A stretch of 64,000 nt of DNA from Ptychomitrium polyphyllum (lineage: Eukaryota). Positions 1-64,000 of the stretch are shown here, piece after piece. Position numbers and translations under genes: made by a program. The DNA lies in assembly GCA_973851085.1 (NCBI GenBank), contig OZ316775.1, forward strand, positions 18,972,001 to 19,036,000. Reading direction: 5' to 3'. A model generated the notes under the pieces. The model was not told where the DNA came from and made no database searches. It saw only the letters and a list, made by a program, of their open reading frames with translations. Position 1 is the first letter of the stretch. Each line of letters opens with the position of its first letter.

Positions 1-104
1 ACAGTAGGCCGGAGGAATATGAGTGAGCGCCTAGGGTTTGCTGCTCGGAGATGTCAGAGCCACACCTACTTGCTTGTAGCAATCTCTGAGTTTCAAGATA
101 CTCG

Positions 105-625
105 GGAGATTTACGCACACTCATCAGTCTCAAAGTGAGCGACAACAACTCCCAAGGCGCACCCTTCTCCTGTTGAAAAGCTCTACAAACTCTGAAGCAA
201 ATTGCCGTGGGTGTGAATTGGTTACCTGAGAGGTGTTTTGCGTAGACATCTCAAAGCTGCCCATATCCTTATCTGTAAGGGCAGCTATCATCTAGTGAAT
301 GATGAATTCATCGTCATGTTGGTGATTGTGAGACTGCGACGTTGGTTCACAGAACTGGATTTGAGAAGAGCTTTCGAAGCAGCCATGTGATCAAAATGGA
401 GATGTGTGGATAGAGAAAGCGGATGCATATAGTTATGCAATGACCTGTTATGAGGTTTTGACAGGCCATACACCCTTCTTTGGTTATGGCAAGAGTGATT
501 GGGGGGTAGTTATTGATGGTGAAAGGCCTCACTTGCCTGATTATATAGATTGTGGAGAACAAGAATCAGTGGAGTGATGTTTGCATGCTGATCCTTCCAA
601 GAGGCCTGGTTTTTAAAGATAGAGA
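105..625 (+). pseudogene. Degraded protein kinase fragment (Raf-like/TKL type, subdomains V-XI)
   Basis: Manual translation gives GDLRTLISLK...GAPFSC*KALQTLKQIAVGVNWL, then a frameshift to VLRRHLKAAHILI (decayed HRDLKxxNIL), and EKADAYSYAMTCYEVLTGHTPF...GERPHLPD...VE*CLHADPSKRPGF (subdomains IX-XI). It has in-frame stops and frameshifts. Confidence 0.8.
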
Positions 626-1808
626 GGCCTGACGAAGCCACTTGATATGCTAGCAAGTTGGGAAAAACATTGGACAATCACAGTTTGCTTTCCAGTAGTA
701 CTGAAAGAGTTCTGTAAGAGGTGACAAATTACTACACTTTGACATCCGTTTCTGATCACTTGAAGCCATGTGAAAGATTACTATCACCAAATATTCCACA
801 AAAGTTTTGCATTACTGTTTCTGGACAAGGTGCTCGTCAGGACTCTGATTTGGTGGTTTACAATGGCGGCGAGTAATCAGAGCAACAACAATGTATGTGA
901 GCAATCGCCTGGTTTCCCAACCATGATGCTTCTTTTTCTTCACAAGGCTACATGGTCAAACACCTGATGTTGCTTGACAGGATTGCAAACTGGAGTAGAC
1001 TTGAATGAGAGACGTGGAAATCACCCGCGTCTAGCATTTCCTTTCTCTCGTCAGTAGTATGCAAGTGGAATTGATGACAGTGTAGTGCTCTTGAATGTGC
1101 TACTCGGACCAGAAGTTGCAGTTGCTAACGATCCGTTGAGTTTCTGTTGATGTCGTTCAGAATTTAGTATCGACTTTCCAAATTATAAAATGTGCAAAGA
1201 GGGTGTCTGAGGAAAGATTTAGGGGTTATCTTTGTTCTGTTCTGCCTCGGTGCTTTGCAATAGGCTCCTGTGGGAAGTGAAGATCTTCTGGCATTTGAGG
1301 ATTGCGACAACAAGGCCGAGGTCATAGTTGCTTACTGTCCTCTCAACGTGATTTGAACACGAAGATGTCTGTCGCTGCTGAATGGTCAACCCTGTTCCAG
1401 GCAGCTGCTGCATCCCCTCCACATCTTCGTCGAACCCATCGAAGACCGCACTGTCTGTCCATGCAGTGGTCTCTAATAAGATGGCGATGAAAACATACGA
1501 CAGTGATATATATCATAACTGAAAAATGGCAGGCAGCGTAGTGTGTCCGTAAGGTTATGCTCACTTACAACATATTCTGTTGGTGCCATATTCATAACAG
1601 ATTATATTTCACTGGACATCATTGTTTATCTGCTTCACTCATCATCCTTCCTGCGACCGACACAACGCATATCTACATTGAAAATGTCATGTTCGCCATT
1701 GACGTCGAGTACTTATCTGAATCTTGAGCTGATGAGTGGCTGATCTGTGCTTGGCTGCATGTGGCTGGAATTAAAGCCTCAGCACCCCTCAATTTCTACC
1801 AACTACTC

Positions 1809-2265
1809 TCATCGACCCTCATGCACCAGCAAGCTCCCCGCGAACTTCATTGTCATAGCGCACTCGTACCTTCTCCGATGACCTTCAACCACAAACACAT
1901 ACCGACATATCAGAGTCGCAGCGGTGAGCTTCATCTGCATCATGGCCATGTCCATGTCTAGACATACTCTCGAACCGGTTTGGAAGACAGGACAAGCGAA
2001 CGGACTCGGAGGAACAAACACCCGTCTTTGCGAAACCTTTCAAAACGATACTCAAGGCAACCAGCGCCCCAGTTGCTCTCGCGTTCCTCCCCATTGCGTA
2101 CATATGAAGCAAGATGACCGTCCCCTTGGCTACGACCGTCCCGTCAGAACACAATCGTTGGCTGCTGCTTCTTTCACAGTTTGTGGAACAGGCGGGTACA
2201 ACTGCGTGCACCCTGTCGAAACTGCAGGAGGTAGTGCATGTCCTTGAGTTCCTCGAAATAAACGA
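1809..2265 (-). pseudogene. Cytochrome P450 C-terminal fragment (CYP86-clan-like, e.g. CYP86/94/704)
   Basis: Pieces lie in different minus frames: YFEELKDMHYL, LYPPVPQTVKEAAAND, DGTVVAKGTVILLHMYAMGRN and FVPPSPFACPVFQTGSRVCLDMDMAMMQMK (heme motif FxxGxRxCxG with the last G changed to D). Several frameshifts; no N-terminal half seen. Confidence 0.85.
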
Positions 2266-2965
2266 TCGAGAGCAAGCACACAACCGTCGAGGTCGCAATC
2301 AGCCATGGCCATGTCCTCAGCGGAAGAAAATCTTTCGCCACACTCGTCATAACCACACACTGTGCTATCTACTGCATGAACATTATAGCGATAAGAGAAT
2401 CAGAACAGGAAAAGGTTCAACACAATTACGGAGACGAAGTTGCAGCGATCGTATTCTCACAATCAAACCGCATATAAAGCGCCGGAATGCTGAGCTCTAA
2501 TAAAAAACCCCTGAAGGGGGGAATACACCTCGCACGTCTCAGCATTTACTTCACTGAACTCTGAGATGGTTATGTGAAGTTTTCGGGCCTGAGTGTTGCA
2601 TTCTTCGGCGAGATGACACTGACGTATAGAACGACCGTGACGGAACACTGACGACGCTATGACGAGAAGTGACGCGTTGAGAAGACCGTTCAGAGCGCTA
2701 TTGCCGGTGGTGTCAGAATGGATGGCGCAGTTGGGGACGGCAAGTTTCGTTCGTTTCGAGGACATCGTCGTTTGTTTTCTGTTCTCGTTGCGAGGGTTTG
2801 GAGGGACGAGGAAGAGTGGCGGGAACAGGGGTTGGGTTTCTCAAATCGTCGTCTCAAATGCTGGAGTGGAGCTTGTTGGGCATCCGCTCTGGTCGTAGCG
2901 TTTGCTTTGGGTGATCTTTGCAGGTGGGGTTTGGTTTTCATGTGGTCAAGGGTTTGATTGGCGAG

Positions 2966-5900
2966 ATGAGCAGGGAGAAGAAGGTTGTGAGGGCGGAGGC
3001 GGAGCCTGTTTCCGATGACAGGAGCAAGCGCCGCAAGGTGGACAGTCACGCAGGTGAGCAAGCAATCGGATTGCGCTGACGTTTAGCGTTTGATTGATGC
3101 TGCGCTCGTCGATAGCATTTTCCTGCTGTCTCTTCTGTGTCCGGATTTCGTGGTTTTTAGTAGAGTGGATTTAACTGCATCGTCGTTAGGAGTTTTGTTT
3201 CTGGATATGGGGATGTTTGTAGGTTGGGTTTCCGATTGGTGTTGTGGCATCTGTTGTGTACCGCTTTGCAGTGTAGGTTTATGGGGTACCTAATGTACTG
3301 ATGTTAATTTGAGGCTCGAGCATTGGAAGAACCATTTTCTGGGCGTTTTTGTGGCTATCTATTGTTTAAACCCTAGTACTGCTTCCGTGCATGCAGTTCT
3401 GGTTCTTCCAATGCTATTTTTCGCAGCATTGTTAGTCGAGTAACAATTGCATGCACTACTTTGGTTGCCAGAAGTTGGCCTCTGAGACGTCGTTGTGAGA
3501 GTCCTAGTTGAGTGCACTCTGCGTTCATGATCGGTAAAAGAGGGCACAGTAGATATTTTTTGTACTCAGTTTGGTCTTCCTCTGGATCTTTGATGGGGTT
3601 TGTGCACGGGCCACGATCACTATTCGACGTTTGAATGTGCTATCAAAAGGGGGCTTTTGCCCATATCCTTGTATTTGTGATCATGAGGTGCACAAGGCAT
3701 TCCCCTACCTCAATGCTTCTTTCTGTCCAGCGACTTAGGAATGCAGTTTTTCGTATTGTGAGGTCTTGTACAGAGAGTGCCTTGGTGGCGATCCCGTTGC
3801 GCATTTACTCGCTTAGGACTTGATAGAATTGAAATCTTTGCGGCAGATTCCCTCTCAGAAAGACGTGACCTTTTTCATTTCCGGCGATTTGGCATTGTTA
3901 ACATTCTATACGTTTGAGTGATTTTTTTCCTCGTCGGCAACAGGAGGCTTTTTGAATAAGTGTTTTACTGGTCGGCACTTCTTTAAAGTACTTTTAAACG
4001 ACACTATGGATTCTTACATGCCAAAATACAATTGGTTTAGGGTTGTGACATTTCGAATGGTCTTGTCAGTCAAGAAAGTCCATGTAGAGGATTTTGCTTG
4101 TCAGGCTACTTGATTCTGCTTATAGCTGTGGTGGTTGGTGTGTACTGCAGTGACGGGGAAGTTCTGCAATGCTGACGAATCGATCACATTACATCTTGGT
4201 GAGTAATCATTCTTTCATATTTCAAGTTGTTGCTGGTTTACGATGTAGGAATACTTAATGTACTAGCATATCGCACTCTAGAACGTGGTTGCATGACGAG
4301 TTAAATTAGTATGAGAATGTGAATTATGTAGCTTCTCTTTTGTGTAAAGGATATGATTTTGTTGTTTTCTAGTGAGCTTTTCGGTTTAACTTGCATTTAT
4401 TAAAATTTTGGATGCTGGTATATTTGAACTCTTCAGTAGGTTTGGATCACTATAGGCAGAAGTTGATGGTTTGGTTTGTGCTCGATGAAATGCAGTTAGA
4501 ACTGCCAATGATGTACATGGCGACGAGGACGAGCTTTCGTTTCCTCCAGAATTTACGGAACGTTTTTTCGGGGAAGAAGGAAAAATTTATGGATACAAAG
4601 GGCTGAAGGTCTTCATACCCGCTCTGGCTCTCACAATGAAACTAGTATTTCTTCAACATATGTTGGTGTTCTGTTTCCTTTAGTGCAGGAGCTAACAACT
4701 CGTTATTGCTAGCAGATTGACGTGTGGCTGCACGCTGTTTCCTTCTATGCTCATGCTAATATTCACTACGATTTGAAATTCCGGGTATGCCTTACCCATG
4801 CTTTGTTTGGAGTTTTTGTTTCTATTAGTTGATTAGAAATGTGCTCGAACAATGTTGATTTGAATGTGGCATTAAGTCTGCAGTATCGTCATGATTTTGA
4901 CGTCTATGCATGTATTCCGGCGTAGAGATGTCTTGTTTTCTGGTTCTTACTAATTGGTGTCTGCAATTGATTTTAGAATGGTGCTTGTATGGCTTTCTTC
5001 AGGATGGAGGGCCTGGTAACCCAACTGCTAACTTGCCTGCAAAAATGAAGGTGACTTTCTATACATTATATCGATAGCCGTATATAATATCAATGTCTTG
5101 ACATCGATTAGAATTTTGCTGGTTCCCTGAAGTTCTCCCTAGAGAACAAGTATAGCTTCCTTTAGAGTTCTTGGTTAAATAATTATTAGAAAAGTATTAA
5201 CATTGCTACTCTCTGTTTACGCGGTTATGATTCAGGAGATTTTCGGAGAGGCACTGATTGAGAAACGGGAGGCTTTTCTTGAAATGATACCACAGGCAAC
5301 TGATTCTTTCTTGTAAGTTAATAGGATTTCTTTACTTTTTCCTTTAAAGGTACCTTATAGAGGATATCCTTTTGGTAGAAGATTGTGTGGGCGAAATTTA
5401 GAGTGGTCATTTGTTAAGTATTTCCCAACAGTATGGACGGGTGGGAATGACAGACAAGTGCTCCGGGAGGAGGGGGAGGTTGTTGCTTCCTGGAGAGCAC
5501 ATGGTGAAGGGAACTCTACTGCACGGGAAGGGAGTGTATCAAACACGGAAAGTGGCAAACTACGACAGGTATGTCTAGATGTGCTACCATCGGAGTTTTT
5601 AACTTCTCCTTAATTTTTTCTCAAGCACGCACTAAGATATAGAGACTATACATTGGTAGATTCTGATAGTACTTAGGTAAGTATTGTTTCTGCTTTGTTT
5701 GCTATACACAACGATGAGGAAGAAACAATCTGGTAGTTTTCATGTTCTGACCATATTTTGGTTCAATCTTCCAGATTATACGCTTAGAGCTCAAAGATGC
5801 TCGAGTGAGAAAGTTTTACACTTGTCTGACGCCTCTGATCTACCTGTTTATTGATGGTGAGTTCCGTATTTTGGTATGGAAATATAATGCTAGCATCTGA

Positions 5901-7180
5901 TGTGTTATTCTTACCACCAGATTGGACTTTGAATTTGCCTACTCTTAATATACTTGAGCTGGTCTTGTATGAAGGACCTTCTTTCCTGTTGTACAGTTTT
6001 GAGTGAGCAGCGTCTTGCAGAATTTCAGAATCTGACATGCCATCTGGATTGAATTATGACATAGGTGGGCTGCCTATTGAGAATGATGATCCTCGATGGG
6101 AAATTTATGTGTCACTGGAAGGAGAAGGTCCAGAAATAGTAGTTACTGGGTTCTGTACTGTCTATCGCTTTTACAGCTACCCTGAGAGCACAAGGTTGAG
6201 GGTTAGCCAGGTATGTTGTCATGTTCTGTAACCTTTATTATATCAGTACGACCTTAAGGAATGATTTTTTCAAAGTAGATTATTCCAATGATTGATCAGA
6301 AGGTTTGAACATGTATCTCGAATGCATTATTTTATTGAATCTTTAATTGTGGCTCTCTCCACCTGTGTGTGAGCAGATTCTTGTTCTCCCTTCTTATCAA
6401 GGACGAGGATATGGATATCGGATGTTGGAGACAATATACAGAATAGCAATCAAACGTAACTGCTATGACATAACCTTCGAGGATCCTTCAGATAGCTTGC
6501 AAGAGCTGCGTGACTGCATGGATGTGCAACGTCTTCTCCAATTCCCTCCAGCTGTCGCAGCCCTCACCTTGTGTGGAGCTAGGTTTCGCAATATGGTCAA
6601 CAGTGAGGTGAATAGTGCAACTACTTCAGGACAGGACGTTACCAAGTGCAACAATAGGACACTTTACTCGTCGAATTCAAACGCTGTTGTCGATACGGAC
6701 TATAAGACCATACTGGTGCCTCCTCCAAAGTTAATAGAGGAAGCTAGGAAGGCTTTGAAAATCAACAAGGTGCAAATGAAAAGATGCTGGGAGTCCCTGC
6801 TGTTCCTGCAGTTGGAATCGTCGGAGATGGCTGTACAGGAGGCTTTCAGGGAGCTCCTTGTGAAGCGGCTCCATGCCGAGATTTTTTCGAAGTCAGATGA
6901 AGCCGTCGGTCATGGCAAGCAGATAACCGACACGGAAAATGATTACAACATTGATAAGACTTTCATCATGATGCGTCAACTACAACCTATGGCCAATAAC
7001 TCTGATCCTAAGATGATCGGAGATGTCTTGGATGCTAGTGATGAAGAAAAGAAGCTGCAGGCCCTTCAGGAGCTTCTCGAAGAACGAGAGGTGGAGCTGC
7101 AAGCTGTGGCGGACAAGGTTTCTTCAAGGTGTAAAAAACTTGGCATCCCTGTGAAGGTCACGGAAGTGCAACAAACATGA
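2966..7180 (+). CDS. HAT1: Histone acetyltransferase type B catalytic subunit (HAT1/HAG2-like), about 10 exons
   Basis: Exons about 2966-3053 (MSREKK...KRRKV, NLS-like), 4151-4198, 4496-4608 (FPPEFTERFFGEEGKIYGYKGLK, Hat1 N-domain), five short exons between 4716 and 5857, 6065-6210 (GFCTVYRFYSYPESTRLRVSQ) and 6377-7180 (ILVLPSYQGRGYG, GNAT acetyl-CoA motif A). GT-AG borders keep the frame. Confidence 0.93.
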
Positions 7181-9319
7181 GGATGCATTTAGTGTTGTAA
7201 AGGTAACTTTATATCACGCGTAGATAATTTTCTTATTGACGATGACTGATCTGTTATTTTCCGACCCCCTAGCGTCACTCATTTGCAATATCTCCTTAAT
7301 CTGCGCATGAAGTCGTGTATGTAGATGATTTGGTTTTAAGCCCTCAGATCCGTAGAGCTTAATTTAAGAACACAGATTTTGATTTCCGATCGACGTTGGC
7401 AAGCAACTCTCCAGCCTAAAGCTTGAAATGGGTACTCGAAATTATTTTGAAAGGGAACTCTCTATTGTCCCACCCAACTGACAGGTATATATCAATGTAA
7501 GCATTGATCTTACAATTTTGAAGGATGGCTACGGAGTCTGAGCAATTATTAACATCAATGTGCAGCAATTGCGAACGTTTGTAAGTAAAAGAATACTCTT
7601 GAGATCTGCAGTTCGCCAAAGTGAAACGTAGTTTAAGCGGTACTGATATGGTATTCCATCACAGTACTGGGTCACAATTTGGTTACATGAATCTGCAACA
7701 AAATGAAGTTTCGTCGAACAATCAGAAGTTCACACTCGTTTATAAAGGGGGTTTGAGCAGAGATAAAAAAAACATAAGTAAGCATCACTTGGATATTCTC
7801 AATAATTTGGTGACCGTATGAGTTGGGAGAAGTTAGTACATGCTGATCTGAACAGCAAGGATTTGTGCATACGAATGAGTCAGTACCGTATGCTAAACTC
7901 CAAATGTCTAAAATATTTGCACCAAGATTCCGTGGATGAGGTACATGCATTCGATTCCCGGTGGTTTCCATGAATCCCTTTCAGATCAACATCTACATGC
8001 CAGCCATTGGTTCGGTGTGTTGCTTGGTGACACTAAATTCTCAATATAACCACATATTCAAGATAACCTTCGTTCCCGCAGGTTTCTCTGGAGGCTAAAC
8101 CGGTAGAACTTTTCATTCAGTGTTGGCATCTCCATGGTTGTAGAACGACGGTGCGGAGATACTGTATTACCATCCTTTTGCCATACAGGGAAGTGTTGGC
8201 ATCGTAACTTACAACGCTCGGTTCACCTGTAGCACTTCAGTTAGAAAAATGGTAGAAGAGTGAATTCCGGCATATTACAAGGTTGTACTAGGTTTTCCCT
8301 TTTCTTAGGGTGTCAGAGCGCGGGACAAGTCCTGCGATATTTTCATTACTGTCGGTAACAGTGGCTTGCTCGCCGAGTTTCTTGTCCTGCGATAGAACTC
8401 GCTTGTAACTCTTCTCGAAACCAGAGTTATGCCTGTGGTACACGAGTGAGGAGAGCGAGAGCGAAGAGGCCGGGGGGAAGGCTTCAGAGAGAGCACGCAA
8501 CCTGGCAGAAGACTGGGTAGGGACCAACTGAAACCTTTGCTCGAGAAACCTTGGCATCTTGTGACAGGAAAAGGGATCTCTGATTGAATTCCTACAAGTG
8601 AGGTGATGGAGATAAACAGGTGTTAACTTTCATATGTTTTGAACCACATTGTGGTTGATGTGGTTGTCCGGTTGAGCTAATGCCAGAAACAGAGTCTCAT
8701 CACAGTTGTTCTGCAAGTGGAGTTCATTTTAGTATTATAGCACAATTCTCTTCATTCCTCGTCTTGAAGCTCCTCGCTCTGCTGCAACCCATCTGAGGTT
8801 GTGTCTGTCGACGCTTTCATTGTTGTTGCCCTTCCTGTTGGCCCGGTTGTCGAACTTCTGTGCAGGGCACTTCAAAATCACATCAAGCTGGGTTCTGTTT
8901 TTGAAGAAGACATATCTCTTAAATGATCATGTACTTCTCTTCTGTTAACACATGATTTGACGGCTCTATCTTGTTTGCCCTGGCGCAGTGCAGCTCTACT
9001 GGATGTAGAGAAAAGCCATCAGGTACATTTGCTTCATTGGCAATTCTTCTGCGGCGAATCCCTTATCCTGTCTTGTGAGTTGAAATCAAACGTGAAATAG
9101 AAGGGGAAGAAACAGGGTTAAATTGTAGATTCATTTTTGGTACTTTCGGATTTGAGTTGGTTGTGGAGCGTCAACGTTCTCCTTTATTTCCAGCTTGATT
9201 TCTTGCATGTGGCAGCATTTCGATGGTCACAGAGTGCTACGCTTAGAAGTTGTCTCCACAAAATCAACTAATGGTGTATCTCTGCACTCAGCGCGCACGA
9301 TCAAGAATTTGCAGCTACA

Positions 9320-10956
9320 ATGGTTTCTGAAGCGTTTATGAAGGCGGAGGATAGCAATAAGAGGCGATATAACCGGCTGAAGAAGTTTACCGCCGCGCTG
9401 CTGTTCCTCATCCTCAACGGGCTGGCGTTCTGTGGAATCCAGAGTATTTTCAAAACTCAGAGTTACAATGAGGTTATGCTTGCAGGATTGCTTCAGGAGG
9501 GTAGCAAGTCGCAAACCGACATAGTTGAGGAGCAGAATATCATCATCCGTGAGCTTCGAAGCGAGCTCCGTAAAGTGAGAGAGCAGCTCGGTGGAGCGAG
9601 ACAGCAGCTCGTGGAAGCGAGAGAGCAGCTTGTTGAAGCGCAGGATAAGCACAAGACGATCTTCGCTGAAATGCAAGCCAACCGTACAGCAACTGTCGCA
9701 CAATCTGACGAGGACCGAGACTCCGCTTTGAAAGAGTCTATCGAACAGGATCCGTACCATCGCTGGATGATCGACAGGCGCAGCTCTCTTCCAGCCGAAC
9801 TTCGTGAGTATGTAGCGCCACGAAAATTACCTTTTGGCTTCAACGCTGCTCTTCGGTCTGATCATATGACTGCCACTGTAGGCCAGGCATGCGTTGCCAA
9901 CATTGAGGATATCACGAAGTTCATGAGCTATGAGGTCGGCAAGGTGTGCCCCGAGGACGAAAGTCTGGCACAGAAACTTTTATTGGCAGGTTGCGAGCCT
10001 CTTCCTCGCCGCCGGTAAAGTTGAAAATCTCCGGATGGACCCATTCGCATGCCTTGCTTCCTTTCCAGATCGCTTTTTTCCTGTAAGAACTTGTATAGAA
10101 ATTGTGTTATTGTGTGTGCGAGTTCCTCCTCTCCGTGTGTGCTCAAGCATTAGGGTATGTGTTTGATGTTTGTAGTAGCGGCGTAATTGATGCAAAAGCG
10201 TGGGATGTGTGCAGATGCTTGGCAAGAGGCCCTCAGAATCCCACGGAGCCACTGCCAATACCCGAATCTCTGTGGACTGTACCAGATGATGGCAACATAA
10301 ACTGGAAAGCCTACGACTGCAAGAGCTTCGGGTGCCTCAACACGCGAGCAGCCAGGAAAGTATTTGCGGATTGCCTTGACTGCTTTGACCTGAGTGGTAA
10401 GGAAAGGCAACGGTGGGTAGCAAGGTCTTCAAGCGTTGTCGATTACACGATAGAAGAAGTAGTCGCCATGAAAAATGGCAGTCTCCGCATTGGCCTCGAC
10501 ATTGGGGGAGGAACGGCCTCTTTTGCCGTCCGCATGAGAGAGCACAATGTGACCATCATTACGTCCACATTGAATCTGAATGGACCTTTCAACAGCTTCA
10601 TCGCGCAACGAGGAGTAATCCCGTTCTTCATGTCAATCGGCCAGCGCTTCCCGTTCTGGGACAACACGTTGGATATCGTGCATTCGATGCACGTTCTCTC
10701 AAACTGGATCCCTCTTGATGTGATGAAGTTCATCTTTTATGACATTGACCGCATCTTGCGACCCGGTGGGCTTTTGTGGCTGGACCGCTTCTTCTGTATT
10801 CAATCCGAGCTTGACACTAAGTATGCTCCATTGATCCGGATGCTCGGCTACAAGGAGCTGCGATGGGATGTTACCAAGAAGCTGGATCGTGGTCCTGAGA
10901 GGCAAGAAGTCTACCTCTCTGCTCTCCTTGAGAAGCCGTTTACTGTTAGGAATTAG
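9320..10956 (+). CDS. Type II membrane SAM-dependent methyltransferase (plant Methyltransf_29-like family), 2 exons
   Basis: Exon 1 is 9320-10014 (TM segment FTAALLFLILNGLAFCGI, coiled coil, LLLAGCEPLPRRR); GT-AG intron 10015-10214; exon 2 is 10215-10956 with IGLDIGGGTASFA (SAM motif I), RFPFWDNTLDIVHSMHVLSNWI and DIDRILRPGGLLWLDRFFC. Confidence 0.92.
9578..9640 (+). repeat. Three 21-nt in-frame tandem repeats encoding heptads REQLGGA/RQQLVEA/REQLVEA
   Basis: agagagcagctcggtggagcg / agacagcagctcgtggaagcg / agagagcagcttgttgaagcg. Confidence 0.9.
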
Positions 10957-11958
10957 CTGACATTGGTTTGATTTGTCTCGCACAGATTGCGTTCTATGCT
11001 TCTATCTCCCTATTGCTCTGATTATGTGCTCATGGATACAGAATTTTATGAAACGTTTGAGTTTAGGAGGGTTTATTAAGCGGAATTTTGACTTGGTTAA
11101 AGCAGCTATAGATTTTTGAAGCTCGATCATTCACCGAGCCAATTGCTAATGTAGGGTTTCTCATATCAGTTTGCAAGATTATAACAGCTTCAGGATCACG
11201 CTCTGTACATTCACATTACATTATTCTCCGTGAGGCAATGTTTTGTGCACCTAGCTTCGTCCAGAGTGTCGTCTGAGCAACTCCATAAAACACTGAAATA
11301 GAACTGTTTAATTTCCTGGTTTAAGATGCTCGAAATGCTGGTAGTTGAGCACGACTCCAGTGCTATAGTTGCTAAACCTTGCCCAGTAATTTATTCAGTA
11401 TCTTATACAAGAATGGATTAGGTGATAGATTATGGCCACATAAGACATTCATATCTTACTAACGAATAAAAGGTCAGACGTGTATCCTGTAAAATATTTT
11501 AATAGATTTGGATATCTTAATACATTATTGATCTAATTGTTAATAATTTTGCGGCATTTTGTCAATTGTTATGGTCTAAGTAAACTCGTGAGCTATTCTT
11601 GCTCCTAAGTTCCTTGTAAGTAGAACACTAACAATCTCCTCGTACAAGTTTGAAATTGATTTTTTGGTTACGAAGTGCAAATGCTTTTGATAGACTTTGG
11701 GTCATTGTATATTACGGGTCATGACTGTAGCATCATGGCACTTCGTGTTGATGCATGAGTATTAGAATCGTCTTAAATACCAAATGACCTTTAAAATTAT
11801 CGAATCTCAGTAACTGCCTCATTCAATACTGTACATCTCCGGCGGAAAGGACCACAATTGACGTGGACACGGTAACGATGACAATATCCTGAATTATCCC
11901 AATCACCTATTCAGTAACTGAAACGTAGACTTCCTTCTTGATAACTCGCTTTTGAAAA

Positions 11959-14900
11959 TCAAATCTCTTTAAGTGATTCCAAAACAGCTTCTAGAGCTAT
12001 AGCCCAATGTGCCCAATGAGTGCCACCCTGCAGAACAGGTCAAAGAACTCAAAAATTTAAAACATTCCGCATTGAGCCTGGTAACAGGGCCTTAATAAGT
12101 GAATATTTTCAACCACAAACGTTCCAATCTGACAGATAATTAAAACTCATTGCAGTACATTGCAGTACCATCAATCAGCAGATCGAGGACCTCAACAATC
12201 AAAAATACCTAGAGTCTTTGGTCGTGTCATACCTGGCAAAAGACAACAAATGGTTCCCGCAATGGGCCGTCGCATGAAAGCTCGCTGGTACTTCCATCTA
12301 CGAAGGTTCCATCGGCAAAGACTACCTGCATGGTACAGGCACAAAACACACATCAGCTCTACGAAAGGATAAGGATATGCAGACTTGAATTATTTGAATG
12401 TATAACGGTTTGATTTAACTAGATGCTGAAATTTTGCCCACTCTATCGACAGAATTGACGTAGGTTTTGATTATAAGATACTGTTTCTTGCATTACCTCG
12501 TCACCATAGCCAGAAGTTGCACCCGCTATAGGGCGAATATAGGCACCTACAGGACATCGCTTCTGAACAGCGCCACAGAATGCCAACAGACGTTCTCGAT
12601 TTCCAAGTTGCACAGCCTATGAGACCAGGTACCAAAGGTTTAAACAGAGGTAATTGAACATGTATTCAAATACTATGGTCATACGATTAAGAGATCAGAA
12701 CATGGAATATAAGTATAATTCTGAATTTTGTCGATCAGTTCTGCATGCTATCTGTACAATGCTGTCTCGAACCTCTTTAAGAAGATGAGTCACATACCAC
12801 TTGTAGCAAAATCCAGAAGGCTAACATTGAATTCTCATAAAAAATAAAATAACTTACAACATAAGTTCACACAGTTCACTCACTTGAATTATATCATGAC
12901 GTCGAACGCGAGGAGGAGGGGACACTTTATATCCTTCTGCTGCCATAACTTCTGCTACCAAAAGCCCGCCCTGTTCAAAGTGTATTACAATTTTAGTGAC
13001 CCTTTACATGTTATGGTCGTACCCATGTGAGAGTAAGTCGAACAATAGAAGAATGACCCATCACAAAAAAAATCAGTGATAAAGATGACGGTACTTGCAT
13101 GTTGGAACATTGACAGTCATATTGCGAAGGTCAGCAACTTGGAAATAGGTTCAACTGTACCTTAATTGATTCGCCAACCATTTGCGGTGCCAGGAACAAG
13201 CCTTGAAACAGAAGCCGCATGACGTCACCAGAAGTTGAGCCTGCTTCCATGCCAATGCCAGGCGCACTAAGTCTAGCTGCAGCAGCTTCTACCCATACCT
13301 GCTTTCCAGCTACATATCCCCCACATGGAGCTATTGTGCCTCCTGGATTCTTGATCAAGCTTCCAGCCATCAGGTCTGCGCCCTAGAAAAAGTAATAGAA
13401 AGATACAGAGGTTAATCCATGTAATACACCAAGCCATTGAATTCAGGATGAACAAGTCAGAACGTCACGTTTTCCCATTCTGCGAATTCTAAAAAGGCCT
13501 CACCACTAAAGCACATCATCTCCTCAACAAGTGAAGTTGCAATTTTTAAATTGTAAAATTTACTGTGATAGTTACCGCAAAACCTTTGATGTGATCAAAT
13601 AGAGAGTATTAGCTCAAGTGTCTGAAAAACAATTAATGCTCTCTCGACGAAGAAAACAGAAACAACACAATACCCTGAAAGATAATCAAATCTGAGGGAG
13701 AAGAGAGTGAACACAAACCACAGCTGTAGGCTCAGTAGTTTCTACAAACTCGCCATAGCAGTTGTCTACCACCACAACACAGTTAGGGTTTTGGGCCTGT
13801 CAAATCACATACACCTTGTTGATCAAATCAAGCACACCACGAACATGAATTTCGACAACTTTGTTAATAAATCAATGAAACAACGCTGGACAGAAATTTG
13901 AGGATGAGTTCATCAGAAGATTTGTAAATGTTAATTTATAAGCAGACAAATACTACAATTCAAGGGCTGTGCTGGTTTTCTAACGAATTTTACTGAACCA
14001 ACTGTGGCCACTTGCCTTGATTATAATAATCGCACGTTCAATTTCAGCGACAGTTAATGTTTTCCGCCAAGAATAACCACAGGACCGTTGGATGAGTGCG
14101 CACTGCGTTTCTGGCCTTATTGCAGTCTCAAGTGAATGCCAATCGAGTCCGCCATCTTCATGAAGCTGTAGAGGAATATCACGAGGAACGCTATCAGAAT
14201 CTTAGGCTAAACAAGTAAAATAGAGAGGAGAGGAGATCTGGTTACCAGATACAGACAACTCGGCAATATAATTACATTGAAAGTATCAATAGTAGTCAAA
14301 CGCATGTAAGCATGTAGCAGCCATTTTAGTGTCACGTAGAAAGGGATGATAAAATGCTTACTGAAAGCTCTCTATATGATACTCCAAATTCTTTCAAAGA
14401 TCCCTGCCTTGGTGAACCGCGAAGACCAATTACCTCTTCTAGAGTGTCGTAAGGTGCACCTGCCACGGCTAGCAGCTAGAAGCCCACCTATTAGAGTTGC
14501 CGAACCACAGACCAAATTCTACGAAGTCAATAATGCACCAGTCCTTACTCCAGTTGTATTAAAACATGCAACGGAGGAACATTCAAGTAAACTTTGTAAT
14601 ATAGTTCAGTATTAGTAGCTCTAAAAGGATACTGGGAGGTCTATAATCGATATAAAGGTAAGCTTTTGACCCTTACCTCACCACCAGGTCGAAGAGCTGC
14701 ATAAAGTGCACATGCAATGGCGTGTGTGCCTGAGAAAAGCTGCAAACAAACTACAACTTAGAGGAAAGACGATATGAAGTAATCACAATAGTCAAATTTA
14801 GATGTTACAAAGAGTATTTTTAAAGTCTGCCAAGAAAGGATTCCAAAAACGCACCAATTTTATAACAAAATGTTAGAAATTTTGCAGATAGTTTATCACA

Positions 14901-16045
14901 GCTTGTCTTGTCCCTCATTTCTTCATCGTCTAGTAAACCGGACTCATATAATGACCTCGCATAGCTTAGAACCTCATTCGAACCCTAGAGTATAAGTATT
15001 AAAAGTTCACTAGATAACTATACCTGAGACCGTACTATGGCAGCCTCCGAGCCAACAATATCTGCAAATGCTAGGTCAAGAGCCTCACGCCCTCCTGCAT
15101 CGTTGTGTCCATAACCAGTTGTACCTGCAAAATGCTGCAAGAGGTACTACATACATCAAGACGATAGACATGATCGACTATAAGGAAACTACATAATATC
15201 GTCCAAAACTATCTGTGATCATATCCATGCAACTCTCCTTGCACCAAAGGTAATTGCACATCTAACTATTCCCAGTAGGAACTTACTCGCAAGAAGCTGC
15301 ATATTAACCGTCCAGATAACCCATCCCCCGTGATATGTAGTATGTCACCATCAGGCAAAAGATAGAGGTGCATACATGAGAGCCGACTCGAGCATTTGCG
15401 TAAGCCTTCAACACACGGTTGATATTGGTCGCCACCATGCCATCAATCTCCATAAACTCAGGCAGCAATATCTTGACAGCTTCTGCAACCTGCAAATCTT
15501 AGAGTTACCCAAACCACACATCGCAGAGGAACTTCCATTCAACCTCACATCATTGATTCAACACCCAATTCACAGAAAACCAAAAGCCTAAAAAACGGGC
15601 TCTCACTTACAGACTTCAACAACCTATGATAAAACTCAAAGAATGATGAACACCCAGCTTAAAAGATCGCTCCTTTTGAATGTTCCCTCACAAGTCTAGA
15701 GTGTCGTCATCGCGAAAACAAGCTCATTTACCATCAGAAACATGAAACCCAACAATCAAGTTACACGCAGAGTAGCAAAATACTCGTCTCGTGATCAATC
15801 ACGGGAAAGCTTTCATTGTGCGCTACTTCGAAACTCACAGCCAGCATTGCGTTAGATAACGGTTGTACCTGAGGGCAGAACGGGGAGGCATAAGGCTTAG
15901 AAGTGTGGACATCCAGAGCGGAAGCCTGCGCTCGTGCGACTACCAGCTGCTTCTGTGGAAGCTTGGCGCCTGCAGAAGATGCGAGAGGACGCCATGGGAG
16001 ATGCAGGAAAGCAGCAACCCCTGGCATCGCCACCACCATAGCCAT
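11959..16045 (-). CDS. PLP-dependent enzyme of the YnbB/aluminium-resistance (Met_gamma_lyase-type) family, about 12 exons, probable organelle transit peptide
   Basis: Starts MAMVVAMPGVAAF... at 16045. Exons encode HFAGTTGYGHNDAGGREALD, FSGTHAIACALYAALRPG, LIQRSCGYSWR, VDNCYGEFVE, MAGSLIKNPGGTIAPCGGY (PLP Lys), RLLFQGLFLAPQMVGE, GTFVDGSTSELSCDGP and GGTHWAHWAIALE...KEI*. Confidence 0.9.
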
Positions 16046-16329
16046 GGCTTTGTTGCAACGGATCCAGCGCCTTGGACGACACAAGCAGCTTCCGCATGGT
16101 CACAACTTAGTAATCTTCTCCAGTTCTGGACATACCCACCTGTGGATCTTTCCGGGTATCACTGTAGTACGCTCAGGGTATCAACTAAAAGGTGGATTCA
16201 GTGAACACCCCGTCAGATTCTTCGTTAGCATCAACTTGGTAGATATTCCACGAGATTCGTGGAATATTCTAAGATGCCATAGTCGAAACTACATGATATT
16301 GAGGTGATATTGTAATTATACTTGGGTGT

Positions 16330-19215
16330 TCCATTGTGATAACATGTTGATATGCAATTTGCACATGTGTGTTTTCTTTTAATGTACATAAAATGTTATA
16401 ATTATGTACAGATACTATATTGTATTCCACTTATTATATTATAATAAAATTTTAATATTGTGTTCATCTGAAATAAGTCTTTTAGATTTTAGAAGCAAAT
16501 TTTATTTTTAAAAAAATTGAATTTATTACTATTTGTTAACTTCAAAGGAAAAATAATATGTAAGAAGTTCTACAATGTATATTTAATTAAGTTTTTTTTA
16601 GAAACTTCTTATGTTTAATTTGCACCATTTTTAATTGGGAGTATAAACCATTAACATAGATTTAAAATTTTTGGCCAAACCTTCCATTATAAATAAATGT
16701 ATCAATAAGCATGTCATTATATTTAATGTTTTTTTTTAATTATTGTTTGAGATCTTTCATCTTAATAATAAGATTGGCAACAAATTGCTTCACATTACCA
16801 TACTTGAATATTATTTCATTAAAGCACCATCAACATTTTCATATTATAAGCTTTTGCAAGCATGTATTTCACTCAATGTCAGATAGTAAAGCACAAAAAT
16901 TATCATATAGATTATTGGAATTTGAAGGTTTTATTAATCATCAACTTCTAATTTTATTCTAAATTTGGCAACAAATTGTCAATTTTAATAGTTAAGAAAT
17001 ATTTTTGTGCTAGAAATAAAACTAAACTCTTTTCATCATAATTTTTTTATAAAAGTCTTTTACAAACTAGCCAAATCTTCAAAATTCCACAATTAAAACT
17101 TATGTGCTTTGTTGTATTAATAAAGACTGCCATATATAACAAATAGAATATCATAACCAATGTCAAATTTGCAATCAACAAAATTAAATATGAAAACATT
17201 ATAATTAAATTTTTAAGGCACAGAGAAGAAATTACATAAGTGGTCAAATTATTTCTTATTCCACAAAAGAAAAATCCAAGAATACAAGTATAAAAAGAAA
17301 TTTAAAGCTTTATTAAATGTAATACCATTATTTCCAAGTAAGACTTTGCATGATCTTTAAAATAAAGCTTACAAGACTAAATTGGCAATGAATGCCAAGC
17401 CAAGGGGATTTTTCCATTTAACATCTTTTCCAATGCCAAATTGGTACAAATCTAATTAATTTGGAATTTACACAAAATGGATGAAAAACTCCTCAAACTA
17501 AATTAAATTACATCCACTTGATGTGACTTAGCATCCAATGCTACATCAAGTGTCATTTGATAAGTACATAATTTTTTTTGTGGTAAATAAAGGTTCTTTT
17601 GTCTTGTTCATATTATATTTTTTTCTTAATTCTATTGTTTATTCCAACAAGTGTATTAATTCTAATTTATTACACTTTTTTAAAATTTAAATTCAATGAT
17701 TTCATTTTAAACAAGCATGAAGGGTTTTAATTTCTTTTATAAAATAGTAAATCTTATTAAAAACATAGATATCAAGATTTGTACCAAAAATATTCTTTAA
17801 TTATGCACATTATTCCAAAATATACTATCTAAAATTTACCAAGTTGATATTAAAAGTAGATGTTCTAAACTTATATGCATAAAGTATCTCATGTTTATAA
17901 GTACTTCCAAAAATTATAAAGAATGATTTTATGAAGTGAAAAATAAATAATGGAAGTTTTTGACATAACCTAGTACTTAAAGACAACATATACTATATTT
18001 GTAAACATAGTAGTCACAATAGGGGTTGGAAAATATGTATGAAGTTATAATATTTGTATATAAAACCAAGTATTAATTACAAAAACAATCTACAAAAATT
18101 AATTGTGGATTTAAATCTCACCTTCTATCAAAACCTTTGTAAAAAGCACAATAAGTCAAAATTAATTGCAATCAAGGCATACTTCTTCTATGGATATATA
18201 AAACAAACTTTATAATTCTTAGTGGTTAAGGCAATTTTTGATTAATATATGTCACAAAGCAAAGATAAAGCAACAATGTCTTTTATTCTAAGTTTTTTTT
18301 CCACTTGATCCCACACTTGTAAACCATTTTTATGTGGATTCTACAATGTTTTCCATTGCCGGTTTAAATAAAGTCTTTTCTTGTAATGTTTTGTGTCCTA
18401 TCTTGTTTCTTAACACATTCTTATTAGTACAGTTGTGTACTAATAAATGATAATTTTCATAATTATCAAATATTTATATGTTCTAAAATATCCCTATTAA
18501 ACTTCTACCATATCTTCCACCAAATTAACAAATTTATAGAAGAATGCTGTAATCCAAATAAAAGTTGTAACTTCTAATTTTTGACATTATTATCATCTAA
18601 TTAGTGACAATCCAAAGTTCTCCCAAAATTTTATATTTAGTAAAAATTTAAATTAATTTTTTTTTTGATAATAAAATACAATGCTTTGGCTTGTTCAATA
18701 GTGATGTAACTTTCTAAAGTGTTTTTTTTATGAAAGAAATGCAAGCCTAAAGGAACATACCTTTGCTATTATAATATTAGTAATGACCATACTCAAAGAT
18801 ACAGAGATTATTTGAAATGTCTTAGACCATCATATTTAGTGTAATGGAACAATACAACAATTTTAAAATTATAATGATACTCGTTTAGATTCAAATCAAA
18901 TTGATCTAACTATATATCCAATAATCTTTTATTATTTCTATTTATTCTATTATAGATCAATTTGATACTAGTTGTAATAAAGATTACAAAATTCAACTTC
19001 ATTCAAGTTTTTTTGGCTCACATATTGGTAAAAAGCTTGTTATGCAACCTCAAAAACATAACAATCATCCTTTATACTTAGTCTTTGACAATATGACATA
19101 GAAGCCCATCAAATACAACACACATTGAGTGGCTGCTCAGGTTGCCTTGTAAAGGTTGCCACGTAGGCCAAAAAGTACATACGCTCAAAAGTGATTTTGA
19201 AGTCTGTTATAGAGA
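16330..19215 (-). mobile_element. Very AT-rich, CG-depleted degraded transposon remnant, possibly a Helitron
   Basis: Abrupt compositional block with no intact ORF. Minus-strand scraps such as LYQFGIG...HAKSYL and H.C...STCY resemble Helitron Rep N-terminal motifs, and the minus strand begins TCTATAAC near 19212. The family call is weak. Confidence 0.4.
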
Positions 19216-20442
19216 CGAGGGCCGGGAGCATTTTCTTACGCTTTGAGAAATTTTGATACTTTAAATGAAACGACGTGCGTTTCCGGTGAGCCTGCCCTCA
19301 GTGCAGCACTCCAACACAGAAGCAGGCGAATCGGACGCCAACATCGGAGCGCGCTATTATTCCGGGAAACTGACCTCGCGGCGTTCAGACTATGATTGCG
19401 GATCTGGCATCCGACGTGGCCTTTCCCCTGACGTGGCATGCGGTTTGAAGGAATATCTCGCCAGATCATCTGCCAGAATCGGCCATGAAACAGAACTTAT
19501 TTACAACTTTTGAATTTATGAATATTTGTTTTTATTTTCAGAGAAGAAGAAGCAGACTTATCCTATGATCTTATTGAGCATGGTTGATATTTTACAACCA
19601 GTTTACTACAGAGGTTTCACTATTACATCCTTTCATATCTTAATAGGATTTTCTCAATCTTGAAATGTATTTCTATGCATTATTTCACACTTTCTCTTGC
19701 AAGTATTTGAGACTAGAGAAGCAAACGAATTTAGTCTACAACAAGGATATTTGTGGCAAAGGACGGGAACATGGAAAGACACTAAATCAATCAAGTTAGG
19801 AATTTTTTTCTTTGCAGACCAATTTGTGCATCGTCATCTCAAGAACACTTCTAAAAGTGGTCAACAAGAAAAAATTTCCACCAATAATTGTTATCAAGTA
19901 AGTAGCCAACTTAATTTCTCATCCTTCTTCAAATTGCTTCTCCTATGGATAACAAGACAAGATATAGAACTTAAATATTTTTGACCCAATCATATTCCTA
20001 TAAATTTCTCTAAATATGGCAGAAACCTCTAGATATGGAGATAGGACTAATGAATACCTTGTTATCCGTGTCGAAGTTCCCCGAAGAAAACAACGTTGGG
20101 ACTCTTCTAGCATCAGTTGAATGTTACCAGCAGATCAAGTTTTGATTTGCCATGTATGTGAATTCAGTCTAGAAAACTGCAAAGGGGAGATACCGAAAAT
20201 CCTGTAGGAACATGGTACCCACGTAAGCGCAGAAGCTTAGAGCTATAGTTTGGACATGAAATGAGCGTCAGGTAAAGATCCTGAGTGCTGGACAGGATTT
20301 CCGGAAGCCGATACTTATCTGAGCACACGGAAATGAGTAATCTGCGGCCCTCGACTGACATGAACGCATGTAGGGATCCAATAATAGTTCACGTGATTTG
20401 AGAAGAGGAAAAAAATCGCAGCAACTAGTGTGCCTCAGTGCC

Positions 20443-20449
20443 TATATAA
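20443..20449 (+). promoter_or_regulatory. TATA box (TATATAA) upstream of the first secreted-protein gene
   Basis: cctatataac, about 130 nt upstream of the ATG at 20574. Confidence 0.55.
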
Positions 20450-20573
20450 CTCCCCCGTCGTCCCGCAACTTTTGAGATGTGTGCAGCAGCTTCAGCATTC
20501 AACGTCAGGAGCCACTGACTGTTCTTCTTGTTGCCGTTGTTTCCCTTTGCCGTGCTTGTAAGCATCCGACGCA

Positions 20574-21044
20574 ATGGCCAAGTTCCTCCTCCTCGTTGTC
20601 ACTCTTCTGGTGGTTGCAACTGTTGTAGCTGAAGCCAAGGCTGTAGCTGCGCCTGCTCCCGCACCGGCATTGACTTTACCACTCAAGACCGAGCTCTCCA
20701 TCAAGCTCATCCTTCACAATGTTGCAAGCAGACCCGTGACGTTCAAGCTGACGAGCCCCGTGGTGTCCAGCCCAGTGGTGGCACTCAAGGGCAAGTGGAC
20801 GGCCATTAAGCCTGCTCTTATCAGCGTTAAGCAGACCACCCTCCTCGTGTCCGTGTCGGTGGAGAACAACAAGCTCGTCACCATTAACAAGACTTTGAGG
20901 ATCAATCTGCTGCAGCACTTCAAGAAATCGGATCTGAAGGGCAAGAGGTTCCTAGTTCTGACCGCCGTGGAGAGCTGGAGCTGGAAATCTAAGTACCTGC
21001 TCATCACCGTGGGCGAAGTGGTCGTCCTCTCCATCTTGCTCTAA
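20574..21044 (+). CDS. Uncharacterised secreted basic protein, 156 aa (paralog A)
   Basis: Signal peptide MAKFLLLVVTLLVVATVVAEA, an APAPAP linker, G/C-ending codons, clear similarity to the ORF at 23792, and a putative GT-AG intron (21057-21205) just after the stop. Confidence 0.85.
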   Translation: MAKFLLLVVTLLVVATVVAEAKAVAAPAPAPALTLPLKTELSIKLILHNVASRPVTFKLTSPVVSSPVVALKGKWTAIKPALISVKQTTLLVSVSVENNKLVTINKTLRINLLQHFKKSDLKGKRFLVLTAVESWSWKSKYLLITVGEVVVLSILL

Positions 21045-23791
21045 GCCCACATTACGGTATGCTCTTCAAACTATAGCTCTGCTTGCACCTCGCATTCAGT
21101 TGTACTCTGGCACTTGCTCTATTCGAATACGCTCCCGAATGAGCAGTTGACTAACATACATTCATGGTTTAACTGTTTCCTTTTTTTCCCTTTTGAACAT
21201 TGCAGGATTGGAGCTCTTCAGCTTGTCAGCTGTGGCGATCGGGTGCTGAACTCTGCATTGGATTCTTGAATTTGATCTTTTAATTCTTTGTGGCCACTAG
21301 CAACGTAGCATAGACGTTGCTTTAAGTCCGATTCTCATATGTGCCAGCGAAATTTGCTGGTTACTAATATCGTTGAATAATAATTTAGTTCGAACCATTA
21401 TCTCATGAGCTGCCGCATCATATTCATGGCTTCGAGGTTGTCTTTTTCTTTTATATCAATTTTTGTTGATGTGAATGTCTCAATGGTAAACGCTTCTGCG
21501 GTGGATGGCATTGCCGTTACTGGACTTGCTAGAGTGGAAGTTTGTGCGTTTCCGAATGCAAGCTGTCGTAATCTTCAAGTTCTTGTGCATTATGTTCAGC
21601 ACGTCAATGTTGTGCTCACTCTGAGCATGGAAAGTCGAATGGGAAATTAATTTGAAATGCAGGACAACTTAGTTGAAATAGATCAGAACATAAATTATGA
21701 AATCTTCGTTTGAGGTGCTTTCACCTGGCTTTCGTCCTTTTCGATGCCGATCGAACTCAACTGGTTCTGCACCAACTTCCGTTCTAAACGAGAATCTTGT
21801 CATGACTGAAGAATTGTGGGCTTTAAATATGTATATTGTCGTGCACATTGCTGGACAGTTTCAACACCTGATTGTGTTCCACTGGAATTTAAGAAATTTT
21901 TGCATTGTTTGGAGGCCTCCAACATGGTATGGTGTAGCAGTCGATCACTACTCAACTCTGTAATTTTCAGGTGCAGATCATGTTCTGAATTCATGCTCCT
22001 GTCTCCCACGATTCAGCCATATTCATACTCACTACAGAGGGACTTTTATGTGCCTTCGTCGGAGTTCCATCATGCTTCCGAAAGTTGCACCCACAGGAAC
22101 GTGGCAGACTATTACTATTTTTGTTTATTGGGATGTTAAACAAGTCAAGCTGTTTGACATGTACTACGGTATGTTGTCGAAAGACCATCATCTTAAGTCT
22201 ACAATGCAGTTTAGGATGAGCTGATGCTTTAAGGACCCTAAAATCATAGATAAGGTGGATATATGGGACCTGTGTCTGAATAACGATTTTCCCATGATAG
22301 TGCTCTTCACTATAATTTTCTTTTACTTTTTCCTTCGATCATATCCAACAATATTCATTAGCAAGTCCCAAATCAAGGAGAATCACGAATTGAAATCAAA
22401 AGCAAATATATGAAGTTGTACACCTGCAATGCTCAGGGCTAACCAAACCCTGATGAGATGCGGTAATATCACGCTAAGAACACATCGATGTCGTATATGC
22501 TTGTTGTGGAAGAGGTTTGGAAGGCCAGTACTAACAACATCATGGCATCTTAATTTCTTTCGAGACCCTGTGAGTTGTCACTCAATTCATTCTAGTTACA
22601 TAATGAATCGAGAGTCCAGAGCTTATGTGTTGAGGCATTGCAGAGCTCTGTTGGAATGGGCCTTGTTGTAGTCCTGCCAAATTGTAATCTACCATGACTG
22701 TCGTGGGTACCTCAGGGCTTTGGTAACCCAAATGACGTTCAAGAAACGGCATAACAAAAGACCGACTGAAAGATACCGGGCCAGCATTGTCAGCAAAGTT
22801 GCAAGCAGTCCAGATTGGGATGTATAGCAGTTCATTGTTGAACGGGAAAACGCAAGAATCAGTCCAACATCAATGGAGAATGTCTGACGCGATTCAGTAA
22901 GCTCGATGTCCCGCAACCTGGTGCTGCTGTGTGACAGGATGTTGAAATAGTAGGGGCTGAGATAATCATCTTTGTCAGTTCCCGCTTCGTGCAGCCTGAT
23001 AAATAGTGGCGTTCTGTGATGAATAGTGATTGTGGACGAATGCTTTGCCTACCCTCGGCGTTGCGTTGTAGGCTCCGCATCTGCTGCCAATTCTACGGGG
23101 ACGTCTTGTGCGTCCACTTAAGGATATACAAAGGGGATCAACGATGGAACTCAGTTATAGAATCGCAAGTTGTTTCATGTCCTGCCTTCGCCAAATCCTT
23201 ACTCAATCCGCTGTTGTACAAAAGACGTAAATCGGAATGCTAGACTCATGTTTACTACTGCTTAAGTCTTATCGGAATGTTGGAGCAACACCACCTGTTT
23301 GGCTACAAAATCCTACGTTTATTTTGTTAAGATATATATAAAGGACCCAAAGTAAGGTTCTATGAAGCTTAGTTTGATCTCTGAGGATGAAAAGAGAATT
23401 GAAAGTAAACAAAGATAGGTAGATGCAACCTAGTTACATACACCAACCACAAGTTCTATTTCTGTCGCGGAGGAGGATAGCTCGCGGACACACATGTGCA
23501 CAGTGCAGTACCAACCCTGAATTTGAGGAAGGCGATTCAAATGCAGCATGCAATTATTAGCAAAGCGATGCTCATTCTAGTTAGACGGGTAGTGATAGAT
23601 CATCCCATGATTCCACACAGCACTTCAGCCCCACGGGGCGCATGCGTCATCGTTCGAGCATCGTCGACTGGTTGCAGCACAGGAATGTTAACTATGCTGT
23701 GACCGCTGTCTGCAAGCAGGACACGATCTCAGTCTTCGGTAGAGACTCAGATCTCTACTCGTCCACCTTCTTTCAGAAATTGATAGTTGCA

Positions 23792-24256
23792 ATGGCGAGA
23801 GCACTCTTCAGCTTAGTTCTGGTTCTCTTGGCAACGTGTGCCATCGCGGACGCGCACACGCTTTCAGCCTACACGACCACCGCGAAGGCTGCAAGGAAAC
23901 CTGCTTCTGTCAAGCTCGTGGTGCACAATGTGGCGGATAGGACGCTGACGTTCACTTGTGCGGAGCTTGGTAAGGATGCGAAGCCCGTGACGGCGGATAA
24001 GGGCCAGTGGACCGCCATCGGGCCCATTGATGTCACTGTGGAGGAAAACTTTATCCTACATCTGACTGTGACGGTAGGAACTGGGCAGAGATATGGGTTT
24101 GTGAAGAAGAGTTTGGTGATCAATCTGTTGAAGCAGTTTCAATATAATCTCGAAGGCAGCAAGTTCCTAGTTCTCACAGCAATTGAGAATGCGCGGGAGC
24201 GGTCGTTGAAGCTTAGGCTGGGGAAACGGGTGGTTCTTACATTCAATCTCTACTAA
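23792..24256 (+). CDS. Uncharacterised secreted protein, 154 aa (paralog B)
   Basis: Signal peptide MARALFSLVLVLLATCAIADA. Shares KLxxHNVAxR, KGxWTAI, INLLxxF and LxGxxFLVLTAxE with paralog A. Putative intron 24265-24405 just after the stop. Confidence 0.85.
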   Translation: MARALFSLVLVLLATCAIADAHTLSAYTTTAKAARKPASVKLVVHNVADRTLTFTCAELGKDAKPVTADKGQWTAIGPIDVTVEENFILHLTVTVGTGQRYGFVKKSLVINLLKQFQYNLEGSKFLVLTAIENARERSLKLRLGKRVVLTFNLY

Positions 24257-26594
24257 CTTGCTAGGTACAAATGCTCCAAAATATTAGTGCTTTGCGAATT
24301 CGCACTTCTGTGTCCATCTGTTGAAACGTGAGCTTTTGACGCTTTCCGGTAGGCGTCGCAGGACTAAGTTACTTGTTCCGGTTGTTTGATTTGTTGTGTT
24401 CGCAGATCAGGTATCTCGAATGCTCGTGGTGTGTCGTTGTTGCTGCTATTTTCGATGATTGCCTAGGTGGATCTGAACCCTCGAGACTACGATCTATGAT
24501 GAGCAAAGACAGGACATGAACCCTGTGCTTCGGCTTTGTTAGAACTCTAGTACTTACAAGAGTTTGCGCGAAGCCAGGCTTCTCGGTGCCGAGCGTGCGC
24601 TCTGATACTACTGATCACATTCTTTCAGTTTCATTACCCATTACCCCTGTAGTTCGTAGCATTTCAGATAAGCGCTCGAGTGCTATTAGGTCTTACGTAA
24701 AATCTTCAGCTTCATTCGTAGAGGTTGGAACTTAGATACCTGTTGCTTTGAACTGGAATATAAACTTCACTTTCATGTGTTTCTTACTTGTTGCATGTGG
24801 TTTCATTTTCTGGTTCGCTTTATAGAGCTAGAAATGATGTTGAGATTTTTCAGATGATATTTTAGAAACGTGAATTTCCCTAGATATCACAACGCTCGGA
24901 AGATGACTCTAGTCATGAGTTATTTCCCACGCAGAAAAGTGGTTTAGTTTACTGTCTTCTGAATTGCCTTCGCCATAATCCACATGCACTGCTACTCTTT
25001 GTAGCGTTATGCTAGATAATCACTAAATCATAATAATCTAGCGCATCGTCAGGAACGTTATGCACTCATTGTCTTTCGCATGATGCCTGTCGTAGCTAGG
25101 AGAGATCTCAACCTTGATCTTTTCAACCTTAAAGTGGCTTGATTACTTTGTGGGATGTAAGCAGCTTTTACAGTTATTTGCGTTTGAGGTTTCTAGAACA
25201 TTTGTTTTATTTCTTGGCTATCAGCTAAATATCTGAATGTGGTGGCCACTTGGCAAACTGTCGTTACGTGTGTCAGAAGGTATTTCGGTCATGGAATGCA
25301 CTATGTCATCAGCGTCACGTAATGGGGCAACTGTGCATTTCATAGTTGCCCATTTTGACTCTACTTTTGAGTTTGCAGTCTATGTAGCAATTGCATCACA
25401 TAGCCTCCATATGTTCCTGCTTGCACTTTGGCAGTGACACTCTTTGAGTCGATGGTAAAAGAAAACACGAATTAATACCGTAATGTTAAACCTCTGTTTT
25501 CTGAGAATTCATTCTCAACCGTCTTATGATCTCATGATTCCAGATGATTAAAGAAAGTCACATGCAATTGGTGGAACATCTGTGTAATGCAGATTACTTT
25601 ACCCACTAGTTTCCCAAGGTACATGTGATATGAAAAGTTTCGTGAGCTCAAACTTGAAACTAAACTTGAGATGAATGGCCGTACTTGCAGGTAGTTATGG
25701 CATGTGACCAGGGCATACTTTATTTTGTTTATTTGGAAATTAGTCCTCGCTTGGCTCCGGGGCTAATTTGCTATTTCATGGTTGCGGAAACTATACTTCC
25801 AGGTCTGGACTCAATATTGCAAGTCAGATCACTCCAATCATTCTACTGCTTACACGGCATCGCTTCGTGGGATGAATTCTCTGGCGTTTGTCTTTCGTTT
25901 TCCGCTCTCTGCGCCGTTCTGCTGCTTGGCAGTGTACATGTGTGGCAGTGTTGCGTCCATTGCGGCAATGGAACGGCCGCCCTTCCCAGGCGCTCCTTCG
26001 GAAGATCATTTGCTTAGAGATACTTCGTGATACTTCGTGATACTTCGAGGTGTCTCAAAGTTCCAAATACTCCTCTGTCACACCAATCTCCAAAGATTAC
26101 TTGCCTCAAAGAAACTTAAAGTTTATTGTGAAATTAAGGAGAAATACGACAGCAGCGCAGACTCTACCTTATGCCATACCGATGTCGCAGAGGATCAGCT
26201 CCGCGAATCTTTTGGGTATTGGTGGGTGGAAATACTGAAAATTTGGAAATACTTAAAAGTTGGAAATAAGCCATGACTTGAGGGCGATCACCAGCTTGAA
26301 ATCTTTGTTCTTGGGGATACTGGACGCTACTGCGAGTGGCGGATGTTGTATGGTGGTCCATTTTAAAACCGAGGTGGGTCTCGAGTATTCCCTGAACATT
26401 CTTATTCCATGCTACTTGAGTTATTAACTGATCAATTTAGATGCAATCTTATCAACCTAAACGCAGTCACTCAAATCACGAGTATTAGATTTAGCTTTGG
26501 AATGCAGCCACTATCCAAATAGACTTGTATATGATCGTACCACTCAGACTTGTCAGCTCGTTCTGTTGGGGGTAATTAATGATCCTCGTATTGG

Positions 26595-26710
26595 AACCCG
26601 CGCATGTGACCATGAATTGGACCACTTGACACATGTGACCATGGATTGGACCACTTGACCCGCGCATGTGACCATGGATTTGACCACTTGACCAAGGATT
26701 GGACCACTCC
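26595..26710. repeat. Imperfect tandem repeat of about 29-34 nt (catgtgaccatgRattggaccacttga), about 3.5 copies
   Basis: Units are directly visible at 26603, 26633 and 26665, plus a partial copy at about 26690. Confidence 0.85.
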
Positions 26711-27147
26711 TGTACATGTATCTAGAAATTAAGAACAGTTGAGGCAGAAACAAGTGAAATTTCCTAGGTATGGACCCGAACATCGGAATGCAACCACAGG
26801 TTGACACAGTACATTGTAGGAAAAAGCTGCACTGTTTTGAAAGATAAGCTTCGACTGCTTGTTAGAAAATTGCAGAAAGCAGTGATCGTACTACTATGAT
26901 ATTGACGCTTTCCGTAGGCCAGGCCCAACATTATATAGTAGCGTAGGTACGTCCTGTACCTTCTTCCCCATCTTCTGCTCCAACTTCCAGTCTTCTTTGA
27001 CAAACCCATGACTCATGAGGTCGCTCTTTCTTTTCTCGCATCTCCTCCAGACTCCAGAGTATTCGACTAACTGCTCTTTCTGCGAGTGAGACTATCCGTT
27101 TTTGAGTAGTTGACGCACTCTCTCATCTTAAGAGGTTTCTCGAGTAC

Positions 27148-27261
27148 ATTCGTTATATTGGAAAAAAATGCCCGTTTTGAGACTTCCATCCCTAGTCTGG
27201 GGAAGTCTAAAATGTTATAAATTGGGACTCTAAAATGTCCCAATTTAACGAATATGGTGTT
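27148..27261 (+). repeat. Dispersed repeat, copy 1 (about 113 bp, contains a palindrome; probable TE end)
   Basis: Nearly identical to 48281-48393 in the same orientation; internal inverted repeat taaattgggac-N8-gtcccaattta. Confidence 0.85.
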
Positions 27262-27679
27262 AATTAATTTCATTCTGAATGTACGAACCCAACTATTGCT
27301 TGTGTAGTTCAGCTCAGGTTTAAGTGTTGGTGGAGGTGAAAAGAACAGTATCAGAAAGCAGCAGAGAGACTTTGAGTGCTTAGAGATAATTTGCGAAGCA
27401 TGTGACCTCCAGTGGATAAGTGGTGTGCTAGTTGTGTCAGTAACATTAAATGCTGTTTGTTGATCATATGTGGAGTACTCAGAAAACTAAGGCCTGTTCA
27501 GAGAACTTGGAGATTTGTTGACATGATTTTACAGGCAAATGCGGAGCTCAAAACCTGACGTGGTCTAGTGGTCCTCACTGATTGCAGTATATCTTAGGAA
27601 GGGTGTTATATTCTTGTTGTGATAGGAAATTAGAAAGCTGTTGTGCGTATTGGAATTGGAGTTGAGGCAGAGGGTGAAG

Positions 27680-30600
27680 ATGGGGCTTCCATCATCATTG
27701 AAGTCCGTGCACAGGCCACTGGTGTTTGCTCTAAATGGGCAGCGGGTGGAGCTGTCTTCAGTGGATCCTGCAACTACTCTCCTCTCATACATTCGCAGTA
27801 AGACTCGTTTCAAAGGCCCAAAACGAGGCTGTGGTGAAGGTACTTTCTTTTTTGGGCGAACTAGCACTTTACGTGGTTTAGATTGTGTTAAATGTCTATT
27901 CTTAACTATTACCTCTAACATTTACGTCCATCACGTTATAAGAGCTTTATCAAAGATCATCATTGGAACCATACATCTACCAGTCGAATAGCTTGTTGCT
28001 CTTGAGATACTTCTCCTATGAGTGCGTTTATATCAGCTCTGATATGAAACTGGTATGGCTAACATTTTTAAAAGCATCACTATTAAATTTTCAACTCGTT
28101 TCAGGTGGCTGTGGAGCATGTTTGGTGATGCTTGCAAAGTACAACCTTTCCACCAAAGAAGTGAAGGAGAGTTCTGTCAATTCCTGCTTGGTCATGCTTT
28201 GCTCTATCGATGGCTGTGCCATCACTACCACCGAAGGCTTAGGCAATCAAAGAGATGGTTTCCATGCTATTCAAAAACGCTTATCTGCATTCCATGGCTC
28301 TCAGTGTGGCTTCTGCACCCCTGGCATGACCATGGCCATATACGGCCGTCTCAAGCACGAACAACAGCATCAACTCAAAGAAACAACTGATAATGGCAAA
28401 TGCACCAACGGAGCTGTGGCCAAACCATGCTCAAGCCCAACGTCCCAAGAAATGGAGAGAGCTATACAAGGAAACATCTGCAGATGCACTGGCTACAGAC
28501 CTATTTTGGACGTGTGTAAATCGTTTGCATCCGATGTGGACTTGGAAGATTTAGGTCTCAACACTTGTTGGGCGGACAAAGCTGAAGCTAAAGAAGAGAA
28601 TCTGCCTGCGTATGACCCGAACGGTGATCCTACATTCCCCAAGTTCCTAATTGACGAGTTAGAAGCTAGGAAGAGTATCCGTGAAAACGGATATGCACAC
28701 CAACCGAGAGAGGGAAATGGAGAGAGGTTGAATCCCAGGTTTGCCCATAAAGATAGCAGCATGTTGGAGGGAGAGAAAGTCCGGGCTTGGGTGAGTCCCA
28801 AGAGTTTGCAGGAGTTGAGTGCAGCACTGAAGGAGTTAAAGGGAAGGAAGGACAGAGTGAAGCTGGTGGTGGGCAACACAAGTTCTGGTCTTTACAAGGA
28901 GCTTGCCACTCTTGACGTGTTTGTTGACATAAGTCAGGTATGGTTGGGAATTTTTATTTCAATTTCAGACGTTTTTGCTAAGCTGACACCACAAGCCTGA
29001 TTTACTGAAAACGTAACAATACTGTTGGATTTTTTGGCAGATACCTGAGCTCTTGACCGTGCATCAAAATGCTCATAGTCTGGAAGTTGGTGCAGCTACT
29101 CGCATCTCCGAGCTCATGGATTACTTGGGGCATTTCGCAAAGAAAGATGGAAGAGGAAATGTAGTTGCAGAAGGATTAGTTGACCACTTGAAAAAGCTTG
29201 CTGGTGGACACGTTCGAAATTGGGGAAGTGTGGGAGGTAACCTCGTCATGGCGCAACAATTTGTCTTTGAATCCGACCTTGCTACCATCCTTTTAGGTGC
29301 AGGAGCCTCTGTGAAAATTGTCACAACGACAGGTTCTGAATCATCCGTAACAGAGATATCTCTAGATGAGTTTCTAGCGAAGGGAACTTTAAACGATGAT
29401 AGTCTTTTACAGTCGTTGTATATCCCCCTCGTTTCTGATCCTAAGACAGTGTTTAGGTCTTTCAGAGGAGCTCCAAGACCATATGGTAACGCTATTTCGT
29501 ATGGCAATGCCGCCTTTTTGGCCAACGCTTTAAGGAATGAGAAGGATGAAATTGTAATTGAGAGCGTTCGGCTGGCGTTTGGGGCATTCGGAACACAACA
29601 TGCAATTAGAGCTTCGAAAGTGGAGAAGCTTCTAACGGGCAAGACCTTGAGCCTGAATTTGATTAAGGAGTCTGTGGAAATTTTGAAGAAGGAAGTTGTC
29701 CCGTACAAAGGGACAACTAAAAAGGCTTACCGAGTCAGTCTAGTAGTTGGATTTTTGTTCGACTTACTTAATTCTCTTCTCTCAAAAGAGCCAACTGTGA
29801 CACCCACGCAACTGGTAAGTGCTCAAAGACACTAATTTAGGTACACGTAATTTGTCCTTTGTCATTTACTACACGTAATGCTGCAATTAGAGCACTCAGC
29901 TTGTATATAGTTAACATACTGTATGGTTCACATCGTTATTCGCTAGAGATTTATCATTGTGCATAACTGCTCGACTGATTACGATGATTTGAGTTTTGCA
30001 GTTCCCTCATCTTGGAAAGCAAAATATAACAATCACCAATGACTTTTACCCTTTGTCTCAACCTACTGCCAAATTTCTATCCCAGCAACAAGCATCTGGT
30101 ATGTGAATGTCTCTTGGACTAGTTCAGTTTCAGTTACCAATCGTCTGTAAGTCAACTACTTCAAATTGATTAACTCGTCCGAAAATGAGATTGTATCTAC
30201 ATAATCTTGGATCGGTTGTGCAGGAGAGGCAATATACAGCGATGACATTCCATCACCTCCTCATTGCCTATATGCTGCATTTGTCCTGAGCACAGAGCCT
30301 CATGCAAAGATTAAGGGTATTGATACAGCGGCTGCACTTGAATCAGTTGGTGCAGTGGATTTTGTTTCAGTAAATGACGTTCCTAAAGGTGGTAAGAACG
30401 TTGGGATCTACAACCCATTTAACCGTTCAGAAGAGATGTTGTTTGCGGAAGATATTGTTGGATATGTTGGTCAACCATTGGGAGTAATGGTAAACTTTAT
30501 CCCTCTCGTTCATCTTATGCACAAGCCCTCTGTATTATTGTAAAGTCAACTTTGTAGGGAAGGTGAGTTCTCTTTCTTTATTTGGATACAAGACTGTCAT

Positions 30601-33600
30601 TTGATAGGTGGCACCAATTTGCATTCTACTATCTTTTCTAATTGTTCATAAGTTTTGCTGAACCTTTTCAAATAAAGGTTGCAGACACATACGACCATGC
30701 AAGATTGGCAGCTGAAAGAGTGTGTGTGGATTATGATACCCATAGTGTTGGAACTCCTGTGATGAATTGTCATGATGCTGTGGCTCAAAATTCAACACAT
30801 CCTCTGCCTTCGTCTTCACCTTCACCTCCCATTGGCAATGTTGAAAAGGCTCTTGCTGACGCGGAATTCAGCTTTGAAGGAACGGTAAGTTTCACTATGA
30901 ATTCGTGCATGATCATTTATTGCTAGTTAGCGTTGAAACTCTACAAACTTAATAGATCAGTTCATTTTGTTTCACTAAATTATTATTCAGATTAATAATA
31001 TCGTTGTTCATTTTATCTCTGGCACTGATATCAACTATGACATATAATAGCTAATGCCAACCAGAACTTACAATTGCAGGTATCAACAAAATCACAGAAT
31101 CACTTTTATATGGAAACCCAGACAACTCTGGCTATACCTGATGAGGATAACTGCATCACTATCTACACAGCATGTCAGGGAGTAGATCCTGTACAAACAA
31201 ACATAGCTAGCTGCCTCAATATTCCAGTCCACAACGTCCGTGTCATTACAAGACGATTGGGAGGTGGATTTGGTGGTAAAGCCTTTCGTAATATACAGGT
31301 GAAAGCTCAATTTTAATTTGTACTAAGACCATCTATCAACACTTCTAAACAAGAATATTGATTCAGACTTTCAAGAAAAATTGGACTGTAGCTACGAAGA
31401 ATGAGTTGGTTGACATCAATTGTGCTGAAAACCAATTTTCTTGGTCAATGTTTATATTAAGCTGCAAAAGGTACAATTTCATTGCAGATAAGTACAGCGG
31501 TGGCTGTTGCTGCTTATAAGCTCCGAAGGCCAGTTAGAATTTCTCTTGATCGCAACACAGACATGCAGATGGTTGGAGGACGAAATCCAACCGAAACAAG
31601 TTACAATGTGGGTTTCACCAGGAGTGGGAAAATTACTGCCTTGAAAGCACATATCCTTCTGGAAGGAGGATGGTTTGCAGATGTGGTCAATATTCTACCT
31701 GGGCTTCTTAATCTCAGCCTAAAGAAGTACAATTGGGGAACTTTTGATGTAAAATACACTCTTTGCAAGACCAACAATGTTCCCAAGACTGCTGTGCGAG
31801 CACCTGGACATTGCGAAGGCTCAACCATTGCAGACGCCATTCTGAACTATGTGGCATCCTACTTGGGCATGAGTGGGAACAAAGTCCGTGATGAGAACCT
31901 CCATACCCCTGACAGCATTCGGCTGTTTCAAGGGGAGGAAGCTGTTGCAGGAGTGGAAGGGTTTACCTTGCCAGCGATTTGGGAGCGGACTAAGTCTGTG
32001 TCAAAGTTAGAGGAACGTGAGAAGGAGATTGAGGTATTCAATGATCAGAGCAAATGGCTAAAGCGAGGAATTTCAATTGTCCCATCTGTATACGGCGTCA
32101 CTAACGCTCCAACTGCAGCTACTGTGAGCATTTTCGAAGATGGTTCTGTTGTTGTAGAAGTTGGGGGTGTGGAAATGGGACAAGGATTATACACTAAAGT
32201 GAGACAAGCCGTAGCATACACTCTAAACCCCCTTTGGAACAAGGTAAGTCAAAAGAAATTATTTGATGACGCTGAGTTAACATCTAACCTTGCAGTTTGT
32301 ATTGCAGTGTTCAAAAAACAGCAGTGAACACAGTCGTTCCGAAGAAAGCAGCGCCACCAAAAGACTTAATACCACTAGTTGTTATTGTTTAATGCCTAAT
32401 GCTAGTCATGTTCATATGGCCGCAGAAAAAAGATGTTGACATAGTTTCAAAGATTCGGGTTCTTCAACAAGACTCATTCACTTTGCCAAATACGTTTGGT
32501 GATGGTGGAAGCACAACTTCTGAGGGATCCTGTGCAGCAGCTACTCAAGCCTGCGAAGTTTTGGTTCAACGTTTACAACCTCTGAAGGAAAAACTTGCTA
32601 AGGACCAAGGTAGTGGAGAAGTTTCTTGGGGGAGTCTCTGTATGACGGTACGTTCTTGGTTCCATAAAGCTGCAAATTCATTCTAATACATATAGATGCA
32701 ACCTTATTTTTGTGGTCATTTTTTCTCTTGTGTTTAACGAGGTCATCTGTTTATTCTTCAATGATTAATACACTTACTAAAGAAAATTGATATTAGAATC
32801 AGAACTCAGAATCCAGTTGTATTGTGTTTCAGTCAAGTAATGTTTATATTTCAATTGGTAGATTTTGAGGTGTCTCAAAATACATTTAGTTATAATTCAA
32901 AACGCGTGTCTTTGGCATTGTAGATTAATAAAATTCTCAAAATCACAAGCCTGATGAATCTCTCTTTGTTATTGAATTTATGTGTGTAGGCCAAGCAATC
33001 GTTCATTGATTTGCAATGTCATGTGCTTTGGGCTCCAACCGTTCGTGAGTACCTTCTATTTGGAGCAGGAGTGAGCGAGGTGCATGCTAAAACTTTAGCC
33101 TTCTCATCCAAAGTTTCTGGATGATGTTTTCTTATTTTTCGAAAGTTATAGTGTGCGTTAGAAAAACGTATTATCTGAATGCCTTGATTGGGTTTCTGAA
33201 AGAGTATTTTTGTTCATCCTCTTAACTCGATGATTATTCGAATGGAAGTGAAGTATTTAACATCATTTCAGTTCAATCATTTTAAGCAAATGACATGTAA
33301 GACTAATTTAAACATCTAATATTTAATGATATCTTAATTCTTCATTTGCAGGTCGAGGTTAACGTTATGTCAGGAGAAACAAGAATCTTAACATCGGATC
33401 TTGTCTATGATGCTGGAAAAAGCTTGAATGCTGCTGTTGACATTGGACAGGTGATTACAAACTTGAATGTTCTTAGTAAATTTTTCTTCAGGATCAATAC
33501 AAATCAGACTACATCCACATACTTTAATACCATCTGACCACTATCTACATTCCTCTTTTCACAGGTAGAGGGTGCCTTTGTGATGGGAATTGGATATTAT

Positions 33601-34175
33601 CTAACAGAGGACATTGAGAGAGACAGCAAAGGAAAACTTCTATCCGATGGCACATGGACATACAAGCCACCAACCATGGACACAATCCCACAGAAGTTCA
33701 ACATAGAGCTCTTTAACAGCCCTGCCCACAAAGCTCGTGTCTTTTCTTCAAAAGGTTTCTTCTCTTCATTATTATTTTACCAAACTCACCTAACTCATGT
33801 TCTCTTGCGTTCACTATGCTTGTTCAGAATTTGAACCACTTTGATTATTGATGAGAAGATTTTTCAGGAAAATATGCAGAATTGTTAACCAAGTGTTACA
33901 GTAGCTCAGACTAATGCCAGAATGATATGTGGCATGTAACAGCGGTAGGTGAGCCCCCTCTGTTACTAGCAGGCTCTGTATACTCCGCAATTCACAATGC
34001 TGTTGCAGCTGCTCGGAAAGACTACCTGGGTGCGGAGGCAGGTCGTGACACATTCGAGTTCAGCCCTCCTGCAACAATCGAGAAAATCAAGGCCTTATGT
34101 GGCTTTGATAACGTGGAGCGTTATGTGGAGGCAACATTGCAAACAACCAAAGTGTCTCATGGAAAGCTTCTGTGA
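27680..34175 (+). CDS. Aldehyde oxidase (molybdo-flavoenzyme, AAO-like), about 13 exons
   Basis: 2Fe-2S motifs GCGEGGCGAC, QCGFCTPG and GNICRCTGYRPI; FAD domain VRNWGSVGGNL; Moco domain FYMETQT, RRLGGGFGGKA, RAPG, EMGQGLYTKV, GSTTSE, DIGQVEGAF and SSKAVGEPPLLLA. Exons about 27680-27839, 28105-28937, 29041-29814, 30002-30098, 30224-30489, 30679-30884, 31080-31298, 31488-32243, 32426-32647, 32990-33079, 33352-33450, 33565-33754, 33943-34175. GGGFGGKA rather than GGGFGGKE favours aldehyde oxidase over xanthine dehydrogenase. Confidence 0.93.
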
Positions 34176-34771
34176 ATCGAAGTGCTATTATTTTAATCCG
34201 ACTGGGTTCAGGCATGGATGTGATTCACGAGCGGCCCAGGTTATAATGTAAGGATAAATCTGTAGAGCCACCGAACCGTAACTAATTAGTTCAATGTAGA
34301 CACAAGTGCATAGTTGTGGTGGACTAATGATGTTTGAAGAAGCTTGTAATGTACAAAATAACAGGTATTCTGTCATTGTGCAAGATACTGAATTTGAGAG
34401 GATGGCTAATTCATAGCACGGTGCTTTGTAGACCATAGGAAACTATCTACGTCGATTAGAAATGATGTGCGCATCGTGTACTGCAACGATCATTTACTTA
34501 CAAACTCGAAGTAAAAGCCATAAAATGAGCTTAGAAGTGGTCCAGAGTGAATCGATTTCGACTCACAAATCAACAGCTAGTGAAGCGTTTGATATTCGAA
34601 GAAGTGGAAGCCATTTTATAAGAAAGATCTGGAGATGGAGCAAGATTAACAGATCATGCATGCTCTACCAAAAACGAGGGTTGATGAAGACACTTTGGCG
34701 TTTTAAGAATTGTCTTCGTTAACCTTTGCCTTCACTTCTAAAACAATCACTAATCAAAAACGTCGAGAACG

Positions 34772-35188
34772 TCACTTGATGTGACTAGACCGGTGCTTGT
34801 GTCTTGGCGTTGCGCTTTTCTTCATATTTCTTGGGTCGGTGCCCACCTTTTCCACAGGAAATGTATCCAACACTCGAACCTCCTTTCCAAAGCTCTCTTC
34901 CATAGACAGTAGTACAGGGCATTCTTTACCGCGACATTTAGTCCAGCGATGTACCATTGGCCCTTCGAAGATATACTTCATTATTCTTCCCTATATGTGA
35001 CATCTTAAGATTATGGTGACCGCCTTCGAATCGATTTCGACCTGAACATGTCTCCATCTTGTCATGAAAGGTGTTAGGTCAAAGCCGAAGCCAAACGGCA
35101 CTTCCATTAAGAGCCCCTTGTCATGCTGGTTGGCAATGAACAACATCAACAAATGATGAAATGAATATAAACACCACTTCCCTAACAA
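34772..35188 (-). mobile_element. Possible RNase H-like (retroelement) remnant
   Basis: ORFs 34991-35188 and 34772-34981 share one frame split by a single stop. RHVQVEIDSKAV resembles the VxVExDS motif of plant retroelement RNase H domains. Confidence 0.3.
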
Positions 35189-38171
35189 CGCACAACGGCA
35201 AAGCTACAATCTCCCAAGGAGAGGCCACATCCCGAGGCGATTGAATCAAAGTTCTCTGACACCAAAAATTCGGTTTAAAACTATGGCTGTTGAGATAGTG
35301 AAATAACTCTCTAGCACACCACGATCCAGTCAAAATGATGTATCAATGATGCAATAGTGTAAATAAACGGGTCCCATTCAGATCAAAAAATAAAAATTGG
35401 CGCAATAGTGAACTTATGCCTTCGACACTTGGTCAAGCAGAACCGAGAAGATACGATGGCAGCTATAGCAAGTCGGGGTTCCGTCGTATCATACATTCCA
35501 TATTTGTATTAGCCGCCGAATCAAACCACATTAAGTTCATATGCTTCAACATAGTGTTTACAGGGCATATTATATTGACGGCAGAGGACGTGGTTGAGCT
35601 AAAAAATGCCCAGTTTTCCGGAGATATCTACAGTTAGAGGCCTACATGATGCAAGGTGGAAACTGGCTCCAGTTCTCACTACCACGATCTCCTAGTTTCG
35701 ACGCGGCATGTAGATTGCTATAATGATTTTCGATATTCTCATATGATAGTGAGAATTCTTTAAACAAAATTGAGGGTCTCGTCCAGCTTTTGGAGATCCA
35801 ACTGGTTGCGATTCAATGTTAGCAGGAGGGTGAAGAGTGGAGGACTTTTGTCACCGACCTGCCAGAGGTTTCTTGGTGGGGAGGCACTCTGGAGGTGCTA
35901 TCGTCACGTCATACAAGCCAGTTGAAGGTCCGAGATTCCACACGCTTGCTGTGTACGACCCACCCCAGCTCATGTCAGCATTTCAAGGTACAAACCTTTA
36001 TGTTTGCACAAACTAATCCCAACTTAACTCAGACATCTCTGATGATGCAAATTTTGACCTCAATTACGGTTGCATAGCACGGAATGCACGGATGGCGCCG
36101 TGTTGGAGTTAGTACTGTAGTAGATGCCTTCACCGTGACAGACTGTTGGCAAACTGTAGTTATGTAGAAAGTCCTACAGAATCTCTCGCTTCCCCAAGTT
36201 TTAATGTAGACCAGTTCACTGACTGAACTGATACGCTTGTCCGACGTCCAAATTTTTTAATTGCATCGACAAGGGCGTCGTGGTTATTACGACTCTGTTC
36301 AGCTTTTGCGAGACCCTGTTGTTGGAAAACCAGCGCGAGGAAGTATTCGTACGTGATGATTCTGCAAGAGTTGTAGTAAATATTTACAGCGAGTTTTACC
36401 ACATTGTTTCTACTGTACTTTGCGTAACTCAACACCATTACTTACAGAATAGTTTTTCAACATTATGATTAGAATGAAAGAGAGCCTAGAACCACGGCTT
36501 TCCAAGTTCCACCTCTACTGCACGTATCGACAGAAGTTACGCAGGAGCCCCTGATTGCACCCGAGCTAATATTAGATTCAGTCGACATAGCTTTAGGCCA
36601 GGCTCGTCTGTAGAAACTACCTCTGGTTTCAGTAGATACCTCTTAAAATGTCGTCAGTAGATTCAAAAGTTGCTTGAATGCACATGAGTCACCATTATCA
36701 CCGACCCCAACAAGCCGAACATGGAAGCTACCTTGCGCATATATGATTGATTCGTTTAAAATTCCTTTTTCATGTGGACCCACACATCAAAAAGCCTGAC
36801 TAGCACAAGTTGCACGAAATGTAACTCATTTACATCCTGAAAGCGTGTCTCGAATCGCAGTGCACAATATGTAGCTCAAGTCACCCGTTCCGAGACATCA
36901 CCGGATCTCTGGTGAAGTCCCGATAATCACAAAATAATCTTGTAGTAGTATCTTAGGTTGTCGAGTCCTGTCCGTGTCGGTTCTTTGCCTTAGCCGGCAA
37001 ATCGGCTGAGGGTGTGAATAAATCTTTCTCCTTTCTGCAATTGATATGCAAAAATAAATATAATAAAATCATTAAAAGTAGAATCTATCCCAAATTGAGG
37101 AAGATTTGGCAGAGTGAAGGGGGCGAACAGACTGACATACATTATGACGATGCTTTCATGACCTGGTCATAGAACCTACTTCAAACGAGGATGAATATGT
37201 GCATACACTCTCTGCAATGAGTTTGCGCGTCCAGATCATCCGCCAGGCTGTGTTTAGTTTTGGGCATCATTTTGAGGAAACTTCCAGCGATGTGTTTTGC
37301 TTAATATGGCCTATGCAAAGGCTGACTTGGCTTCACGCCGTTACAGCAAATCCAGCGCCAATTTTGGCTCTAGTGTCTAGGATCCAGGGCTTACCTGACG
37401 ATATCGAACCTCATGATCAAAAGCAGACGTCTCCAACCTACGCTTCCATGGTGCAGTCCCACCTGAATCATGAATTATGGTCCAAGCAGCCTGTGATGAC
37501 GAGAAACCGAAAATCTCTTTCATGAGCAGAATCAGTTCCTACAGCAAAGTGAAGACTCAAGTGCACCGACAGAAAGTCGACAGTGATTAATCCTGTGGGA
37601 AACAGGGTTGGGCTCAGCACAGACTGTCTGTGACCGCATTGTAAGCTAACCTCTTCTCTTGGTGAGGCTACTCTCTCATTTGTGAGCTAATATATCTCTT
37701 CTAATGGTGCTACAACGGTGAAGAAGACAGAATAACGTCCACATTGATGAGGTGCAAGTGGTGTGCAAGGACACATGTGCAAGAACGTTGTGAGCCTGTG
37801 ACAAATGTGGAGGTTGTTAAGTCATCATGTTCAGTGCCGGGCCTGGCACTGCACAATGCTGCCAACATCAAACATGGTGCAGAGTACGTTCGTATTTGAT
37901 GAGGAAGTGAGAGTACGCCATAGCCTCCAAAGGACGGTGACGCTGGAGGCAGTTGAAAGTGTGAAAGCAGGCATTGGATTTACTCAGACTGCTGCTTCAC
38001 GAGCCCCTCTGCGCAGGCTTCCGAGAATGATCTCCTCTGCCGTGCAGTGGGCTTGCTCGCACAAAGAACAATCTGCAAGCAACGACTGTGTTCCAGATTT
38101 TCCCCACGGCCTGAATCTCTCCCACTACTGCGGCTGCCCTGCTTGACTGCTTGACCGGCTTTCCTTCTCAG

Positions 38172-38340
38172 CGATACTTTTCTTCTCCTTCCTTCTTTTC
38201 CTCTTGGCGATACTTTTCTTCTCCGTTCTGCTTTTCTACTCGGCGATATTTTTCGTCTCCCTGCTTCTTTTCCTCTCAACGATTCTTCTTCTTTTTCCAT
38301 TTCTTCTTTTCCCCTCATCGATTCTTCTTTCCGCTCGACA
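38172..38340. repeat. Pyrimidine-rich 36-39-nt tandem repeat, about 5 copies
   Basis: Units start with cgat at 38172, 38208, 38244, 38280 and 38319; the minus strand reads as E/K/R-rich. Confidence 0.8.
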
Positions 38341-38499
38341 ATTCTTCTTTTTCCTCTTAGTGAATCTTCTTCTCCACTACTCGTCTCCACTACTCGTTTC
38401 TATCCTTCCCTTTTTCCAAAATTTTATCCTTTTTTTTCATTATGCTAAGGCTTTTTTAAGAACTGGATTGTACTGCACTAAATTGTACATGACTCCTTG

Positions 38500-39950
38500 A
38501 ATTTAGAATAAATTAAATTTTAGTTATTAAGGGAATAAATTAAATTTTGGTTATTAAAGAAATAAATTAATTAATGCAAGACAAGGTATTGTAAAAAGGA
38601 TTGAAATATTATATTAGAAGTAAAGTATAAAAAATACTTTTTTGAAATCCTTGAAAAGTTATTAATTATTAAAATTTTGAAAGTTATAAACATGTAGTAT
38701 AGTATAGATTATATAACTTTCTTATCATGGAGTTGAAACATGATTTTTTTAATATGCTCAAATTCTCAGGTTTTATTATTATTTAGTGCATGATTTGTAC
38801 TTTTTGTAGTTACATTTTAAATTAGAATAATAGAATATACATAAATTTTTCCATACAATTACTGAATGGTGAATATTTGTATTTTTTTCAAAATGCAAAA
38901 AAGCATAACTAGAAAGCAATAATTTATTAATACTTCCTAATTTCAATAGTTCTTATTCCATCTTTTAGAGTTATAAACAAAAAATTAATTTTCTCTTATC
39001 AAACTATTATTTTGTCATAATACTAAATGTATTATACTTATTCTATATTAGTTTCCAATTTTATGCACTTGATATAATTTGTGTAAATTGTACAATCAAC
39101 AATATAATTTTTTTTTCCTTTACAATTACAATATTTTATAATTTTGACAATAATTGATTTGTATCATTCATATATATCTTTTCTAAAGTAAAACATTAAT
39201 TTCAAATAAATCTAAATAGGTTAAATTATAATTAGTTATATTTATAATATTGTAATCAAAATTTCAAGTTCTCTTAGATGTAGTTAATTTTTTTGAATGC
39301 ATCATTTTTTTGTCAAAATGAAATTCATTTTAAGGTTTTAAAGTCTATACAACCAAACCACCAATTTAGACTGACTTTCATAAATTTATTGTTGGTTATA
39401 AGTAGTTTCTTACATTTCACATGTATAAACATGTGTTAGAATTATTAAAGAATACTATAAATTTTATTGCCATTAAAGCTGGAATTTCAAAAATAAAGCA
39501 TACTTGTACTTTAATATAGTAGCATATGGAAATTTCTACAACTTCTTGTAGGCATATTCAATAGGGTTTACAATAAAACTAAACATGCATGCTAAAGCAA
39601 AATAGAAGAGCATCTTCATTTCAACAAGAATTTTGCTTAAAGATTTAAGCATCATTATTATTTGAATAATAGTTACAATGGTCACAAAATTTGAACCAAT
39701 ATCTCCACCAAAAGGTATGTTTCAAGGTTTATTTAGACCACAAAAAACAAAATAGTTCTAATAATTCATAATCAACTTACAACTGACTACTCAAAAAAAC
39801 TCTTGCTTCTTGGCATGTAGTGCTAAACTACCTAAGACGTAGATTTTTGGACTTACATCTATGCAGGGTTCTGTACAAGGTCTGTTGCTCCATTTTCTAC
39901 ACTGTCATAATTTTTAGATTTTCCATTTTCAGAAATTTTGAACTAGTGCA
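38500..39950. mobile_element. AT-rich, CG-depleted block, probably degraded TE sequence
   Basis: Abrupt compositional shift and no ORF of 60 aa or more in the track; family not identifiable. Confidence 0.35.
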
Positions 39951-41038
39951 GACCAAACAGTACCATTATGGTATGCAGCTGTAAATTCTGTCACTGGCCA
40001 CTGGGTGAGATTGACTGCTTTATTCCAGTACCTCTACATAGTGACATAACTTGTTTTTTTCTTGCCCTAGCATTTCCCAGGAGCCCATGACTGAAGTCAC
40101 CGAACAGGGTACTGTATCCCATTATCACACTCTTTTGGTGCTCATGGATTATGAATCTTGACGGGAACTGGTTGTCATTAGGGGGATGACAAGCAAAAGA
40201 AGATTTTGTTTCTGACAAAAATAACAGGTTACCAATGGCAGAGTGTTCTTCAACTTCTTTGGTTTCCTCAAAAACAAGATTTTAACACAAAAAATCATTG
40301 ATAAGAAAAAGGAGCAGAGAAAGGAACAAGAACACACTGTTTGATTATGAAAGGTTTCCGTGAATTGGGAGGTTGTTGGCATGATGTGACGTTTAAGCCG
40401 CTGCTACATAAAAGCATGCTACATAAAAGCATGAACTCAAACCTTAATACTTCTTTGTGATGGATTCCATTTCTCTACTGTAATAGAAGCCTTATGAAAG
40501 AAACTAACATGACATATCCTTCTCTCCTGAAGCCATGTAATAGTTTCTCATGTTTGCCATGCCTTTGCCTTCTGCTTATCATCAGGGTATTCCAGTGGAG
40601 TGACTTGTACTTGAGTCCTTGTGCTCCTACAATAGTTAAATACTGCAGCACGTGTGTCACTCTGTAAATTACCCACTTAAGAAAATATGGGTCTCAACCA
40701 ATCTGACATTTTAAAGCAGATTTTATAATTTAACACCACAGTGACTTAGTCTGTACAAAATGTTGCGTTAAAAGACCTTAATCATCTTATGAGGTTTTTT
40801 ACACCTTCTCTTTGCAAAAGATGGAAGAAGTTAAAAAATTTCAACCTCAAACATAAATATTTCAAATAAAGATAGTTTACAAGAGACGACAAAGACTTCA
40901 AAATAACTTTTTGGTAAGAAATGGTTTTTCTTCCATATATCATTTTAGACTATTATTCTAAGAATACTTCCAAAAAAGTCAACAAGAAAAGACTTTTATG
41001 CAAGTATTGTTGTCATGCAGCGACCAACTCATTTTTCT

Positions 41039-41146
41039 CATCCATATTCTCATCCATATTCTCATCCATACTATCATCCATACTATCATCCATATTATTA
41101 TCCATATTATCATCCAGATTATCATCCATCTTCTCATCCACCTTCC
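41039..41146. repeat. 12-bp minisatellite (catccatattct-like), 9 copies
   Basis: Units every 12 nt from 41039 to 41135. Confidence 0.92.
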
Positions 41147-42322
41147 AAAAGGTTCGAAATTTTCAAACCAAAGGCTCAAAATTTTCAAATAATGTACTTG
41201 ATGAAATTTACTGAATAATCTCTTCTAAATGATCTATGAGAGGTGTAATTCTGCCCTCAGACGATTTACACTAGGAACTCTGAGTTGCAGCGTTCTGTAG
41301 TCCGAGGTTGATCGATCCCATTGATAGGATTTGGGCGCGAACCAGGTCGGCATAGCTATAATGTAGGCCCAGCATTGATCAGATTCGCTCAACCCCAGAT
41401 CTATGAACTCAGGCTTCAAAAGCCTATCACAAGTGCAGTTCTGTGACCACTGAGCTTCAAAAACCATCCTTAAAAAAGCCCACTCACGCGGCCCCCCAAA
41501 AAACAGTCCAACCTCCAACATAGCCCCAATATAGCCCCCATCCCACTTTTGCCCCTACCCGCACCTTATTCCGGAATCACCGACCTCCCCCACACTTTAC
41601 CGTTGAGGCCGCGCCTCAACCCCCATCCACGCCGCCGATCGCCACTCCGCCCACTCTTCTCATCTGAACCGTCCACTTCTCATCCAGCACGTCTCCTTGT
41701 TCATCGATAACCGCCCAAATTCGCATCCAGAGCAGCCCTTTCGCATCCACCTTTGGATGGCAGATGGATGACTCTGAGCCAGCCTCGCGCACATAAAGAG
41801 GCGAGCGATCATCGCTCTGGCCACTGTCAAACTCTGACCGCTCCGTGCACTTGAGTATCATTCATCGTGCAGCGTCAGATCTACCTTTTCTGTCGACTTT
41901 TCATCGACTTTAATATAGCCCGTGCTTCCTCGCTCAGCTGTTCGCCTTCGCTTGTCTGGAGACCTCGCACTAAGAGGGGCTCGAGGTGGTGTACAGCCGG
42001 TTATGAGTTGCAAATCGGCTGCTGATTGTTGCCGATATATAAGAGAGATTAGCCACTGAACGTTGAGGTCATATACCGGAACTCAGCGAAGGAATTGTAA
42101 CACCTGCAGGAATTCTTTGCATCTGGAGTGAAAGCCTGCAGCTTGTGGCGTGCTTGTGGTACTTGCGTGTTGTCTAGGAGTACAAAGGTGTTGGTATTTG
42201 TAGGTGGGATGTGTGGGAGGTGACGGTTTTAGTGGAGGTCACTGTCGGTGGTTGCATTGTGGAGGTGGTTGAGTGTGTTGGTGATTGCAGTGTGCTGAGG
42301 GGGTTGACAAGAGGCTGTCAAG

Positions 42323-45300
42323 ATGACGGCCAACTCGGCTTTCATCACCAACTTGTTGATATCGTTTTTGGTGTTCGTTGTGCTGCTCCTGGTGTTTCTG
42401 ATTCTGTCGCGGCGGCCCGGGAACTACCTCGTTTATTATCCCCTGCGTGCGTTGCGTGGGGAAGGTCCGTTTGGGAGTAAGCGTGGGCCGTTTCAATGGG
42501 CGATAGATGCCTACAAGGCTACGGAGGAGGAGCTTGTGGCGGTGGCTGGGCTCGATGCCACTGTCTACATTAACCTCTTCACAACAGGTACTGGTTCTTT
42601 TTTCGGTATGCACAAACGAAGCCGTTTCAAAAGCGGTCTTTCAAATTTTTTCTTGGTAGCAATTCGAGGGGTTGTCTTTTTAAGTAGAATTTTTGTTCAC
42701 TCGTGTTGTGGCTTATCTTTCGGTTATAGGAACTCGTTTTCTTTTGTTCCTTGAAGTAGGGAAATGGCGAATGTTTTGTCTTTGCCGGATTCTTGAACCC
42801 TTGTTTTAAAGAACTTTAGCGCAAAATAGTGTCCCTTACCATTATGCAAACAGTGAGGACATATGCTTGGGCGGCTCACCTGATCAGAAAGGAGCTTAGT
42901 AGAGAACGATATTCCTTATGAAACTGTTAGGAGTGTTTAAGAAGAGAAAAGATCTTGAGGCTGCCCCTTGGAGTCACTTCTTGAATACCCAGCTTTCAGA
43001 AAGTTGCGGTTCTAGTCTCTAAGGACTTCGCTTGGAGCACATTGAAAGGAGCTATATTTTTCATGCCAGTTAGACCAACTACAGAGTAGAATGGCCAACT
43101 TACCTGTGTGGCTCAACGAGTTGACCCTGGGGAGAATCTATCAAGAAGCACCTTTCCCTGAAATACTCTCGTCTTATGTTTCTTTTTGGTGAACTTCTTT
43201 GCAGCATTGGAGATAATTGTGTACTCCGCACTCTTCTGCCTCCCTGTTCTGATCCCCCTCGCTGTCACGGATAAGAATAATGTGATATCAGCGGCAAAGG
43301 ATAAAAACTATACGTACTCAGCTTTCGATAATTTGGGCATGGCTAACATTCAGGTAAAAATTCAGAGAATTAATTTCAAGTTCTTTCAGCGAGGTAGCGC
43401 TTTACAAACTCTCAGTTCAGCGTATAGAAAATTCTGTAGAGGGATCAATAGAAGTGCGGGGAACATTGTTGTAAGCTGTTTTATTTAAATGCAGTTCTGG
43501 TGCTAGCCGAGGAGATGTGTCATTGATTTAAACGTGCTATTGATCCTTCTAACATACAGTCTTGTTATTATGAACAGCAAAACAGTGCAAGAATATGGGC
43601 ATTTGTCATCGGTGTATACTGGGTCTCCATAGTGACCTACTACTGCTTGTGGAAGGCTTACAAGAAGGTGTTCCATTTGCGGAACACTCTGAGTTCTTCT
43701 GCAGTGGCTCACCCCCAACAATACACCCTGTTGGTGCGAGATATTCCAGCAACCGAGAAGCATGAGACACGCAGTGAGCAAGTGGATGCTTTCTTTAGAA
43801 GAACGCATCCGACTACGTTTGAGCGTTGCTTGATAATGCGCAACTTCAACAAGGTGACGCCTGAAACCTCGCTTTTGCTCTTAATGTCGTCTGTGAGTTG
43901 TGCATTCTTTGTCCTGAAAGTTGTGAAAGGCATTCTTTGTGTTGATTGATTAGTTGCTAGATTATCTTGAAAACGAAAATGCAGTGGTCGTTGGATGGTC
44001 TGAAATTCTTCCTTTCAGTAGTTTATTTGAATCATCATTTTTCTTGTTCTAGAGCGCACCTCTTATCTTTGTTAAGGCTAACAAGTGACTTGCCTGATCA
44101 GGCCGAAAAGCTTTACAATGAGCGTGAGGCTGCGTCTAGGAAGTTGGAGCATGCTGAAGCAGTTTCTGGATTGTCCAAAAAAGCTGGGAGTGATGGTGTT
44201 CGCCCTATGCACAAGACTGGTTTCCTAGGCTTGGCTGGCCCAAAGGTCGACTCTATTGAATTCTGGACCAAGAAGATCCATGAACTCACGCCTTTGTTGG
44301 AGGAAGAGAGGAAAAGAGTTGCAGTAGATGCTAAGGAGGATGCTGCTCTTGTCATCTTTAATGACCGCCTCGCAGCTGCTGAGGCTGCCCAGGTAAAATC
44401 TTGTTCCTTGGTGGTTTCAAATTGTTATGATTTATGAAAATGTACTAATTTTTTGAGTTTGAGTTTGAGTTTGCTACATTGTGTTTCATCAAAGCTGACT
44501 ATGTTTGTGTTCATTGCAGTCTATTCATGCTGCCTATGCTCTCACATGGCGAGTGGAACCTGCAGCAGAGCCGAGGGAGTGTATTTGGGGCAATATGCAC
44601 TTACCTGCCTGGCAACGTTCGATTCGGCAGCCTATTGTCTACGCCATCACATTCTTCACAGTTGTTTTCTATATGATTCCTATAGCAGCGATTTCGGTCC
44701 TTACAACTTTGGAGAACCTGGAGAAGCTTGTTCCATTCATCAAAACCATTACTCGTATTAAAGCTCTCAATGCCATCCTGCAAGTAAGTAATTTAAAGTT
44801 AATCCACTTGAGCTTTACCGATATCTGAATTGGACGCTTCCAATGTCTTAATGCGTCTTCCTGAGAAGAACATCATTGTCTTCTTTGATGCATCAGTATC
44901 CTGACAGAAAAGTCTTCGTACGCCTTCCATTTGTGGTTATGTGCAGGCGTTCTTGCCTCAGCTTGCCTTGATCGTCTTCCTGGCGCTTCTGCCAAAGCTT
45001 CTTCTGGCTTTGTCGAAGGCAGAAGGAATCCCTTCGAAAAGTCATATAAGTAGAGCTGCAGCTGGCAAATATTACTACTTCATGGTATTTAATGTATTCC
45101 TCGGAGTCACAATCTTCGGTGCTGTTTTCGCCAACATAAACGGCTTCAAGGTTTTGATCAATTCTGGTACTCTCTCAGTGAGTAAGGTCGTCGATTTGTT
45201 CGCAAACAAAATTCCTCCGGCTGCGACCTTCTACATCACATATGTTGCACTGAAGTGAGTGCTACTGACATTTGATTTCTTCCTTGTCGCATTTCAAAGT

Positions 45301-46236
45301 TCTGTATTTTAAATGTTTGAGCTGAGGCTGCAATGTATTGGGTCTTTTCATGTGCCGGTGCTTATGACGATCTTTAATACTGTGTCTGAGGAGTTTCATT
45401 TTCTGACAAGCCTCTCTTTTTCTACTTGCGCAGGTTCTTCATTGGTTATGGATTGGCAATTTCACGTATCATCCCACTTATCATCTTTCACCTTAAGAAA
45501 AGGTTCCTCTGCAAGACAGAGCGAGAGCTGGAAGAGGCATGGGCACCTGGGCCGTTTTCGTACCACACCAGTGTGCCAGCTGACCTGCTTATCTTGACAG
45601 TGACGCTCTGCTACTCTGTAATTGCACCCATGATTCTAGTATTTGCTTTCCTCTACTTCTTCATCGGATGGTTGGTGTCGCGTAATTCGGTAAGAAGTTA
45701 TCCATCGCCTTCTTGTTACATTGATCATTCAATATTATTCCAAAAAGATTATGTTCTGTATTTGCAACTAGCAAAGATTCTGATGACATGCTTCCATATC
45801 TGAACCTCTTTGTGCGCTTGAATTGCAGGCTTTGAATGTCTATGTCCCTGACTGGGAAAGTAATGGAAGGATGTGGCCACACATTCACAACCGTTTTTTG
45901 GGAGCTTTGCTAGTTTCCCAGATCACATGTTTTGGATACTTCGCAATTAAGAAGTTCCCTCCAGTAGTCCTCCTAATTTTCCCCATTATAGCGACATACA
46001 TGTTCTACTTGTTCTGCAAGAGAAACTTCTACCCATCGTTCGCAGTCGTTTCTCTTTACGTTGCTAGTCAACCTGCAAAAGAGACGCCGTCAACTACCAC
46101 CATCGTCGAGGCTTATACACCCACTTGTTTGCTTGAGGGCGATAAGTTTGAGGATGCGGATTTCCAGGATGCAAGGTCTAACGTGACGTCCAGGAGTAAC
46201 TCCGGCATTATATCTCCGGCTGAGCGACATGTGTAA
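42323..46236 (+). CDS. ERD4: CSC1/OSCA-family mechanosensitive Ca-permeable channel, ERD4 (OSCA3)-like, 8 exons
   Basis: MTANSAFITNLLISF...LSRRPGNYLVYYP, AGLDATVY, KTGFLGLAGPKVDSI, AAEPRECIWGN, FYMIPIA, QAFLPQLAL, CYSVIAP and ESNGRMWPHIH. Exons about 42323-42587, 43205-43353, 43578-43853, 44102-44392, 44520-44783, 44947-45255, 45434-45689, 45829-46236. Confidence 0.93.
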
Positions 46237-48280
46237 CTTTTAAGATTGAGATTAGTTGCTCTCGGGAGTATTGCCCTCCTCATCGACTGTTCCTATGTTA
46301 GTATTTTCTTTCTAGTGCTCTCGAGCTTTCAAAACTGGTTGTGTTACAGTAGTATTGGAGCAGAATTAAGTATGGCTGACAATCTGTGGCAGCTGGCAGC
46401 GTTTTTTTTTGGTCAGGTTGGAATCGAAGAGAAATGGTGGAGGGCAGTGTATGTGTAGAGCAGGTTTGGGCGGAGATTCCTTTTGTAACAAAATTGATTT
46501 TGTATAATGGTTTGATCGTGGAAGCTAAAAACTCTTGTGAGTTACAAGTAGCGCTAGAATTAGAATATGTCCGTATAGTATGAAAACTATCTTAAGGTTG
46601 CAGATTATCTAATAATAATACCCTCACCAACTTACTTTTCTATTTGCTGAAAAAGCTGCTGGAATGTGCAACAGTATTCTAGCACTTCACCCTGCTTGAT
46701 CTCTTCAGGCTTAAGCTCAACTACTTCTCACAATTTCCAAACAGAGAACGTCATACTAGATAACTGAATATTTTCATTGGCATAAACGGCGATTGGAGCT
46801 GATTTTTCATCACTATTTAGTGCAGTTTCAAAGTTGGCAGATACTATTCACTCTGAAATTTTCACATGACATGGCGTGCATCAAGACTTCGTGGAGCACG
46901 GCCAGACCTCATAAAGAGCTAAGAGAAAAAATCACCAAAACATTACAGAGAAACCTCAAGTCCAGTGTACACGAATTTGAAAAAAATACGGATCTAGAGT
47001 TTAGGATTTGATGACGACCCCTTGCCACTCAAAATATTAGGCTAATTAACCCCTTTTCGATTCTCTTTCTCCCAGTGTCACAAACCAGAAGGGTGGTTTC
47101 TTGAAACATGATATTGGATGACTTGGATCGACTTGGGAGATCTTACGATTGTGGGAAGTTCAGGATTTCGGTGCCAGGCTTTGTCAGGGCCTTCACCTTT
47201 TCACTTCTCACTTTTGCTGTCGTTAGTTTCTGTCTGTACCGGATCTTGCTCTCTCCTGCTCTTGCTCCCTTCGCTTTCGCATCGCCATTCGCTGCTGTAG
47301 CTTGCTCTCCTTGTCACTCCGGCTTCTCATCTCTCACGGTTGGCCTTGTAGTGTAAGTTACTTCAGGTTTCATAGGATTTCGGGGCATGTCGATCAACAT
47401 ATTGCAGATGCAATCACAAAGCCTTCACAACACAAGCATATTGACATTGAAGCTGACGTTAAATCAAGAAAAACTGTTGTTACATATACCGTCCACTTCT
47501 AGTTAGCTTTGGTAGTATTTTGTTAGGCGATGGGTTTTCAGTGTCGGGAGGGGAGTGGATAAGGTCCTCGCCTATGATGCAACAATCCACAACAACGAAC
47601 ATCAGTAGAGAAGCGCTTAATGATCCAAGTGTTGGTTTCAACATTGTAATTACAGTAGCTAATAGAAATTTTGATTCTGGTGGTAGAGCGGACATTTTGC
47701 TGAATTGTTTTCACTTATTCTTCTTAGTGGTTGAAATGACGGGACCATCACTTTCTAAAGAAGCTTTAGGCTAAAATCCTTTGGATTTAATTAAGGCAAG
47801 TCAAGTCAATTGGATTTAGTCAAGTTAAGGATGTACTATGAGGGCAAAGGTCTTCAATTTCTAGATGGACAAAGATCTCACATTCTTGTGCAGTCAATAA
47901 TCCAATTCTTCAAATACTTGGTGGGACATCAAATTGGTTCTAGTATAATTTCCTTAGATAATTTGTCTTATCTTGTAATTTGCGTGGATGATTCCTAATA
48001 TATCTTTGAAGGCATAGATTGGCATCATCCAAAATTCATTGGTACATTTGCCTACTTTGTGGAAAAGGAGTACACTTTGCAAGTAGAAGGGAGGTAATGG
48101 TTAGTTAGTTTACTAGATTTGTTGTTTATAGGTATTGATGACAATCAAGAAATTTAAAATTCTTTCAACAATCATGAGGAATATGATACATCCAAAAAAT
48201 TGAAGATGACACAAATTGATAAGAATATAACTCAATAAATGTCGCTCTTTGTTTTCTACTTGTATGCCTATAATGCTCAT

Positions 48281-48393
48281 ATTTGTTATATTTGAAAAAA
48301 ATACAAGTTTTGAGACTTCCATCCTTAGTTTTGGGAAGTCTAAAATGTTATAAATTGGGACTCTAAAATATCCCAATTTAATGAATATGGTGT
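48281..48393 (+). repeat. Dispersed repeat, copy 2 (matches 27148-27261)
   Basis: gttatatttgaaaaaaa...ttttgagacttccatcc...gggaagtctaaaatgttataaattgggactctaaaat.tcccaattta..gaatatggtgtt is shared with copy 1. Confidence 0.85.
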
Positions 48394-50447
48394 TTATAGG
48401 TTGAAGGAGGTTGTACCTTGATTTCGATTATCCTTGGTATTTGCCTTTTTTTTCATGCAGTGCGGGGATACAGGTGCATGTATATCCTTGTAGGAGCATG
48501 ACAAGGGTAAATGATTTAAAAGAGACTCTTGCAACACATTTACATTCACATTTGGAAGTGCATCCTTTTGCAACATGATGGAGTGAAAATATTGTACGTG
48601 GGATATATAAGGATCATGTTGTTGCTGCCAAACTTGCGGTGATTTATTTAGATCGTGCAAAGGTGAGCCTTCTCATTACTTTTGTTGGATTCTATCTTTA
48701 TGAACGCTTTAAAATGTTATTGTATCAACCCATGTAAATGAATTTGCTTGTTCCATCGCCAGTGCTGAGTATTGCTGCCAAGAGCGTGCACAGTTGCAAG
48801 ATATATAATTAGCAAGTTCCGGTTCTATAGATCAGCTGAATTAGCTTCAGCTGCTGGCGTATTAGACATGGATCATTACATGGAGGCTGAAGCCCACTAA
48901 ACCTCCGTTGATTACTCCATCTCAAGAATTTTGATGGTATTTGTATGCATTAGAATTCCTCTGAGCATCAAATTGTTAACTAGATGGGGCAATCATAATT
49001 TGTATTGCTAAAGATGTGTGCCATAGAATGCCACCCTCCTTTGATAGCCAATTTTGTAACAAGTAGAAGGACTAGTTGGACAGCAAAGTGCATTAGCAGT
49101 AGTAATGTCAGGCAGGAGCAAGTTGGCCACAAGCTTAGAAGTCATTTAGAATGGAGCTATTTAGGAAGGCGCTTCCGCTGAAAATGTCATGACAATGCTC
49201 AAAGCGTTGTAACTGGTTCTAAGTAGAAGCTTGTGTTGCTACTGTAATCCATCGTTCTAGTATTGTTGATAATAACTGTGGTGTAATACGTATTTCTAGA
49301 CAAATCTACAATGCTTCACTTATCAAAGTTCTTCTGGACAAGAAACCTGTGGATCGTCGATAACGAAACTGAAGAACAAAGAGCTGCAGCAAACTCTCCT
49401 GTTGTTGCGAACTGCAGGAGGATCGGTGACAAACTCCTGTCAACGCATGGCACAATCCTGTACAAGTTCAGGAGATTTTGGACATGGATGGCGGGACCTT
49501 GAAAACTGAGAGAGCGAGTACCTGGAGAGAAGAGCACTCGACCACGGGGTGGGATCCTAAAAGCAGCCGAAGGTGGGGTCGATGTAGGGGTCGTAGACGC
49601 GGAAGACGATCGGCAGGAGTTGGAAGTGCTTGGCGATGCTGAAGACATGCGGGAGGCAGGAGGCAGCGATTCCTCGTTCTTGTTGCCATGGTCGATATAT
49701 AGGGCGATGCGGAGATAACTCGATGGTGATCCGAGAATACTCGTCATAGTAGTGGCACCGACACTCCTTTCGCCAGCCTTTCATCAGTCGAGGAAGATCG
49801 GAAAGAAAGTTTGCTTCTACAGAATAGGGTTCAGAAGTTTGAACATTAGAAGAGTTGCTTTTGAAAAGACAGTGGTAAAAATGGCAGCACACCTTTGTTG
49901 GTGGCCATGGGTCCTCAATCTACAAGGTAGCAATATCATAGGCTCCCCCTTTATATGATGAAATTCGATCCAAACTTTTCTAAAACTCATTGAATGCAAT
50001 GCTGTGCCAATGTGTGTCACTGAAAATTTTCGGGTTCTTTTACATTGTAAAGTGGTGCACATTGGCACAATAAAACAAATGTATGATCTGAATTACTATG
50101 AAAATTTTCATAATGCAGTGAGTGTATATTCAAAGAGCATTCAACAGCTTTCAGCAATCGTAACTGCACACTTCAGTACTGGCCGTGCAGGACCGAAATT
50201 TTCTTAAAGTTGTCGTAATAAATTATATGATTTTATACATGTTAACATGTACGCGTAGCACAGTACATAGCTTTCAGAGAAATTCCAATCGCTTGGAATA
50301 AAGCACACAAAACGAGGCAAGAGTATAGTAACTTCACAAGCATAAGAAAACTTGCTGTCAGGTTCATGCGGTTTCTGTAATAATAGTGGCAGACTCTACG
50401 CCAAGTTCACAGACACTAATATACGTAGCATAATTTCAGCACCTTTC

Positions 50448-50786
50448 CTAGATCGTTTTCATGTCATCCGAAGCATTGATCTTCCCCTCATGATTGACGG
50501 ACAAGCTCATGCCCAGCTTCCGGGGAAGCCCAAATGCCTCCTCGATACTAAGGTCGTTGCAAGTGGGCTCAAACGCATAAGTAGAGCATATATACACCAG
50601 ACCCCCTCTCCACGCTAAAGAGCAGGACAACTTTTTGTTGGTAACGGGGTCACAATCACAACACCAGAACGCAGGGCCGCATGGGTCATCCATCGGGACG
50701 CAGCTCAGAACAATAGCTGGGGAGAACATGAGCAGGAGCACCACGACCAGCAGGCCTGGCAAGCATTTCGAGTTGCGGGTCGACAT
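50448..50786 (-). CDS. Small secreted cysteine-rich peptide precursor (knottin/ICK-like), 112 aa
   Basis: MSTRNSKCLPGLLVVVLLLMFSPAIVLS is signal-peptide-like, followed by CVPMDDPCGPAFWCCDCDPVTNKKLSCSLAWRGGLVYICSTYAFEPTC and a Cys-free tail. TATATAA lies about 130 nt upstream. Confidence 0.7.
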   Translation of the reverse strand: MSTRNSKCLPGLLVVVLLLMFSPAIVLSCVPMDDPCGPAFWCCDCDPVTNKKLSCSLAWRGGLVYICSTYAFEPTCNDLSIEEAFGLPRKLGMSLSVNHEGKINASDDMKTI

Positions 50787-50916
50787 AGCTAGCCACAGTA
50801 TGGAGCACAATGTCTGAAACTCGGAAGCGATCGACACCACCACAAGTGTACTAAACTCTGGGCTCAAGAAACGCTCACAAGTTGAATGCGAATGAGAGTT
50901 CTGGTTAAGAGGCACA

Positions 50917-50923
50917 TTATATA
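50917..50923 (-). promoter_or_regulatory. TATA box of the cysteine-rich peptide gene
   Basis: The minus strand reads caatatataatg, about 130 nt upstream of the ATG at 50786. Confidence 0.5.
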
Positions 50924-53900
50924 TTGATGCATGGGTAAGGTTCACAAGGTTTGAAACAGCATAATCTGTGCCGCGTTAGAGAACATTAATTTGTCATGCA
51001 CACGCGCAGAGCGTGTATGCATTAAGAGAACACAAGTTGCCCGTGTGCTACGAAAATTTGATGATACCAAGAACTCAGCTGGCAACAGTCCTTCACAACT
51101 CCTCTGTGAAGGTCACACTCTCGAAGGGCAGTGCGTACGATTTCAGAAAGACAACTTGGCCATACAGATTAATTGTTTCCAAGAGGAATTTGGACTATAT
51201 CGAAACCTTCTCAGCGTCTTCCAATATAGTACTTGGATGGACAGACCTCCATTCCTACCCTTCTCGTGATTGATGGTGATTGATGACAAGGAATAGTAGG
51301 AAGTGATTAAATGTACATAAAAATTCATTATCTATTGTGGTCCATGTGGGGTGTATTATGTGATGAGCTCTGTGTCCGTAGTTGAAAGGATCTTGTCATT
51401 CTATCATGTACAATGTCCAGACATTCAAGTCATCAATGAACAGCTCTGTCCATGCTGAAGGAAATTGATACAGTTCTCACGTTACCCTGTTTCGGCGCTC
51501 TACCCTCTGTCCGAAGTCACTGTGTGAGTTCGAGTACAATACACCCAAAATTTTATTTCAGGAATAGTTTACATATTTTGATCGTCTGGTAATAGTGTAC
51601 ATCAGATGAGATTCTGTCTAATTAATGGATGGTCAAATTAAACTTCTCATGCAAGCAAGACGCTCTTGTCCATTTTGGTGCAACAGCAAATTTGTGATTC
51701 ACTTCCCTCCACCAACTTTGCCCGTTGCTAATTCCAAGGTTCCGTTTCAAACCATAAACTACGAGCCTAGCAAATGAGCAGTGAAGACAACACTCTAAGC
51801 AAACCTCGAACGTGCAATCTATCATATGTAATCTAATCTCTGAACTGAGCGAAACAGCAATCTGTACTTTTAAGCAGTGTGAGACCAGTCACGTACTTCC
51901 ATACTTACCGTTGCAATGAGCCAGCTGATGCTAACTCCTTCCTAGTAACCACTCGATTCAAGACTTTGTCCCAGGTAGGAACCACCCTGTCAAGGCAAGG
52001 AGCGGCATTCAAACGCAGCACAGTGAGTGACCACGTCAAGCTGTTTGCAATATCGCAAACAGTATGTGGTCCTACGATTAAAGCTGCGCAGCTTCCATAG
52101 ACACCATCTCCTACAGAGGCAGTAGATGGTCATGGCAGTGCTAGCAGCTGCAACAGATTCGCATGAAGTCCATCCCTGGTTTTCTCCGGAAGCCTATGGC
52201 TTTCATGCACAAACTCAACCAGGATTTGATCCTGGTCGTTGAAACTCATGCAAAAGCTACGTGCTCATGACCAGAGTAAACACAGACCAGCCTTCCACTC
52301 AAACTCAGTTCTGATTCATGTCTTTGAGTGACAAGGCCTCCACTCGAGGGAGACAATTTGTGTGCTGTTTGTAGGTTCTCCAAGAGATATTTATCTTTAG
52401 CTTGAGTTTAGAAAATTTCTCAAAACTCCTTTATTCAAACTATGAACTATAGATGATTTCTGATAATTGTCTCTAGCGTTTCTACATTTTTATATTTTTA
52501 ACAACTTTGTTGTGGTTGTGGAAGTCACATATTATGATACATTTAAGGTGCATCAAATTGGATGTCACTTATTTGTATTAATATTTAATAATTTCTACTT
52601 TTTGTGAAATTGTTTTACAAAATGTTTATGCATCTAGGGCTTGTGAAAGTTATGCATAATGAAAATTAGATTTTGTGTTTTGATTTAAGGAAGTAGAAAA
52701 GGGCATTTGACCAAAAGTTAGTCTTGATATTAGAGTCTATGAGTGATTAGAAATCCTAAGCAAATTCCAAATATAACTATTATAGCAATAACACTAACAA
52801 AATGAGGGAAAGAAATGATGTAAGAATGACATCTTTTAAATTAACTTAATTCCCAAACTTTCACAGCTTAAAGATTATGAGAAGTTATTTCTTGTTCTAT
52901 TCCTTTATCTTGTTAGTTTAGTGTGTTCTTTTTCTAATCTTGTACAATAGTTCAACAATATCTTGTATAAAGATTGTATTTATAAAAATGTCACATTTAT
53001 ATGTGGCATTTTTTATCTCTTGTTTTTTATTAATTAATTGTCAATCTATTCTTTAATCTTTCTCTAACACTCTTTGAATTGGCCTTATTGATTTTTGTAA
53101 GAACATCATTCATGACAATTTCATATGCCATGTGTCGATTTTACAACTATTTTGTTATCATTCTTCTTTGATACTTTTTTTAGTTATTTGGCCTAGTTAT
53201 TTCGTTTTGTTTTAAAACAAATAACAAATCCTTAGTCCTAAAATATTTCAATATTTAATTAAAATTTTTGTTCATGAATGGATATGATTATTAAAGTGTT
53301 GTTAACCTTTAAAACTCTCATAGGAATAGTACACACATCAATTTAAATTTCACATTTATTGTGGCCATAAAGCTCCAAACTGGAATCCCAATAGCTCATC
53401 AGTACCACACTGGCATGAATTCTTTGACCTCATACCTGTAAAAAGTGTAGAATCGTTCCAAATCCAACAAAAGAATAACACAAGTTGCAATGACCTCTTT
53501 GTATCTTTAAGAAATTAAGAGTACAGAACTATTCTTAATATCCCAAAATGATGCCTCGAACACAGAGAAACATAGGCAAGCTGTGAAAACCGACCTTGTA
53601 TCAGCAACGTCATGCCGATGTCAGCCTGTCTAAATATGGGAATATTCTGATATTATGGCTTGAAACAATGCAGAGATAACCGTAGTCTGTTATGCAGCTA
53701 CCTATGTAGAGAAGTCCCTGGATCCTCAACACCAGGACGTTTTCAATCCTTGCCTGAAGAAAATTTCTTGAGAAGAAATTCAAATTTCTTTTGACGGCAT
53801 ATATTGAAACCAACCTCAACTGCAAGGTGTGAAGAACCGCAACTTAGCGACGGGACGGGAAAGAAAGAGAGGAAAGATAAGAAAAGAGAAACCGAACCTA

Positions 53901-55192
53901 AGGACTCAAGCCCAGCCAACCCACCCCAGTCTCAAGATCCGGAGGGAATCTGGCAAGCTAGTATCGTTTTATGATTCTTCTAAAGATTTCTGCAGCAATC
54001 TGAACGCTATTCACAAGCTTTGTTCACACTGTGGTCTTCGGTGAGACCGAGTCCATTTGCGGCAACTCGTTCGTGAAATCCGGTCACTCTCTACGAGATG
54101 TGCGTTCGAGAAAATTGTCTGCTGACATTCGATTTCTTTCAGTACATACAGCAAATGAGATTGTCCCTTCTTTTATGTTAAATACCTGGACACAGATATA
54201 TTTTTCAAATGGGACCATTATTACAAGTTCGGCAATAAAGCATTCCTACATCAAGAACTATGTGGAGTTTACCGTCGCAGTTCATCTAGATTCTTTAAGT
54301 GTTGCTTGTCGTACTAGAAGAGAGGCGGGATTTGTACACTAACCATTGACACTCAGATGTGGCCAGATTCACTCAAAACTCCACTTCAGGCCAAGTGGAC
54401 AGGTCCCTCGTTTATTGTAGTGTCACCAAAGTGACCCAGACCAAAAGCATAATCCCGACCATCCACACCCACAGCTACTGGAAGCGTATGTACCTGGCTT
54501 TAGTGCAATATTTTCTCAACTTGAAAGATGTGACTGCTGGCGACTTTTGTTAGATCTGCAAATACAGTAACTGCCGGATGAGAAACTTACTTGCTACCAG
54601 CAGAATAAAAGTATGCCACTTCAGGTAGTTTCTTATATATGTCTAATTATAAACATTATGCTGAATGACTGCTCCCAAGTGCGTACAAGTATTGCAACTC
54701 ACACGAGGTAACGTTCCTCGTCCTCATTGCTGTCTTCTGTCGCAGAGGTCACAAATCTGCACAGTAGTTTAGACACTTCGTTACCGCAAGGGTTAATTAT
54801 CCAGTTTCCAAACGGTTGATAGGTTTGACGGCAAAGCACCAACTTAAAAGCTGCGTTTGGCAATGGCGACATAACACATGGAACAATATTATATTACTAT
54901 GACAAATAGAGTACGAGGCTTTTAGAGTCAGATTCTCCTCTTATGACAGAGTCAATCTGCAACTTGCTCGATAGCCTTTGATAGACTTTGCAATTGAGAC
55001 AGTCCAGTATTTAACCAACATCACTTAGCCACCTCTCTCAGGTTTCAACCAGATTACTACAATCTGCTTCGCAGTTCTGCAAGTCTATCCATTCTACAGT
55101 AGAATCTCAACGCAGTACTATTGCGGACTAGAAGTACAGTTTGTAGGTGCAGCTGAGTATTGTATTTGAGAAAGGACTGAGGCTTGAAGGCG

Positions 55193-56749
55193 ATGGGTTC
55201 ACCTAACCAGCGAACATATTGGCTGCTTCTTCTCGTCGCCCTGACGAGTGCTCTTAGCCGTGGCAGCTCCGCAGCAGCAGTTTGCAATGGTGTCGACAAG
55301 CAAGCCTTGCTAACATTCAAGAGTCAGCTGATCGACAGCAACAAGTTTCTGGATCCATGGAAAACAACCACAAATTGTTGCACATGGCCGGTAGGGATTA
55401 CTACTACTCTCCATCGTCATATATCACAAATACTCATCGACTGCTGAATCAATACTCAATCAGCTCTGTTGAATTTTTGGATTTTTTGTTGTGTTGTTGG
55501 CAGGGAGTGACGTGCAATGCAGCGGGACGAGTCACCAAATTGTTCCTTCTCGACCCTACTGCATTTCCGGATGCTGATCTCAACGCCAATATGAAGATGA
55601 AACCCGGCCTCTAGGGCGCAGGGGCATCGCTGGGAGCTCTGAAAGCCCTGCAGCAGCTTGAGTTACGCAATGTCGCGTTCAACTTCGCTTACCCAGTTCC
55701 TCGAGAGCTTGGCTCGCTACCGGCTCTTACCTCGCTCGTCTTCATTGGCACGCAGTCCATTGGCCCCATCCCAGTCGAGCTTGGCAACCTCAAGACAACG
55801 TTGTAGGCTCTGATTCTTGATGGCAACAGATTCCCTGATGGCATTCCGGTAACACCCGCAGCACCTCACGTGATCACTCCTCCTTTAAGTCCTATGAGAT
55901 CGCTCCGATTGTCCCATTCTTGGAATTAACCTAATCCGGTAATCTTGGTGAGCAGGATGTCTTCGGTGACCATGCAGCTCTGACTTCATTGATCGTCAGC
56001 AACAACCAGATGAAGAAGATCGGCTCCCAGCGCATCACGATGCTGAAGAAGCTGGAAGCCTTCGACGTCAGCACGAACTTGCTCTCCGGACCCATCCCCA
56101 CGTGGTTGGGCAAGCTCACCATCAGCGACTACATCGAGCTCGGGCAGAAGCAGTTCTCGGGCTCTATCCCGGGAGATTTCTGCATCATCCGAGGCCTCAA
56201 GCGCATAATTATCTTCGGCACCCAAGTAACGGCCATCCGCCCCAGATCGGTAACTGCACAACCGAAACGGAACTCGTGCTCTTGGACAACAAAATCGCAG
56301 GGAAGCTGCCCTTGAAACTCGCCAAACTGAAGAACTTGCAACGGTTTTCCGTGAGATTCAACCAAATGTCGGGTCCTCTGCCCCCGGCACTTGGCGACCA
56401 GCCATTGCTCAGAGAATTCGATGTTGGCCACAACAAATTCTCCGGAAACATTCCTGCCAACTATGGTCCCTTTGACGAGGATGAATTCAGCACAAACTTC
56501 AGCGAGAACCAGTTGTCAGGTAACAACAATCATAAACCCTAAGCCCTGATCCCTGATCCAGACTAGATCTGTGCACATGAATGAAATGTTTGGTTGCGAA
56601 TGCTTACCAACGGAAATCATGGTGGTTCTTGTGCAGGTCCGATTCCGAAGCTTCTGAGCAAAATGCGTATCGCCGTTTTCCGGCCCGGGAACGCTGGCCT
56701 TTGTGGTGCACCACTTCCAGCGTGCATATGCAATTTCAGACACAATTGA
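55193..56749 (+). pseudogene. Secreted LRR protein (PGIP-like) pseudogene
   Basis: Signal peptide, LRRNT cap (CNGVDKQALLTFK...WKTTTNCCTWP/GVTCNAAGRV), plant LRRs (GPIPVELGNL, NLLSGPIPTWLGKL, NQMSGPLPPALG) and the C-terminal cap NAGLCGAPLPAC. In-frame TAG at 55612 and 55804, plus frameshifts near 55860-55950 and 56240. Confidence 0.88.
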
Positions 56750-59700
56750 TGACGCCACTAATATCTGTATGCCTTGAATACAAGTAGCAATTATAAAACA
56801 TGCACATCGACTTGATCAGTGTGGTCCTAGCTTATCACTTCCCTCAGTGGGTATTACTAGGAAAAAACCACTTCGGTGCAGCATTTATATGGATTTACTG
56901 GACAATTGTGGGTTGCGATACTACTGTATCTCGTCTGAAGACCGAAACAGTAGTTTAAATTCTTGTACAGTTTTCGGACTACAGTTAGGAAGTTTGATGC
57001 ATAAACCATCAAAATGCTTGACAAGGTTCTTTCAACCTAAACAGCAAAACACACAACTCATCACAATTCTCACTTTCTCCAGCACTTGGGCTATCGAATC
57101 TGTTTTTGAGCACGCGAAATTCTTGGCACATTTGTAGAAGTGTTGGATATTACAATGTCTCTGACTTGGAGATATAATGATTAACGGCATTTCGAGAATT
57201 CACCGCTATATAGGTTTTGGGGGATTATGTCGTTATGAGCATAGTCGAAAAAACCATATTTCAAATGTGGCTTGGGGATATACAGTGTGTGGTTCATCTC
57301 GTTTCCTTCGGATGGAGACAGCCACCCTGGATGCCAGCCCTTAATCAACTAGATGGTATCAAATTCTGCTTAGTGTGAGTGTGGGAATGAAGTGCACTCA
57401 GTTGCCTGATCCTTTGCTTAACTTCGGCACGATTCTGATGTCTATGAAAATAGGTCAGCATAAGCATAATAATATTAATGTCAGTAGGCTGGCTGTGGTG
57501 GGAGCATGGTTTACCATGACATGACAAAGCGAAGAGCTTTGAGCAGTTCCAGGTGCAGAAAGAGATGCAGGAACTCAAGGAGAGCACACCGGAAATAAAT
57601 TTATTGGCCCACCATTAGAAAACTCTAATCCCCAACGCGGCACCACCGGTAATCACGCAACAATTAAACCCAAAAGGTAGAGATTCGTAATATAGACTCA
57701 GATTTCGCTGAAGAAGGTTGCAGAGGAAGCAGGGACCTCTGGAAAGAAAATGACTCCGCGGTTCATCTCCTGATAATTTTGGAGTCAGAGTGATGCTTTT
57801 AGGTCTAGGATTTGCCCTGATAATCTTGCTTGGTTTTCCTTCAATCGAAGAGTAGGTTCTGATTTTGTAGAATCATTAAGACAGAGAGATGCTCTGAGGT
57901 TTGGAATGCCCTGATGATCTTGGTTCAGTTGTGCACATGGTTGTAGCTTTTAGAATATTTGCTGGCATGAGATCATTATGTGACCTGCCCAGGCATCGAT
58001 ACATACGATGCGTTTTTCTCCCGGCTCTCCAAAGCCTTAGGTGTTGAAGTTGGGCGACGTTGTGATGCTTCCTGTTTCTCTAACAAAGTGGAAGGTGTGA
58101 TTGTTGTTGGGCTGTTTGTAGGCCTTTGCCAATCATAGTGGCTGTGTCTGTCTTATTGAATTTTATATCTAGTTCTGTGCATGGAAGAAGCTACTCGGTC
58201 TACATTCTGAAACCTTAACCGTAAACATGGTTGCTGTTCAAGGTTGGTGTAAGATGCTCATCAGATTCACTAATCAGACCAGATATGGTTTGACGGTTTC
58301 AAATCCTAGAACCCCTAGCTGTGTTTTCTAAGGTTGTTGGTCTCTAATCTTCTCTTGTCATGAAGCTCAAAGTTTACGTGAGCTCTGTTCGTCAGGGGGT
58401 GCAAAGCTGCTCCTGTACATGATGAAATATTTGAGAAGTACTAAATACTCGTAAGTGATATATTCCTTAGTTATGATTGTGACGAGCAGTTCTACTTGCT
58501 TATCGCAGATCTTGCTAAGTGTCTTTGGGGCCTTAATGAGTGAATTATAGTCTATAGTAGGCAAAATATCTGTAATGCCTAGTTTTGTCGGTTTGTAGCA
58601 ATTACGTAACATGACGTTTGTATGTGTTGTTGTGGAATGCATGGCATCTAGCTTCTGATCCGGTATGGCTCTCAAACACTACCTTTCTCAATCTCTGACG
58701 ACATGTGGTTCAATGGGGTCATGTCAACTTAGTCTACAAAGTCTACAATGTCATGCCTACAAAGTCTACAATGTCATGCCTACAAAGTCATGGCATAATT
58801 TTCATGAAGCAGAATAGATCAATGTGTTGCATGACGAATGGTTTCGACCAGAACAGATTATGCGCAATTCATTGAATGCTCCACAAGCGGTCGCTTAGAA
58901 ACGGACTTAAAGTTCACGTATCAACCTGACGCATCGGTTCTAAAGCGCGTAATCGATGGTTGCAGAGTCAAATCTCGCCCCCATGCTTCGTCAAGCGACT
59001 GACATTTTGGAACTTCGATAATCCTCAAGGAAAACGTCCCTCAAACAGAGGCAGTGCTGGTAAAGATCTCTTAGAGCGCATGCATAGGACGCCTATGACG
59101 GAGGCGGGTAGCAAAAGGATGTTTTGATGGGGGTGGGGAGAAGAGGGTTGCATTTAGGGAGGTTTGGACATTGAGGAGAATGCGCCAAGAAGGGAGCACG
59201 GGCCACTCTATGGATGGAGGGTGAGGCCTTTGGATGTGTCAATGTGTGTTTATAAATTTTCTTGTGTATCATACATTTGATATACACAATAATATTGGTA
59301 TGAATTAACTATAATCCACTTATCCATATTATCTATTTCACAAAAATAATATGATATCATATCAGTATTATTTTTGTGAAACAGCAGGCACAATAGGATT
59401 ACCTATACTGAGCTTCATAATACTAGTATTGGTTTTTAATTTCGTATGCACTAGTTTATGTTTGAAATAGGGGAAATTTGCAACTTCCTATGTTTATTCC
59501 TCTAATGGCACCTCTAATCCCAATTATGTCAAACTTGTCATTCATAATACATTCAAAATCAACTTTACAATTGAGATTGTAACCAAACATGTATCTACAA
59601 ACTATGGCAGGAAAACTTAGCTTTGGTGGTAACAAACATCAACACATATTACTTCTAGTACAAAATAAATGGCATGTTTTTTGATGAAGGATCAACTTCC

Positions 59701-61669
59701 TGCAACAATATCACACTTTACAAGTTCTACAGTAGTCAAGGGAAAGTGTGGATTAGCATACAGGGTGCTGAACTAGGGCATCAATGGTTTAAAATGGATT
59801 AAAATGCTACTGTACTTGAATGGTACAGACATCACCAGCTATGCAACCTGCAAAGGTAAGACCATCCTCACCCTTGGAGTTAAACAACACTGCATAATGA
59901 TGCTAAAACCTTCACTTGCCACGGCCTGACAGCAGAGCAAAGCGTGACCTTCTCATCTCCTTTGGAACCTTCTAGCTCTATTACTTCCAGCTTCTAGGTT
60001 TGCTCCAGTAAGTCTACGGAAACATAATGTTGTTAGGTGCTGCAGATCACTAATATTGTTAACAACCAGCAAGGGTGCCTCACTTTGTTTATACATATAA
60101 GTATGATCCCAAAATGGTTTGCACCATTCTTCACACTGCGCTCATCAACGCTAACGCTATACTTTGAACTGTGTCTTTTGCCAAAACTCAAATTTGGGAG
60201 AGCTGCTTAGGAACCAGGGACAGGAAGGGAAATGGATTCATTTTACCGCTCGTACTGCTCACAAACCGTACCTTTTCTCTCCTGTTCCTGTTCTCCTTCA
60301 GAGGGACTTCTCTGGTGACATCTCAAAAGTGGAATTAATTAGAGTCACGGACTTTCTTTCCTCTTCCTTTCGCACAAATCGAGCTTCATTTAATTGCAAA
60401 GAGTGACTAAATTGCAACTTTTGCTCGAAGTTGTTTGCTGTCGGCAAGACCGTCTTGCAATTATGAAGATTCATTTTGCTAGACTTCGTAGGTGTTTTAT
60501 AATCTCAGACAGTTAGCTTTACTTGTAGGCAGATACAGCATTACTAGAATGTTTTTTTGAGAATTATTATGAATAATTCAATAAAGAAGAAACTGATAAA
60601 TCTATGCACGCTGGTTGGGATGCTCGTGGTTCTATGAGTCGCAGAATACATCTTTTTCGTGCACGTGACTGAAGAAGCCACGGCCTGCCCGTTCAAAAGC
60701 AAGCCCCGCGAGAATTGACCTCCGCCGCAACACCGCAACCCCAGTTCCCAATTCCTCTCCGTTCCGCTGCGACGACAGATCTCATCCCAAGGCTAACATT
60801 CATCCACCTGCCAGATCCACGTCCGAATAGGATTAGACCGCACTGAGTCACATCTCTGAGAAATCCTCCGCTGTAGATACGTGGCGCAAAAACAACCGAG
60901 ATAATCTCTTTACCCACGTGGGAGGCCGATTTCAAAACCGCCACCACAACCCAACTATCGACAATTATCTACTGATTCAGAACAAAATAAGTCTACGTGA
61001 ATCATAGATAAAGTTGTTTAAACACGAAGACGGTTTGTGACCGGATGTGGATCTAGATTTACGTATGAGTTGCAGATTTCAGAAAATGAAATAAACTCCA
61101 TGTGTACATAACGGCCGTTTTTGGACATAGAGACGGTTTCGGGTATTGGCCTCCTTCACAGACGAGGAAGATAATATTTCGTTTCGGTCGTGCCACGTAT
61201 CCATGGAGGCGGATGATCTTCGTGAACAGAGCCTCGGGCATCGGCAACCCTGAGAGGCGTGGCTGGCAAGCAACGAAGCCTGGTCATACGAATCGCTCGT
61301 AGGCCTTGCGTGGCAGATCTCGCTGTGGCCGCCTCTCACCACAAGGGTTTGATGCCGCGGTTCTCTACTTGCAGGACACGGTTTGCTAGTTCTAGAAGAG
61401 TCTCGAAGCGACGGAGTCTGGATAGTTGTCTCGAGGAGTGGAGAGCTCTGGAAGTTTATTTATACGCTTGGAGCGTTTGCTGGAAGAAGTTTTCTATGAA
61501 ATCTTAGGGAGCCTGTTCTTGAGTCTGGCTGCGATTTTGTCCTGCCTTGTGCTGTTTAGGCGGCGAGTCTGGAGAGAAGTCTGGGAGTTGAGATTTTGTA
61601 GTTGATGGTTTGTTCGCTTGTGTTGACCGGGCTTCTTTCGGAATCCGGGCTTCGTTGTTGAGTCTGGCT

Positions 61670-64000
61670 CTTTTTGCAGGGCGCGGTTTGTGATCTGTAG
61701 GAGAAAGGGTGGGAGTTTTGGTGTTGGAGGAGTATCGAGAGTTTGAGGGGTTCGGGAGTTGGTTGATTCGCTCGGGACATCGGCAGGAGATTATTACGCA
61801 GGCTTCTTTAAGTTCCTAGAGACGTCGGTTGTTGAGTTCGGCACGGTGCTCTTTTGGTTGCGAGTTTTTTCTTGTGTGTGCGGCTTGCTATATCAATGAT
61901 TTGCTGTATGGCAGATCTAGGTAGACTCGCAGTGGTTCGGAGTGTACATCACGCTATGCGGCGCTGTGGTGGGAGAAGCGATTGGGAGATGCTAATTCGC
62001 TCGAGACGGTCGCCTGACAGGCCCTTCTGGAACCCTTGATGTTCGTGCTTTTTAGCTCGTCGCGTGAATTGTTCAGCTCGCGATACTTTTGGGTTTTTGT
62101 ATCTCTGGGAGAATGGAACAGATACGCGGTTATGGAGTGCGTTTGTTGGGAGCCTTGAAGTTTGGAGAGCATTTGGAGTATTTTAATTCGTTCAAGATGG
62201 CCGACATGCGACTGACAGGCTTTTTTGCAACCTCTTACACATCTTGGTTCAAAATTATCGCCCGCGTAGACTATTGACCTTTCATTCTGATATTGTTCGG
62301 CGAAGCTAGTTGCTTCCCTGGAGAACTGGCTTACCTTACGAAGAACTGGCTTTTCTGAAGAACTGATTTTGGTTCATGCATGAACTTCTGATTGTCAGAG
62401 TCGCACAGATTTGTAACGATTCGAATGTATCTACTCTTGGGGTGTCTGGACTATTTTAATTCGTTCAAGATGGCCGAATCGCGACTGACAGGCTTTTCTG
62501 AAACCCTTCACATACTTCATTTCAAGCTTCCAATCTGCGTTTTCCTTTGACCTATCGCAGCAGTCCGTTGATTTGTGAAGATCGGACTTATTGTTCTGCG
62601 TGATGCTGGTTCATGCGTGAGCCTTCTGGTTGGCAGAGTAGCCCACATCCATCAGCTTATGGGCGCATGCATGTCTTGGGGGCGGAGGACGTACGGAGTA
62701 TTTTAATTCGTATGAAGATTTCACTCCTTCCAGACGGCTGACTGCCAGGACTCCACGAACCCCTTCGCCCTTCTGCTTCTAGCTAATCGCATGCGCTGCT
62801 TCATACATATGTCCCTTGCGTTGTGATCTGGTTCATCGTTGAACTTCTTCTGGTTGGCAGAGTTGCGGAGTTCCGCATCAGTATACATCCGACACTCGAT
62901 GTGCGTATTCCTGGAGTTTGAAGGACGTTAAACTCGTTGCAAGATCTAGCCCGTGCCAGTCGCTGCATCCAGGCTTTTTCTGGAACCCTAATCATGATCC
63001 TTTTTGGTTTTAGTCGAATTGATCTTTTTATATAGCCCTTTCAGTACTTTGTATTCATCGATAAGCTGTATTTGACTTTCGTTTTCGCAGTCGGGCGTGA
63101 ACAATCTGAAGAACGCTAGTATTTAAACTGAATTTACTCGTCTGGAGTTTAATTCGCTTCTGACGGTTAACATACAGGGTTTTTTTGAAACCCCCTTAGA
63201 TTTAGCTTTAAGCATGTTTTGGTCTTATAGTTTTTTTCAATAGAAAATGACGGGCAATCTAGTTCATTGGTTATCTGCTTTTGATTGGCAGACGCGCTCT
63301 AATATTCCAAAGATGGCGAGTACTTTTTGTACGCAGCTTGTACCGTGAAGGAGATTTGAAGTTCTAATTCATACACGACGGCCTACGCACAGGCTTTTTT
63401 TGAAACCTTTCCCTTTGGATTTTAATCATAAACCTGTGCTCCCTATGCTCCCCATGCTCCCTTACTACTGTGGTTTATCAACCATGTTATGCTTTGCAGT
63501 TTACCGAGTTCTGTGATGAGTTACAATACGAAATGTGATGGTGCTATCCAAAGAGCGATTTTCTGATTTTATTTCGTTAAAAGATTGATTAACAGGACAT
63601 TTTGAATCCTTGATGAATCGTTGAATTTCTAGCTTTTGTAACCTTTGAGCATATAAGGGGTGATAATTTATCGTGAGTTGCTACAAGTGTCGAAGGTGAC
63701 TGTCTGGCAGAGGGGCATAGATCTACGCTTAACGGGAAGTGCGACCTGGAGCGGAGAAATTTTGAAGTATTTTAATTCGTTGGAAAATATTCGTTTGACA
63801 GTCGATGGACTCCTGACAGGCGTTTTTGAAACCCTTTACATACTATTTTTGATCACTTCATTTCAGCTTCCTGCACCAGTTAATTGGATGCACATTTGTA
63901 TGATGTGTTATTATCAAGAGTAGCTGGAATCTTTCTTTCACAAATCCTCTGCTAGTGTTTCTGGTTCATCCATGATCTGCTCTTGGTTGGCAGAGTCACT
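61670..64000 (+). repeat. Array of at least 10 diverged 200-280-bp modules with conserved ordered motifs; continues beyond the window
   Basis: YAG ends at 61679, 61914, 62121, 62398, 62636, 62860, 63090, 63291, 63499, 63710 and 63993. YTRATTC-like motifs at 61763, 61992, 62183, 62456, 62703, 62928, 63149, 63364, 63569 and 63772. CAG|G ends at 61801, 62020, 62218, 62491, 62748, 62972, 63177, 63392, 63595 and 63819. Confidence 0.85.

Follow-up and report, generated by a model that had tools for sequence, protein, structure and literature searches.

In Dscam1, mod(mdg4), lola and the clustered protocadherins the tandem units are coding, keep the reading frame and carry donors or poly(A) ends, and the snoRNA and miRNA clusters of plants are polycistronic. 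Mammalian NORAD, as described by Tichon et al. (2016, PMC4947167), has, over 3.5 kb, approximately 12 tandem units of ~300 nt that have diverged from one another; each unit resembles its counterpart in other species more than it does its neighbours, and the units contain ordered short motifs, Pumilio elements and conserved hairpins. The decoy exons of retained introns, described for SF3B1 and OGT (Parra et al. 2018, PMC6097662), often present several competing acceptor sites, bind U2AF and splice poorly, and a GT donor is needed for their function, since retention was lost when GT was changed to CT. The same article also cites caspase-2, in which a decoy 3' acceptor stands alone.

We analyzed a 64,000-nt stretch of DNA (the window) from the moss Ptychomitrium polyphyllum, the 3' end of which (61645–64000) is occupied by an array of 11 units, ten whole and the start of an eleventh at ~63956. 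The array is real and conserved, and no annotation of it was found in the records searched. Like the alternative-exon arrays, it consists of tandem duplicated units, each with an acceptor-like site, that follow birth-and-death evolution; unlike mutually exclusive coding exons, its blocks do not keep frame, half of them (12/24, both records) are interrupted by stops in all three + frames, and no donor was found. With a run of short modules downstream of a single promoter-like region, the array recalls plant snoRNA and miRNA clusters; it differs from them in having no Rfam match, no folding signal and, in the alignments, no conserved C/D or H/ACA layout. As in NORAD (as portrayed in PMC4947167), old tandem units are conserved in order between species, but those of the moss contain splice-acceptor-like motifs, lack supported hairpins and have no sequence relation to it; no Pumilio elements are apparent in the anchored unit consensus, to which this statement is confined. 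With the decoy exons as presented in PMC6097662, the array shares conserved non-coding cassettes with acceptors, here by sequence score only; those exons are single and lie in large introns of coding genes, whereas here 11–15 units stand in tandem with no host gene visible. The array was not classed with decoy exons because the GT 5' splice site that such a cassette carries is absent from its units. No description of such an array was found in the open-access literature.

The units are ~190–275 nt long and, measured from CAG/G to CAG/G, recur with periods of 198–273 nt, bearing out a preliminary description of this DNA in which at least ten units with ordered motifs were said to recur every 200–280 bp. 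Reading 5' to 3', each unit contains a U-rich stretch, a site designated B (mostly GCAG), a block, a TTTAATTCG-type motif, a site designated D (CAG/G) and a gap that opens with TTTTGAAACCCT- and TTTCAAG-type motifs. From YAG to CAG, the blocks of units 1–10 measure 122, 106, 107, 93, 112, 112, 87, 101, 96 and 109 nt; nine of these lengths are as first given, and the third, given as 97 nt, takes that value if AACAG at 62121 is chosen. The motif pair originally placed at the start of the unit (GGTTCAT..TGAAC) is present, but it is well kept in only about half of the units and the hairpin suggested for it is weak. When the units of a second, homologous array (L001, described below) are included, block length ranges from 76 to 129 nt and gap length from 91 to 180 nt. 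Purine content is higher in the block than in the next gap in 20/20 units (a4, a5, u10 and a15 fall outside this pairing), while T content is higher in the gap in 19/20; the T fractions of 0.28 for blocks and 0.40 for gaps are near those of the exons (0.26) and introns (0.37) of the aldehyde-oxidase gene in the window. Identity between the unit at 62174 and that at 62447 is 74% across 110 nt. Upstream of unit 1, a weak profile match at 61429–61489 (E=1.9) and a B-like GCAG at 61316 may mark a degenerate extra unit within 61250–61490. Coordinates are collected in Table 1.

Table 1. Features of the window. B, end of the AG; motif, branch-like motif; D, end of the CAG.
Feature	Position	Strand	B	Motif	D	Remarks
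Acetyltransferase gene	2966–7180					Intact; 9 introns, joined exons open
Aldehyde-oxidase gene	27680–34176					Intact; 12 introns, joined exons open
ERD4/CSC1-like gene	42323–46237					Intact; 7 introns, joined exons open
Promoter-like CpG-rich region	60600–61200	+				Densest ACGTG cluster of the window
Putative leader	61200–61644	+				GC-rich turning T/G-rich; weak donor candidates 61266 (GC type), 61381, 61608
Unit 1	61645–61821	+	61679	61763	61801	
Unit 2	61880–62040	+	61914	61992	62020	Best match L001 a1
Unit 3	62077–62238	+	62111 (decayed to GAG)	62183	62218	CAG at 62121; family expanded in L001 as a2–a7
Unit 4	62364–62511	+	62398	62456	62491	
Unit 5	62601–62768	+	62636	62703	62748	Best match L001 a8
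Unit 6	62823–62992	+	62860	62929	62972	Best match L001 a9
Unit 7	63050–63197	+	63090	63149	63177	
Unit 8	63256–63412	+	63291	63364	63392	
Unit 9	63465–63615	+	63499	63569	63595	Best match L001 a12
Unit 10	63676–63839	+	63710	63772	63819	Best match L001 a14
Unit 11	63956–64000	+	63993			5' part only, truncated at the window end; similar to a15, with which L001 closes

L001, the sole locus recovered from one metagenome scan, is 3348 nt long and contains 15 countable homologous units, a degenerate piece and nothing else; by homology it likely comes from another moss. Its best blocks are ~80% identical to those of the window, and the order of units in the two arrays is collinear (Spearman 0.94, p=7e-5; collinear chain score 281 vs 169±24, p=2e-4) in a test of 10 window units against 13 L001 units, with a6 and a15 left out. 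Among eight collinear pairs, the motif segments are 0.62–0.66 identical as against 0.45–0.52 after shuffling, whereas the variable 5' part of the block (0.57 vs 0.53) and the middle of the gap (0.48 vs 0.47) are at shuffle level. Since the motifs are kept and the spacers are not, selection seems to act on the motifs and their layout rather than on spacer sequence; the collinear pairs and saturated spacers support the proposal, made in the preliminary description, of tandem duplication with selection on the motifs alone. Few non-coding loci preserve their internal order between diverged plants when their spacers have reached saturation. Within L001, the central motif is duplicated at 18-nt spacing in a14 (3000–3035), and a degenerate partial unit precedes a5 at 900–945. 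The source contig of the window extends 6152 nt beyond the window end by its record coordinates; no L001-like piece was detected in those 6152 nt by a test that recovered the central motif of only 4/10 known units, a weak hint that the array may end soon after unit 11, as L001 does. A viral scan with the motif returned no loci and one with P0125 returned a single locus (L005), while a prokaryote scan returned three (L002–L004); none of L002–L005 has a profile match at E≤1, and these were set aside as chance.

Splice-site matrices were built from the 28 introns of the three intact window genes, whose joined exons are open to one stop, and site B was scored as the best AG within 15 nt. Scored in this way, which is partly circular because AG-like sites were selected visually as the B and D anchors, B has a median acceptor score of 6.9 (n=25), compared with 5.6 for true acceptors in leave-one-out scoring (7.9 in sample) and with 3.4 and 1.6 for random positions in the array and in the window; D, at 3.6 (n=24), differs little from random array positions (p=0.07) and is a weak acceptor. 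A YTRAY sequence lies 13–45 nt upstream of D in 17/25 units and of true acceptors in 21/28, as against 5/23 for B and a fraction of 0.34 for random array positions. These scores and counts indicate that B provides the tract and D the branch motif. The 3'-splice-site-like signals reported earlier are supported by these results, although the branch-like motif said to precede each CAG/G is found in those 17/25 units of both records and not in all. An exact YAG is present at B in 18/25 units, and a YAG within 15 nt in six of the other seven is little above chance (0.59 each).

CAG/G itself is kept in 21/25 units, the base preceding it varying. The base that follows is C in 16, A in four, G in one and T in none of these 21 sites; T is elsewhere the usual change from C (0.59), and its absence after CAG/G has a p of about 0.012 in a test that rests on five substitutions and was made post hoc, after the data had been seen. 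No donor was found at a conserved place on either strand in the units of the window array and L001, and weak donors inside the blocks are no better than those of shuffles (3.0 vs 3.6). Good GT donors number one in the window array (0.43/kb) and nine in L001 (2.72/kb), with a background of 2.88/kb. Ordinary cassette exons, one of the options first entertained, are not supported because no conserved donor exists. Splicing gives no explanation for the conservation of the TGAAACCCT and TTTCAAG sequences after D or of the TCG that follows the branch-like motif.

We propose, with a probability of about 0.4, that the array is a series of + strand, non-coding decoy modules with exon-like features, at which 3'-splice-site factors bind but for the most part do not bring about splicing. 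Such an array would resemble NORAD in its construction and decoy exons in its action. Non-coding transcription of the + strand would start from the ACGT-rich region at 60600–61200. U2AF, SF1 and U2 snRNP would bind the transcript at many sites, the units appearing exon-like to the 3'-splice-site machinery and, for want of a usable donor, holding factors at many sites with little splicing. Binding would be non-productive because D ends as an exon does but has no T after it. As part of a stand-alone lncRNA the array could serve as a multivalent sponge or scaffold; alternatively, it could promote retention of a leader intron belonging to a gene that lies past the window. Transcription, factor binding and effect are all inferred here from the layout, its conservation, the signal scores and the lack of a conserved donor. 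If the units do bind 3'-splice-site factors without splicing, they would constitute a natural test of donor-less acceptor recognition, and the locus would be a candidate global splicing regulator in mosses. A more specific version, in which a moss-wide lncRNA with 11–15 donor-less pseudo-exons and an ABA/desiccation-type promoter titrates early spliceosome components as a splicing-factor sponge, is possible but unlikely; a multivalent splicing-factor sponge RNA was not found for plants in the open literature.

The putative start region of this transcript contains eight ACGTG/CACGT sequences in 600 nt, the highest density in the window, and its CpG o/e exceeds 1. It holds two of the seven ABRE-type matches of the window (60879 and 61192) and two of its six G-box matches (60662 and 60915), these ACGTG-type sites being what we take to be ABRE and G-box elements, and it may represent a stress- or ABA-responsive promoter. 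Both ABRE-type sites lie in the arms of a 23-nt inverted repeat (60863–60885 and 61192–61214). A second inverted repeat, of 13 nt and 92% identity, connects the putative leader (61271–61283) with the first motif position of unit 1 (61645–61657) and could reflect docking-type pairing or chance.

Among the alternatives, the units might splice productively, an option already raised in the preliminary description, with one upstream donor joined to any B or D site as a ladder; a gene or lncRNA would thereby have graded leaders or a choice between alternative end exons. The acceptor-grade B sites and the branch motif and CAG/G of D fit this arrangement, and weak donors (AAG/GTCTTC at 4609 and AAG/GTTTCT at 33755) serve real introns in the window genes of this moss, so weak leader donors could work. 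Against it, no GT donor within 60700–61640 reaches the lower quartile of true donors, the units share no frame downstream of B (all three offsets, 0, 1 and 2, are represented), and no reason was found to keep 20–30 equivalent acceptors; we regard it as unlikely. Were the units to splice, the locus would present a 20–30-way acceptor choice or a non-canonical donor array. The latter would treat each B-to-D segment as a cassette or constitutive non-coding exon, possibly circularised, with a non-canonical donor (CAG/GC, GA or GG) and the U-rich gaps as introns. Exon/intron-like alternation in all 20 units compared, the overlap of gap lengths with those of window introns (103–1097 nt, most <300) and the fact that CAG/G is the preferred exon end all favor such exons. 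However, all 28 verified window donors are GT, D reaches the score of the weakest of these in only 4/24 cases, an intact CAG in the array is never followed by GT, and a branch-like motif within the exon would be unexplained, which leaves this arrangement decidedly unlikely.

A third alternative holds that the array is the relic of a coding repeat, or encodes a series of short peptides in which the motif xFNS(F/L)x...LTGFFETL recurs. In two motif blocks pN/pS is lowest in frame 0 (0.75 and 0.69), and two motifs are mutually in frame in 13/23 units (p=0.019; 14 with the unit-3 anchor corrected), although counting distinct lengths leaves 7/13 in frame (p=0.10). A peptide profile of the in-frame units gave nine matches, of which six are unit-like short ORF products on contigs of 1.2–3.0 kb from JGI, ENA and Logan and the other three are unrelated repeat proteins. 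The six suggest that more arrays of this kind exist; since P0121 is close to an L001 unit, they are not independent evidence, and for the coding alternative they count for less still, being unnamed or hypothetical products, selected as in frame, whose upstream frames differ. Moreover, the codon-like signal is not significant against column shuffles (p=0.073 and 0.207), 12/24 blocks are closed in all three + frames, block lengths fall in all phases, and no ATG is conserved across units. None of 10/10 unit peptides matched Pfam, and protein searches, one of which is weak evidence, found no longer protein matching the units and returned the same six near-length matches. These results agree with the original view of the blocks as non-coding, and a coding origin appears distinctly improbable.

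At the DNA level, the array might be a set of cis-elements, or the remnant of an old satellite or transposon. TGACAG and inverted TTCA/TGAA half-sites recur, and the period is near nucleosome length. Opposed to this are the strong strand asymmetry of the array (AT skew −0.21), its conserved unit order and the results of copy-number analysis. In two runs of one sample, probably the source of the window, 60000–64000 is covered by one contig per run at even depth; no copies of the array were found elsewhere in the contigs of either run at 80% identity, a threshold below which copies could be missed, and only short stray matches were returned. Within the 64 kb the DNA unit profile matches only the array, with all remaining matches at E≥1.9, TRF reported no tandem array at the locus, and its CpG o/e (0.98 vs 0.69) reveals no depletion. 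The array is, at the sensitivity used, neither a satellite nor a dispersed element, and the many copies, uniform divergence and CpG loss by which an ordinary satellite or transposable element would be known are not seen; we consider a DNA-level explanation very improbable.

Small structured RNAs, the other option of the preliminary description, would make the array a polycistron of snoRNA-like, pre-miRNA-like or guide RNAs with variable spacers, a reading that is highly improbable given the unconserved spacers of collinear units, folding at shuffle level and the lack of an Rfam match. Rfam scans of the array, proposed at the outset, matched no family: nothing reached the gathering score, and only chance lncRNA and cis matches (E 1.5–8.7) were returned. 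A tRNA search returned none. Unit folding is no better than that of shuffles (mean z +0.23; gaps +0.19, blocks −0.20), and RNAalifold called 0 pairs on the unit alignment. Three motif pairs allow short hairpins to be drawn around them; the two drawn helices are paired in 64% of cells vs 62% after shuffling, and the hairpin before B beat chimeras at p=0.006 in one of 18 tests. Hairpins with apparent compensation on visual inspection did not stand up to comparison with chimeras and shuffles or to pair counts. Any likeness to tRNA arms, hammerhead cores, U11 and U7 ends, miR396 or TALE-homeodomain sites is loose, and no weight is placed on it here.

Elsewhere in the window, an exon of the aldehyde-oxidase gene shares 80% identity with a Ceratodon purpureus protein and 67% with a Physcomitrium protein, and the acetyltransferase gene is presumably HAT1-like. 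A leucine-rich-repeat gene at 55190–56720 looks broken by stops and frame changes. Small ORFs at 20562–21044, 23585–24256 and 50448–50975 (−) have signal-peptide-like starts; the first two seem similar, and no Pfam match was obtained for those at 20562–21044 and 50448–50975. Very AT-rich stretches at 16001–20000 and 38001–40000 (GC 0.27–0.31) are probably repeat remnants.
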